A stretch of 40,275 nucleotides of DNA from Candidatus Omnitrophota bacterium (GTDB lineage: Bacteria > Omnitrophota > Gorgyraeia > Zapsychrales > Fredricksoniimonadaceae): contig JAYVSG010000076.1 in the NCBI GenBank assembly GCA_043775535.1, positions 1 through 40,275 of the forward strand. The letters are read 5' to 3'. The position numbers were made by a program, and so were the translations under genes. The notes beneath the pieces were generated by a model, which saw only the letters and a list, made by a program, of their open reading frames with translations, was not told the origin of the DNA and did no database searches. Each line of letters begins with the position of its first letter. Position 1 is the first letter of the stretch. Positions 1-40,275 of this stretch are shown one piece after another.

Positions 1-428
1 TCTGCCGGCTTCAACTGTCCGGCCACACGCGCCTGGTAGGTCTTGTCCAAATGGAATTTAGGATGGGTCAATTTCTGGGCCCAACCGCCGTCATTGGAGA
101 ATAACAACAGGCCTTCGGTATCACGGTCCAGCCTTCCGACCGGCGATAGATGGCGCATCGCGGCAGGCAAAAGGTCCATGACGGTCTTAGTCGCATAGGG
201 ATCGTCCTTGGTCGTGGTGTAGCCGACGGGCTTGTGCAGCAGCACATAGGAATACTGTTTGGCGCGGATGGGCTGACCATCGACTAGGATGTCTTCATCA
301 CCCTCAACAGGTGTGGATGGTTCACGGACTACCTTGCCGTTGAGCTTGACGCGGCCGGCCTGGATGATCTCCATGGCGTCCCGGCGGGAACAGACGCCGT
401 TATGGGATAAAAAGACCTGTAAACGCAT
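1..428 (-). CDS. Pseudouridine synthase, RsuA/RluB family (5' part; gene runs off the window start)
   Basis: Own translation of the minus strand from ATG at 428: MRLQVFLSHNGVCSRRDAMEIIQAGRVKLNGKVV (S4-like RNA-binding N-terminus), then PVGRLDRDTEGLLLFSNDG (catalytic-Asp motif of this family). Open to position 1. Absent from the ORF track because no stop lies in the window. Start overlaps the stop of the upstream gene (TGATG). Confidence 0.85.
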   Translation of the reverse strand, partial: MRLQVFLSHNGVCSRRDAMEIIQAGRVKLNGKVVREPSTPVEGDEDILVDGQPIRAKQYSYVLLHKPVGYTTTKDDPYATKTVMDLLPAAMRHLSPVGRLDRDTEGLLLFSNDGGWAQKLTHPKFHLDKTYQARVAGQLKPA

Positions 429-1192
429 CAGGACCTTTGCCGCAGGGCTTCGTAGATGACGACGGCAGCGGAGACGGAGACGTTGAGCGAGTCTGCCTTG
501 CCCTTCATGGGGATATTGACCTTCAGATCGCAATTCTTCTTCCAGAAAGGGCTTAAGCCCTCGTCCTCGGTTCCAAGCACAATGGCGAGCGGACCTTTGA
601 GATTGGCACGGGTGTATACATCCTTGCCATCCACAAAGGTGCCGAGCGTCTTGATGTTCTTCTTTTTCAGGAAGCTGGCCACATCTTCATTGGTGCCGAC
701 GGCAAAAGGAACAGTGAACACCGTGCCGATGCTCGCACGGATGACATTCGGATTATACAGATCGGTCTTGGGATCGCAGATGAGCAGGGCTTCCACTCCC
801 GCCCCATCACAGGTACGCAGGATGGCGCCCAGATTACCCGGCTTCTCAACCGATTCAATGACAACGACCAATGGAGTGGCGGAAAGCTTCAAGTCTGCAA
901 AGTGCAGGCGCTTGACCGCAGCCACCGCGATCATCCCATCCAGCCGCTGGCCATAGGCGAGCTTCTCGAAGACCTTGTCATTGACCTCAATGGTCTGCAC
1001 ACCCTTGATATTGATGTTGCCGACGAGCTTGGCGCAAAAGAATATCTTCTCGACCTTGACGCCTGCCTTCATGGCCCGTTCGACCTCACGGGCACCGTCG
1101 ATCAGGGTCAGGCCCTGGGCTTTACGGGCCTTGGGCTCACGCAGGTCCATGACCTGTTTGACCATTGGATTTTGTACGCTTGTGATGATCAT
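428..1192 (-). CDS. SpoU/TrmH-family RNA 2'-O-methyltransferase
   Basis: 254-aa ORF with SpoU motifs GNLGAILRTCDGAGV, IVLGTEDEGLS and IPMKGKADSLNVSVSAAVVIYE. ATG at 1192 overlaps the stop of the GH5 gene (ATGA). Confidence 0.85.
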   Translation of the reverse strand: MIITSVQNPMVKQVMDLREPKARKAQGLTLIDGAREVERAMKAGVKVEKIFFCAKLVGNINIKGVQTIEVNDKVFEKLAYGQRLDGMIAVAAVKRLHFADLKLSATPLVVVIESVEKPGNLGAILRTCDGAGVEALLICDPKTDLYNPNVIRASIGTVFTVPFAVGTNEDVASFLKKKNIKTLGTFVDGKDVYTRANLKGPLAIVLGTEDEGLSPFWKKNCDLKVNIPMKGKADSLNVSVSAAVVIYEALRQRS

Positions 1193-2361
1193 TTCAATGC
1201 CGCCAATATTTTTTCGTTAAGGGTAAAATTCTCTGTGCGCCAGGACGCGGTCATGGCCGCACGGTGTTCGACCCATAGGTCCTTCCAACGGTTCCAGCCC
1301 GTCACCGGCCCTGGACGATGCACCCATGCGGGATTCGGGTAATAACTGAATATCCCATCGGGAAACATGTAATGTTTGACCGCCTTATAGGTCCAGTAAT
1401 TCCAATGGAAGCCATGATCATTGAAGCATTTGACCGTGTCCTTAACGTAACGGTCTTCCTTATACAGGCCTTCGCGGTAATGCACACCAAATTCCCCCAC
1501 ATGCACGGGACGGCCGCGCTCTTCGGCAAATTTACGGTATTCTTCAAGCCGTCGTGCCGTCGTCCCCTTGTCCCAATCCCCTGCAGCTGACTTCAACGGA
1601 TAGCGCAAATGCGGCACAAAATTGAACGTGAAATCGAGCGGTTCGTAAAAATGGATGCTGTACGCCCAGTTGTCGTCCTTAAGATCATCAAGCACGGTCA
1701 GGTCCTGAGACCAGCGGTTGCCCTCGATAAAAAGGATATGTTTCTTATCCGACAGGCGGATGACCCTGACCAATTTGCGGTAGAATTCGTTCAAGGTGCC
1801 CACATCGGCGGTGACAGACTCATTGAGCAGGTCGTAGCCTGCGACCATGGGCTCATCCTTATAGCGGTCGGCGATCTTTTCCCACAGCGCATAGGTCTGG
1901 GCGCGATTGGACCTCTTGGTCCAAAGTTCAGCCTGGCCCAGGCTGTCCGAATGCCAATCGTGGTTCTGTGCACCAGGTGCGGCATGCAGGTCCAGGATCA
2001 AATAGACATTGTATTTATTAGCCCATTGCACGGCCATGTCGAGATAATCAGTTCCATGCACGGTGATATTACGGTAATTGAACGGCAGGCGCACGCAATT
2101 GAAACCCCATTCCGCCACCTGGCGCATGTCACTCTCGGTGATGAAGTTACCGAGGAAATTTTCCTGCAGGTCGGCCAATGCCCGGATGCCCAACGCCTTG
2201 GCGAACTGCTTCTTCATCAGCTGTTCCGGTGTGTTGGGCGCATGCATGAAGTAGGCTTCCATCATGAGCCATCCGCCGAAATTGACGCCCTTGAGCATCA
2301 CCTTACGGCCATTGCCATCCACAATATCTGTTCCCGACGTGCGCAGAAATTTATCACTCAT
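1189..2361 (-). CDS. Glycoside hydrolase family 5 (cellulase / beta-glucanase-like), no signal peptide
   Basis: 390 aa. GVNFGGWLMMEAY, acid/base YDLLNE and nucleophile HVGEFG are typical of GH5. The N-terminus MSDKFLRTSGTDIVDGNG has no hydrophobic leader. Confidence 0.85.
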   Translation of the reverse strand: MSDKFLRTSGTDIVDGNGRKVMLKGVNFGGWLMMEAYFMHAPNTPEQLMKKQFAKALGIRALADLQENFLGNFITESDMRQVAEWGFNCVRLPFNYRNITVHGTDYLDMAVQWANKYNVYLILDLHAAPGAQNHDWHSDSLGQAELWTKRSNRAQTYALWEKIADRYKDEPMVAGYDLLNESVTADVGTLNEFYRKLVRVIRLSDKKHILFIEGNRWSQDLTVLDDLKDDNWAYSIHFYEPLDFTFNFVPHLRYPLKSAAGDWDKGTTARRLEEYRKFAEERGRPVHVGEFGVHYREGLYKEDRYVKDTVKCFNDHGFHWNYWTYKAVKHYMFPDGIFSYYPNPAWVHRPGPVTGWNRWKDLWVEHRAAMTASWRTENFTLNEKILAALK

Positions 2362-3185
2362 AAGAGCCCCTGGGATTGCAGGTATTTCTTGAACGCCGCA
2401 CCGGTCCTGTGGTCGCTGACGATATGCACTTCGTTATGGCCGCCGCTGGAGGTGATGAACTCCTTGGGTTCAGCCGCAGCTTCAAAGAGGCGTTGGCCCA
2501 TCGCATACGGCACAACCCGGTCCTCAGGGCTATGGATGAACAATTTGGGCATGGTGAGACCCTTGACCTTGGACAAAGAATCGAATTTGATGCGCATCAG
2601 GATGGACGGCAAATAAGGATAGAACAATTGGGCCGCCTCACGGGCGGAGGTGATGGAAGAATCCACGATGAGCAGGGCCGCAGGGCGTTTGACGGCCAGG
2701 TCCACCGCCACGATGCCGCCCAAGGACGCCCCATACAGGATGATCTTATTCATATCCACATCATCGCGGCCTTTGAGATAGTCATAGGCAGCCTGAGCGT
2801 CAAGATAGATACCCTGCTCCGTCGGATTGCCCTTGCTGGCGCCGTAACCACGGTAATCAAAGATGAGGACATTGAGCCCCAGATCATAAAAGAATTTCAC
2901 CTTCATCAAACGATCGCTCATGGTCCCGGCATTGCCATGGGAGAAAATGACGGTGGACTTAGCTGCAGGGTTTTTAAGGAACCACGCATTGATGCGAACG
3001 CCGTCGGCCGTATCCAGATAAAGGTCCTCATACGGCAGCTTCATATGTGAGGGGAACAGCGTCATTTCCTTGCCCGGAAAGAACACGGCCGTGGTCTCCA
3101 GGTAACGCACCAGGGCAAAGACCCCGGCGGCAATGACAAGGACAATAATAAGTGTTGTGGTCATGAACTTGGGCAGGGCTTTCAT
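2358..3185 (-). CDS. Alpha/beta-fold hydrolase with N-terminal membrane anchor
   Basis: Trimmed from ORF 2358..3251 to ATG 3185 (MKALPKFMTTTLIIVLVIAAGVFAL), which overlaps the response-regulator stop as ATGA. Nucleophile elbow GASLGG. HSPEDRVVP and GGHNE supply the likely Asp and His. Confidence 0.8.
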   Translation of the reverse strand: MKALPKFMTTTLIIVLVIAAGVFALVRYLETTAVFFPGKEMTLFPSHMKLPYEDLYLDTADGVRINAWFLKNPAAKSTVIFSHGNAGTMSDRLMKVKFFYDLGLNVLIFDYRGYGASKGNPTEQGIYLDAQAAYDYLKGRDDVDMNKIILYGASLGGIVAVDLAVKRPAALLIVDSSITSAREAAQLFYPYLPSILMRIKFDSLSKVKGLTMPKLFIHSPEDRVVPYAMGQRLFEAAAEPKEFITSSGGHNEVHIVSDHRTGAAFKKYLQSQGLL

Positions 3186-3577
3186 GGATTGCGCATGGGG
3201 ATCAAGGCGACCATCAGACGTATGGCCTTGATGACGTCTTCGATACGGCAAGGTTTGGTCAAATAATGGTCGGCCTGAAGACCCAAGCCTTGCTCAACAT
3301 CCTTGGTCTCGTCCAAGGCGGAAACAAGGATCACCGGCTGCCACTTCTTCGACGGCGGCTCGGCGCGCAATTTCTTGAGCACTTCCAGTCCGTCCATGCG
3401 GGGCATGGTGATGTCGAGGACGACGACATCGGGATTCTCAGAAACGATCTTGCTCCAGGCTTCTTCCCCATTCACGGCAGTGACAACGGTATATCCCTGG
3501 CTGGCCACCTTGCGGGCCATGATCTCGAGTATCCCCTCTTCATCATCAGCCAACAGCACCTTGATCGGGCCCATCAT
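3182..3577 (-). CDS. Single-domain response regulator (CheY-like receiver)
   Basis: 131 aa. VLLADDEEG, phospho-acceptor context VVVLDITMPRMDG, LVSALD, YLTKP. No output domain. Confidence 0.85.
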   Translation of the reverse strand: MMGPIKVLLADDEEGILEIMARKVASQGYTVVTAVNGEEAWSKIVSENPDVVVLDITMPRMDGLEVLKKLRAEPPSKKWQPVILVSALDETKDVEQGLGLQADHYLTKPCRIEDVIKAIRLMVALIPMRNP

Positions 3578-4050
3578 TACCTCGCGGAAGAATATTTTTT
3601 CAACTCATAGACGATCTGCGTATCCGGCATGGCGATGCGTTCGATGGCAACGCTGCCCTTGGCAAAAAATTTCTCGGCCATGGTGTCATGGTAATCAGAA
3701 AAAACCACCACCCGCTTGACCCCGGCGGTGATCAGGGCCTTAGCACAGGTGGTGCAAGGCATATTGGTAACGTAGGCGGTGGCGCCTTCAACCGCGTGGC
3801 CGCGGCGCGCTGCCTGGATCAAGGCATTCATCTCCGCATGCACGGTGCGCACGCAGTGGTTCTCGACAATGATACATCCCTCATCCTCACAATGACCGTC
3901 ACCGGGGATGGACCCGTTGTAGCCGGTCGCGATGACGTTCTTGTCCTTGGCAAGCACACAGCCGCAGTGCATGCGCGGGCAGGTGGCCCGTTCAGAAGCA
4001 AGCATGGCGAGTTTCAAGAAATATTCATCCCAGTTGGGTCTTTTAGTCAT
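3577..4050 (-). CDS. dCMP (deoxycytidylate) deaminase, ComEB-like
   Basis: 157 aa. Zinc motifs HAEMNAL and PCTTCAKAL of the CMP/dCMP deaminase fold. Confidence 0.85.
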   Translation of the reverse strand: MTKRPNWDEYFLKLAMLASERATCPRMHCGCVLAKDKNVIATGYNGSIPGDGHCEDEGCIIVENHCVRTVHAEMNALIQAARRGHAVEGATAYVTNMPCTTCAKALITAGVKRVVVFSDYHDTMAEKFFAKGSVAIERIAMPDTQIVYELKKYSSAR

Positions 4051-4061
4051 AGACGCTTTCT

Positions 4062-4122
4062 GGGGACACCCACCGTAACCCTAATTCGATAATTACGAAT
4101 TAGGGTTACGGTGGGTGTCCCC
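4062..4122. repeat. Perfect 27-bp inverted repeat with a 7-nt loop (REPIN-like hairpin), copy 1 of a 25-nt repeat family
   Basis: ggggacacccaccgtaaccctaattcg (4062-4088), loop ataatta, cgaattagggttacggtgggtgtcccc (4096-4122). The 25-nt core gggacacccaccgtaaccctaattc recurs at 18986-19010 and, inverted, near 19136-19160. It sits between the aminotransferase stop (4093-4095, inside the loop) and the dCMP deaminase start (4050). Confidence 0.9.
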
Positions 4123-5244
4123 GATTACGGTTAATATCTTAACAAATTGCTCCGTTCTCGGCAACAGGCTTACGACCAAATGGCCGGGGGCTTGAATGTC
4201 GAAAAAGAAGCCCGGATGGACCAAAATATGATGCTTATGCAAGGCTTCCAGGACAAACGCCTCTTCGTCCATGTCCCCCATATCCAAGATGGCATACCAG
4301 CCTCCCTCTACCGGAAGGACCTTCACTCCCGCATCGGTCAATATCTTGAGATTGGCCCTGACCCTGTCCATGATCTGGCCCTGCAGGTCCCCTGCACAGG
4401 CGAACCATGAGCTCAGGGCATTTTGTACCGGGGTATTCACGGACAGGAAGGTGTCGGCAATGATCTCCAATCTTTCCAGCGCCTCATGGGTAACATCCTT
4501 GGGACCGCTGGCCAGTATCCATCCAAGCTTCATCTGCGGCAGGGCCATGGCCTTGGATAAGCCTCCCATCACAAAGGTCAGCACATCCTGGTTATCTTTC
4601 AGGGAAACAAAAGGCCCTTTCTCTAGACGGTAATCCATGAATACTTCGTCGGAGATAATGGCCAGGCCATGCTTACGGCAGAAGGCATTGAGAAGCTTAA
4701 GCTCATCCGCTTTCAAATATGAACCGGTAGGATTATTGGGATTGACCAGCACAATGGCCTTTGTCCTGGCATCGACCAGATATTCCATTGTTTTAAAATC
4801 GATGTGCCAACTGCCTCCCTCATAGACCAACGGGTAATGTTCATACTCCGCATCATTGAGCTCCAGCAGGAACTGGAACAAAGGATAACTGGGCTTGGGG
4901 ACCAGGACCTTGTCGCCGGGATCCAGTAAAAGGCGGAACAGGAATGAATAGGATTCCGATGTGCTGGCCGTCAGGATGATGCGGGACGGATCAAAAGCGG
5001 TAAATTCACCGACGGCCTTGCGGGCCTGCATCATGCCGCGGGAATCGGGAACATAGTCCAGGTTCCGGGGATCAGAGAGGACTTGTGTAATTGCTTGGGG
5101 ATAATCAAAACCGCAGCGGGTGGGATTGCTTTCAGTCAGGTCAACAATATCAACAGGCTGTGCCTTCAATTCTTCCAATATGGCATTGAGGGCATTGCTT
5201 TGCCTGTCCCAGGCCGTGCGTTTGGAGAATGGTTCACGCGCCAT
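4093..5244 (-). CDS. Class I/II pyridoxal-phosphate aminotransferase
   Basis: 383 aa. NPNNPTG, and the PLP-lysine context GGLSKAMALPQMKLGW. The last 9 codons (GDTHRNPNS) and the stop are encoded by the inverted repeat at 4096-4122. Confidence 0.8.
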   Translation of the reverse strand: MAREPFSKRTAWDRQSNALNAILEELKAQPVDIVDLTESNPTRCGFDYPQAITQVLSDPRNLDYVPDSRGMMQARKAVGEFTAFDPSRIILTASTSESYSFLFRLLLDPGDKVLVPKPSYPLFQFLLELNDAEYEHYPLVYEGGSWHIDFKTMEYLVDARTKAIVLVNPNNPTGSYLKADELKLLNAFCRKHGLAIISDEVFMDYRLEKGPFVSLKDNQDVLTFVMGGLSKAMALPQMKLGWILASGPKDVTHEALERLEIIADTFLSVNTPVQNALSSWFACAGDLQGQIMDRVRANLKILTDAGVKVLPVEGGWYAILDMGDMDEEAFVLEALHKHHILVHPGFFFDIQAPGHLVVSLLPRTEQFVKILTVIGDTHRNPNS

Positions 5245-5905
5245 TGGTCTTTTTCAGACGCTCCAGTTCGGTCTTAAGCTCATCGTAGGCGCTTTTGGCC
5301 ACCCACTGGATGTCCTCGCGCTTTTCCTTGAGCTGGGCATTCGTGACTTTCAATTCCTTGATCTCTTTTTGCGCGGCGGTGAGCGTCGTTTCCAGGCTAG
5401 CAGCCTTGGTGGACAAGGTGCGCCGTTCTTCGACCGCACCATCGTGCTTGATCTTCAATTCTTGGCCCTCACGCTCCAGGCGTAGGCGCTCGGAATGTTC
5501 GCGCTCCAGGTCTTTCTCGGTGCGTATGATCTGTTCCTTAAGGTCTTTCTCATGCCCCTTGGATTTATCCAGGTTCACCTGTTCTTTTTCGCGCCAGCTT
5601 TTTTCCAGCGCCAATTTATCGACGATCTCTTTATATTTGCCCTTGGTCTCTTCGGCGTCCTTGAGCAGTTTCTTCTCCTGCATCTTCAATTTCTCAAGGT
5701 CGCCCAAAAGCGCATTGTTGTTCTTTTCCCAACGCTCGGCAATGGCCTTCCAGTCCTTTTCAGGGACAAGGCGCAGCTGTTCCTGCGATGCGGGAACGGG
5801 TTCTTTTTTCTTTTTCTTCGGTTTGGAGGACTCCGACGGCATCATGTAAATGATGATGGCGATCGCCATGAGTACTGCAAAACCTGCCATGATGATCCAA
5901 AACAT
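5234..5905 (-). CDS. Membrane-anchored coiled-coil protein, function unknown
   Basis: 223 aa. N-terminal TM helix MFWIIMAGFAVLMAIAIIIYMM, a KKKKK tract, then about 170 aa of K/E/L-rich heptad-like sequence. Confidence 0.6.
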   Translation of the reverse strand: MFWIIMAGFAVLMAIAIIIYMMPSESSKPKKKKKEPVPASQEQLRLVPEKDWKAIAERWEKNNNALLGDLEKLKMQEKKLLKDAEETKGKYKEIVDKLALEKSWREKEQVNLDKSKGHEKDLKEQIIRTEKDLEREHSERLRLEREGQELKIKHDGAVEERRTLSTKAASLETTLTAAQKEIKELKVTNAQLKEKREDIQWVAKSAYDELKTELERLKKTNGA

Positions 5906-5937
5906 AGTTCAAAAGTAACACAGAAACGGAATAAAAT

Positions 5938-7392
5938 CTATCTTATCTTCATGCGGAGGACCTGCAGATTGTTCCTTAAAACGGGGTCCTGGGGATCGAT
6001 CATGATGGCCTCTTCATATTTGGCCGCAGCCTGGGCCAAAAACCCCCTTGATTCCAGGGCATGGGCCCAATCGAAGAGTATGCCTTTCACGAATCCCAGG
6101 TAAAAACGCCTGGGGCCTTCGCCATACGCTTTATGGGCGTAACCATTCATGATGTTATAGGCCTGGGCAAAATGTTCCTCGGCCTGGGCATAGCTCCCCT
6201 CAAAATAATAGGCCTTTGCCAGGAGCAAATGCCCGCGGCCGAAGGACGGCTCATAGGCCATGGTGCGCTCGAAGAGGATGGTCTCGCTTTTCCAGAACTT
6301 ATTCTGTTTTAACGTCAACGCGGCAAGTATGGCCACCGTCAGGATGAGGATGTTCCGTCTCGTCTTTGAGGCAACGGGGAATTTTGCACCGATGGTGCAG
6401 AAAACGATCGCGATGCCAGCCAGGGGAAGATACAGGAAATGTTCGGCGGTCAGGATCAAGGAATATTCATTGATGAGCGGCACAATATTCAACACAGGCA
6501 GGAGCGCCAACACAAACCACAGGGAACCAAAACGCACCGCCCTGTCAGACTTAACAACCGCGGCACCGATGGCCAGTACCATGACCCACCACCAAGAATT
6601 GGCGGCCAATATATCGGTCGAACGGTAATAGTGCAGATCATTGGGGATGAAAATGATCCGCACATAGTTCATCAGGGTTTCGCCAATCGCAGCCACGCGT
6701 AATTTTAATTCACCCGTTGATGCCAGGATGTCCGAAAGTACGTGCGCGCCGGTCAATGCCTGACGCCCGACCAAGAAAAGCCCTATGCCGAGGATCGATA
6801 TGGCCCATGCTGCATACGGCTTGCGGCCGCGGTACCAATCCACAAGAACGATCAAGGGCACGGCCATCACTGCCTGCTCCTTCGCCAGGAGCCCGGCCAG
6901 CAGGCACAGCACGGCCAAAATGAATTTGTCTTTGAGATAGAATATCAGCGACGAAAGAACAAAGAAGGCCATCACAAGATTGGAGACCCCCGCCACACAG
7001 GCCACGGATTCCGTTTGCACGGGATGGACCGTGAACAATAACGCCGCGGTCCAGGGCAGGAGCCCACCAAACCCAAGGACCCCTAACATGCGGTACACCA
7101 GCACGCCATTCACGCCATGCAGGAGCGCATTGAAGAAATGCCATCCCCAGGGATTCAACCCCCAGAGGGCATATTCCAACTTATAAACGATCTCCAAGAG
7201 TGGACGGTAATAGGTATTGATGCCGGGGGCGGCAGGATCATGCCCGCCCAGGAAGAGCCGCGCCAGGTCGTCCCAGCGGGCAATGGAGTGGTTTTGCACG
7301 ATGAAGACGATCTCATCATGGACGAACGGATGGTTCAGTGTATTCGCAAAAACAAGAAGGGAAATGCAAGCAAGGGATACAGCAGCGATCAT
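5938..7392 (-). CDS. Polytopic membrane protein with C-terminal TPR repeats (TMTC / GT-C-like putative glycosyltransferase)
   Basis: Trimmed from ORF 5938..7524 to ATG 7392 (MIAAVSLACISLLVFANTLNHPFVHDE), which overlaps the Hpt stop (ATGA). Many TM helices. The C-terminal region LLLAKAYYFEGSYAQAEEHFAQAY ... AAKYEEAIMIDPQDP is TPR-like. Confidence 0.65.
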   Translation of the reverse strand: MIAAVSLACISLLVFANTLNHPFVHDEIVFIVQNHSIARWDDLARLFLGGHDPAAPGINTYYRPLLEIVYKLEYALWGLNPWGWHFFNALLHGVNGVLVYRMLGVLGFGGLLPWTAALLFTVHPVQTESVACVAGVSNLVMAFFVLSSLIFYLKDKFILAVLCLLAGLLAKEQAVMAVPLIVLVDWYRGRKPYAAWAISILGIGLFLVGRQALTGAHVLSDILASTGELKLRVAAIGETLMNYVRIIFIPNDLHYYRSTDILAANSWWWVMVLAIGAAVVKSDRAVRFGSLWFVLALLPVLNIVPLINEYSLILTAEHFLYLPLAGIAIVFCTIGAKFPVASKTRRNILILTVAILAALTLKQNKFWKSETILFERTMAYEPSFGRGHLLLAKAYYFEGSYAQAEEHFAQAYNIMNGYAHKAYGEGPRRFYLGFVKGILFDWAHALESRGFLAQAAAKYEEAIMIDPQDPVLRNNLQVLRMKIR

Positions 7393-7742
7393 CCCCCGCC
7401 CCACTCCTTTTTCAATTTGGCAGCGAAGACCTTGACCTGTTCGAACTGGACGTCGATGGTCTTGACCAGGTCTTCCATGCCGGCCGTGGTGTTGGACTTG
7501 GCCAATTGTTCCAGCTGCAGGCAAGCCGCATGCATAGGCTTGGCGGAGATATTTCCTGAGGAACCCTTCATAGAGTGTGCCACTTCCTTGATCTTCACGA
7601 TATTGCTGCTGGTGATGGCTTCACCGAGGGCCTTGCGTTTGTTCACGAAATCTTCCTGGAAGATATCCAACAGTTCCAGCAACAGCTCTTTGTCATCCTG
7701 CACGCGCTCCAAGACATCAGGTAAATCGATAATTTCGCTCAT
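7389..7742 (-). CDS. Histidine phosphotransfer (Hpt) protein
   Basis: 117 aa. Hpt signature AHSMKGSSGNISA. Confidence 0.8.
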   Translation of the reverse strand: MSEIIDLPDVLERVQDDKELLLELLDIFQEDFVNKRKALGEAITSSNIVKIKEVAHSMKGSSGNISAKPMHAACLQLEQLAKSNTTAGMEDLVKTIDVQFEQVKVFAAKLKKEWGGG

Positions 7743-7758
7743 TGTATTTTCCTTAAGA

Positions 7759-9351
7759 TTAATGTTTCAAGCGTTGCGTCACCAGGGTGACGATCTCATT
7801 GTACAAAGCGCTGCGGTCGATGGGTTTGGATACGTATCCATCCATGCCCGTGGCCAGATACCTCTCCCTATCGCCGGCCATGGCATTGGCGGTCATGGCG
7901 ATGATGGGCACATGCATGCCGGTCTGCTTTTCCTCCCGGCGTAAAACCTGGGTCGCTTCCACGCCCGTCAGGATGGGCATTTGGTCGTCCATGAGGATGA
8001 CGTCGAATGATTCCTTGGTCAGGATATCCAGCACTTCCTGCCCGTTGGCGACCGCGGTGACCTTCCATCCGAAACGTTCCAAGGTCTTGACCGCAATGCG
8101 CTGGTTGACCATGTTGTCCTCGGCCAGCAGGATACGCAGATTCTTGACCTCTTCGGGCAGGGCATCGGTGACTTCGACCTTGGATCCGCTGCCGGAATGC
8201 TTGAGCAGCAGGCCCGGGCGCACGGTGAAAATGATCTTGAAGGTAAACGTGCTTCCCTGTCCCTCGACGCTGTCGACCGTCAGGCTGCCGCGCATCATTT
8301 CCGTCAGCTTCTTGCAAATGGCCAAGCCCAAACCGGTGCCGCCATAACGGCGTGCGGTGGTATTGTGCGCGTCCGTAAAAACATCGAAAATATTGGCCAC
8401 ATTCTTTTTGGGGATACCGATACCCTGGTCAATGACCTCAAAAATAACAATACAATCCTTATCACTCAGGGACTCCATCTTGACATTGACCTGCACCTTG
8501 CCCTTATGGGTGAACTTGACCGCATTGCTGACGATATTGATGAGCACCTGGCGCAGGCGCACCGGGTCACCGATCATGAGCCTGGGAATGCGGGCATCGA
8601 TCTCCCACACCACATCAATGCCTTTATTGCGGGCAAGGACAGCAAGCCCCTTGCAGACGTTCTTGACGATATCAACGACATTGACCTCGACCTCTTCGAT
8701 CACGACCTTGCCGGCTTCCGCACGGGAAAGGTCAAGGATGTCATTGATAAGGCTGAGAAGATTATCCGCAGAGTCCTTCGCGACCTTCAAATTGTCGCGC
8801 TGCTCTTCATTAAGTTCGGTATCGAGGGTCAGATCCAGCATGCCGATGACGGCATTCATGGGGGTGCGCACTTCATGGGACATCTTGGCCAGGAACACGC
8901 TCTTGGCGGTATTGGCCTCTTCAGCCACCAGCTTGGCCTGCAACAATTCTTCTTCCACGCTTTTCTGGCGGGACATGTCATGCAGGATGCCGATGGCGCC
9001 CATGATCTGGCCGTTCTTGTCCTTCAAGACGGAGATGGACGCATTGACCGCGAGTTTGGTGCCGTCCTTGCAGATGACACAGGTGGCGATATCGGAAAGC
9101 ATCCCGGTCTTGCGAATGTTGAGCGCACGCATGCGCGTCCATTCTTCAGCAGGATAGAGGTCTTTGACGGGTTTGTTGAACAGTTCCTTACGGGTCATGC
9201 CCAGCATCTTCTCAGCCATGGGATTCCAGGCCGTGATGCGCTCATCCCGGTCGGTAACAGTGATCGCGGTCGGGGAATTCTCGAAAACAACCTTGAATAT
9301 TTCCTTGGATTCGACCAGCGCTTGTTCCAGATAGACGAGTTCTTTTTTCAT
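7759..9351 (-). CDS. Cytoplasmic hybrid sensor histidine kinase (PAS-HisKA-HATPase-receiver)
   Basis: 530 aa. PAS-like N-terminus, H-box SHEVRTPMNAVIGM, N-box NIVSNAVKFT, DQGIGI, GGTGLGLAICK. C-terminal receiver ILLAEDNMVNQ ... VILMDDQMP ... IIAMTANA ... VSKP. No TM helix. Confidence 0.9.
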   Translation of the reverse strand: MKKELVYLEQALVESKEIFKVVFENSPTAITVTDRDERITAWNPMAEKMLGMTRKELFNKPVKDLYPAEEWTRMRALNIRKTGMLSDIATCVICKDGTKLAVNASISVLKDKNGQIMGAIGILHDMSRQKSVEEELLQAKLVAEEANTAKSVFLAKMSHEVRTPMNAVIGMLDLTLDTELNEEQRDNLKVAKDSADNLLSLINDILDLSRAEAGKVVIEEVEVNVVDIVKNVCKGLAVLARNKGIDVVWEIDARIPRLMIGDPVRLRQVLINIVSNAVKFTHKGKVQVNVKMESLSDKDCIVIFEVIDQGIGIPKKNVANIFDVFTDAHNTTARRYGGTGLGLAICKKLTEMMRGSLTVDSVEGQGSTFTFKIIFTVRPGLLLKHSGSGSKVEVTDALPEEVKNLRILLAEDNMVNQRIAVKTLERFGWKVTAVANGQEVLDILTKESFDVILMDDQMPILTGVEATQVLRREEKQTGMHVPIIAMTANAMAGDRERYLATGMDGYVSKPIDRSALYNEIVTLVTQRLKH

Positions 9352-9357
9352 AGTCCT

Positions 9358-10134
9358 TTAGTATTTAGCTTTTATGGCTTCAATTTCTTTTTGGGCTGCC
9401 GTAATACGGTCCTTAACGAACGGATGCGTACGCAAGATCAGCGGCGGACCGCCCTTCTTATCGTTCTGTTGGAGCACGTAAAACACCTGTATCATAGCAC
9501 TTAAATCATAGCCCGCCAAATATAGATATTTAATTCCTAACCGGTCGGCCTCATACTCATCATGTCTGCTGTAGCCGCTCATGGCCAGCCCCATCAGCCC
9601 ATCCGCGCCTATGCCGGCGATATCACCGCTACCCGGCGCCCTCAACTCCAATACGCCCAGCACAAGGTTGCGCATCATGTCGTAGCCCAGCGCTCCCTGG
9701 AATTTCTTGACCGTATGCTTACCCGCATTATGCCCGATCTCGTGGGCCAGGACGGCCGCGATCTGGTCGTCGCGTTCCATCTTACGGAACAGTCCGGTAT
9801 AGAAATAGATGTGCCCGCCGGGTACCGTAAAGGCATTGATATCTTCGTCTTCGATCAGGTGGAAATGGTATTGGATGTCCTGCCGGTCACTGACCCGGGC
9901 CACCCTTTGCCCGATGTTTTCCAGGCGGCGGGATTCGGCCGTACCCTCAATGATCCTGCTCTTGGAGGAAAGCTCGGCATTGATCTGATTGCCCATCGCC
10001 ACCTCGGAAGAAGTGGAAATAAAGATCATTTCATTGCGGCCGGTCGCGGTATTATACGTCATGCAGCCGCTAAGGAAGATCAAGCAGAAAAGAAGTTTAA
10101 CGCTCGAATTTGACCACATTTTGCCACCAGTCAT
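9358..10134 (-). CDS. M48-family zinc metallopeptidase, lipoprotein
   Basis: 258 aa. HEIGH within LAHEIGHNAG. Lipobox LIFLSGC. An alternative ATG at 10119 (MWSNSS..) gives the same signal peptide. Confidence 0.85.
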   Translation of the reverse strand: MTGGKMWSNSSVKLLFCLIFLSGCMTYNTATGRNEMIFISTSSEVAMGNQINAELSSKSRIIEGTAESRRLENIGQRVARVSDRQDIQYHFHLIEDEDINAFTVPGGHIYFYTGLFRKMERDDQIAAVLAHEIGHNAGKHTVKKFQGALGYDMMRNLVLGVLELRAPGSGDIAGIGADGLMGLAMSGYSRHDEYEADRLGIKYLYLAGYDLSAMIQVFYVLQQNDKKGGPPLILRTHPFVKDRITAAQKEIEAIKAKY

Positions 10135-10705
10135 GGCTGTCCCATTTGAGAGCTTGGGCCCAGAGTTTCTTTGCCGTCGGTGTTTTTAAATGGTCGGGGG
10201 CGCGCTTGAAGAATGTTTTGGCGACAGGATAGCCGTTGTCGACATATTCCTTGGCCTGCAAGAGGCATTCGAGGATGTCCGCGTCGCGGGCCACAATACT
10301 TTCCTTGGAGGCCTGACCTTCGTATTCGGTCCTGATGACGGTCAACGCGCGCGTCACCTTGGCATCGAGCCGGGCGATCTGGTCCTTGAATACCTTCTTC
10401 TCAGCGTCGCGGAACTCGATGTAATAATGCCCCATCTTGTGCAGATCATTGATGCGGGCTTCGTGGATATCATTGAACAGGGCCATGGTCACAGCCTTGT
10501 AAGGATCTACATCTTCAACGTGCGCAATGTAGAACGCGATGACGGCGCAGCGAAAACAATGTTCGGCCACCGTTTCAGGGTTCTCAATGCCGGCAACCCA
10601 CCAGCCGCTCCTCTTGACGCGTTTGAGCAAGCCCGCTTCGGCAAAGAAATCAAGCGCGCTGGCGTACTGTTTCCCAGCAGATGATGGACGCTGCGTGCGC
10701 GACAT
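10097..10705 (-). CDS. HD-superfamily (YfbR/HDDC2-like) phosphohydrolase with a variant ND dyad
   Basis: 202 aa. LKRVKRSGW, VAEHCFRCAVIAF, MALFNDIHEARINDL (ND where HD is expected), ARDADILECLLQAKEY. The only in-frame start is ATG 10705, giving a 56-nt overlap with the rlmB 3' end. Confidence 0.7.
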   Translation of the reverse strand: MSRTQRPSSAGKQYASALDFFAEAGLLKRVKRSGWWVAGIENPETVAEHCFRCAVIAFYIAHVEDVDPYKAVTMALFNDIHEARINDLHKMGHYYIEFRDAEKKVFKDQIARLDAKVTRALTVIRTEYEGQASKESIVARDADILECLLQAKEYVDNGYPVAKTFFKRAPDHLKTPTAKKLWAQALKWDSHDWWQNVVKFER

Positions 10706-11366
10706 TGAGGGACATCCTTTCGTTTTTCATGGGGATCATGATCTCGGCGTCGATCTTCTTACGGATGACATCCCGGACCCCTTTTTCCTCAGAACCCAGG
10801 ACAAAGCCCATGGGGAATTGGAATTTCACCTTGTCCATGGCGGGAGCACTCTCAACCGCGGTGCTGATGATCCAGATACCCTCGTTCTTGGCTTTTTGGA
10901 TGGCATTGGCCAAATTGCTGACGCGGGCAACCCCCAGATAATTCTCTCCGCCGCAGGCGACCCTCAACACCGCCTCGGTAACCCCCACCGCTTCGGTGGT
11001 CGGCACGATGATATCGAACCCACCCAAGGAGCCGGCCGTGCGGATGATGCCGCCCAAGTTCTGCGGATCGGTCAAATTATCAATGAAGATCAGGGTGCGT
11101 TTCTTTTCCAATGCTTGAGCGATCATTTCGCCAAAATCCATATATTTGAAATCTTCGACGTCAGCCACAATGCCCTGGGTATTGACGCTCTGGGCCAACC
11201 TTTGGATCTTGGAATACGGGACCTTGGACACAGGAATATTATGCTGGTTGCATTTCTTGAACACATAGATGCTCTCGATATGCCCCTCTTCGATCAGGAC
11301 ATGCCGTATGCTTTTGGGATTGACCTTGATGCGTTCTAAGACCGGGTTCTTTCCGTACAGTTTCAC
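10650..11366 (-). CDS. rlmB: 23S rRNA 2'-O-ribose methyltransferase, RlmB-like (SpoU family)
   Basis: Trimmed from ORF 10650..11558 to GTG 11366, which reads (M)KLYGKNPVLERIK, a typical RlmB N-terminus. This start overlaps the GT2 stop as GTGA and has GGGGA upstream. SpoU motifs DPQNLGGIIRTAGSLG, FVLGSEEKG, IPMKNERMSLNVAHAASI. Confidence 0.8.
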   Translation of the reverse strand: MKLYGKNPVLERIKVNPKSIRHVLIEEGHIESIYVFKKCNQHNIPVSKVPYSKIQRLAQSVNTQGIVADVEDFKYMDFGEMIAQALEKKRTLIFIDNLTDPQNLGGIIRTAGSLGGFDIIVPTTEAVGVTEAVLRVACGGENYLGVARVSNLANAIQKAKNEGIWIISTAVESAPAMDKVKFQFPMGFVLGSEEKGVRDVIRKKIDAEIMIPMKNERMSLNVAHAASIICWETVRQRA

Positions 11367-12100
11367 TTTTTTATCCCCAATCTGAGATAGAACAGCGGGC
11401 GCAGGATGCTCCACCAGCTGATGAAGGGTATCATTTTGGTATAGCCTCCCAATTGTTTGGGCGGGTAGATCTTGGTGACAAAAACTTCCTTGAACTTGAA
11501 TCCCAAGGTAACGGCTTTCCAAAGGATATAGGGTTCCAGTTCGTAGGTGTCCATCCATGCCTGGTCCAGGTTGATGCGCTTATCCTCGAACATCTTAACA
11601 CGCATGGCCCGAAAACCATTGGTGGTATCTGTGACCTTGCGGCCGGTGAACAAGGAAAACACATAAGGATGCATGCGGGTCGCCAGCTTGCGGTAAAAAG
11701 GCATGTCCCCGCCGGAACCGACCTTGCCAAAATAACGCGAGCCCTGCACTAGGTCATAGCCCTCTTCCACGACAGGGACCAAAAGGAACGGGATCTCTTC
11801 CGGGTTGTCCTTGTCGTTGCCCGCCATGATGACCAGGATATCGTAATGATTGGCCTGTGCGTAACGGATGGCGGTGCGGATGGCCGCGCCCACCCCGCTG
11901 CGCTTAGGATGTTTGACGCTTTTGACGCCTTGGGCAGAATAGCTTGCGATCATCTCCGTAGTGCCATCGTCGGAACCGTCATCCACGATCATGTAATCGA
12001 CCTTGGTATGGACACGGCTCTTCAGAAAACGCTCGATGACATTCTTGAGCTTTATCTTTTCATTAAAAGCGACAGGGGAAACAAGGATCTTGGGGGTCAT
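11363..12100 (-). CDS. GT2 glycosyltransferase, polyprenyl-phosphate sugar synthase type (Dpm1/ArnC/GtrB-like)
   Basis: 245 aa. MIVDDGSDDGT, LVQGSRY, TNGFRAM. Short soluble GT-A type. Confidence 0.8.
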   Translation of the reverse strand: MTPKILVSPVAFNEKIKLKNVIERFLKSRVHTKVDYMIVDDGSDDGTTEMIASYSAQGVKSVKHPKRSGVGAAIRTAIRYAQANHYDILVIMAGNDKDNPEEIPFLLVPVVEEGYDLVQGSRYFGKVGSGGDMPFYRKLATRMHPYVFSLFTGRKVTDTTNGFRAMRVKMFEDKRINLDQAWMDTYELEPYILWKAVTLGFKFKEVFVTKIYPPKQLGGYTKMIPFISWWSILRPLFYLRLGIKK

Positions 12101-12567
12101 GAAGGACTGTTTATCTTCCTAGCCGGGTTTCCGGCAACGGTGGTATGTGCAGCAACATCGCGCGTGACCATTGATCCTGCGCCGACCATGGCGCCTTCGC
12201 CGATCGTCACCCCGCACATGATGGTGGCATTGGCCCCGATGGTGGCGCCCTTCTTGACCAGGACCTTCTCGAGCTTCCAGGCGTCCGGGCGATTAGAGCG
12301 CGGATGGCGGTCATTGATGAACGCAACGCCTGCGCCAACGAAAACATCGTCTTCAAGCGTGACGCCGTCCCAAACACACACATGATTCTTCAACGTGACG
12401 TGGTTGCCGATCACAGCGCCTTTTTCAATGAAACAGCCGTCGCAAATATTGCACTGGCTGCCGACCACGGCACCGGCCAGAATGTTAGCAAAGGCCCACA
12501 CGCGTGTGCCTTCGCCCACAACAGCTTCAGGATGCACCAGCGCTTTTTCATGCTTAAAGAAACTCAT
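12097..12567 (-). CDS. Hexapeptide-repeat (left-handed beta-helix) sugar N-acetyltransferase, WbpD/WlbB-like
   Basis: 156 aa of imperfect hexapeptide repeats (VGEGTRVWAFANILAGAVVGSQCNICDGCFIEKGAVIGNHVTL...). Start overlaps the oxidoreductase stop (ATGA). Confidence 0.8.
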   Translation of the reverse strand: MSFFKHEKALVHPEAVVGEGTRVWAFANILAGAVVGSQCNICDGCFIEKGAVIGNHVTLKNHVCVWDGVTLEDDVFVGAGVAFINDRHPRSNRPDAWKLEKVLVKKGATIGANATIMCGVTIGEGAMVGAGSMVTRDVAAHTTVAGNPARKINSPS

Positions 12568-13583
12568 AGTTTAACCAGCTCGCCCTTGCGGTTGACGCTT
12601 TCCTGGATGGCGACCAGGGTGCGCACCACATCATAGGCACGGCGAGCATCAGCCAATAACGGCTCCGCCCCTTTGGTGATGCAGTCGATGAAATACTGCG
12701 CCTGGGTCTTGAGCGGTTCATTGAAGCCCAGTTTCGGGATCAGGATGCTGCCTTCCTGGGACAATAATTGGAATTCACCATAAGTTTCGTAATACACGCT
12801 GGTCTTCTCGACGTGCTTGTCATAGAGCTTGATGGGTCCTTCGGCATCCAGGTCGTCCCAGGCCACCATCTTCTTGTCGCCGACAACGGTGATCTGGCGC
12901 ACCTTCTTGGGGTCCAGCCAGCTGACGTGCACATTGACCATGACACCGGGATAATCCAGGGTCGCGAAGGTCAGGTCTTCAAGCTTGTCGCCCAGACATT
13001 TGGCCCCGCGGGCGGAAACGCTCAACGGGCAGCTGCTGAACAGATAATTGAAAATGGAAATGTCATGCGGGGCCAAGTCCCAAAGGGCGTTGACGTCGTA
13101 ACGGAAGGGCCCTAGGTTGGTGCGCTCAGAGTGGGCGTAGTGGATCTTGCCCAATTCCCCGTTCTGAATATATTCGCGCATCTTGACAATGCCCTGGTTG
13201 AACACGAACACATGCCCCACCATCAGGACCTTCTTATACGTGTGGGCCAATTCTTCAAGGATGAGACATTCCTTGGGATCCAAGGACAAGGGCTTCTCAC
13301 ACAGGACGTGCTTGCCGGCGGCCAATGCTTCCTGGGCCAGCTTGAAATGGAAATTTGTCGGCACCGCGATGACAACAGCGTCGATGGCCGGGTTCTTCAG
13401 GATGTCTTTGTAGTCCTTGGTCGGGATGATGGACGGGAAAAGCGTGGTGATGGCAGACAGGCGCCGCTCATCCAGGTCCGCACACATGAGGACCTTGGAA
13501 GAAGACGACTGGTTAAAAATACGTATGTGGTTCGGCCCCCAATGCCCGCAGCCGATGACGCCGACAGAAATCATAGGTGGCAT
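12564..13583 (-). CDS. Gfo/Idh/MocA-family NAD(P) sugar oxidoreductase, WbpB/WlbA-like
   Basis: 339 aa. Rossmann N-terminus ISVGVIGCGHWGPNHIR, EKPL motif. Paired with the WbpD-like acetyltransferase. Confidence 0.85.
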   Translation of the reverse strand: MPPMISVGVIGCGHWGPNHIRIFNQSSSSKVLMCADLDERRLSAITTLFPSIIPTKDYKDILKNPAIDAVVIAVPTNFHFKLAQEALAAGKHVLCEKPLSLDPKECLILEELAHTYKKVLMVGHVFVFNQGIVKMREYIQNGELGKIHYAHSERTNLGPFRYDVNALWDLAPHDISIFNYLFSSCPLSVSARGAKCLGDKLEDLTFATLDYPGVMVNVHVSWLDPKKVRQITVVGDKKMVAWDDLDAEGPIKLYDKHVEKTSVYYETYGEFQLLSQEGSILIPKLGFNEPLKTQAQYFIDCITKGAEPLLADARRAYDVVRTLVAIQESVNRKGELVKL

Positions 13584-13627
13584 TATACTTAAAAAAGTCG
13601 GGCAATCAAACGCAATTCTTCAGGGGT

Positions 13628-16600
13628 TTATACCCCGGCCAAACGCTCTTCTTCCTCCTTGGCAGGCGCTAGCCCAAGCAAGGGACGGATAATATCTGCC
13701 GTGACAGGCGTGATCTGGATAATAACCGGCACCACGCTTTGCACGCCATCTTTGCGGATACGCTCAACCATGGCCGGATCGAAATCCACCTTGACCCCGT
13801 CGTTGGCGTCCTGGGTAATGCTCATGCCCATATTGGTAGAGTCAAGATCGATACCGCCTCGTATCTCTGGCTTGATCATCGCCGCATCAGCCGAATGACC
13901 GCGCAAGAAATCGACAGCATCTTTCAGATCGGCCGGATCCCTAAGCGCAATAAAGGTCCGACGAGCAACACCCTCGCCTTCATACCCATAAATAGTAGGC
14001 GGAAACCGCGGGTCCAGATTGATATTAGGATCATTTGCATACCCGATAAATGGCCTCTTCTTGCCATCGATCTCTCTTTGTTGACCTTCATCCCGCATTC
14101 TCTTTATGATCTGCTGTGCAATGGTCTCAACAGAATCGCCTTGGCTGGCCGCCAAGAAGGCAGCAACGACCGTTGCTGCTCCGGCAACTGCCAAGAGCGT
14201 TACACTATTGCCCTTTGGACTTTGCAGCCAATCGGTGACCTTTGTCAAATAATCCACTGGAAGAACGCTGGATGCCAGAATAACAACAGCCTGAGCATTC
14301 ATCGCACCATCCTGCGTGCTGACATTAGGGGTTTTGTTGGCGAGGAACTTGCTTAACATAATGCCTACCCCCACCCCAAGCCCTACTGTTACAGCATCTG
14401 GAATGATATAATTCAAATAGTACGAAGAAGGCAGATGTTCCAAGAAACGATGCAGGGTTTCTGAAGGCCAGATGCCAGTGAAGGTCGGTTTGGCAGTCGC
14501 TAGGTATGAAAGCGCGACAAAGACCGGCAGTTGGGAATTATAAAAGACCCGTCTCGCCGGATTGCCCTTGAACGTCTCCAGGGCTTTCAATCTTGCATCA
14601 TTGATACCATTGCCATTTGTCTTTGCATCCAAAGCCGCTTGTTTGAGCTCATCCGCAAATTTCTCAAAACCAGCTATCCCTCCGCCGATCATGCTGCCTG
14701 TTACGCCGAGCAGCCCCGCAAACCAGGGTGCGAAGTCAACATTGAGTCCAGCCATTGCTCCAAGCACGCCTCCGGAAGAAAGCGTTGTCAGGGCTCCCAC
14801 GATATGCCAGACATCCTTACGGAAGCGTGTATAATATTCTATTTTCTCATCGATCGTTTGAGCCTTCCTGCCTTGACGTAATTCATACTCGCTCTTAAGT
14901 ATGGCGGCAAATAATGTGGCCATGCCGGTAAAGTGCACACCCAAGACCGCTTGATATGGCGTAAGCTCTTGTAATGCCGCAGCCAGCATAGCTCCATCTT
15001 CACCACCGACCATTGCCATGTCGGTTACAACAGACATAACGTATGTCGAACCCTCCTGCTGTGCAAAATTAAGCCCCACTCCTTTTGCAAATCGTGGATT
15101 ATACAGCATTACCCTGTTGAACTTTGTCATAAGATCCATGCTCAACCTGCCCTTAACGTCAATTTCCACCAACGGGGTAAAATCGAACACGAGGACCTTG
15201 GGCGCAATGCCCTTGTCCCCCACCTCGATCCCCGGCGCACCTGATCTGAATCCCTGTGCCAATGCATCGAGCTGCATTGCCATCTGTAAGCTTTTGTCCT
15301 GTTCAGACAAACGACCCACGACCAAGGGGCCTTGCTGATCCCCGATTATTACATATCTTTCATTCCCAGCTTCAGACAGGCCAAATAACTTATTGAACGT
15401 TTGCCGATCTTCTGCTGTAAGCCCTTTCAATTCGAAGAAAGACAATCCGCTCGACAGCCGCTCCGCCTGTTTCAGGTCAAAAGAAGCTTTTAAAAGCACC
15501 TTCTTTTCTTTCTGAGGCTGCGCATTACTCTCCGATTTCTTACGTTCGATCGTAAATATTCCCACCGAGCCGCCCCTGATCGATGAGATCACATTCGACA
15601 CCACGGTTACGAAACCGGGATCCTCGTTAATGCTTATTCCCTTGCTAACGACCATCGCGGTCAAGTAATCATCGATAAAGTCATTATACCCGTTGATCTT
15701 GATGATATGGACCGGCTGAGGACTTCCATTGTATAAGGCGATCGCCGTACCAAAGAGCCCTGACCGATTAGCTGCTAACACTAACCTGACTTCTTTATAC
15801 TTCCCAGAAAAGGATGCCAGCCTTACAAGTGCAGACAATTGTTCCTTTGTTTGGGAATCGCCCAAGACTAAAGGTGTCTCACCAAAACCGATCTCCCCAA
15901 CTCGGCCGATCTCCTGGTGTCTGGCAATATCCATCTTCAATTCCACCGGCTTAAAATCATCCGGTACCATCACGGTCATGGCCCTATCTATCGGCTTAGA
16001 CACGACCGGTTTATTGACGTTAATAGCGACCTTTATGGCATAGTCTTCGCCCAATGGTCTTACAGCGCGCGCTCCCATGGCTGGATCGGTGGTGACATGC
16101 AGCATGGCCGGATCTGTGACATACCCGCCAGAGAAGTATTTGCGTGGTGTTTGGCTTGTCTCACCAGACACAACGTTGGTTGTGTCTGGGTCTTTAATAT
16201 AGTTGAATACGCCCTTCTTATACGCCTGAAGGTACTGCTCATAGATCTTTTGCTTATCACCCGTATCAGTCAGGTTAACGCCCTTGACCGTCGACTTGTC
16301 CGCGTAGACTTGATTCAGCAGGGCCTCTTTGAGATTTTTCTTGTACCACGTAGCCAGGATCTGGGAATTGAATATCTGCCTTAACATGGCAAAATTCTTT
16401 CCGGTATTGACTTCTTTCTCGATCTCAGGAAGGATGATCTCCCGGACGATCTGGGATGAAATATTGCTGGCCTTGGTCTCTGAACGGACTTCGTTCTTCT
16501 TGAGCGCATTGTAATCTTCTTCCAGCATGACCTTCAAATGCCCATCCACCACGAATGCGGTCTGATTGTGTTCATAAACCGTCGCCTTGTCCGCCATGAT

Positions 16601-17134
16601 CCACACCTTATTAAAGGTATTGACCGGAACTTCCGTCGTGCCGTACATCTGCTGGGCTTTGGCGTAGACCCTGTCCCAGAAATTCTTACCCAGTTCTTTC
16701 TCCGGGTATATCAAGGAAGCAGTGAGCTGTTTTAAGATGTAGTCCTGTGCCAGGAGATCACGTCCCAAGGCTGTTTCTCCCAGGGCCTGGGGCACCATAC
16801 GGTCTTTTTCGTAAGGGGACAGGTTGACCCAAAGGTCTTTCTCGGGAATGGTCAGGCAGGCAAAGAAATACTTCATCAATCTGTCGCCTTCAACTTTTAA
16901 GGCCTCCCCTTGCAGGGTGCTGTTGCCCGTATCCAAGATAAAATCGAAGAGGAAGGGATTGTCCTGATGCACGGTCAAACCTTTGATCAAGGCCGGTTGG
17001 TACACAGGGCTTAAATTGACCATGGCGCCTGGAACAGGCAGGCCTAAGACAGCGGCATGGGCTTGAGGGATGGGCGCCAGTGTGGAGGCAATAAAGGCAA
17101 CGATCAATAATACGCTAAGCGGTCTTTTAAGCAT
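13628..17134 (-). CDS. Large (1168 aa) exported and membrane-embedded protein of unknown function
   Basis: Longest ORF in the window. GGAG lies 7 nt upstream of ATG 17134. Signal peptide MLKRPLSVLLIVAFIASTLAPIPQAHA. About 700 aa of soluble region, then hydrophobic helices across roughly residues 730-1000, then a C-terminal GGIDL...FDPAM...VPVIIQITPV segment. I recognise no catalytic motif. Confidence 0.8.
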   Translation of the reverse strand: MLKRPLSVLLIVAFIASTLAPIPQAHAAVLGLPVPGAMVNLSPVYQPALIKGLTVHQDNPFLFDFILDTGNSTLQGEALKVEGDRLMKYFFACLTIPEKDLWVNLSPYEKDRMVPQALGETALGRDLLAQDYILKQLTASLIYPEKELGKNFWDRVYAKAQQMYGTTEVPVNTFNKVWIMADKATVYEHNQTAFVVDGHLKVMLEEDYNALKKNEVRSETKASNISSQIVREIILPEIEKEVNTGKNFAMLRQIFNSQILATWYKKNLKEALLNQVYADKSTVKGVNLTDTGDKQKIYEQYLQAYKKGVFNYIKDPDTTNVVSGETSQTPRKYFSGGYVTDPAMLHVTTDPAMGARAVRPLGEDYAIKVAINVNKPVVSKPIDRAMTVMVPDDFKPVELKMDIARHQEIGRVGEIGFGETPLVLGDSQTKEQLSALVRLASFSGKYKEVRLVLAANRSGLFGTAIALYNGSPQPVHIIKINGYNDFIDDYLTAMVVSKGISINEDPGFVTVVSNVISSIRGGSVGIFTIERKKSESNAQPQKEKKVLLKASFDLKQAERLSSGLSFFELKGLTAEDRQTFNKLFGLSEAGNERYVIIGDQQGPLVVGRLSEQDKSLQMAMQLDALAQGFRSGAPGIEVGDKGIAPKVLVFDFTPLVEIDVKGRLSMDLMTKFNRVMLYNPRFAKGVGLNFAQQEGSTYVMSVVTDMAMVGGEDGAMLAAALQELTPYQAVLGVHFTGMATLFAAILKSEYELRQGRKAQTIDEKIEYYTRFRKDVWHIVGALTTLSSGGVLGAMAGLNVDFAPWFAGLLGVTGSMIGGGIAGFEKFADELKQAALDAKTNGNGINDARLKALETFKGNPARRVFYNSQLPVFVALSYLATAKPTFTGIWPSETLHRFLEHLPSSYYLNYIIPDAVTVGLGVGVGIMLSKFLANKTPNVSTQDGAMNAQAVVILASSVLPVDYLTKVTDWLQSPKGNSVTLLAVAGAATVVAAFLAASQGDSVETIAQQIIKRMRDEGQQREIDGKKRPFIGYANDPNINLDPRFPPTIYGYEGEGVARRTFIALRDPADLKDAVDFLRGHSADAAMIKPEIRGGIDLDSTNMGMSITQDANDGVKVDFDPAMVERIRKDGVQSVVPVIIQITPVTADIIRPLLGLAPAKEEEERLAGV

Positions 17135-17224
17135 GGGATCTCCAAATCAGGATTTTTAAAATGGTGTTATACGCAAACGTAAACGCAGGAGGCAATGTAT
17201 TTTAGGGAAGATATGAGTTACGAA

Positions 17225-17252
17225 AAGATACCACATCCAAGGTCATTGTCAA
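17225..17252 (-). promoter_or_regulatory. Candidate sigma70-type promoter for the 1168-aa gene
   Basis: Minus strand reads TTGACA (17252-17247), 16-nt spacer, TATCTT (17230-17225). About 90 nt upstream of ATG 17134. Confidence 0.35.
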
Positions 17253-17313
17253 GAGGATGGCATGAACGTAACATATTACATACCAGCATTTTAAGAATAT
17301 ATTAAAAACGTTA

Positions 17314-17342
17314 TTGAAAAAAGCGCTTTCTGACGCTAAAAT
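17314..17342 (+). promoter_or_regulatory. Candidate promoter placed only 9 nt before the ATG (possible leaderless mRNA)
   Basis: TTGAAA (17314-17319), 17-nt spacer, TAAAAT (17337-17342). ATG at 17352. No Shine-Dalgarno in between. Confidence 0.35.
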
Positions 17343-17351
17343 CTGCTGGTA

Positions 17352-17768
17352 ATGATGACCCTTGCCCAAAAGACCGCGGTCGCCGCACTTATCCTGTCTG
17401 CCTCCATCAGCCTTTTCCAATTGACCGGCCGCAGCATAGTCCAAGAACAAAAGCCTGCAGGAATGCCGCTGCACAGCCTGGCCGACCAATTCAGGGGCTT
17501 GGAGAAGGTCTTTAACGGACTTCCCCGGGCCGGGTATTACTCTGACAAAAACATGGATATCCCGGTGGCCATTGCCCAATTCGAGCAGGCCCAATATATA
17601 TTGGCCCCGACGGTATTGGAACTCAATAACACATCCCTGCCCCTGATCATCTTTGACTGCACGAGCCCGGCGATCGCCATGGCCAAGATCAAGGAGCTGG
17701 GCCTTAAGCCTTTATCCGCCAGTAATACCGGGATCATCCTGGCTATTAACCCCGCGTTCGAGAAATAA
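17352..17768 (+). CDS. Small exported protein, function unknown
   Basis: 138 aa. N-terminal hydrophobic signal-like segment MMTLAQKTAVAALILSASISLF. Its stop lies 1 nt before the next ATG. Confidence 0.6.
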   Translation: MMTLAQKTAVAALILSASISLFQLTGRSIVQEQKPAGMPLHSLADQFRGLEKVFNGLPRAGYYSDKNMDIPVAIAQFEQAQYILAPTVLELNNTSLPLIIFDCTSPAIAMAKIKELGLKPLSASNTGIILAINPAFEK

Positions 17769-17769
17769 G

Positions 17770-18981
17770 ATGCTGAAAATATTATTGACCATTGCTTTGG
17801 GATTGGGGATCGCAGGCCACGGAGCATTCTACAGCCATATCGCCCTCAACATACATAACCGCGTCCTGCCGCTCGTCCTGACAGGCATCCTGGGCTGGGC
17901 ATGCTGGCAGTGGGCCGTAAAAGCGTCATTCCCGTGCAAACGGGAATCCAAAAATGGACCCTCGATAAAAACATTCGGGGGTGACAACATAGTTGGGCTG
18001 ACCATCTTGGTCATCCTCGGCATTTTCCTCTGGCTTGAAGCCAAGCATTATCCTATAGGCGGCTGGGATGCCTGGTCCTGTTGGAACCTGAAAGCCAAAT
18101 TCATTTTCTTAGGCGGCGAACGCTGGAAGGACATGCTCGACCCGCTGCTGTGGCGCAGCAATACGCAATACCCACTGCTGCTGCCGTCGATCAATGTGTG
18201 GTTCTGGGACATTCTAGGCGGCGCACCCCAATGGGTGCCGATGCTCAACAGCATCGCCTTTACCCTGCTCTCCGCCGGCATCCTGCTGTTCTCCTTGAAG
18301 CGTGCGTCCAAACAATGGCTCGTGCCCTGCCTCATGACCCTGGCTGTATTTGCCCTGCCCTTCAATGTGACGCTTGGAATCAGCCAATACAGCGATGTAC
18401 TCGTCGGGCTATATCTCCTCTGCTCCTTCGTCTGCTTATTATCCGAAGAGCTTGTCCTGTGCGGACTTTTCCTTGGTCTCTTAAGCTTCACCAAGACCGA
18501 AGGAATGCTGGCGGCCGGCATATTAGGCGCCCTGGTCGTGCTCAAACATAAAAAGAACTCTCTTCCCTTTATTGCCGCCTTTGCCATTGCCGCCCTGCCC
18601 ACAGTGATCTTCCAATTGTGCTTCGCCCCCAAGAACGAGGCCTTCATCAACGGACTCTTCTCGACGGTCAAACCATCGACATGGGACCGCCTAGAGACCA
18701 TCGCAAGCTATACGGTAACGGAATTGGCCAGCCTGAAATGGAACGGCCTATGGCTGGTATTGATCGGCGGCGTGGCAGCGTGCGGCAAGAAAGCCTGGTC
18801 CCCGCATGGCAGGATGATGGGGCTGTGCCTGGCGGCATACCTGCTGATGGTGCTGGGATATTACTACGTGAATACCTTCTTCGAGATAGGCTGGTGGATG
18901 CAGAACACGCTCAACCGCGTGCTGTTCGCAATGCTGCCGAGCGCAATGCTCTGGCTGGGCCTCTCCCTCTCTAAAAAATAA
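17770..18981 (+). CDS. Polytopic membrane protein, GT-C-like putative glycosyltransferase
   Basis: Trimmed from ORF 17653..18981 to ATG 17770 (MLKILLTIALGLGIAGHG). About 10 or more hydrophobic helices. The family assignment (ArnT/PMT-like) is tentative. Confidence 0.6.
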   Translation: MLKILLTIALGLGIAGHGAFYSHIALNIHNRVLPLVLTGILGWACWQWAVKASFPCKRESKNGPSIKTFGGDNIVGLTILVILGIFLWLEAKHYPIGGWDAWSCWNLKAKFIFLGGERWKDMLDPLLWRSNTQYPLLLPSINVWFWDILGGAPQWVPMLNSIAFTLLSAGILLFSLKRASKQWLVPCLMTLAVFALPFNVTLGISQYSDVLVGLYLLCSFVCLLSEELVLCGLFLGLLSFTKTEGMLAAGILGALVVLKHKKNSLPFIAAFAIAALPTVIFQLCFAPKNEAFINGLFSTVKPSTWDRLETIASYTVTELASLKWNGLWLVLIGGVAACGKKAWSPHGRMMGLCLAAYLLMVLGYYYVNTFFEIGWWMQNTLNRVLFAMLPSAMLWLGLSLSKK

Positions 18982-19172
18982 TTTAGGGACACCCACCGTA
19001 ACCCTAATTCATATTTCTAAAGGATAGTTCGGGTCATTCTGAACGAGGCCGATATGTGAGCTGTGCTGTAGCGAAGGCCAGCCACAGCTCACAGTGAGGC
19101 CGAGTGAGGAATGGCCCGAACTGTCCTGTCAGGGATAATTAAGGTTACGGTGGGTGTCCCTAAATTATTTTT
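18974..19172. repeat. 199-bp compound nested palindrome: 36-bp terminal inverted repeats (copy 2 of the 25-nt repeat family) around a structured 127-bp core
   Basis: aaaaataatttagggacacccaccgtaaccctaatt (18974-19009) against its inverted copy at 19137-19172, with 1 mismatch. Inner stems: aggatagttcgggtcattc / gaatggcccgaactgtcct, and tgtgagctgtgctg / cagccacagctcaca. GAGGCCGA occurs twice as a direct repeat. Lies between convergent genes and probably also acts as a bidirectional terminator. Confidence 0.85.
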
Positions 19173-19644
19173 CGCGTTTGATCTTCTTGATCTTGTATTT
19201 GAGGGTACCGGCGGGGACTTTGATGTCCAGGGTCTCTCCGGCTTTGTGGCCCAGGAGGCCTTTGCCGATGGGGGAGAAAATGGAGATCTTGTTCTCTTCG
19301 TAACTGGCCTCTTCGGGAGAGACCAGCATATAGGTCAGTTCTTCGTCATTGTCCAGGTCGAGCAGGGTCACAATGGCGCCGATGAACACCTTGTCTGAAG
19401 GGATGTTCTCATTCTCGATGATACGCACGTTCGAGAGCTTGCCTTCCAGCTCGGCGATCCTGGCCTCGTTATACCCCTGGGCTTCCTTGGCCGCATCATA
19501 CTCCGCGTTCTCGGAAATATCACCCTGGGCACGCGCCTCACCGATCGCCTTGGCGATCTTCTGGCGCTCCGTGGTCTTTAGGGCTTCCAGCTGCTCTTGC
19601 AACTTGTGGAACCCTGCTCTGGTCAAATAAACTTCACCGGCCAT
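19165..19644 (-). CDS. greA: Transcription elongation factor GreA
   Basis: 159 aa. YLTRAGFHKLQEQLEALK...RQKIAKAIGEARAQGDISENAEYDAAKEAQ is the canonical GreA N-terminal coiled coil. GGAG upstream of the ATG. Confidence 0.95.
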   Translation of the reverse strand: MAGEVYLTRAGFHKLQEQLEALKTTERQKIAKAIGEARAQGDISENAEYDAAKEAQGYNEARIAELEGKLSNVRIIENENIPSDKVFIGAIVTLLDLDNDEELTYMLVSPEEASYEENKISIFSPIGKGLLGHKAGETLDIKVPAGTLKYKIKKIKREK

Positions 19645-19659
19645 GTCAAACTCTCCTAG

Positions 19660-19709
19660 ATTCCCGCGAGCAACTGCGAGTGTCGGTCAATACGACCTTT
19701 CGCGGGAAT
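19660..19709 (-). promoter_or_regulatory. Hairpin immediately upstream of the greA ribosome-binding site
   Basis: attcccgcga (19660-19669) pairs perfectly with tcgcgggaat (19700-19709). An inner gtcg/cgac stem is present. No U-tract follows on the minus strand. Confidence 0.35.
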
Positions 19710-19716
19710 AACAATA

Positions 19717-19947
19717 TTACATTGTTGCGATGGCTTTCATCATGATGGGAACAGCAGCCTGTGCCTCGTCCTTGGTCAGACGGCCAAGCTTGGTAAAGCT
19801 CCAAGCACCGTCGATCAAATTCTCACGCGTGATCTGCAGTTTCTTGGGGGCGCCATTATAAGAAAAGACGCCGACGGTAACACGGGTGTTCTCGAAATCG
19901 ATCACTTCTTTGAACGTGGCTGCATCTAAAGTTGCATCGTAAGGCAT
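19717..19947 (-). CDS. Small PC4/YdbC-like putative ssDNA-binding protein
   Basis: 76 aa. FSYNGAPKKLQITRE ... FTKLGRLTKDEA resembles the bacterial YdbC/PC4 pattern as I recall it. AGGA RBS. Confidence 0.5.
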   Translation of the reverse strand: MPYDATLDAATFKEVIDFENTRVTVGVFSYNGAPKKLQITRENLIDGAWSFTKLGRLTKDEAQAAVPIMMKAIATM

Positions 19948-19961
19948 GGTGTTCCTTTCGT

Positions 19962-20255
19962 TTACATCCCTGGTAAATTAAGACCTGGAATATTCCTCAT
20001 TTTGGTCGCGGCCGCCTGCTGCGACTTCTTGACACCATTATTGAAACTCTTCAAAAGGTCCATCTGGATGCGGTTCTTGGTACCCGGCGCCAAAAGGTTT
20101 TCATCGATCTCAATGGACTGCAGGATCTGCGCGCCATTCATGACCATCTTGATGCCGCGGGCCTCATTGATCTCGATCAGCGTGGCTTCCAGTTCTTTTT
20201 TAAGGACGTCCGCCTTCTTCTTCAGCTCCATCAATTCTTTTACTTTGTCGAACAT
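19962..20255 (-). CDS. ybaB: YbaB/EbfC-family nucleoid-associated protein
   Basis: 97 aa. MFDKVKELMELKKKADVLKKELE ... C-terminal IPGLNLPGM, typical of the family. Confidence 0.9.
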   Translation of the reverse strand: MFDKVKELMELKKKADVLKKELEATLIEINEARGIKMVMNGAQILQSIEIDENLLAPGTKNRIQMDLLKSFNNGVKKSQQAAATKMRNIPGLNLPGM

Positions 20256-20287
20256 CTTCTGTTTCTCCCTATTGATTGAATGTATAT

Positions 20288-20316
20288 TTTATACATTAAC
20301 TTCTTTTGTTTTGCAA
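20288..20316 (-). promoter_or_regulatory. Candidate promoter for ybaB/PC4-like/greA with an overlapping palindrome
   Basis: Minus strand reads TTGCAA (20316-20311), 17-nt spacer, TATAAA (20293-20288). The 8-bp perfect inverted repeat aatgtata-ttt-tatacatt (20279-20297) overlaps the -10. Confidence 0.4.
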
Positions 20317-20319
20317 GGA

Positions 20320-20613
20320 TTACTGGAATCTCATGGCCAGGTCGTACATGGTCTTGACCAGGAACTGTTTCAAGAATACGATCGCGAAGAAAGCGATCAG
20401 CGGCGACAGGTCAAAGCTCAACGGCGGCAGCATCCGGCGTATGGGTTCAAGCACCGGCTCGGTGGTGCGCTGCAGGAACTGCACTACGGGGTTGAACGGG
20501 TCTGGATTGACCCAGCTGATCAGGGCACGGAACAGGATCAGCCAATACAGCACCGTTAACGCGATGTTGACCAAGTACGCAAGTGCACTTAAAAAATTGC
20601 CCAGAACGAACAT
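20320..20613 (-). CDS. yggT: YggT-family membrane protein
   Basis: Trimmed to ATG 20613 with AGGAGG upstream. ILFRALISWVNPDPFNPVVQFLQRTTEPVLEPIRR is the YggT signature. Confidence 0.8.
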   Translation of the reverse strand: MFVLGNFLSALAYLVNIALTVLYWLILFRALISWVNPDPFNPVVQFLQRTTEPVLEPIRRMLPPLSFDLSPLIAFFAIVFLKQFLVKTMYDLAMRFQ

Positions 20614-20630
20614 ATCCAGAACCTCCTGCG

Positions 20631-21224
20631 CTAGAATATTTTGAACAGGTCCCCGTCGACCAATTTCTGCTCGACGCGGTTGATTACGCGCCGCGTCTTG
20701 TGGGAAATGTACTTCCATTCCCCGACCACACTGTTGATCCCCTCGCTGGTTTCCTGCAGGGACAGGGCGGTGCGTGTGATGACACCGGCCATGTCCTCCA
20801 CATCCAGCGGGTCCTCCCCGATGATGGGCTTGCTCACGTCAAACAACTTGCGGCTGCGGTCCTCGCTGATCTCAACCAGCTTCTGCCCCAGGACGCCCTC
20901 CGTCTTGATATTGATGCGGGAACCTTTGCGCAGCTGGAACTCATACTTCTTATAGATATTGAGCGTCACCTTCAGGCTGCGGCCTTCAATGGGTTCATCC
21001 AGGAAATCCACATCCCCGACCATCCCGACATTGATGCCGGAGATGCGGATAGGTGCGCCTTCGACCAGCCCCCCGACCTCATTGAAGAGGGCGATGATCT
21101 GGAACTTGGGTTTGCTTAAACCGCGGTCCATGCCGATGAAGAACACGCTGACACCGACCAACACGATACCCGCCAGGAAGAAAAGGCCTGCCGCGATCTT
21201 CTTAATATCCGAATTTTTGTCCAT
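20631..21224 (-). CDS. mlaD: MlaD (MCE-domain) protein
   Basis: 197 aa. N-terminal TM helix, then the MCE domain FNEVGGLVEGAPIRISGINVGMVGDV. Confidence 0.85.
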   Translation of the reverse strand: MDKNSDIKKIAAGLFFLAGIVLVGVSVFFIGMDRGLSKPKFQIIALFNEVGGLVEGAPIRISGINVGMVGDVDFLDEPIEGRSLKVTLNIYKKYEFQLRKGSRINIKTEGVLGQKLVEISEDRSRKLFDVSKPIIGEDPLDVEDMAGVITRTALSLQETSEGINSVVGEWKYISHKTRRVINRVEQKLVDGDLFKIF

Positions 21225-21238
21225 ACATTCTCCGCAGT

Positions 21239-21958
21239 TTAGGCATACAAGAATTCATGCACGAACGGCGCCTTATTGGCGCGCAACTCTTCCTTTGTCC
21301 CCATGGCCGCGATCTGCCCTTCGTTCAAGAGCACCAGGCGGTCCGCAATACGGAACGAATTCTCAATATCATGGGACGTGATCACGGTCGTGGCCTTGAT
21401 CTTCCGGGCCACGCTCTTGATCAAATTGGAAATGTCCCGGCTGCGAATGGGGTCAAGGCCGGAGGTCGGCTCGTCGCACAAAAGGATCTTTGCCCCAAGC
21501 ACGATCGCACGCGCCAGGCCCACACGCTTCTTCATGCCCCCGCTTAACTCTGAGGGCATCTTATTCTCAACCTCTTCAAGGTCCACCATGGCCAAGACAT
21601 CCCGAACACGTTCCTTGATCTGGACCAACGGCCATTTGGTATGCTCACGCAAAGGAAAAGCGATGTTATCAAACACGTCCATGAAATCGTATAAAGCACC
21701 CTCTTGGAAAAGGTAGCCCATGCTCTTGCGCACTTCCAATAATTCTTCAGGCTTCAGGCGGCAGATGTCCACCCCGTCAATGAGCACCCGCCCGCTGTCC
21801 GGGGCCATCAGGCCGATCAGGTGTTTCAACAGTACGCTCTTGCCCGTACCGCTGGGGCCCAGCACCGCGAGGATCTCACCGGAGGCGACATCGAGGCTGA
21901 TATTATCCAGAACCTTCTGCCCCCCGAATGCCTTGCTTAAAGATTCGACCTTAATCAT
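21239..21958 (-). CDS. mlaF: ABC transporter ATP-binding protein, MlaF-like
   Basis: Trimmed to ATG 21958 (MIKVESLSKAFGG). Walker A GPSGTGKS, signature LSGGMKKR, Walker B LLCDEPTSGLD. Confidence 0.9.
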   Translation of the reverse strand: MIKVESLSKAFGGQKVLDNISLDVASGEILAVLGPSGTGKSVLLKHLIGLMAPDSGRVLIDGVDICRLKPEELLEVRKSMGYLFQEGALYDFMDVFDNIAFPLREHTKWPLVQIKERVRDVLAMVDLEEVENKMPSELSGGMKKRVGLARAIVLGAKILLCDEPTSGLDPIRSRDISNLIKSVARKIKATTVITSHDIENSFRIADRLVLLNEGQIAAMGTKEELRANKAPFVHEFLYA

Positions 21959-22298
21959 TTGCGCGGCGCTCAAAATAACGGTATTTACCCCGGGCGAATT
22001 TGGTATAAATGCGCTCATAGGGCTTGGCATCGACCTTCTCGACGAAGATCTGCACGTCCTTGTACTCACCGATCTGGAACACTTCCGAATCCATCAGCAC
22101 CTCGACATCATCCACGGGGAACCAGGACTTTCCCTCGAAGACAATGGGTTCGCCGTTCCTGACCCAGGAGGCCTCGATCACAGGCGCAGGATAACTCTGC
22201 AATTGCCCGATATTACCTGAATTCCGGGCACAGCCCGCACACATACATAATACAAACATCCCAATGACAGACAACATGCTCTTCATGATCAACCCCAT
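21951..22298 (-). CDS. Small lipoprotein of unknown function, inserted between mlaE and mlaF
   Basis: 111-115 aa. Signal peptide plus lipobox MKSMLSVIGMFVLCMCAGC. An alternative ATG at 22286 lies just past the mlaE stop. The 3' end overlaps the mlaF start by 8 nt. Confidence 0.6.
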   Translation of the reverse strand: MGLIMKSMLSVIGMFVLCMCAGCARNSGNIGQLQSYPAPVIEASWVRNGEPIVFEGKSWFPVDDVEVLMDSEVFQIGEYKDVQIFVEKVDAKPYERIYTKFARGKYRYFERRAND

Positions 22299-23047
22299 AA
22301 CGTTAAAATGATCTTAGTAAGTACCACATTCGACACGATGATGCTGATATAGGAATACGCCACAGCGGTGGTGGTGAAACGCCCCACCCCGACGGAACCC
22401 CCCTTGGTAAAGAACCCCTGGTAACAGCATATCCAGGCCACGATGACCGAAAAGAAAAAGGTCTTGATAAAACCGCTGAAAAAATCCACATAGCCGATGG
22501 CCTTCAAGGTCTCACGGATGTAGAACGTTCCGGGCAAATGTGCCTCATTGACCCCGATCATGTAACCGCCGGCAATGCCGACAATCTCGGAAATGATAAC
22601 CAGGACAGGCAAGACCAGGACACAGGCCAGAAAACGCGGCACCACAAGATACGCGACGGGGTTGACCCCCATGGCCTGGGTCGCCTGGATCTGCTCATTG
22701 GTGTTCATCGTACCAAGCTCGGCGGTCATGCCCGCGCCTGCCTTGCCGGAAAAGATGAGCGCCGTGAACACCGGCCCCAATTCTCTTACCAGCGACAGGC
22801 CCACCAGCGGCGCGATGAATTCCTTGGCCCCAAAGCGGTTGAGCGTCGTATACCCCTGCAGGGCCAAGACCATGCCGGAGGCCAGCGACGTCAGGATGAC
22901 AATGATCACCGACTGAACACCCTGGGCATACATTTGGGCCATCACGTCCGATGCACGCGCCTTGCCCCGAAAGATGATCTTCAGGATCTCCCCGAGGAAG
23001 AATATGGCCTCACCGATATGGACAAAGAAAGACCTTACTTGATCCAA
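22289..23047 (-). CDS. mlaE: MlaE-family ABC permease
   Basis: 252 aa (TTG start). LVRELGPVFTALIFSGKAGAGMTAELGTMNTNEQIQA..MGVNPVAYLVVPRFLA is the MlaE core. Confidence 0.9.
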   Translation of the reverse strand: MDQVRSFFVHIGEAIFFLGEILKIIFRGKARASDVMAQMYAQGVQSVIIVILTSLASGMVLALQGYTTLNRFGAKEFIAPLVGLSLVRELGPVFTALIFSGKAGAGMTAELGTMNTNEQIQATQAMGVNPVAYLVVPRFLACVLVLPVLVIISEIVGIAGGYMIGVNEAHLPGTFYIRETLKAIGYVDFFSGFIKTFFFSVIVAWICCYQGFFTKGGSVGVGRFTTTAVAYSYISIIVSNVVLTKIILTLWG

Positions 23048-23520
23048 AGCCTCTCCAATTCTTTATTGATCTGATCCGCCTGAGTCATGTTCACCTTCTG
23101 TCCTTCTGACACACCCGGATTTGACGCCTTGCCTGCCGCGCGCTTGAACAGGCTCTCAGCGAATTCCTTGACGCCCAAGACCCTGGCGCCGAGCGCACGC
23201 ACGTACAATCTTATCCCTTTATCATCACTGACAACCACGAAATTCTTGGGGTCCCGGGCGCAGTCCACGATATTCTTGATGCATTCATCCGCATTCTGGC
23301 CGTCGGAAAAGATCACCTTGATCTCCCCGCCGCCCATGCCGCCGAAATGGCCGGGCTGACCGTCAAAGATCACCGTCATCCGGTTGCGGGCGCTGCCCTG
23401 CGCACGCGCTGCGTTCAACCAGCGCAGCAACCCCTCGCGCCTGGCTTCAAGACTGCCGTTTGCCAACCCCGGAGCCTGGTGGATGATGTTGTATCCGTCC
23501 AGAAGATAATGTAACGACAT
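23035..23520 (-). CDS. NYN/PIN-like YacP-family putative RNase
   Basis: 161 aa. YLLDGYNIIH N-terminus, VIFDG, VVVSDD. Confidence 0.7.
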   Translation of the reverse strand: MSLHYLLDGYNIIHQAPGLANGSLEARREGLLRWLNAARAQGSARNRMTVIFDGQPGHFGGMGGGEIKVIFSDGQNADECIKNIVDCARDPKNFVVVSDDKGIRLYVRALGARVLGVKEFAESLFKRAAGKASNPGVSEGQKVNMTQADQINKELERLWIK

Positions 23521-24439
23521 AGAATAACCCGCCCAACAGGCCCACCATCACCATGAAACCGAAATTAACAAGACTTAAACCCGTTGCCACACTGTCCCTG
23601 ACACCGACCGTTGAAAGTAAACTCACCCATCCTATTTCACGCACGCCCAGGCCGCCAATCGAAGGCAGGGCGGTCACCACACAGACGATGGGTGAAAAGA
23701 TGATGAAGTACATCAGGTCGATGTCCTGGTGCATGCCTTTGGCGGTCAGGTAGAACACCCCGGCCAGGACGATCTGGGCGGCTATGGAAAGGCCTAGGGC
23801 TTCCCATGCCAGGCGCTGCCTGCCTTTGAGCAGCAGGATGTCCTCATGCATGTTCATCAGTGCGTCCCTCACCTTGGGCAGTCGCGCAAAAAGGCCGCAG
23901 ACAAATGAAAAGATGCGATGGCTGAACAAGACGATCGCGAGCGATGCCGACACAGCGGTCATGGCCAGGATGGCCAGGACGACCCCGTGATGCTGCACGA
24001 TGCCCCTGCCGAAAAAAAGAGCCGTTGCCGCAAGGATGACGATACCGGCAAATCCGGTCAGGCGGTCCAGCACGATCGAGGCAAAGACCTTGGGCCTGTC
24101 GCCAGTGACCTTGGCCAACCCCAAACCCTTGACCACATCGCCGCCCACCGACGTAGGCAGGCATAAATTATAAAAAAGACCGATGAAAAACCAGCGCATC
24201 GCGCTCAAATGACCGACCTTAAGCCCCACGGCATGCATCAACAATTCCCAGCGCCAGAGGATGATGAAATTGATCGAGAAAAAAACAATAAAGGCGGCCG
24301 CCATATACCTAAGGTCTGACTGCTTCACCGCTTCCCAGGTGTGCACATAATCGATCTTGGAAAACAGCCATCCAAGCAGGATGGCGCTCAGGCCAAAACG
24401 CAAAAAGAAACCGAACATGCTTTTCAGCGGTTCCTTCAT
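23447..24439 (-). CDS. Flippase-like membrane protein (UPF0104 / MprF transmembrane-domain family)
   Basis: 330 aa, about 8 TM helices. LPTSVGGDVVKG and ALPSIGGLGVREIG motifs. The 3' end overlaps the next gene by 74 nt. Confidence 0.7.
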   Translation of the reverse strand: MKEPLKSMFGFFLRFGLSAILLGWLFSKIDYVHTWEAVKQSDLRYMAAAFIVFFSINFIILWRWELLMHAVGLKVGHLSAMRWFFIGLFYNLCLPTSVGGDVVKGLGLAKVTGDRPKVFASIVLDRLTGFAGIVILAATALFFGRGIVQHHGVVLAILAMTAVSASLAIVLFSHRIFSFVCGLFARLPKVRDALMNMHEDILLLKGRQRLAWEALGLSIAAQIVLAGVFYLTAKGMHQDIDLMYFIIFSPIVCVVTALPSIGGLGVREIGWVSLLSTVGVRDSVATGLSLVNFGFMVMVGLLGGLFYVVTLSSGRIQHHPPGSGVGKRQS

Positions 24440-25338
24440 TTCTTCAAGGCCTCCCTGTACCCTTTCTCAGCGATGAAGGAGCTCCTGACCAAGGGGCCGC
24501 TTTCAACATATTTGAACCCAAGGTCCATGCCGATCTGGCGGAGGCGTTCAAATTCTTCAGGGGTGATAAAACGCTCGACGGGAAGGTGCCGCTTCCTCTG
24601 CGTGGGCGCGAGGTATTGGCCGATGGTCAATATATGGCATCCGGCGTCCAGCAGTTCGCGCATCATCACCGTCAGCTCTTCCTCGGTCTCTCCCAGACCC
24701 ACCATGCAGGATGATTTCACAAAAGCGTCCGGCGCCAATTGGCGGAAACGGCGCAGCACATGCAGGGAACGGTCATGGTCAGCCTGCGGACGGATCAACG
24801 ACGACAAACGCCGCACGGTCTCGATATTATGGCTGATAACCTCGGGAGCAGCAGCGCTCAATGCGGCAAGCGCATGCTCCTTGGCGGAAAAATCAGGGAT
24901 GAGCACTTCAATCTTCACTTCGGGCGTCAGACGGCGGATGGCCGCGATGGTGGCCGCAAAATGACCGGCACCTTCATCTTCGATATCGTCGCGGGCGACC
25001 GAGGTGATGACCACGTATTTCAAACCAAGGCGCTTGACGGAATCGGCGACATTGGCAGGTTCTTCAAGGTCGATCAGGTCGGGACGTCCGGCAGGCACGG
25101 CGCAAAAACGGCAGGCACGGGTGCAGGTGCCGCCCAGGATCATGAAGGTGGCTACGCCCTCGCCCCAGCATTGGCCCAGGTTCGGGCAATGGGCGCTTTC
25201 GCAGACAGTATGCAGCCTGTTCCCGCGGAACATCTCCTTCATCGAACGGACCTTGTCCATGTCCGGCAAAGGCTGTTTGAACCACGGGGGAAGCTTTGTC
25301 AATCCTGACTCAAACCTGGTCTGCTGCAAGTGTGCCAT
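24436..25338 (-). CDS. lipA: Lipoyl synthase
   Basis: 300 aa. CESAHCPNLGQCW and the radical-SAM motif CTRACRFC. Confidence 0.95.
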   Translation of the reverse strand: MAHLQQTRFESGLTKLPPWFKQPLPDMDKVRSMKEMFRGNRLHTVCESAHCPNLGQCWGEGVATFMILGGTCTRACRFCAVPAGRPDLIDLEEPANVADSVKRLGLKYVVITSVARDDIEDEGAGHFAATIAAIRRLTPEVKIEVLIPDFSAKEHALAALSAAAPEVISHNIETVRRLSSLIRPQADHDRSLHVLRRFRQLAPDAFVKSSCMVGLGETEEELTVMMRELLDAGCHILTIGQYLAPTQRKRHLPVERFITPEEFERLRQIGMDLGFKYVESGPLVRSSFIAEKGYREALKK

Positions 25339-25813
25339 CCTTGATCTGTTTCAAAATTTGTTTTTGTTCGGCGGCAGGCAGCACATCGATGATGAGCCTG
25401 CCCAGCAAATGGTCGTTCTCATGCTGGAAAACCTTGGCGGCCAGGCCGGTCAGCTTGGCCCGCACCTTCTGGTTGTTCTCGTCGGTGAACTCAACCTCGA
25501 CCGTCTTGGCACGCCTAACATTCACATGCACGCCCGGTATACTCAGGCAGCCTTCCTCGATCTCATCGCTCCCTGCAAGCTTCAATATCTTTGGATTGAT
25601 GACGGCAAAAGCATCCTTGCCCGTATCCACGACAAAGATCTGCTCCGTGATGCCCACCTGCGGGGCTGCCAGGCCGACACCTTTATTGGCCTGCATGGTC
25701 TCGAACATGGCCGCAATGAGCATGCGCTCGACCGCGCCCACTTCCTTGACCGGTTTGGATTTTTCCCGCAAGCACGGGTCGCCGATGATCCTGACCTTTA
25801 AAGGACCGAACAT
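25310..25813 (-). CDS. def: Peptide deformylase
   Basis: Trimmed to ATG 25813 (MFGPLKVRIIGDP). GVGLAAPQ, EGCLSIPG, HENDHL. Confidence 0.9.
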   Translation of the reverse strand: MFGPLKVRIIGDPCLREKSKPVKEVGAVERMLIAAMFETMQANKGVGLAAPQVGITEQIFVVDTGKDAFAVINPKILKLAGSDEIEEGCLSIPGVHVNVRRAKTVEVEFTDENNQKVRAKLTGLAAKVFQHENDHLLGRLIIDVLPAAEQKQILKQIKDGTLAADQV

Positions 25814-25814
25814 A

Positions 25815-26171
25815 TTATTTGGTCTTCTTGATCCTGTTCTTTTCGTCGAGATAGATGATCTGGGGCTTGATCCGCTTCGCTTCAGCAGCCTCTGCCAATG
25901 CATAGCTCAGGATGATGAGACGGTCGCCGACATACCCGTGGCGTGCGGCGGGACCATTGAGGCAGATCTCACCGGAACCAGGTTTGCCCGCGATGGTATA
26001 GGTCTCGATGCGCGAACCGGTGCTCTCATTGAGCACATGCACCTTCTCGCCCGGGATGAGGCCGGCGCCTTTAAGCACATCGCTGTCGATGGTGATGCTG
26101 CCTTCATAATACAATTCGGCCTGCGTCACCCGCGCATGCCCGATCTTCGATTTAAGGACTTCAATGAACAT
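25815..26171 (-). CDS. panD: Aspartate 1-decarboxylase
   Basis: MFIEVLKSKIGHARVTQAELYYEGSITID, including the Gly-Ser self-cleavage site. ATG 26171 with GGAG upstream; the ORF track begins one codon earlier at a GTG. Confidence 0.9.
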   Translation of the reverse strand: MFIEVLKSKIGHARVTQAELYYEGSITIDSDVLKGAGLIPGEKVHVLNESTGSRIETYTIAGKPGSGEICLNGPAARHGYVGDRLIILSYALAEAAEAKRIKPQIIYLDEKNRIKKTK

Positions 26172-26179
26172 CACAACTC

Positions 26180-26500
26180 CTATAAGTGTGGGGTTAACTT
26201 GGCCAAAAGACGGTCCTTCGGCATGGCGCCGACGATCTGGTCGACGGGTTTGCCGTTCTTGAATACCAGGAGGGTCGGGATGGACATGACATTGTATTCC
26301 CCGGCCAAGTCCGCTTCTTCATCCACATTGACCTTGCCCACCTTGAGCTTGCCCTGCAGTTCGTCAGCCAATTGGTCGACAATAGGACCGATGGCCTTGC
26401 ACGGACCGCACCATTCCGCCCAAAAATCAACCAGGACAGGGGTGGATGACTTCAAGACCTCCCCTTCAAAATTCTTTACGCCTAAATGTAATGCTCCCAT
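26180..26500 (-). CDS. trxA: Thioredoxin
   Basis: WAEWCGPCK active site. Trimmed to ATG 26500 (AAAGGAAAG RBS upstream); the track ORF begins at a TTG. Confidence 0.9.
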   Translation of the reverse strand: MGALHLGVKNFEGEVLKSSTPVLVDFWAEWCGPCKAIGPIVDQLADELQGKLKVGKVNVDEEADLAGEYNVMSIPTLLVFKNGKPVDQIVGAMPKDRLLAKLTPHL

Positions 26501-26520
26501 AGACTTTCCTTTCTGTAGGA

Positions 26521-26553
26521 TAAACAAAACTCCGCCACGGCAGGCCCTGGCGG
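26521..26553 (-). terminator. Candidate intrinsic terminator after the DUF819 gene
   Basis: Minus strand: ccgcca-N10-tggcgg stem (26532-26537 / 26548-26553) followed by AGTTTTGTTTA. Confidence 0.4.
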
Positions 26554-26563
26554 ATAGAGGGAT

Positions 26564-26592
26564 ATTATATATTTAATATGGGTTTTGGGCAA
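26564..26592 (-). promoter_or_regulatory. Candidate sigma70-type promoter for trxA-panD-def-lipA
   Basis: Minus strand: TTGCCC (26592-26587), 17-nt spacer, perfect TATAAT (26569-26564). Confidence 0.45.
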
Positions 26593-26601
26593 ATATTTAA
26601 T

Positions 26602-27771
26602 TCATGGCAAAAGCCGGCATATTTGGCCGACCGCGATCCCGATATAGGTACCTATGATGTTCCCTGCGATGGCAAGCAGTAACCCTAAGGGGGCTAATCC
26701 TTTATGATAAACCTCCGCCACAACGGGCGCGGACGCCACCCCTCCCAGATTGGCCTGGGAAGCTGCAGCGGCCAAGAACAAAGGGGCTTTGAACAAACGC
26801 AACGCCAGGAATAAAAACAACGCATGGATGGCAATGACCACGGTCCCGGCCGCCATCAGAACGAACGCTTGGGACATTTGGTTCAAATTAGCCTTGGCGC
26901 CAATGGTCGTCAGCACAAAATATAAAAGGAAATACCCGATCTTGTTCGATCCGTGCCCTTCCAATTTCTTTAAAGGCGTGGCAGAGAGGAATAAACCGAT
27001 GAAAGAAACAAAAACGATCACCCATGTGAAGGGACTGATCACGCCCTGGACCGCAGGCAAGGCTTTAGCAGCGGCATCTGCGAAGAAGGTCCCTGCGATC
27101 CCGATGGCAATGATGGCCAGGCCGCCATGGAAGGTGAAACGCACAGGCATGACATTGGCCTTGGCATGGTGTGCTTTTTGCTCAAGGTCGGCCGTGATGT
27201 CCCGACGGGCGCCATTCCAACGGTCAAAATCATGCTGATGCTGGCTTAAAGCGATGAGGCAGGCCATCCATAGATACGGAAGCACCGCATCCACGACGAC
27301 CAGAGGCAGGAATACATTGTCCGGTGCGGACAAGGCCTCCTTGACCGCGATCATGTTCGCAGAGCCTCCCGTCCATGATCCCGTCAAAGCTCCAAAACCG
27401 CTCCAATAATCCACGCCCACCACGCCTTTGAACATGGCGAAGGATGCGACCATGCCAAACCCTACCGAGACCGAACCGATGATGAACATCCCCAAAGCCA
27501 TGGGCCCAAGCCGGATGATCGACGGGACATCGACCGTCATCAATAATACCAGCAGGCTCATCGGCAAAACCCATTGGGTCACTTGACCGTAAAAGGGGCA
27601 TTTGGGGTCGATGATGCCAAAAGTCGAAAGCACCATGGGCAGGAAATAGATCCAGAAGATGTGCGGCAGGAATTTGAAGAACCGTTCCGTGCGCGAATGG
27701 CCGGCCAGGTACAGCACCGTTCCCTCGACGGCGAGCAATACGGCAGCAATGGCCGCAGGATGCTGGATCAC
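26602..27771 (-). CDS. DUF819-family polytopic membrane protein (putative transporter)
   Basis: 389 aa, 10 or more TM helices. FFKFLPHIFWIYFLPMVLSTFGII resembles the B. subtilis YjcL-type N-terminus as I recall it. 4-nt overlap with the epimerase gene. Confidence 0.6.
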   Translation of the reverse strand: MIQHPAAIAAVLLAVEGTVLYLAGHSRTERFFKFLPHIFWIYFLPMVLSTFGIIDPKCPFYGQVTQWVLPMSLLVLLMTVDVPSIIRLGPMALGMFIIGSVSVGFGMVASFAMFKGVVGVDYWSGFGALTGSWTGGSANMIAVKEALSAPDNVFLPLVVVDAVLPYLWMACLIALSQHQHDFDRWNGARRDITADLEQKAHHAKANVMPVRFTFHGGLAIIAIGIAGTFFADAAAKALPAVQGVISPFTWVIVFVSFIGLFLSATPLKKLEGHGSNKIGYFLLYFVLTTIGAKANLNQMSQAFVLMAAGTVVIAIHALFLFLALRLFKAPLFLAAAASQANLGGVASAPVVAEVYHKGLAPLGLLLAIAGNIIGTYIGIAVGQICRLLP

Positions 27772-28829
27772 GGGACGATCCCTATCCCAGCTTTGGCCCG
27801 CTGCAGGTCATAGATGCCCCGGCTGTTGAGATAGGGATTGCCTCGCAGGCCGTTCTTAATAAAGAATGGAGTGTCCAAGTCGATGAAATCGATACCGCCC
27901 AATCCCGCGGCCAGGTGAGCGGAACAGGTCATGGCCAGCGACGATTCCATCATGCCGCCCACCATCAATCTGACACCATTGGCCTGGGCCAGGCGTGCGA
28001 TGGCAACGGCATCGACCAAGCCTGTCTTCATTAATTTGATATTGACCGCGCCTGCTGCCTTCTCGCGAATAATGCGCACGACCTGGGCCAGGCTCGACGC
28101 GCTTTCATCCGCACAGACCAGAACCTTAGTCGAGCGTGTGACCTTCTTAAGACCTTCCCAGTCCTTCTTGGGGACAGGCTGTTCGACCATGGCAACCGTG
28201 ATGCCAGCCCTAGATAATGTTTTCAGGAATTTGAGCGTCTGTTCGGCTGAATACCCCTGATTAGCGTCGAGAATAAGCGTTGACCTTCCGGTCACCGCCG
28301 CCACGGCCTGCACACGCTTGAAGTCCAGGTCCATGTCCCTGCCGACCTTGATCTTGAAAGCACGAAAACCTTTTTTATAGAACTCCCTGGCCTTGGCCGT
28401 GGTTTCCTCAAGCGTTCCAATGACAATGGTGATGTCGGTTGCGAATGGTCGGGCCTCTGTACCCCACATGCGCCACAACGGCATCTTCAAACTGCGTGCC
28501 AGCGCATCGAACAGGGCCATGTGCACAGCAGCGACGGCGGACATATTGCCCGGAAGCAGGCTTTGCACATACGCGCATAACGCCAAATAATTTCCGATGT
28601 CCTGCCCGCGCAGGTATTCTGCCACGGTCTTCAAATTCTTCACGGTCTTAGGGATCGTCTCACCGGTGATATGTGTGGCCACCGCCGCCTCGCCATAGCC
28701 TTTGATGCCGCCGGCAAGCGTGATGGTCAACAGGACATTCTCCAGGGAATCATGCTGGCCCACCGCAATGCGGAACGGCTGGTTCAAAGGCGCGGACAAC
28801 AGCGAGACGCGGGCATGGGTGATGGTCAT
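27768..28829 (-). CDS. Dipeptide (L-Ala-D/L-Glu) epimerase, enolase superfamily (YkfB/YcjG-like)
   Basis: 353 aa. FKIKVG (KxK), LILDANQGY, VEQP, CADES, NIKLMKTG. Confidence 0.85.
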   Translation of the reverse strand: MTITHARVSLLSAPLNQPFRIAVGQHDSLENVLLTITLAGGIKGYGEAAVATHITGETIPKTVKNLKTVAEYLRGQDIGNYLALCAYVQSLLPGNMSAVAAVHMALFDALARSLKMPLWRMWGTEARPFATDITIVIGTLEETTAKAREFYKKGFRAFKIKVGRDMDLDFKRVQAVAAVTGRSTLILDANQGYSAEQTLKFLKTLSRAGITVAMVEQPVPKKDWEGLKKVTRSTKVLVCADESASSLAQVVRIIREKAAGAVNIKLMKTGLVDAVAIARLAQANGVRLMVGGMMESSLAMTCSAHLAAGLGGIDFIDLDTPFFIKNGLRGNPYLNSRGIYDLQRAKAGIGIVP

Positions 28830-30187
28830 GGATTGTTTTCAACAGCGACGATCTTGGATAAACGTTTGAGCAGGGAACCCTTGGTCGACCCTTCCCCCAG
28901 GTAGAGGTCGGAGACGATGACGCGGTTGAGCACACGTGGGACATCCTTGTCCCCCCGGCGTTCACGGAAGGCCCAGACCGCGTGCGCCGCATACGGCCGG
29001 CCGTCGATCTGCCCAAGATAAAGCATGATATGCCCTTTCATGGGCAGTATGGCCGTGGCACCGGGTTGGCGCTCAAACGCGGCAAGTTTCTGCGCATTGT
29101 CGCTTTTCTCGTCGAACTGGACGATCGCCTGCCCCACCTGGGCCTGGTCCTTGGAATCCCTCGGTAAAATGACCCCGACGGTGCCGAATACCTCATCCAG
29201 GAAGGCCGAACAATCCTGCTCGCCGTACATGCCTCCCCAGCCATAGGGCTGGTTGATCATGGCCAAAGCCTGTGTATAGATGACGCGCGGCGTATAGGGC
29301 AAATACCCCTCGTGCATGCCTTCGCTGTCCATGTATCCCTGCACCAGCTCAAGCTTATTGTCCTTGCCTGCCGCCGGGATGGAAACACTGATCTGTGCGC
29401 CCGAAGCACCGACGATGGGAAGCCGTGTGCCCATGCGCACATATCCCAGGTACCTGGTCATGCCCTCGTCCAAAAAGATATCCACTTTCGGGGAAGTCGT
29501 CACGGCAAAATGTTTGCTTTGGGTAAAATCCCGGACGGTCTTCATGTCCCCGAGCGCAATGCGGTCAGCCTCAACCCAGCCATCGGACAAGGGCGAGAAC
29601 ACATAATACCATTTCTTATCCAGGCTCTGATGCACGACCGCAACGGGACTTCCCACATCAAGGGTACTGTTCTGCAATTGGTCGAAATCAATGTCTCCCG
29701 GGGACTCATAGAGCCCTGCCGACGTCGGGAAGAACCTCACATCCGCATACCGCGTGACCAGGCCATAGCGCGGCGCCATGCCCAGCACCACCCCGCTCAG
29801 GTTCATGTTACGCCGGGCGCTGTCGATAAAGGCCGTATCATTGCGCACACCTTGGATGGTGCAAAAGCCCTTGTCCGTAAAATCCTGAATGGTCCGGTCA
29901 AAATCCTGCATCAAGGAATCTGTCTTAAAGCTCTCCGTAACGCCGAAGATGTCCTTGGTCAGCTTCAACTCATCCTGGATCCGGGCGTTGAAGGCATCGA
30001 TCTCCTGGGGAGTCATGACCACATGGACAGGGGAAGGATGGCGACCGATCCAGAAGCCCGGCCTGTTCATCTCCAAAGAAGTGCCGGGGACCCGGGATGG
30101 CGCAGCATTAAAAAGTTTCTCCTCCGCCGCCAGGGCATGCGGCACAATACCGGCACAAGCCAGCACAAAACACAAGAACACTCTCAT
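28826..30187 (-). CDS. Exported NlpC/P60 cysteine peptidase (YkfC-like gamma-D-Glu-diamino-acid endopeptidase) with an N-terminal extension
   Basis: Trimmed to ATG 30187 (MRVFLCFVLACAGIVPHALAAEE signal peptide, GAGG RBS); the track start at 30211 is a TTG. Catalytic Cys in QDCSAFLDEVF. GHIMLYLG and AAHAVW supply the His residues. Confidence 0.8.
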   Translation of the reverse strand: MRVFLCFVLACAGIVPHALAAEEKLFNAAPSRVPGTSLEMNRPGFWIGRHPSPVHVVMTPQEIDAFNARIQDELKLTKDIFGVTESFKTDSLMQDFDRTIQDFTDKGFCTIQGVRNDTAFIDSARRNMNLSGVVLGMAPRYGLVTRYADVRFFPTSAGLYESPGDIDFDQLQNSTLDVGSPVAVVHQSLDKKWYYVFSPLSDGWVEADRIALGDMKTVRDFTQSKHFAVTTSPKVDIFLDEGMTRYLGYVRMGTRLPIVGASGAQISVSIPAAGKDNKLELVQGYMDSEGMHEGYLPYTPRVIYTQALAMINQPYGWGGMYGEQDCSAFLDEVFGTVGVILPRDSKDQAQVGQAIVQFDEKSDNAQKLAAFERQPGATAILPMKGHIMLYLGQIDGRPYAAHAVWAFRERRGDKDVPRVLNRVIVSDLYLGEGSTKGSLLKRLSKIVAVENNP

Positions 30188-30195
30188 GGGGGACC

Positions 30196-31434
30196 TCACG
30201 TTTCCTGCCAAACACTGATCCGGGAGCTGCCAATCGATGAGTTTATGGTGGACAGAGCCTCGTCATAATGAATGGCGCTATTATTATTCACACTAACGGT
30301 CTTACCAATGAGGGAACCGTAAAGATCATTATTGTTACCGATGATGACATTTGTTTTAGGCGCATAGACCGCGACCGCCAACACCCCGTTATTATTGATG
30401 CTGATCCCTTTGCTCCCCGTATAGGCGCTATAGACCTGGAAATTCTTTGGGACGTTACCGGAACTGTTAAGGTTGACATTATTCGGTATGCTCAAGACCC
30501 CGTCCACATACAATTCCAGGCTGGCCCCGGAAGCAATATTGATCGTGGTATTATTCCCCGTGGAGAACGCCGTAGCCGCCGTCAAATACAGTTTCACCGT
30601 GCCATTGATGTTCAATGTGCCGTTGTTTGCCATGCTGATGTCGGTGTATTTGTAATTTCCCGCTGGCAAAGCTGTTGTGCCGCCATTGGACACGGACAAT
30701 GCTCCGCTGCTGGCGAGCCCGGTGAGAGTGGCCGGAACGCTTACGTCGGGCATTGAATAATTATTGGTGTGCGTTATTGTCCCCGTGATCACGGTGCCGG
30801 AGCCGGCCGTATTCGTACCTCCAACGCCTGTACTGACATCCCCTCCCAACGAAATATTGTTCCCAATGGAAATGATGCCGGCGGTCGTTCCATTGGAACC
30901 TATATCACCGTTGGTATTGCTGTTAGCGACACTATACGCACCGTTGTTGGAATTATAACTATCGATAAAAGTATTATTCGCCAGCGTGACCTGGCCTTGG
31001 GCGAACGCAGCAAATGAGAACGGGGATTGATGACTTATACTGCCCTGTATGTTCCTTTGTATCTTGGAGGAGCTGGTACGGCTCGGATAAGAGCCCTGAG
31101 AGGTGATCAAGGTGTTTGCATTATTAAGGACCACATCATAATCACCGGCACCGGTGATGGTGGCCGCCTTGGTCTTGTTGCCTCCCCCGCAGCTGCTGCA
31201 GCTGGCGCAGGCAGTATTTGTGCCTGCTTGGACCATTCCTGTACAATTATTGGTGTTGATCTCCCACACCACCTGCTGAATGCCTGCCTCCGTCAGCCAA
31301 AATGCCTGGGTGGAATTGGCATAACGGTTAGCGATCTTGCTTTCATTGACGCCGCGCAAAAGGATCAGTGCCCCTAAAATGGTCAAGATCAGTACCAGCA
31401 ATAAACTAAAAACGATCGAACCACGATTATTCAT
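30196..31434 (-). CDS. Oversized PilX-N-domain protein with an N/G/T-rich repetitive (beta-helix-like) body
   Basis: 412 aa. MNNRGSIVFSLLLVLILTILGALILLRG...QAFWLTEAGIQQ matches the PilX N-terminal pattern. Cys cluster CASCSSCGGG. Long Asn/Gly/Thr repeats. C-terminal VYAPKTNVIIGNNNDLYGSLIGKTV..HYDEAL. Confidence 0.7.
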   Translation of the reverse strand: MNNRGSIVFSLLLVLILTILGALILLRGVNESKIANRYANSTQAFWLTEAGIQQVVWEINTNNCTGMVQAGTNTACASCSSCGGGNKTKAATITGAGDYDVVLNNANTLITSQGSYPSRTSSSKIQRNIQGSISHQSPFSFAAFAQGQVTLANNTFIDSYNSNNGAYSVANSNTNGDIGSNGTTAGIISIGNNISLGGDVSTGVGGTNTAGSGTVITGTITHTNNYSMPDVSVPATLTGLASSGALSVSNGGTTALPAGNYKYTDISMANNGTLNINGTVKLYLTAATAFSTGNNTTINIASGASLELYVDGVLSIPNNVNLNSSGNVPKNFQVYSAYTGSKGISINNNGVLAVAVYAPKTNVIIGNNNDLYGSLIGKTVSVNNNSAIHYDEALSTINSSIGSSRISVWQET

Positions 31435-31912
31435 TTCTAAGCCTCACTTTCATGGCCAGCGGAAAAGAGTATGTCCGCGCACCCACAGCCTTATCGGCTC
31501 GGATATTGATCTGCATCAGCGACGCGCTGGCCGCAAACTTCAAATAGGCAATGTTGGTTGCTACTATTTTGGTCATCCCAGTGGGATATTCCCTCAGCAG
31601 ATTCGTTCCGCTGCGGTAATAATTTATCCCGGTCTCATTGGGGGTGCTAAAAGCAATGCGATAGCTGTTCGCATCGATCATCGTGATCGTTGTGGTCGAT
31701 GATTCCCGGATCTCCCGCAGCATGCGGTCCATGCCGGCACGGGCCTGTTGCTGCATATCCAAGAGCGCATTGTCACCAGTGGTGACCACATTGCCCGTGA
31801 CCAAGACGCCGTATACCCCAAGCAAGATAAAAGAAAGCAGTAGGACGCTGATCAGCGCCTCTGGCAACGTGTACCCTCTGCTGCCTTTTAACTTGTGAGA
31901 AATGTGTACCAT
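31427..31912 (-). CDS. Minor pseudopilin, PilW/GspJ-like
   Basis: 161 aa. Prepilin leader and methylation motif KGSRG|YTLPEALISVLLLSFILLGV, then QQQARAGMDRMLREIRES. 8-nt overlap with the downstream gene. Confidence 0.75.
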   Translation of the reverse strand: MVHISHKLKGSRGYTLPEALISVLLLSFILLGVYGVLVTGNVVTTGDNALLDMQQQARAGMDRMLREIRESSTTTITMIDANSYRIAFSTPNETGINYYRSGTNLLREYPTGMTKIVATNIAYLKFAASASLMQINIRADKAVGARTYSFPLAMKVRLRNE

Positions 31913-32289
31913 GACCTACTCCTGGCGCGATTATTAAGATCCTTCCAACTTACGGTAACCTGCACATTATAAATGGTATTGCCCGTATACGTGACCGCTA
32001 TCGATTCGCCGTTAAGGGCATTTAACCCATTACTTGTCACTGCCGCCGTGTTCCAATTCCAGGTGCCGCCGGTGATGCTGGCTCCCACGCTGCTAAATGC
32101 GGTATTGCGTATGTCTTCAAGGACAAATTCCGCATGGCTGGTCGCCGCAGTCAGGTTGCGGCTGGCCGCATTCAGGGCAAAACAGCCCACATAAGTGGCC
32201 AAGATGACGGAGAGGGAATAAGCCAGGATAGCTGCAGTAGCAAGCAGTTCCACGAGAGTAAATGCATATACCTTACGGCAGATCATCAT
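31888..32289 (-). CDS. Pseudopilin (prepilin-type N-terminal domain protein)
   Basis: Trimmed from ORF 31888..32580 to ATG 32289: MMICRKVYA|FTLVELLATAAILAY. C-terminal VQVTVSWKD. An in-frame ATT at 32340 behind a GGAGGA is an alternative start. Confidence 0.65.
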   Translation of the reverse strand: MMICRKVYAFTLVELLATAAILAYSLSVILATYVGCFALNAASRNLTAATSHAEFVLEDIRNTAFSSVGASITGGTWNWNTAAVTSNGLNALNGESIAVTYTGNTIYNVQVTVSWKDLNNRARSRSWYTFLTS

Positions 32290-32422
32290 AAGATTTATTG
32301 TACAAACATTCTTTTTGTCCCGCAATGAAGGTTTGCAAATACTTTCCTCCTCTCTAATTAAAGCATACCACATGCTGCAGCCGTATCCAAGGATACCGCC
32401 GTCGGAAAACGCTTTCTTACCC

Positions 32423-32450
32423 TTGCGCAATACCCCAAAGGAGATATACT
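32423..32450 (+). promoter_or_regulatory. Candidate promoter for the plus-strand pseudopilin module
   Basis: TTGCGC (32423-32428), 16-nt spacer, TATACT (32445-32450). GGGAG RBS at 32469-32473, 6 nt before ATG 32480. Confidence 0.3.
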
Positions 32451-32479
32451 TTATATAGGGGCTTATACGGGAGCATTTT

Positions 32480-32944
32480 ATGCGCTTCACCGGCTTCAAG
32501 AACGATCGCAGGGGCAAGGGCTTCACCATCGTAGAACTTCTGATATCCTCTGTTGTTTTCATGGTCACCGTTATCGGCATCTTATACAGCTACCTGAAAT
32601 GCCTGGAACTCTCCGAGATCGGCCGCAATTCCTCGATCGCCGTACAGGCCTCCAAGAACAAGATGGAAGACATCAAGAATTCCACCTTCAGCACCCTGTA
32701 CGCCACCTATAATAACACCACCTTCACCGCCACCGGGCTGCCCAACGGCATCGGTGTGGTCTATGTGAACAATACCAATCCCTCCCTGGTCCAGGTCAAG
32801 ATCGTCTTTTGCTGGAAACAGCCCAATGGACGCCTGATCGGCGAAGATACGAATTTGAATGGTGTGCTCAATACCGGGGAAGATACGAACGCCAACGGAC
32901 AACTGGATTCCTACGTGCAGATGGTCACGAATCTCTATGGTTAA
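32480..32944 (+). CDS. Pseudopilin with two C-terminal DxNxNG calcium-loop-like motifs
   Basis: 154 aa. Leader MRFTGFKNDRRGKG|FTIVELLISSVVFMV. VQVKIVFCWKQ. DTNLNGVLNTGE and DTNANGQLDSYV. Confidence 0.8.
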   Translation: MRFTGFKNDRRGKGFTIVELLISSVVFMVTVIGILYSYLKCLELSEIGRNSSIAVQASKNKMEDIKNSTFSTLYATYNNTTFTATGLPNGIGVVYVNNTNPSLVQVKIVFCWKQPNGRLIGEDTNLNGVLNTGEDTNANGQLDSYVQMVTNLYG

Positions 32945-33587
32945 CAGCAGGCATGCCTTCTCACTGGTCGAATTGATGCTGGTGGCCGCTCTCACGGCCT
33001 TCCTGACCGCAGCTGTTTTCGGCCTGCTGGGTAATGCCCAAACCAATTTCTTTAACGCCGATGCTAGCATTGACCTGCGCAACAGCATGCGCCTTGCTTC
33101 CGAGAAGATCTCGATGGAACTGCGCAATACGGGATACAAAAGTGCGGTGCCGCAATTCTCCATCCTGGACAATACCGGCGTCGGAGGCTCGGACATCATC
33201 CGTTTCTCCATCCCCATCCTGTGCACAACGACCGCAACCCTCCTCGATAGTTCGGGGAACCCTGCCTACTGGGGAGCACCCAAGACTTGGGGATGCGACG
33301 CCTCCACGTGCATGGATGCGAATAACAATTGCGCCATCCAGGAATACAAATACGTGCAGTATGCGCTCAATTCGTCCAACCAGCTGGAACGCAAGATCCT
33401 CGACACCGTGCTCGGCACGGTCAGCGGGACAACGACCATCGTAGGGCAGAACATCACCAACCTGCAGGCCACGATCAGCAGCAACCAGATGACCGTTATC
33501 CTGTCAGGACAGAAAATATCAGCGGTCAAGAAGACGCTGACCATGAGCTATACAAACAAGGTCTTCCTGAATAACTTCGGGGGTTGA
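32937..33587 (+). CDS. Minor pseudopilin, PilW/GspJ-like, with a Cys-rich insert
   Basis: Trimmed to ATG 32937: MVNSRHA|FSLVELMLVAALTAFL, DLRNSMRLASEKISMELRN. Four Cys in ILCTT...WGCDASTCMDANNNC. 8-nt overlap with the upstream gene. Confidence 0.75.
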   Translation: MVNSRHAFSLVELMLVAALTAFLTAAVFGLLGNAQTNFFNADASIDLRNSMRLASEKISMELRNTGYKSAVPQFSILDNTGVGGSDIIRFSIPILCTTTATLLDSSGNPAYWGAPKTWGCDASTCMDANNNCAIQEYKYVQYALNSSNQLERKILDTVLGTVSGTTTIVGQNITNLQATISSNQMTVILSGQKISAVKKTLTMSYTNKVFLNNFGG

Positions 33588-33588
33588 T

Positions 33589-35289
33589 ATGAAAAACCTA
33601 CGTCATGATAAAAGCGGCATTGTCCTGGCCATATCCCTCCTGGTCCTGATCATCACCATCACCCTCTCGGCTGTATATATCTCCCGTGCCGTGCATGAAA
33701 AAGCCATGGCGGAACGTGAGCTCCGGGCCGCCAAAGCCCTGTACACCTCCGAAGCGGGCGGACAGGCGGGTCTCGCCATGCTCGATACCATCATCAATAC
33801 CGACCTGCTCAATACCGTCAACGCCACGTCCGCGACCACCGTCTCTGCCCAGGCAGCCAACTATGTCAGCACCAACAATGCCATCGGGTTCCTGATCGCC
33901 TATGCCAAGAACGGGGCGACGGCCATGTTCACGGCCAGCGGATCAGAAGGCGTCTACACCGGCAGCGCCACAGCCCTGGATGGAAGTTCCTACACCTACA
34001 GCATCCGCATCACGGCCAAAGGCAATCCTGTGACAGTGGCGTCGAATATCTGGGACTTCCCCTACTATTTTCGTATCCAGACCACCGGTACTAACGGCAG
34101 CCAGGCCAAAAAGTTCACGGTCAACGGCGACTTCACCGTGCGTGTGCAGAAAGATAATTTCGCCCGCTATGCACTGTTCACCAACAACCAGACCCTGCCC
34201 AACGGCACCAATGTCTGGTTCACAAATACGACCAATTTCTCCGGACCCATGTTCACTAACGGCCGATACAATTTCGCCTACAACCCCAGCGGAACCTTCT
34301 ACGACGCGGTCAAACAGGAAGACAGCATGGCACGGTTCTACAACAATAACAGCCCGGTCAGCGTCAATGCCAGCTCCAATGGGACCATCGACGTGCCCAT
34401 CTTCAAATCGACCTTCACCCGCTCGGCTGCGGCCATCTCCATGCCCACGACCAGTTCGGAAGCCACCATGTCGGCGGCTGCCACGGCCGGCAATACCTAC
34501 GGCAGCAACGGCATCTATCTCCCTGCCAGCGGCAGCACACTGACTGGCGGCATCTATGTGAAGGGCGACGCCACCGTGGCCCTCAGCGTCGATGCCAGCG
34601 ACCGTGCCGTATACACGATCACCCAGGGCGCCACCACCAAGACCATCACGGTCAACCGCACAACCAACCAGACATCCGTGACGACCTCCAGCGGCACCAC
34701 GACCTATACCGGCAAACCCGACGGCACAAGCGGCAGCGGGACCATCCTCTTTGTCAACGGCAACATCAGCAGCCTGAGCGGCACCGTGCAAAAAGACACC
34801 CAAATGACCATTGCCACCCATAATGATGTGGTGATCCAGAATAATATCAAATACGCGCAATATACCGCCTCCAGCGGCACCGTGGGCACCGCCGGCTATG
34901 TGGCCCCCTCCGCAGAAGGGTACACCAATCTGCTTGGGATCATGAGCTGGACCGGCGATGTGCGCATCGGCACCTCGGCCCCCAATAACGTGGAGATACA
35001 TGCGACCGTCATGACCCAATCCGGTGTCTTTACCGTGGACAATTACGACACGACCTCCGTGCGCGGGACAGGGACGGTGATGGGCGGAGTCATCAGTGAT
35101 TATTACGGCGGGTTCGGAACTTTCAACAGCGCGACCGGCCTTTCTGTTTCCGGCTATGGCCGCAACTTCGTCTATGACACCCGCATGGACACACAGTACA
35201 CGCCGCCGTATTTCCCGACGATCAATACCTTTATTGCCTTCACCAATGACATCAATGACAAGAAATTCTGGCAACCGGGAGGTTTTTAA
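33589..35289 (+). CDS. Oversized PilX-N-domain protein with a T/S/N/G-rich body (possibly DUF4900-like)
   Basis: 566 aa. MKNLRHDKSGIVLAISLLVLIITITLSAVYI...KALYTSEAGGQAG. Thr/Ser/Gly-rich repeats. C-terminal GYGRNFVYDTRM..PPYFP. Confidence 0.7.
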   Translation: MKNLRHDKSGIVLAISLLVLIITITLSAVYISRAVHEKAMAERELRAAKALYTSEAGGQAGLAMLDTIINTDLLNTVNATSATTVSAQAANYVSTNNAIGFLIAYAKNGATAMFTASGSEGVYTGSATALDGSSYTYSIRITAKGNPVTVASNIWDFPYYFRIQTTGTNGSQAKKFTVNGDFTVRVQKDNFARYALFTNNQTLPNGTNVWFTNTTNFSGPMFTNGRYNFAYNPSGTFYDAVKQEDSMARFYNNNSPVSVNASSNGTIDVPIFKSTFTRSAAAISMPTTSSEATMSAAATAGNTYGSNGIYLPASGSTLTGGIYVKGDATVALSVDASDRAVYTITQGATTKTITVNRTTNQTSVTTSSGTTTYTGKPDGTSGSGTILFVNGNISSLSGTVQKDTQMTIATHNDVVIQNNIKYAQYTASSGTVGTAGYVAPSAEGYTNLLGIMSWTGDVRIGTSAPNNVEIHATVMTQSGVFTVDNYDTTSVRGTGTVMGGVISDYYGGFGTFNSATGLSVSGYGRNFVYDTRMDTQYTPPYFPTINTFIAFTNDINDKKFWQPGGF

Positions 35290-35537
35290 TGAAGGGGAAA
35301 GCACTCATTGCGTTGGGGCTGCTCATTGCGGTCGTATTGATGTTCTCAAAGCCGCCTGCCAAGGTGCAGGCACCCGATGTCCCTGCACCTGTCGCAGCGG
35401 AACCTGCTATGCCTTCCACTGAGATCACATCGGCGCCCATTCCACCCACGTCGGAAAAGGCTGCTGCGGGGGAAGAAAAAGAAAAGCCCGTACCGGTCTA
35501 TGAAGCACCGATCCAGGGCAATATCCTTGTGATGTGA
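35289..35537 (+). CDS. Small membrane-anchored Pro-rich protein, unknown function
   Basis: 82 aa. MKGKALIALGLLIAVVLMF, then a P/A/E-rich tail. Its ATG overlaps the stop of the 566-aa gene (TAATG). Confidence 0.5.
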   Translation: MKGKALIALGLLIAVVLMFSKPPAKVQAPDVPAPVAAEPAMPSTEITSAPIPPTSEKAAAGEEKEKPVPVYEAPIQGNILVM

Positions 35538-35948
35538 TCAATCCGGGTAAATGATCTCGAAGGGGACCTGCACGTCGGGATGAAGGCTTTTGTGTACGGG
35601 ACAAGCATGTGCAGCAGCCTCGAGCATGGGACGCTTGTCCACAGGGATGCCGGAAGCCATGCGCAGGGTCACACCGATGGTGCCGATACGGCGCGCAGGC
35701 ACGACCACCATTTCCTTGGTGACCAGAACAGTGCTGCCGTTAAGCTCAATGCCATGCTTGGCTGCGGCAATGCCCATGACGGTCAACATGCAGGAACCAA
35801 GTGCCGCGGCAACAAGGTCGGTCGGGGAAAAGGCCTCACCCTTCCCGTTGTTATCCTTAGGTGCGTCGGTGCTGATGACGCTTCCCGAGGGGCCGTGGGT
35901 GAGCCGGCAATGCAGCCCGCCTTCGTATACGATATCCATTTTGACCAT
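35538..35948 (-). CDS. OsmC/Ohr-family protein
   Basis: Trimmed to ATG 35948 (AGGAG RBS). FSPTDLVAAALGSCMLTVMG and AAAHACPVHKSL are OsmC-family Cys motifs. Confidence 0.85.
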   Translation of the reverse strand: MVKMDIVYEGGLHCRLTHGPSGSVISTDAPKDNNGKGEAFSPTDLVAAALGSCMLTVMGIAAAKHGIELNGSTVLVTKEMVVVPARRIGTIGVTLRMASGIPVDKRPMLEAAAHACPVHKSLHPDVQVPFEIIYPD

Positions 35949-35960
35949 GAAGAACTCCTG

Positions 35961-35989
35961 TTGACAAACACGTTTAATTTGCCTAAATT
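35961..35989 (+). promoter_or_regulatory. Candidate promoter 10 nt upstream of the yqhA ATG (possible leaderless mRNA)
   Basis: Perfect TTGACA (35961-35966), 17-nt spacer, TAAATT (35984-35989). ATG at 36000. No Shine-Dalgarno. Confidence 0.4.
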
Positions 35990-35999
35990 GTAATCCAAT

Positions 36000-36521
36000 A
36001 TGGGACCCAATAAAAGAAGTATTCTTGAGCACATCTTTGAGACACTGCTGTGGAAATCACGGCTCATCGTCATCCTGCCGGTGATCTTCGGCGTGCTGGC
36101 CGCCATCGGGCTCTTCGTGGCCGGTAGCTATGACATCGTGCACACCATCGTCCACAGCCTGCCCTCGCACGGGGAAGAACCTGACTACGCAAAGATCCTC
36201 ATCGGTGTCATCGGGGCGATCGACCTTTATTTGATCGGCATCGTGCTCCTCATCTTCTCCTTCGGCATCTATGAACTGTTCATCTCCCAGATCGACATCG
36301 CCCGCAATGACATCGAGCACAACATCCTTGAGATCGGCTCGCTCGATGAACTGAAGAATAAGATCCTTAAAGTGGTGGTCATGGTGCTGATCGTCACCTT
36401 CTTCAAGATCGTCCTGAGCGCCACCTTTACCACGCCGCTTGAGATGCTGTACCTAGCCATCTCCATCCTGGCGATCGCCGCCTGTACGTTCTTCCTGCGC
36501 GGCATGGACCATGACAAATAA
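36000..36521 (+). CDS. yqhA: YqhA-family (UPF0114) membrane protein
   Basis: 173 aa. LLWKSRLIVILPVIFG, IDLYLIGIVLLIFSFGIYELFISQID and LDELKNKILKVV match the YqhA pattern. Confidence 0.75.
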   Translation: MGPNKRSILEHIFETLLWKSRLIVILPVIFGVLAAIGLFVAGSYDIVHTIVHSLPSHGEEPDYAKILIGVIGAIDLYLIGIVLLIFSFGIYELFISQIDIARNDIEHNILEIGSLDELKNKILKVVVMVLIVTFFKIVLSATFTTPLEMLYLAISILAIAACTFFLRGMDHDK

Positions 36522-37731
36522 TATCCTGCTGTTCATCGCCTCCGTAGGATTCTTTACGCTGGCCAGCCGTGCCCTGCTCGTCGTCATCGGCTTCCAGGTC
36601 TACCAGATCACGCATAGCGCACTGGCCCTGGGGTGGCTGGGACTGATCGAAGCCATTCCGGCTATTTCCCTAGTGCTGGTGGGCGGCCACGCCGCCGACC
36701 ATTTCAACCGCCACCGCATCCTTTTGGTGACCCGGGCCTGTTCCTGTGCCTGCGCACTGCTCCTGGCGACCCTCTCCTTCGCCAGCCATTCTCCGTCGGT
36801 GATCCCGCTGTATGCGGTCATCTTCCTGGCCGGTATTGCCCGCGCCTTCGCCGACCCTGCCAACAGCGCCTTTGAAGCCCAGGTCGTGCCAAAACAGTTC
36901 ACCGTCACCGGCGCCTCCTGGATCTCGAGCACCTGGGTCGGCTGTTCGATCCTGGGACCCGGTGTGATCGGTTTTGTCTTCTACGCCTCTCAGGCCTTGG
37001 GTTCCTATCTTTTCATCAGCGCCTGCTTTGTCCTATCCTGGATCTCGACCGCACTTATCAAACCCACAGAACAGGTCATCCCCAAACACAAAGAACCCTT
37101 GGTCAAAAGCATGAGCATCGGGTGGAAGTTCGTCTTCAACAACCCTGCCCTGCTCTCTGCTATGGCCTTAGACCTGGTGGCCGTTCTTTTTGGAGGGGTG
37201 ATCGCATTACTGCCCATTTACGCCAATGATATCCTGCACGTAGGGGCACGGGGCTTAGGATTGCTCAATGCGGCAACATCCGCCGGGGCGCTTGTGGTCA
37301 TGCTCTTGTCCACCCGCTTTGCCCCACAGATCATCGCGCACGCCGGGCGCAATCTCATGCTGGCCGTAGCAGGATTCGGGGTGAGCATCCTGGTCTTTGC
37401 CTTCTCCAAGGATTTCTGGCTGTCCATGGCGGCACTGGCTTTGAGCGGGGTCTTCGATGGGATCAGCATGGTGGTGCGGCGGTCCATGGTGCGGTTGCTG
37501 TCACCTGATGAGATGCGGGGAAGGATATCCTCGGTGGGCTGGATCTTCGTTACAGCTTCAAATGAACTGGGGGCCTTTGAAAGCGGCATGCTGGCAGCGG
37601 CCATCGGCACCGTGCCCTGCGTTGCCGTTGGAGGTGTCGTTACCTTAGGCGTGGTCGCCCTGACCGCCTTCCTCTCCCCCCAACTGCGCGGCCTGCGCTT
37701 CGACCCCCTCACCCTCCAACGCAAATCCTAA
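36511..37731 (+). CDS. MFS transporter
   Basis: 406 aa, about 12 TM helices. GGHAADHFNRHRIL is the MFS loop 2-3 type motif. 11-nt overlap with yqhA. Confidence 0.85.
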   Translation: MTNNILLFIASVGFFTLASRALLVVIGFQVYQITHSALALGWLGLIEAIPAISLVLVGGHAADHFNRHRILLVTRACSCACALLLATLSFASHSPSVIPLYAVIFLAGIARAFADPANSAFEAQVVPKQFTVTGASWISSTWVGCSILGPGVIGFVFYASQALGSYLFISACFVLSWISTALIKPTEQVIPKHKEPLVKSMSIGWKFVFNNPALLSAMALDLVAVLFGGVIALLPIYANDILHVGARGLGLLNAATSAGALVVMLLSTRFAPQIIAHAGRNLMLAVAGFGVSILVFAFSKDFWLSMAALALSGVFDGISMVVRRSMVRLLSPDEMRGRISSVGWIFVTASNELGAFESGMLAAAIGTVPCVAVGGVVTLGVVALTAFLSPQLRGLRFDPLTLQRKS

Positions 37732-37758
37732 CTAAGTGAAGATGCACGAGGAGTGCTG

Positions 37759-37924
37759 GAGCCAATGGCGTTATGCAGCAAAACAGTCAGGGGTTTTCCG
37801 CCAAAAGTTGGCGAGGGCTTACGGTGAGAACATTCATATACAAGATATTCTATGAAATGTTCGATCCGTAAACCGAAGCAAACGGCGGAAATACCCCGTT
37901 TTGCGGAATAATGCCATTGGCTTC
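37759..37924. other. Long imperfect palindrome (candidate structured RNA or decayed MITE) in a convergent intergenic region
   Basis: gagccaatggcgttatgcagcaaaac..ggggt (from 37759) pairs with accccgttttgcggaataatgccattggcttc (ending 37924). Inner pairs: ggcttacgg..gaacattcata with tatgaaatgttc..ccgtaaacc. Centre is near 37845. Confidence 0.6.
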
Positions 37925-37958
37925 GGCATGCACAGCAAGGATGGATGAAATGCGGGAG

Positions 37959-37995
37959 AAAAGCAAAAACCCCTCATGACTTTCGTCATAAGGGG
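37959..37995 (-). terminator. Intrinsic terminator of cspA (weaker on the plus strand for the MFS gene)
   Basis: Minus-strand RNA: CCCCUUAUGAC-GAAA-GUCAUGAGGGG followed by UUUUUGCUUUU. The single non-Watson-Crick position is a U-G wobble on the minus strand but a C-A mismatch on the plus strand. Confidence 0.8.
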
Positions 37996-38019
37996 TTTTG
38001 CAATACAAGAAACTAATTC

Positions 38020-38220
38020 TTATATTTTGACTACGTTTTGGGCTTGTTCACCCTTGGGGCCCTGAACGATCTCGAATTCAACTTCTTGACCTTCGCTCAG
38101 AGATCTGTAACCTTCACCTTGGATGACGCTGTGGTGAACGAACACATCTTTGCCGTTCTCCGGGGTGATAAATCCAAAACCTTTTTGGTCATTGAACCAC
38201 TTCACTTTACCTTTAACCAT
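38020..38220 (-). CDS. cspA: Cold-shock protein (CspA family)
   Basis: 66 aa. [15 protein letters not shown] (RNP1) and VFVHHS (RNP2). Confidence 0.95.
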
Positions 38221-38283
38221 GATCTTTACTCTCCTTGTTCATTCTTAACATGAGCAACTTTTGCTCAATTTGAATCTGCAATA

Positions 38284-38311
38284 AGTATGCCACTTTTATT
38301 TATTTTGTCAA
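38284..38311 (-). promoter_or_regulatory. Candidate sigma70-type promoter of cspA
   Basis: Minus strand: TTGACA (38311-38306), 16-nt spacer, CATACT (38289-38284). Leaves a 5' UTR of roughly 55-60 nt, as is common for csp genes. Confidence 0.45.
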
Positions 38312-38329
38312 CTATAAATATTGCCTTGC

Positions 38330-38827
38330 CTAGACCGCGTGGAAAGCCTGTTCTTCCCTCAAGAACCTGAGCTCTCTCATGGTGCGGGGAATGGATTTAC
38401 CGAGGAATTCACGCAGCGGATCGTCCTTCTTGCGGTTCAAATGCTTGTACAGCTGTGATTTCTTCAAGGCCGCACGGTGCGCCGTTCCAATGATGCCGAT
38501 CACAGACAGGTTCAAAGGATCGACCCCGTAATCGCGGGCCCGCTGTTCGACACTGTCCCGGCTCATGGCCGGGTCCTTAAGATACTCGATCAACCAATGT
38601 TGGGCCGACATGGAACCGCTGAGGAATTCCTGGCACTCGCGGCGCACACGGCCATTGTGGACTAATTCTATCATGGATGCGTAGGAAACGCAATCCACCG
38701 CCTCCAAACAGAGGGCGGCCTCCACCATCTTTCTTTCCTGGTGCGCCACCGCGTCCATAACGGCCGGACGCGGAGGGGGCTGCGCACCGGAACGATGGGA
38801 AAAAAGATCATGTAGCCTGATCATCAT
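38330..38827 (-). CDS. Hypothetical protein (165 aa) packed directly behind the upstream receiver gene
   Basis: Trimmed to ATG 38827 (MMIRLHDLF) behind a strong GGAGG. Overlaps the receiver gene 3' end by 20 nt. I recognise no motif. Confidence 0.5.
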   Translation of the reverse strand: MMIRLHDLFSHRSGAQPPPRPAVMDAVAHQERKMVEAALCLEAVDCVSYASMIELVHNGRVRRECQEFLSGSMSAQHWLIEYLKDPAMSRDSVEQRARDYGVDPLNLSVIGIIGTAHRAALKKSQLYKHLNRKKDDPLREFLGKSIPRTMRELRFLREEQAFHAV

Positions 38828-39314
38828 ATTCCTCCGGCTGCCGCCCAAGGGCGAATTCGATCTTGGCAATAAGGTTGATAGGATTGAAAGGTTTAAGGAT
38901 GAATATCTTTATGCCGCACAATTTCATCATGAGGATGTGCTCCTGCTCCGTGAAGAAACCCGTCATGGCAATGATCGGAACCTCCTTCATGTGCGTGGAA
39001 TGCCTCAATTCGTCCGCGACCTGGAACCCGCTTTTCGGGCTCATCTTAAGGTCGATCAGCACGACATCGGGTTTGATGCGGTGGGCCTGCTCAAACGCAA
39101 CGGCAGAATCATGCACGATCTCCACATGGTATCCCCCCAATGTGAGCATCTCCTGCAATTCTTCCAATAATTCATAATTATCATCGACGATCATGACGGT
39201 TGGCATCTTATGCGTGAGCGACATCCGCTTCTCGGCTCTTTCCTTGATCCTGGCTTTTTCTTCCATTTCTCTCTCCGCAGTGAATTGCAACATATAGGTA
39301 CCCTCCTTGGGCAT
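38808..39314 (-). CDS. Single-domain response regulator with a charged N-terminal extension
   Basis: 168 aa. VMIVDDN, VVLIDLKMSPKSG, IIAMTG, ILKPF. Confidence 0.8.
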   Translation of the reverse strand: MPKEGTYMLQFTAEREMEEKARIKERAEKRMSLTHKMPTVMIVDDNYELLEELQEMLTLGGYHVEIVHDSAVAFEQAHRIKPDVVLIDLKMSPKSGFQVADELRHSTHMKEVPIIAMTGFFTEQEHILMMKLCGIKIFILKPFNPINLIAKIEFALGRQPEEYDDQAT

Positions 39315-39340
39315 GCACGACCCCTAAGACAAGCATACCC

Positions 39341-39368
39341 AAAATAAAAAAACCGGCAATGGCCGGTT
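39341..39368 (-). terminator. Intrinsic terminator between the two receiver genes
   Basis: Minus strand: AACCGGC-CAUU-GCCGGUU followed by UUUUUUAUUUU (plus-strand A-tract 39341-39350). Confidence 0.6.
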
Positions 39369-39398
39369 TCTTCCTTTGGTTGACTTTTTTCCACTATT

Positions 39399-39803
39399 TT
39401 ATATGGCCTGTATACCTGCCAATCCCTTGACCTGGGCGAGAAAAATGTCGATCATAAAAGGCTTGTTCATGACGGCGTCCGCCAGGGCTAGGATCATCTC
39501 TTCCTCGTCCTTCTTGCGGTTCTCGTCCTGGTTAAGCAAGGGCCCGGAGAGCGGCCGGCCGGAGAGCACCAGCACCTTGACCGGACGCGCGGCCTGGCGT
39601 ACATTCTTAAGCACTTCATAACCGTTCAATTTAGGCAGTTTGAGGTCGAGGATGATCACATCATAGGCATTCTTCTCAATGGAGCGCCGACCGCTGTCGC
39701 CGTCAAACACAGCTTCCACCTCAAAGCATCCTTCGCCATTGAGCACTTCACCTAGCTCCGCGCACATCTCTTCATCGTCATCAATGATCAGTATGCGTTT
39801 CAT
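39399..39803 (-). CDS. Single-domain response regulator
   Basis: Trimmed to ATG 39803 (MKRILIIDDDEE, AGGAAG RBS). VIILDLKLPKLNG, VLVLSG, MNKPF. Confidence 0.85.
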   Translation of the reverse strand: MKRILIIDDDEEMCAELGEVLNGEGCFEVEAVFDGDSGRRSIEKNAYDVIILDLKLPKLNGYEVLKNVRQAARPVKVLVLSGRPLSGPLLNQDENRKKDEEEMILALADAVMNKPFMIDIFLAQVKGLAGIQAI

Positions 39804-40275
39804 CGCTCTTCCTTTGGATGGGCAGCGTGACACAGACCACGGTACCTTCTCCCTGCCGGCTGGTGATCACGATCTTGCCCTGATGGAGCTGCACCAATTC
39901 ATTACAAATGCTCAACCCCAAACCCGTGCCTTTTGATTTACGGGTAAAGAACGGATCGAATATCTTATCGAGATCTGCCTCGGCGATGCCGGAGCCGTTG
40001 TCCTCAACACATATCTTGACGAGCTCGCCCTCCTTGGCCGCGCTCACCTTGATGCGGCCTTCCTTGCCTGGAAATGCCTGATGGGCATTATTGAGGATAT
40101 TGGCCAATATTTCCCTGATCTGGAAACCATCCGCCTCCATGGTGCCGAGCGTCTTGTCATATTCTTTCTCCACCACAATGTTCTTCTCTGGAAAACGGCC
40201 TTGCACATTGCTCACGCACTCATCGATCATGCTGAGCACCTGGACCTGTTCGTAATGCGGGATCTTGATGCGCGA
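39781..40275 (-). CDS. Sensor histidine kinase, C-terminal HATPase domain (partial; runs off the window end)
   Basis: The reading frame stays open to position 40275 (own translation: SRIKIPHYEQVQVLSMIDECV...). N-box ILNNAHQAF, VEDNGSGI, GTGLGLSICNELV. Confidence 0.85.
   Translation of the reverse strand, partial: SRIKIPHYEQVQVLSMIDECVSNVQGRFPEKNIVVEKEYDKTLGTMEADGFQIREILANILNNAHQAFPGKEGRIKVSAAKEGELVKICVEDNGSGIAEADLDKIFDPFFTRKSKGTGLGLSICNELVQLHQGKIVITSRQGEGTVVCVTLPIQRKSDETHTDH

Follow-up and report, generated by a model that had tools for sequence, protein, structure and literature searches.

As judged by comparison with its relatives, the gene presented in this study codes for a member of an undescribed and very large protein family from the uncultured phylum Omnitrophota, and the architecture of the family is a Sec-type signal peptide, an N-terminal domain of ~310 aa (N-domain), a string of exchangeable cargo modules, and a C-terminal domain of ~75 aa (C-domain). 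Alignment of the members places a short motif, D-x-A-M or a close variant of it, after the N-domain, between all cargo modules and ahead of the C-domain. The protein may be an exported polyprotein of the beads-on-a-string type in which the motif acts as a site-specific processing signal, a reading to which we give a little short of an even chance.

The gene lies in a window of 40,275 nucleotides, which is the whole stretch of DNA analyzed. The 1168-aa open reading frame previously assigned to positions 13628 to 17134 is real and starts with ATG, and its strand is corrected here to minus; the plus-strand translation of 13628-17134 contains stops throughout and was rejected. The sequence 5' of the start codon reads ...TTTGGAGATCCC-ATG. 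The features are as follows.

13628..17134, minus strand: complete coding sequence, 1168 aa plus stop codon (open reading frame list and translation)
17140..17143, minus strand: GGAG, Shine-Dalgarno-like core 5 nt upstream of the ATG (upstream sequence read directly)
17054..17134, minus strand: Sec-type signal peptide, residues 1-27, predicted cleavage after AHA (sequence)
16124..17053, minus strand: conserved N-terminal family domain, residues 28-337, with RKYFSGG at its end (similarity to relatives)
16103..16114, minus strand: DPAM 341-344, junction of N-domain and cargo (sequence)
16076..16087, minus strand: DPAM 350-353, tandem copy with a 9-aa spacer (sequence)
15977..15988, minus strand: DRAM 383-386, directly 5' of cargo module A (sequence)
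15011..15976, minus strand: cargo module A, residues 387-708, soluble, with DMAM (705-708) at its end (segmentation)
14987..14998, minus strand: DGAM 713-716, tandem copy 8 aa past DMAM (sequence)
14300..14986, minus strand: cargo module B, residues 717-945, hydrophobic (membrane) cassette rich in glycine zippers, with DGAM (942-945) at its end (hydropathy and relatives)
13877..14299, minus strand: cargo module C, residues 946-1086, with DAAM (1083-1086) at its end (segmentation)
13631..13876, minus strand: conserved C-terminal family domain, residues 1087-1168 (alignment of relatives)
13769..13780, minus strand: DPAM 1119-1122 within the C-terminal domain (sequence and AlphaFold2 secondary structure)

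The signal peptide reads MLKRPLSVLLIVAFIASTLAPIPQAHA and is followed by A at the predicted cleavage point. Its layout across the relatives is a K/R-rich start, a hydrophobic core and a P-x-A-H-A end region (followed by D), and nearly all family members carry such a peptide, which fits an envelope or extracellular destination and suggests export via Sec. Signal peptide and membrane topology were judged by eye from sequence and hydropathy, not with SignalP. The cargo consists of three beads, i.e., a 322-aa soluble module, a 229-aa glycine-zipper membrane cassette, and a 141-aa module made up of one strong hydrophobic helix (975-998) and a soluble part. Hydropathy places hydrophobic segments at about residues 728-747, 909-932 and 975-998, with weaker glycine-rich ones at 770-820. 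The C-terminal domain follows the pattern GGIDL ... DPAM ... PVI..ITPV..LLGL ... ERLAGV. The signal-peptide-like N terminus, the hydrophobic helices and the C-terminal module of the preliminary description are thus all present.

The same description had called the protein an orphan, which is wrong for both ends: residues 1-340 (the Sec-type signal peptide and the ~310-aa domain) and 1087-1168 are conserved and characterize a family with over 8,000 clusters. All of more than 4,292 matches share residues 1-345 and about 1087-1160 around unrelated middles, and an N-domain profile recovered 8,267 representatives of 50%-identity clusters, in each case at residues ~1-340. Among the matches listed, residues 1-337 are 50-73% identical to all 119 relatives, with about 90 invariant positions, and the C-terminal ~75-aa domain, starting at GGIDL, aligns in 117 of the 119. 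The N-domain signatures NPFLFDF, DLWVNLSPYE, LKQLTASLIYPE, PVNTFNKVWI and RKYFSGG are all present here, and GGID is invariant in alignment A3; the family alignment comprised 30 full-length sequences. The named source records of the relatives are metagenome-assembled genomes (MAGs) of Omnitrophota or MAGs titled "uncultured Planctomycetales". Species-representative genomes hold 315 confirmed family copies, and 79 retained loci come from 37 MAGs, with up to 7 per MAG. Many MAGs carry several copies.

In agreement with the earlier statement that no characterized family can be recognized, neither the N-domain nor the C-domain has a match in Pfam, NCBIfam, PDB or the literature searched. Scans of the whole protein against Pfam, NCBIfam, PHROGs and PADLOC produced no meaningful match; DUF3482 (E = 0.13) and a tape-measure PHROG (E = 0.043) scored best, and both fall within the hydrophobic, glycine-rich stretch. 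A Pfam scan of 20 N-domains at E ≤ 10 returned no recurring family, PDB sequence searches with full-length, N-domain and C-domain profiles gave low-complexity or insignificant matches only, and a description of the family was not found in the literature on its peptide signatures or on secreted, effector and fusion proteins of Omnitrophota. A family of more than 8,000 clusters is therefore without a Pfam or NCBIfam entry or a solved relative.

The full-length AlphaFold2 model has a pLDDT of 45 and an unusable middle, so that Foldseek with this model is meaningless. Modeled alone, the N-domain has a pLDDT of 70 and takes the shape of helices with one long β-hairpin, for which a significant structural neighbor was found in neither PDB nor BFVD; the AlphaFold and Foldseek check proposed earlier, run on the full length and the N-domain, thus gave no significant match. 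NheA, ClyA, SmhA and MakE are at the top of the Foldseek lists of both models (E ≥ 0.2, probability ≤ 0.08, TM ≤ 0.15), and the N-domain model is of moderate confidence only. The ClyA-family α-pore-forming toxins, which combine a helical bundle with a β-tongue, are kept as a lead only for the N-domain.

D-x-A-M occurs at residues 341, 350, 383, 705, 713, 942, 1083 and 1119, exactly as first reported, and the copies at 341, 350, 383, 705, 713, 942 and 1083 are junction motifs of the [D/N/S]-x-A-M type. The eight copies compare with 0.18 expected from composition, well below one as had been estimated, and none of 20,000 shuffles reached 5 (maximum, 3). D-x-A-M is the sole X-x-Y-Z pattern with at least 4 copies in the protein (Poisson p ~2e-11), and among the other open reading frames of the window with 150 aa or more none has 2 or more copies, which bears out the claim that the recurrence of the motif is peculiar to this protein within the window. 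The remaining copy, DPAM 1119-1122, is probably a structural rather than a linker copy: in the AlphaFold2 model it forms, at low confidence, the cap and first turn of helix 1120-1128, and in the family D.AM is kept at this place in 103 of 171 members, and some members have L, I or E in place of M.

The motif is conserved among homologues, as the preliminary description had proposed to check. DxAM was observed 430 times in 120 proteins (17.5 expected) and 634 times in 171 complete members (25.8 expected), and the latter also contain 184 NxAM (21.5 expected) and 98 SxAM (26.3 expected). The junction signal of the family is thus [D>N>S]-x-A-M, and the next residue is mostly T, A, S, V or G. Every one of the 171 complete members has at least 1 linker motif (median, 4; range, 1-13). 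Median distances are 15 aa from the YFSGG of the N-domain to the first motif and 16 aa from the last motif to GGIDL; spacings of 40 aa or less make up 20% in the family, and tandem copies often have spacers of 8-40 aa. The N-domains contain just 8 matches in 59,235 aa, and neighboring genes outside the family are not enriched (9 observed versus 7.4 expected). D, A and M reach 86-91% conservation in alignments with an identity of 70% or less, versus 27-55% for x and the flanks, a pattern that shows purifying selection on the three residues.

The earlier proposal that the motif marks module boundaries holds in that it brackets complete, unrelated domains in relatives. Where family members share a block of homology, its end falls within 5 aa of a motif in 39% of cases, compared with 5.5% at random. 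The cargo of relatives includes adenylate kinase, enolase-like, acyl carrier protein, response-regulator receiver, malate synthase/isocitrate lyase, hexokinase and helix-turn-helix domains and a complete phosphoglycerate kinase (PGK). The relative P0039 has an acyl carrier protein domain (685-748) inside a bead (678-758) with DAAM on either side, and P0106 is ordered as N-domain, spacer, complete PGK, spacer and C-domain, residues 4-424 of its PGK module aligning to residues 2-393 of PDB PGK. In the protein presented here, homology with P0008, P0035 and L014 starts at DRAM 383-386, and these three share the first ~105 aa of module A, which is without a Pfam match. A database-wide search with residues 387-708, limited by its word prefilter, found no homologue, and one with residues 387-1086 returned the protein itself alone; the latter result is unreliable, because the prefilter missed relatives 40-52% identical to module 717-945. 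Module B is 23-52% identical to motif-bounded cassettes in P0002, P0003, P0004, P0022 and P0070, and D-x-A-M precedes the cassette in all six carriers (this protein and the five relatives).

In the proposed mechanism, the precursor would be exported through Sec, and a trans-acting factor common to all junctions, most likely an endopeptidase with site specificity, would read the motifs. Such a precursor would be a polyprotein, cleaved at the motif, whose beads, including whole enzymes in relatives, would be released or rearranged outside the cytoplasm, and the modules may be delivered to the cell surface or to other cells. Processing is favored because a signature of rare residues is conserved whichever module adjoins, because copies occur in tandem with short spacers, and because the residues flanking linker motifs are small, polar and flexible.

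The main alternative, which we consider possible and somewhat unlikely, keeps the family and its architecture and leaves the motif uncleaved, either as a junction element forming a helix N-cap and first turn or as a short docking motif at each module boundary, recognized by a chaperone, by the conserved N-domain, or by a factor for sorting or secretion. In that case the modules would stay tethered, e.g., as a variable array displayed on the surface. The residues D, N and S are classic helix N-caps, after which Pro or Ala is typical, and this speaks against the polyprotein reading, as does the C-domain copy modeled as a helix start; the motif could thus be a structural or docking site rather than a cut site. 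Pfam and NCBIfam scans of the 1168-aa protein recognized no protease domain, and no protease partner was found in 47 loci; these loci are without a conserved neighbor gene (protease, secretion or immunity), and further family members alone recur. The hydrophobic segments in the cargo of 38% of members could anchor the intact protein. On the other hand, a simple linker or cap needs neither an invariant Met nor tandem copies at 8-40-aa spacing, and the same motif stands before any fold, which argues for a shared reader rather than local structure.

The cargo also touches on the compartment: PGK, adenylate kinase, receiver, helix-turn-helix and acyl carrier protein are normally cytoplasmic and are awkward for the polyprotein reading behind a Sec signal. 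This would be resolved if the motif Met were a retained start codon, with in-frame internal starts producing stand-alone cytoplasmic enzymes and the N-domain alone being exported. The motif Met of P0106 is at the place of the native PGK initiator Met, and Met is often followed by T, A, S, G or V, much like natural N termini. We nevertheless regard internal starts as improbable, as Shine-Dalgarno cores lie 5' of 6% of motif ATGs versus 10% of other internal ATGs and 46% of true family starts, what is under selection are the amino acids D and A, the preference at the first position is D>N>S without any enrichment of the purine-rich E, K, G and R codons, and the codon before the ATG is biased to G+C-rich GCC/GCG.

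Two further readings are very improbable. A translated DNA-level signal (a recombination or cassette-insertion site, or a repeat scar) would fit the exchange of cassettes between paralogues with breakpoints at the motif and the bias of the Ala codon before ATG to GCC/GCG (82% versus 53% overall); however, the codons differ among the eight motif sites (GATCCGGCCATG, GATAGGGCCATG, GACATGGCAATG, GATGGTGCGATG and others), synonymous and x positions all vary, and the repeat therefore acts at the protein level, while N and S variants alter the first codon, 12 nt with 5 free positions are too short for homologous or typical site-specific recombination, and neither a wider conserved nucleotide context nor a linked recombinase was seen. 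The analogy first drawn to FrpC, i.e., calcium- or acid-dependent self-cleavage at Asp-Pro bonds, is largely refuted by the composition of the motif across the family: D-P is found in 3 of the 8 copies here, whereas Ala occupies x in 40% of the linker motifs of the family and Pro in 5%, N and S replace D, the conserved residues are A and M rather than P, and Pfam and NCBIfam detected no self-processing-type domain.

If processing is true, the family would be a rare systematic use of polyproteins in bacteria and would provide a catalogue of candidate effectors for the whole phylum, and the motif predicts exact cleavage or recognition sites, a concrete and testable handle. Even if uncleaved, the motif splits thousands of "hypothetical proteins" into true modules for structure prediction and annotation. 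We know of no bacterial precedent for an export signal and two novel domains combined with exchangeable enzyme cargo, which in this family includes one complete enzyme of glycolysis and domains of glyoxylate-shunt enzymes. The Omnitrophota are ultra-small bacteria, widespread and for the most part uncultured, and are suspected to be predators or parasites (PMC10066038). A more speculative and rather unlikely extension is a family-wide "polyprotein code" of Omnitrophota, in which the N-domain would be a carrier, a dedicated protease would cut [D/N/S]-x-A-M, and free modules would act on the surface or inside host or prey cells; the cleavage points of giant proteins may belong to it too. There would then be hundreds to thousands of Sec-exported precursors, the N-domain would be a carrier or membrane-translocation device, and the freed modules would include active metabolic enzymes and membrane-inserting cassettes.

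Among known systems, the MARTX toxins (Vibrio RtxA family) similarly have conserved N- and C-terminal regions around a variable array of unrelated, cassette-exchanged effector domains, which in MARTX are freed by cleavage at short inter-domain sites. They differ in type I secretion without a Sec signal peptide, in their glycine-rich RTX-type repeats, and in an internal cysteine protease domain that cuts after Leu; RTX-type repeats, a type I secretion signal and a cysteine protease domain had no Pfam match in the 1168-aa protein, and the two families share neither sequence nor structural similarity. In polymorphic toxins (CdiA with VENN, Rhs with DPxGL, and MafB), a short conserved peptide likewise separates the delivery part, which is conserved, from modules that can be swapped, and a genome holds many paralogues. 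Those proteins have one junction only, carry the toxin at the C terminus and are encoded next to an immunity gene, whereas this family has 1-13 junctions, cargo of the housekeeping-enzyme type, no conserved neighbor and another junction motif; TPS, FHA and RHS repeats were not detected with Pfam in the protein.

The FrpC module of Neisseria shares an Asp-containing site at a module border in an exported protein. It needs an Asp-Pro bond and a downstream self-processing domain, whereas Pro is a minority at x here, and such a domain had no match anywhere in the protein in Pfam and NCBIfam, libraries that may not include a model of it. The type IX cargo proteins and gingipain polyproteins of Bacteroidota are alike in an N-terminal Sec signal peptide, a conserved C-terminal domain of ~80 aa, and multidomain precursors, which in that system are processed after export; they belong to another phylum, are without a conserved N-domain, and the gingipains are processed at Arg or Lys. 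The type IX C-terminal sorting domain found no match here with the curated models (NCBIfam at E ≤ 1; Pfam). The P97/P102 adhesins of Mycoplasma hyopneumoniae are paralogous surface proteins that are cut at a recurring S/T-x-F↓x-D/E motif, as shown by proteomics. They resemble this family in being paralogues with a recurring short linear motif, and they differ in the motif itself and in having neither conserved end domains nor enzyme cassettes; their cleavage is demonstrated, whereas here we infer it.

Within the Omnitrophota, the giant "archaeovorins" (>10,000 aa) have C39 and S8 peptidase domains and lie beside a conserved secretion locus; they are proposed to be exported or membrane associated and to be cut into several products at cleavage points that are unknown (bioRxiv 10.1101/2023.11.21.568195). 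They are much larger than the members of this family and differ in their domains and in the conserved secretion locus; the phylum and the proposed export and cutting are shared.

The gene at 13628..17134 is a genuine ORF on the minus strand, with an ATG start and a GGAG core 5 nt upstream of it, and encodes 1168 amino acids; in the plus-strand reading of the same interval, the frame is full of stops. The D-x-A-M tetrapeptides reported in the preliminary description were recovered at the same positions (341, 350, 383, 705, 713, 942, 1083, and 1119). Composition predicts 0.18 copies in this protein, none of 20,000 shuffles reached 5, and D-x-A-M is the sole X-x-Y-Z pattern with four or more copies (Poisson p ~2e-11). 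Elsewhere in the window, ORFs of at least 150 aa carry one copy at most. The codons differ among the eight sites; therefore, the motif repeat is at the protein level. The N terminus (MLKRPLSVLLIVAFIASTLAPIPQAHA/A) resembles a cleavable Sec signal peptide, no hydrophobic segment is present in residues 28-727, and glycine-rich hydrophobic helices are located between residues ~728 and 998. The segments are as follows.

Segments of the protein encoded at 13628..17134 (minus strand)
Residues 1-27: putative signal peptide
Residues 28-337: N-domain
Residues 341 and 350: DPAM and a second DPAM, with a 9-aa spacer between them
Residue 383: DRAM, preceded by a 33-aa spacer
Residues 387-708: module A, soluble; the first ~105 aa are common to the family members P0008, P0035, and L014
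Residues 705 and 713: DMAM, then DGAM
Residues 717-945: module B, a glycine-zipper-rich hydrophobic cassette
Residue 942: DGAM
Residues 946-1086: module C, with one strong hydrophobic helix
Residue 1083: DAAM
Residues 1087-1168: C-domain, with DPAM inside at residue 1119

Module B has 23-52% identity to cassettes of five other members, and D-x-A-M precedes the cassette in all six proteins. Since such cassettes are common to relatives and bounded by the motif, the segment boundaries suspected earlier are genuine module boundaries. The eighth copy (residue 1119) is probably structural; it lies at a helix start in the predicted model, and its Met is variable among relatives (D.AM is retained in 103 of 171 members).

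The protein had been regarded as an orphan, a label that does not hold, because its N- and C-terminal parts define a large family. More than 4,292 matches were obtained in a search of 5.8 billion proteins; among the matches listed, residues 1-345 are common to all 119 relatives (50-73% identity) and residues ~1087-1160 to 117 of them, with almost no alignment between the two ends. With an N-domain profile, 8,267 representatives of 50%-identity clusters were retrieved, 6,565 of them at E<=1e-30, and the domain always occupies residues ~1-340. When one genome per species was scanned, 315 family copies were confirmed, and the 79 loci retained derive from 37 assemblies with the title Candidatus Omnitrophota or, in one MAG series, "uncultured Planctomycetales," with up to 7 loci from a single MAG. 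An Omnitrophota genome is accordingly the most likely source of the window. The N-domain, which ends in RKYFSGG, has ~90 invariant positions in the alignments, and an invariant GGID opens the C-domain, which often has RLAGV at its end. Neither end domain was matched in Pfam, NCBIfam, PHROGs, PADLOC, or PDB sequences, and no description of the family was found in the literature searched. The AF2 model of the N-domain (pLDDT 70, pTM 0.65) contains three helices, a long β-hairpin (177-204), and three further helices; ClyA-family pore-forming toxins top two Foldseek lists, far below significance, and are a lead at most.

Several variations of the end domains were observed. By a loose pattern, 28 of 171 members carry, beyond the C-domain, the tail ...(E)RLAGV-COOH or one closely resembling it, as does the window protein (13631-13645, minus strand), and other members end ~10-15 aa before this position; the tail may be a separate terminal signal. 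Two N-domain loops (~210-225 and ~285-295 in the window protein) carry in-frame insertions in many relatives, the domain being otherwise rigid. These insertions, which read VIPAKAGIQ/H, VIASEAKQS, PLVGGARGG, PNPPHKGGG, or SPIKTFGDD, look like translated palindromic REP/MITE-like repeats tolerated within the coding sequence. At locus L009, a divergent 1852-aa member (7-5565, plus strand) lies in tandem immediately upstream of the family gene, with an N-domain of 52.6% identity, RKYASGG in place of RKYFSGG, and a GGIDMD C-domain; it has just two DxAM copies, one per bookend junction, around a single cargo of ~1,400 aa.

Across the family, the D-x-A-M observation is much stronger than could be seen from one protein, and N or S also occurs at the first position.

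Observed and expected motif counts
120 proteins, DxAM: 430 observed, 17.5 expected
171 complete members, DxAM: 634 observed, 25.8 expected
171 complete members, NxAM: 184 observed, 21.5 expected
171 complete members, SxAM: 98 observed, 26.3 expected
Non-family flanking ORFs, DxAM: 9 observed, 7.4 expected

Chance is excluded as the origin of the copies by these counts and by the shuffles. The consensus is [S/A/P]-[D>N>S]-[A>>others]-A-M-[T/A/...]-[A/S/V/T/G], with no enrichment of E, K, G, or R at the first position. No complete member lacks a linker motif (median 4, range 1-13); the median distance from RKYFSGG to the first is 15 aa and that from the last to GGIDL is 16 aa, and the motif is nearly absent from N-domains (8 in 59,235 aa). 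Spacings of 40 aa or less make up 20% of the total, which explains the pairs noted previously. In motif-crossing alignments at 70% identity or less, D, A, and M are 86-91% conserved versus 27-55% for x and the flanks, and 39% of the homology blocks in the variable region end within 5 aa of a motif, compared with 5.5% for random positions. Individual relatives give the same picture of motif-bracketed beads. In P0039, a bead (678-758) holding an acyl carrier protein domain (685-748) has DAAM at either side; in P0044, a motif divides two large beads, and PEP_mutase, isocitrate lyase, and malate synthase are the Pfam domains precomputed for this protein. P0106 has the order N-domain, DKAM, 19 aa, NAAM, phosphoglycerate kinase (PGK), SAAM, 13 aa, DAAM, and C-domain, and residues 4-424 of its PGK bead align end to end with residues 2-393 of solved bacterial PGKs, so that the motif Met takes the native start position of PGK. 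The proposal that the motif marks module boundaries is thereby borne out: each module border in this cassette-built, apparently Sec-exported family bears a shared, reader-independent signature that is under purifying selection. At 82% of D-x-A-M sites in the family genes of loci L001-L079 and the window, the Ala directly preceding the motif Met is encoded by GCC or GCG, which make up 53% of all Ala codons in these genes, and GAC is somewhat overused for the motif Asp.

The Pfam domains recorded as cargo include adenylate kinase (in five relatives), response-regulator receiver, malate synthase with isocitrate lyase, PGK, enolase, Glu/Leu/Phe/Val dehydrogenase, UDP-glucose pyrophosphorylase, hexokinase, transaldolase, acyl carrier protein, XRE helix-turn-helix, RNA polymerase alpha C-terminal domain, methyltransferases, inositol monophosphatase, LysM, and HEAT repeats. 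Some are complete and high scoring (PGK, 277-305 bits; the adenylate kinase of P0026, 163 bits, with an intact P-loop), and several are partial or divergent. The cargo has no hydrophobic segment in 62% of members and one to four in 38%.

The surroundings of the gene in the window contain the following features.

17653-18981 (plus strand): polytopic membrane protein, divergent neighbor of the family gene, without a Pfam match
17926-18006 (plus strand): in-frame element within that ORF, of the N-domain-insertion kind (...PCKRESKNGPSIKTFGGDN...)
11363-13583 (minus strand): directly downstream on the same strand, GFO/IDH/MocA oxidoreductase, hexapeptide-repeat acyltransferase, and family-2 glycosyltransferase, with overlapping stops and starts
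20631-23047 (minus strand): MlaD, ABC ATPase, and MlaE set of the outer-membrane lipid-transport type, then a lysyl-phosphatidylglycerol-synthase-like membrane protein

The DNA of the in-frame element forms two strong hairpins (ATTCCCGT-GCAA-ACGGGAAT and another; -28.4 kcal/mol over 81 nt) and occurs in one copy only within the window. The downstream set looks like a sugar-modification operon and is not conserved at the other family loci (47 loci), and the set at 20631-23047 is consistent with a diderm envelope. The G+C content of the family gene region (14001-18000) is 0.49-0.50 versus 0.53-0.57 in most of the window, and the block at 14001-16000 has the strongest negative GC skew in the window (-0.16), which fits compositionally distinct cargo, possibly gained by exchange.

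As a tentative preference, we read the motif as a recognition site for site-specific endoproteolysis, in which case the precursor would be a polyprotein that a site-specific endopeptidase cuts at the motifs into beads. This reading is favored because Met, a rare residue, is invariant whatever fold comes next, the sites are in tandem with short spacers, the flanks are small and polar, and the motifs coincide exactly with the natural ends of complete proteins. Pfam and NCBIfam scans found no recognizable protease in the protein, and no neighboring gene is conserved across 47 family loci; the mostly cytoplasmic type of the cargo likewise weakens this reading. An uncleaved motif acting as a structural or docking element, to which D, N, and S as helix N-cap residues and the modeled helix beginning at the C-domain copy would be suited, is somewhat less likely, as it leaves the invariant Met and the tandem spacers unexplained. 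Internal translation starts at the motif ATGs are attractive in that the enzymes would then be cytoplasmic; however, Shine-Dalgarno cores precede 6% of motif ATGs versus 46% of true starts, and amino-acid identity rather than purine content is under selection, making such starts very improbable. FrpC-like self-cleavage at Asp-Pro, the analogy drawn in the preliminary description, is hardly credible, as just 5% of the linker motifs across the family have Pro at x, and a DNA-level recombination site is equally implausible in view of the freely varying motif codons.

Neither the family nor its junction code could be assigned to a known kind of system. Post-translational cleavage has been proposed for giant Omnitrophota proteins, with the cleavage points stated to be unknown (bioRxiv 10.1101/2023.11.21.568195). 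The family is a member of neither the MARTX toxins nor the polymorphic toxins: the window protein lacks RTX repeats and a cysteine protease domain in Pfam and NCBIfam scans, the apparent Sec signal peptide of the family is absent from MARTX toxins, and neither TPS or RHS parts (domain scans) nor an immunity gene (47 loci) was found. The type IX C-terminal domain likewise gave no NCBIfam match in the window protein. The likeness is conceptual, to MARTX toxins in the conserved ends, effector beads, and inter-domain cleavage, the last putative in this family, and to polymorphic toxins in a junction peptide such as VENN.

Follow-up and report, generated by a model that had tools for sequence, protein, structure and literature searches.

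The GspI-GspJ-GspK complex of type II secretion systems (T2SS) and the PilV-PilW-PilX complex of type IVa pili (T4aP) serve in priming and tip formation, and their K subunit lacks Glu5. In other bacteria, minor-pilin clusters that stand alone as a rule work with a machine encoded elsewhere, e.g. fimU-pilVWXY1E in Pseudomonas. The competence pilin locus of Thermus thermophilus has the order pilA1-pilA2-pilA3-comZ-pilA4; ComZ (PDB 6QVI) is the proposed tip pilin and DNA receptor, with a pilin domain closest in fold to GspK and a solenoid whose closest folds are ice-binding proteins including FfIBP, 4nu2 (Salleh et al. 2019, PMC6561018). In Myxococcus xanthus, clusters 1-3 encode minor pilins together with PilY1 (Treuner-Lange et al. 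2020, PMC7541494; Herfurth et al. 2022, PMC8833165), and the three minor-pilin sets of the genome are thought to serve one T4aP machine with different tip adhesins (PMC8833165).

In the window considered here (the whole stretch of 40,275 nt analysed, from a Candidatus Omnitrophota bacterium) seven genes had been claimed to form two divergent arms around a 190-bp spacer, and all seven ORFs are present (Table 1). Overlaps of 1-25 nt had been described between genes within the arms; this is correct for four junctions, A/B (25 nt), B/X (8 nt), A'/B' (8 nt) and X'/small gene (1 nt), but B' and X' are separated by a 1-nt gap. Likewise, X is the third gene of the minus arm but does not close it: an SH3b1-NlpC/P60 gene comes next, and the choice of start decides between a 16-nt overlap and an 8-nt gap. 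In a six-frame scan of the window, class III signal-peptide motifs turned up in A, B, A' and B' and nowhere else; these are the four N-termini named in the original prediction. Its further statement that pilus machinery is absent agrees with our Pfam scans of the 30 other ORFs in the window (three ORFs without a match were rescanned at E 0.01), which yielded no ATPase, platform protein, prepilin peptidase or secretin.

Table 1. Genes of the two arms, the spacer between them and candidate expression signals
Feature	Position	Strand	Length or motif	Basis or remark
A	31888-32289	minus	133 aa	ORF
B	31427-31912	minus	161 aa	ORF
X	30196-31434	minus	412 aa	ORF
A'	32480-32944	plus	154 aa	ORF
B'	32937-33587	plus	216 aa	ORF
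X'	33589-35289	plus	566 aa	ORF
Small gene (plus arm)	35289-35537	plus	82 aa	ORF
Divergent spacer between A and A'	32290-32479		190 bp	
Candidate minus-arm promoter	32390-32362	minus	TTGGAT (32390-32385), 17-nt spacer, TGgTATGCT (-10 at 32367-32362)	read from sequence
Candidate plus-arm promoter	32423-32450	plus	TTGCGC (32423-32428), 16-nt spacer, TATACT (32445-32450)	
Plus-arm SD	32469-32473	plus	GGGAG	A' ATG at 32480

The leaders of the small pilins, with a slash between positions -1 and +1, are MMICRKVYA/FTLVE in A (Ala at -1, Glu at +5), ...KGSRG/YTLPE in B, ...RRGKG/FTIVE in A' and MVNSRHA/FSLVE in B'. The Pfam N_methyl profile gave scores of 17-22 bits (cutoff 21.2), including 17.1 for A, 21.3 for B and 21.7 for A'. 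Weak family matches connect A and A' to GspI/XpsI/PilV (NCBIfam XpsI, i.e. GspI, with E 5.5e-5, under cutoff, for A; PilV with E 2.5e-4 for A') and B and B' to ComGF/PilV/PpdB (ComGF/PilV for B; NCBIfam GspH/PpdB for B'); matches to GspI/J/K and PilV/W/X-type families were all below curated cutoffs. The B' family, with four conserved Cys, has a weak profile match (E 0.015) to the Thermus type-IV-like pilin TTHA1219 (5g23), and the family alignment of A' shows a conserved C-terminal double loop, GEDxNLNG..GEDTNGNG..D. By sequence, A and A' are GspI/PilV-like minor pilins, and B and B' GspJ/PilW-like ones. Pilin-motif HMM scores were at or below curated cutoffs. The families have mostly Gly at -1 and Glu at +5; the -1 residue in A and B' is Ala rather than Gly.

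The large third proteins X and X' scored above the gathering thresholds of DUF7305 (PF23981; E 4.9e-19) and DUF4900 (PF16241; E 4.3e-13), respectively, and are bona fide members of these families. Both families are uncharacterised, with no functional work found in the literature searched; their domains are often combined with PilX_N (PF14341), and some sources label members 'Tfp pilus assembly protein PilX'. The N-terminus of X has weak matches to DUF2509/YgdB and PilX_N. In both families Gly is retained and the +5 residue is hydrophobic: in X' Gly10 is invariant and Glu at +5 is absent in 15 of 15 sequences, and in the X family Glu is missing from +5 with the exception of one truncated, misaligned row. 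A third gene with Gly but without Glu5 is as expected for a subunit that enters first and stands at the top of the fibre.

The AlphaFold model of X (pLDDT 89.5) has an N-terminal hydrophobic helix, a small pilin sheet and then an ice-binding-protein-like beta-helix. For X' (pLDDT 73.6, moderately confident, with residues 200-290 poor) the predicted architecture is a long N-terminal helix, a pilin sheet, the DUF4900 region and a large beta-solenoid. Both models thus combine a pilin domain with a beta-solenoid, as had been anticipated for large proteins with beta-helix-like bodies at the PilX position. The top PDB match of X in Foldseek was ComZ (6qvi; E 4.8e-6, prob 1.0), followed by beta-helices of ice-binding proteins including FfIBP 4nu2, the same group as the nearest folds of the ComZ solenoid; for X' ComZ was the sole significant PDB match (6qvi_B; E 5.4e-8, prob 1.0). 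On these models X is predicted to be a tip pilin at the GspK/PilX position and X' a ComZ-like tip pilin.

Like ComZ, these proteins have a GspK-like pilin domain bearing a large triangular beta-solenoid related to ice-binding proteins and an N-terminal hydrophobic helix without the canonical processed-pilin signature; they too are encoded beside small GspI/J-like minor pilins, and the proposed role is that of a fibre cap. The likeness is structural only: sequence homology of X or X' to ComZ was not detectable, and global TM-scores were low (0.21-0.31). There are other differences: X' has an extra DUF4900 region and the poorly modelled segment, the Omnitrophota set consists of three pilin-like genes and a small transmembrane (TM) protein as opposed to four pilins and ComZ in Thermus, and two different ComZ-like genes are present here, unlike in the Thermus locus. 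The original prediction did not recognise the mirrored arrangement with beta-helix-like PilX fusions as a described system; a giant beta-solenoid tip pilin is already known in ComZ (PMC6561018).

The gene order I-J-K in each arm, which upholds the view of both arms as minor-pilin tip-complex cassettes of the same order, is that of the T2SS GspI-GspJ-GspK tip (ETEC, PDB 3CI0) and of the T4aP PilV-PilW-PilX core. Shared features are Glu5 in I and J and its absence in K, and a K subunit that is the largest and has an inserted domain; by analogy, the role would be priming and tip formation. The inserted domain, however, is predicted to be a beta-solenoid in Omnitrophota, while it is alpha-helical in GspK, and the Omnitrophota cassettes lack a GspH/FimU-like fourth pilin and PilY1.

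Proteins of the two arms were claimed to be homologous position by position, and we found this to be so. A and A' are 32% identical in BLASTP (E 1e-15), with a family match by hhalign at prob 99.4 and E 1.8e-21. No significant BLASTP match was seen for B/B' or X/X', and pairing them needs profile methods: the B and B' families match over 154 columns (prob 99.8, E 8e-29), while the match of X to X' is limited to the first 67 residues (E 2.5e-14); the A/A' and B/B' matches run along their length. Profile-profile pairing between the arms is position-specific, and the motifs quoted as shared are visible in pairwise alignments. Local duplication of one cassette, as first suggested, was rejected because X and X' fall into two Pfam families, each conserved independently across Omnitrophota; the arms are ancient paralogues.

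In this respect the locus resembles Myxococcus, where paralogous minor-pilin sets also lie away from machine genes, with small pilins homologous between sets and the large adhesive component highly divergent. Myxococcus has PilY1 as an adhesin apart from the pilins, whereas in Omnitrophota the presumed binding domain is fused to the K-position pilin; a set has four minor pilins in the former and three pilin-like genes in the latter. The three Myxococcus sets (PMC8833165) also run counter to the expectation that minor-pilin operons are usually single-copy.

The DUF4900 trio is present in essentially every Omnitrophota species sampled: of 75 species loci, 73 gave a match to A' immediately ahead of B' and X', and 70 a match to B'. 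Homologues of X' number at least 394 matches at E<=0.001, of constant length and 50-73% identity; the named ones are all Omnitrophota MAGs. The 82-aa protein, a bitopic membrane protein with an N-terminal TM helix and a Pro-rich tail, has no Pfam or NCBIfam match; 60 of the 75 loci have a comparable TM protein of 80-120 aa whose start coincides with the X' stop or lies close by, and where the trio is embedded among machine genes this protein sits between X' and pilM. It is the fourth gene of the plus-arm cassette, and together with the DUF4900 trio it makes a core, phylum-wide set.

Among 61 species with enough flank, 29 carry the DUF4900 trio within a complete type IVa pilus operon (pilB-pilC-pilin-trio-pilMNOPQ): pilB/pilC come first, and the trio lies after the major pilin and before pilMNOPQ. 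L002/L019 and 28 other species show two PilB-type ATPases and PilC, then a major pilin and the trio, then pilM-pilN-pilO-(123 aa)-secretin. The embedded state occupies basal branches of the X' NJ tree, and two derived clades are detached. The original prediction had itself counted a place beside a full machine in close relatives as evidence against it. A novel system was rejected, given the trio within a standard T4aP operon in relatives and a ComZ-type tip pilin already described. The lack of machinery in the window probably reflects dispersal of pilus genes; nearly all Omnitrophota reportedly have T4aP genes (PMC10066038). Our favoured interpretation, to which we assign a probability of about 0.75, is that each arm specifies a priming/tip complex of a type IVa pilus with motor genes elsewhere in the genome; from relatives and the literature we infer that this genome has the machine genes.

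The spacer appears to hold two back-to-back sigma-70-like promoter candidates. In the plus direction TATACT lies 10-20 nt before the SD, and L008, L009, L010, L011, L012, L017, L022, L068 and L072 keep it ahead of A'. The minus-arm candidate was not called by a consensus scan; its -10 element plus the TTAATTAGnnAGGAGG block are kept upstream of A in L008 and L082, and the conserved leader downstream of it contains GGAGG and a mini-ORF that starts with ATT. With arm starts 190 bp apart and candidate -35 elements only ~32 bp apart, a shared control region might switch between two alternative caps, with one tip displayed at a time; L008 has the same divergent layout and a spacer 73% identical, with conserved blocks, and alternative PilY1/minor-pilin sets of Myxococcus are reportedly differentially expressed (PMC9109919). 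We consider such a regulatory unit unlikely, however, as the divergent layout was found in just one of 75 other species loci (L008), while close relatives have either cassette alone at the same OsmC/NlpC site (L009, L010, one JGI contig), two cassettes in tandem (L011) or unlinked cassettes (L003 and L010, from one MAG), which also speaks against the mirrored arrangement as a conserved unit. Moreover, each arm keeps a promoter-like motif of its own, also present when the arm stands alone, and no long inverted repeats flank the spacer, hence no sign of an invertible switch; both points disagree with the proposed shared bidirectional control region. There was no Rfam match in the spacer, and there is no adjacent regulator gene.

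In at least six unrelated contexts the three genes of the DUF7305 trio occur together as a unit, in one case as two trios in tandem; the trio is a free-standing accessory cassette. None of the sampled contexts places it next to machine genes, it is patchily distributed (45 single-sequence matches of X, compared with 394 or more for X'), and distant members of the family in Aminicenantes are found without the trio; all this would fit a trio serving some other, unseen filament (e.g. a competence pseudopilus of its own) or an orphan set that is drifting and does little. We find this quite improbable, since the ORFs are intact and tightly overlapping, with 40-69% identity and constant lengths, each member of the trio has its homologue at the same position of the core trio, the model of X is confident and ComZ-like, and in Pseudomonas and Myxococcus a distant machine is the rule for such clusters.

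That the cassettes are GspI-J-K pseudopilus tips for protein secretion and not parts of a surface pilus is very unlikely, for although the weak GspI and GspH/PpdB matches, the GspK-like fold of the ComZ pilin domain and the ATPase/platform families T2SSE and T2SSF, common to both kinds of system, point that way, the GspI/H matches are far below curated cutoffs, a GspH-like fourth pseudopilin is absent, the neighbours in relatives are PilM_2, PilN, PilO, a secretin and a separate major pilin with no GspC/L/M there, and published surveys class the Omnitrophota system as T4aP (PMC10066038).

Under the type IVa pilus interpretation, A/A', B/B' and X/X' would be the GspI/PilV-like, GspJ/PilW-like and GspK/PilX-position subunits of each arm, the first two with Glu5 and a cleavage site for prepilin peptidase. 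If they behave like GspIJK and Thermus PilA2/ComZ, their three helices would come together in the inner membrane, on the PilC/PilMNO platform, and the trio would seed polymerisation of the major pilin and finish at the pilus tip. The beta-solenoid of X or X' would there be exposed as a binding surface; possible targets are DNA, the proposed ligand of ComZ, and the surface of a host or prey cell. The DUF4900 trio would ancestrally belong to the pilus operon and have become detached in the source lineage, and the DUF7305 trio may be an accessory, relocatable alternative set giving the same machine a second tip specificity. The cassettes would then be ordinary accessory parts of a type IV pilus rather than a new system; for the DUF4900 and DUF7305 families, the predicted ComZ-like fold and the trio context are what is added here to existing knowledge.

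The ORF listing confirmed all seven genes that the original prediction had assigned to two divergent arms: A, B and X on the minus strand, and A', B', X' and a small fourth gene on the plus strand. Inside the arms, neighbouring genes overlap by up to 25 nt or lie at most 1 nt apart.

Genes of the two arms, the spacer between them and the candidate promoters in the window
Feature	Position	Strand	Size or elements	Source
A	31888-32289	minus	133 aa	ORF listing
B	31427-31912	minus	161 aa	ORF listing
X	30196-31434	minus	412 aa	ORF listing; Pfam DUF7305, E 4.9e-19
A'	32480-32944	plus	154 aa	ORF listing
B'	32937-33587	plus	216 aa	ORF listing
X'	33589-35289	plus	566 aa	ORF listing; Pfam DUF4900, E 4.3e-13
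Small gene	35289-35537	plus	82 aa	ORF listing
Spacer between arms	32290-32479		190 bp	
Candidate plus-arm promoter	32423-32450	plus	TTGCGC, 16 nt, TATACT	comparative alignment, inferred
Candidate minus-arm promoter	32390-32362	minus	TTGGAT, 17 nt, TGgTATGCT	comparative alignment, inferred

A class III signal peptide was defined by a short basic leader, Gly (rarely Ala) at −1, a hydrophobic residue at +1, Glu at +5 and a stretch of ∼20 hydrophobic residues. Proteins A, B, A' and B' all carry such an N-terminus (..KVYA|FTLVE, ..GSRG|YTLPE, ..RGKG|FTIVE and ..SRHA|FSLVE, respectively), and a six-frame motif scan of the 40 kb returned exactly these four sites, the ones named in the original prediction. 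Across homologues of the four proteins the −1 residue is Gly, sometimes Ala, and the +5 residue is Glu; among homologues with a recognizable motif, Gly at −1 was seen in 60 of 65 for A' and in 50 of 59 for B'. Scores against PF07963 (N_methyl, cutoff 21.2 bits) were above the cutoff for A' (21.7) and B (21.3) and below it for B' (20.8) and A (17.1), and the TIGR02532 scores of all four proteins were under the cutoff. Weak matches were obtained to XpsI/GspI and PilV with A and A', to ComGF, PilV and PpdB with B and B', and to DUF2509 (YgdB) and PilX_N with the N-terminus of X. The PilX_N (PF14341) score of X, 13.2 bits, is below the cutoff of 25.5, the Pfam scan gave no match of X' to this family, and precomputed PF14341 matches exist in some X/X' homologues only.

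The third genes show a different pattern at the cleavage region. The X' family has the conserved Gly in 15 of 15 sequences and Glu at +5 in none of the 15; the X family has the Gly in 17 of 20, with Glu at +5 confined to one row that is shortened and misaligned. Otherwise the +5 position is hydrophobic in both families. Retention of Gly with absence of Glu5 is the signature of the GspK-type subunit, the first to enter the fibre. Both X and X' are directly preceded by GspI-like and GspJ-like pilins, and the order A-B-X holds in all DUF7305 trios examined in Omnitrophota. The weak family matches together with the Gly/Glu5 pattern argue that each arm is a trio of I-J-K type; the order, the motifs and the family matches bear out the idea that the arms are tip cassettes.

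Two features of the plus-arm pilins have no counterpart in their paralogues. The C-terminus of A' (residues ∼121-144, window 32840-32911) has a family-conserved double loop, GEDxNLNGVLDxGEDTNGNGxLDS, resembling Ca2+-binding loops of EF-hand, dockerin or thrombospondin type; A is without this loop. In B', cysteines C96, C120, C125 and C132 (residues 96-132, window 33222-33332) are conserved or nearly so family-wide, which suggests two disulfides in an insertion which the shorter B lacks.

The two arms had been interpreted as a duplicated tip cassette. In pairwise BLASTP the sole supported pair was A/A' (32% identity, E 1e-15), with nothing significant for B/B' and X/X'. Profile-profile comparison aligned A with A' over 112 columns (E 1.8e-21) and B with B' over the full length (E 8e-29), with far weaker scores for non-cognate pairs; for X and X' the similarity is limited to the first 67 residues (E 2.5e-14). 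By these comparisons the arms are ancient position-wise paralogues with different C-terminal families. The paralogy in the earlier interpretation was thus supported, but the duplicated unit was not: the third genes belong to different Pfam families and each cassette is conserved independently, which rules out a local or recent duplication.

AlphaFold models of X and X' were built from family alignments. The model of X (pLDDT 89.5) has a helix at residues 4-62, a four-stranded sheet and a beta-helix running to the C-terminus; in that of X' (pLDDT 73.6) a helix (6-79) and a sheet (115-190) precede a confident beta-solenoid (300-530), with residues 200-290 modelled poorly. In a Foldseek search of the PDB, X' had one significant match, ComZ of Thermus thermophilus (6qvi_B, E 5.4e-8, probability 1.0). 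The first match of X was also ComZ 6qvi (E 4.8e-6, probability 1.0), followed by solenoids of ice-binding proteins (IBPs) including FfIBP 4nu2. ComZ consists of a GspK-like pilin domain and a ∼380-residue solenoid whose closest fold is FfIBP; it binds the minor pilin PilA2 and DNA, and a location at the pilus tip has been proposed (PMC6561018). The models of both X and X' likewise combine in one chain a pilin domain and a large IBP-like beta-solenoid. Since global TM-scores for X and X' against ComZ are low (0.21-0.31) and no sequence similarity is detectable (6QVI was not retrieved by X' or X profile searches of PDB sequences even at E ≤ 10), the predicted likeness to ComZ is one of architecture, not demonstrable family membership. 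When PDB sequences were searched by profile, nothing meaningful was matched with X, X' or A', and the B' profile found only weak pilin matches. No functional study of either DUF4900 or DUF7305 turned up in literature searches, and the model-based assignment of a ComZ-like architecture to both families is a new element of modest added value. It suggests that the design of ComZ is not a Thermus oddity.

Thirty other window ORFs were scanned against Pfam, the three without a match a second time at E 0.01. The scans revealed housekeeping genes; a pilus ATPase, platform protein, prepilin peptidase or secretin was not among them, and the reported lack of pilus machinery within 40 kb holds. ORFs without a Pfam match include one of 1168 aa (13628-17134, minus strand), located in the lowest-GC stretch of the window (∼0.49 versus ∼0.54) with strongly negative GC skew, and an adjoining one of 442 aa (17653-18981). 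Another, of 426 aa (25296-26576, plus strand), is probably spurious because the same interval in a syntenic JGI contig contains genes of thioredoxin, aspartate decarboxylase and peptide deformylase on the opposite strand.

X' has at least 394 homologues at E ≤ 0.001, the best-scoring of them 50-73% identical and of almost constant length, and all those with a source name come from Candidatus Omnitrophota MAGs. A scan with one genome per species gave 75 loci, whose plus arms we then surveyed by tblastn. A' was detected in 73 of them and B' in 70, always just upstream of X' and in the order seen in the window; a small transmembrane protein starting at the X' stop was present in 60. Where the downstream flank was 4.5 kb or longer, 29 of 61 loci have a major pilin before the trio and pilM-pilN-pilO, a 123-aa gene and a secretin directly after the cassette. 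PilB-type ATPases were found upstream of the cassette in 16 of the 48 loci with enough flank. In a fully annotated locus, L002, the order is MshEN, two T2SSE ATPases, T2SSF, pilin, trio, small gene, PilM, PilN, PilO and secretin. Association with T4aP genes (major pilin, pilB/pilC/pilMNOPQ) is absent in the window itself, present for the plus-arm cassette in relatives and never seen for the DUF7305 trio; T4aP genes are reported for nearly all Omnitrophota (PMC10066038). A T2SS GspHIJK set would be expected with a GspC/L/M-type platform, whereas relatives have PilM_2/PilN/PilO instead, and matches to GspI, XpsI and GspH were far under cutoffs, short of an equivalog-level assignment to T2SS GspHIJK.

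In the neighbor-joining tree of X' the cassette embedded in the T4aP operon occupies basal branches, with two derived clades of detached cassettes, one of them including the window. The embedded loci and the tree together indicate that, as far as these comparisons go, the machinery is missing because a T4aP operon that was contiguous ancestrally has been dispersed in this lineage. Neither a pilin system lacking its machinery nor a bidirectional switch nor an undescribed system is upheld, and the finding does not reveal a new system type. In L001, whose X' is 70% identical and which is the closest relative, the DUF4900 cassette (5265-8596) is detached and comes immediately after genes for a response regulator and a PAS-GGDEF-EAL protein, which hints at c-di-GMP-linked control there; a Peptidase_A24-like gene is located ∼9 kb from this cassette.

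The minus arm has a more scattered distribution. X gave 45 single-sequence matches, also from Omnitrophota; its profile reaches members from Aminicenantes at ∼27% identity, where contexts of the distant DUF7305 proteins were uninformative. The DUF7305 trio (∼135, 155 and 410 aa) is a tight three-gene unit in the unrelated neighbourhoods of loci L003, L005, L082 and L083. The accessory cassette can itself be multi-copy: a metagenomic contig, L084, has two trios in tandem at 4431-9344 (166/181/419 aa and 168/204/447 aa). No machine genes were found near the trio at any of these five loci.

What lies between OsmC and the NlpC/P60 operon (window 30196-36032) varies: both cassettes, DUF4900 only or DUF7305 only. 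A 52-kb JGI contig (3300071358) syntenic with the window (MFS, UPF0114, OsmC, A-B-X, NlpC/P60, epimerase, DUF819) is without the plus arm; in loci L009 and L010 this site holds the plus arm, with the minus arm absent. Apart from the window, only L008 has both arms in the mirror layout; there the small fourth gene of the plus arm is followed by an inserted 703-aa TPR protein (9685-11796) for which the window has no counterpart. In L011 the DUF7305 trio is in tandem, downstream of the plus arm, and in the one MAG that contains both L003 and L010 the two cassettes are unlinked. From these varied arrangements we conclude that the head-to-head layout is, on comparative evidence, one of several configurations and not a conserved unit. 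Documentation of an accessory relocatable tip cassette in Omnitrophota is a further new element of modest added value.

Immediately downstream of X (26602-30211, minus strand) are genes of an exported SH3b1-NlpC/P60 peptidase (probable true start Met9, 30187), an MR_MLE epimerase of the enolase superfamily and a DUF819 membrane protein, which look like a murein-peptide module of YkfC/YkfB type. They are syntenic in relatives with or without pilin arms; a role as part of the pilin module was rejected, as L009 and L010 have these genes but no minus arm, and other DUF7305 trios are not accompanied by them.

The spacer had been proposed to be a shared bidirectional control region. Between the window and L008 the spacer has 73% identity and contains conserved blocks. 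Upstream of A', many detached loci have in common a TATACT box that precedes the Shine-Dalgarno sequence by 10-20 nt; upstream of A, a -10-like box followed by TTAATTAGnnAGGAGG is common to the window, L008 and L082. A consensus promoter and terminator scan of the spacer gave nothing, and no Rfam element, riboswitch or known RNA was found in spacer or window. An invertible switch was ruled out, the only flanking inverted repeats being short and at chance level. The evidence favours two independent back-to-back promoters, the candidates suggested by alignment, over a shared switch. Ahead of A (32290-32367, minus strand) is a leader conserved in the window, L008 and L082; it contains the -10-like box, TTAATTAGnnAGGAGGAAA and, after these, a mini-ORF with an ATT start that encodes I-[P/C]-K-x-S-L and shows synonymous differences. 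The mini-ORF has 14 codons in L008 and 6 in L082, and in the window it is in frame with A (ATT at 32340); judging from three sequences only, it may be a uORF or leader.

The most likely mechanism can be modelled on GspIJK and Thermus PilA2/ComZ. Each trio would assemble on the inner-membrane platform into a priming complex of three helices, topped by X or X', which lacks Glu5; polymerization of the major pilin would proceed beneath it, and the beta-solenoid would be carried to the pilus tip, where its surface would bind DNA or the envelope of a host or prey. Throughout the phylum, piliation or tip function probably requires the core DUF4900 set. By analogy with Myxococcus, where three minor-pilin/PilY1 clusters offer alternative specificity (PMC8833165), the DUF7305 set would provide an alternative tip specificity. 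One could speculate further that DUF7305 trios are interchangeable, relocatable tip cassettes retargeting one Omnitrophota type IV pilus to different hosts, prey or DNA, somewhat like the swappable tail-fibre modules of phages, and that head-to-head placement beside the DUF4900 cassette in this lineage makes a co-regulated either/or tip switch in a host-dependent lifestyle; we regard this as unlikely, with roughly one chance in seven.

The Omnitrophota, most of them ultra-small, are bacteria that have not been cultured and are thought to be dependent on hosts or prey. Type IVa pili, found in nearly all of them, have been proposed as an attachment device (PMC10066038). The proteins described here are concrete pilus-tip candidates for this phylum: the DUF4900 protein, which is phylum-wide, and the DUF7305 protein, which is accessory.
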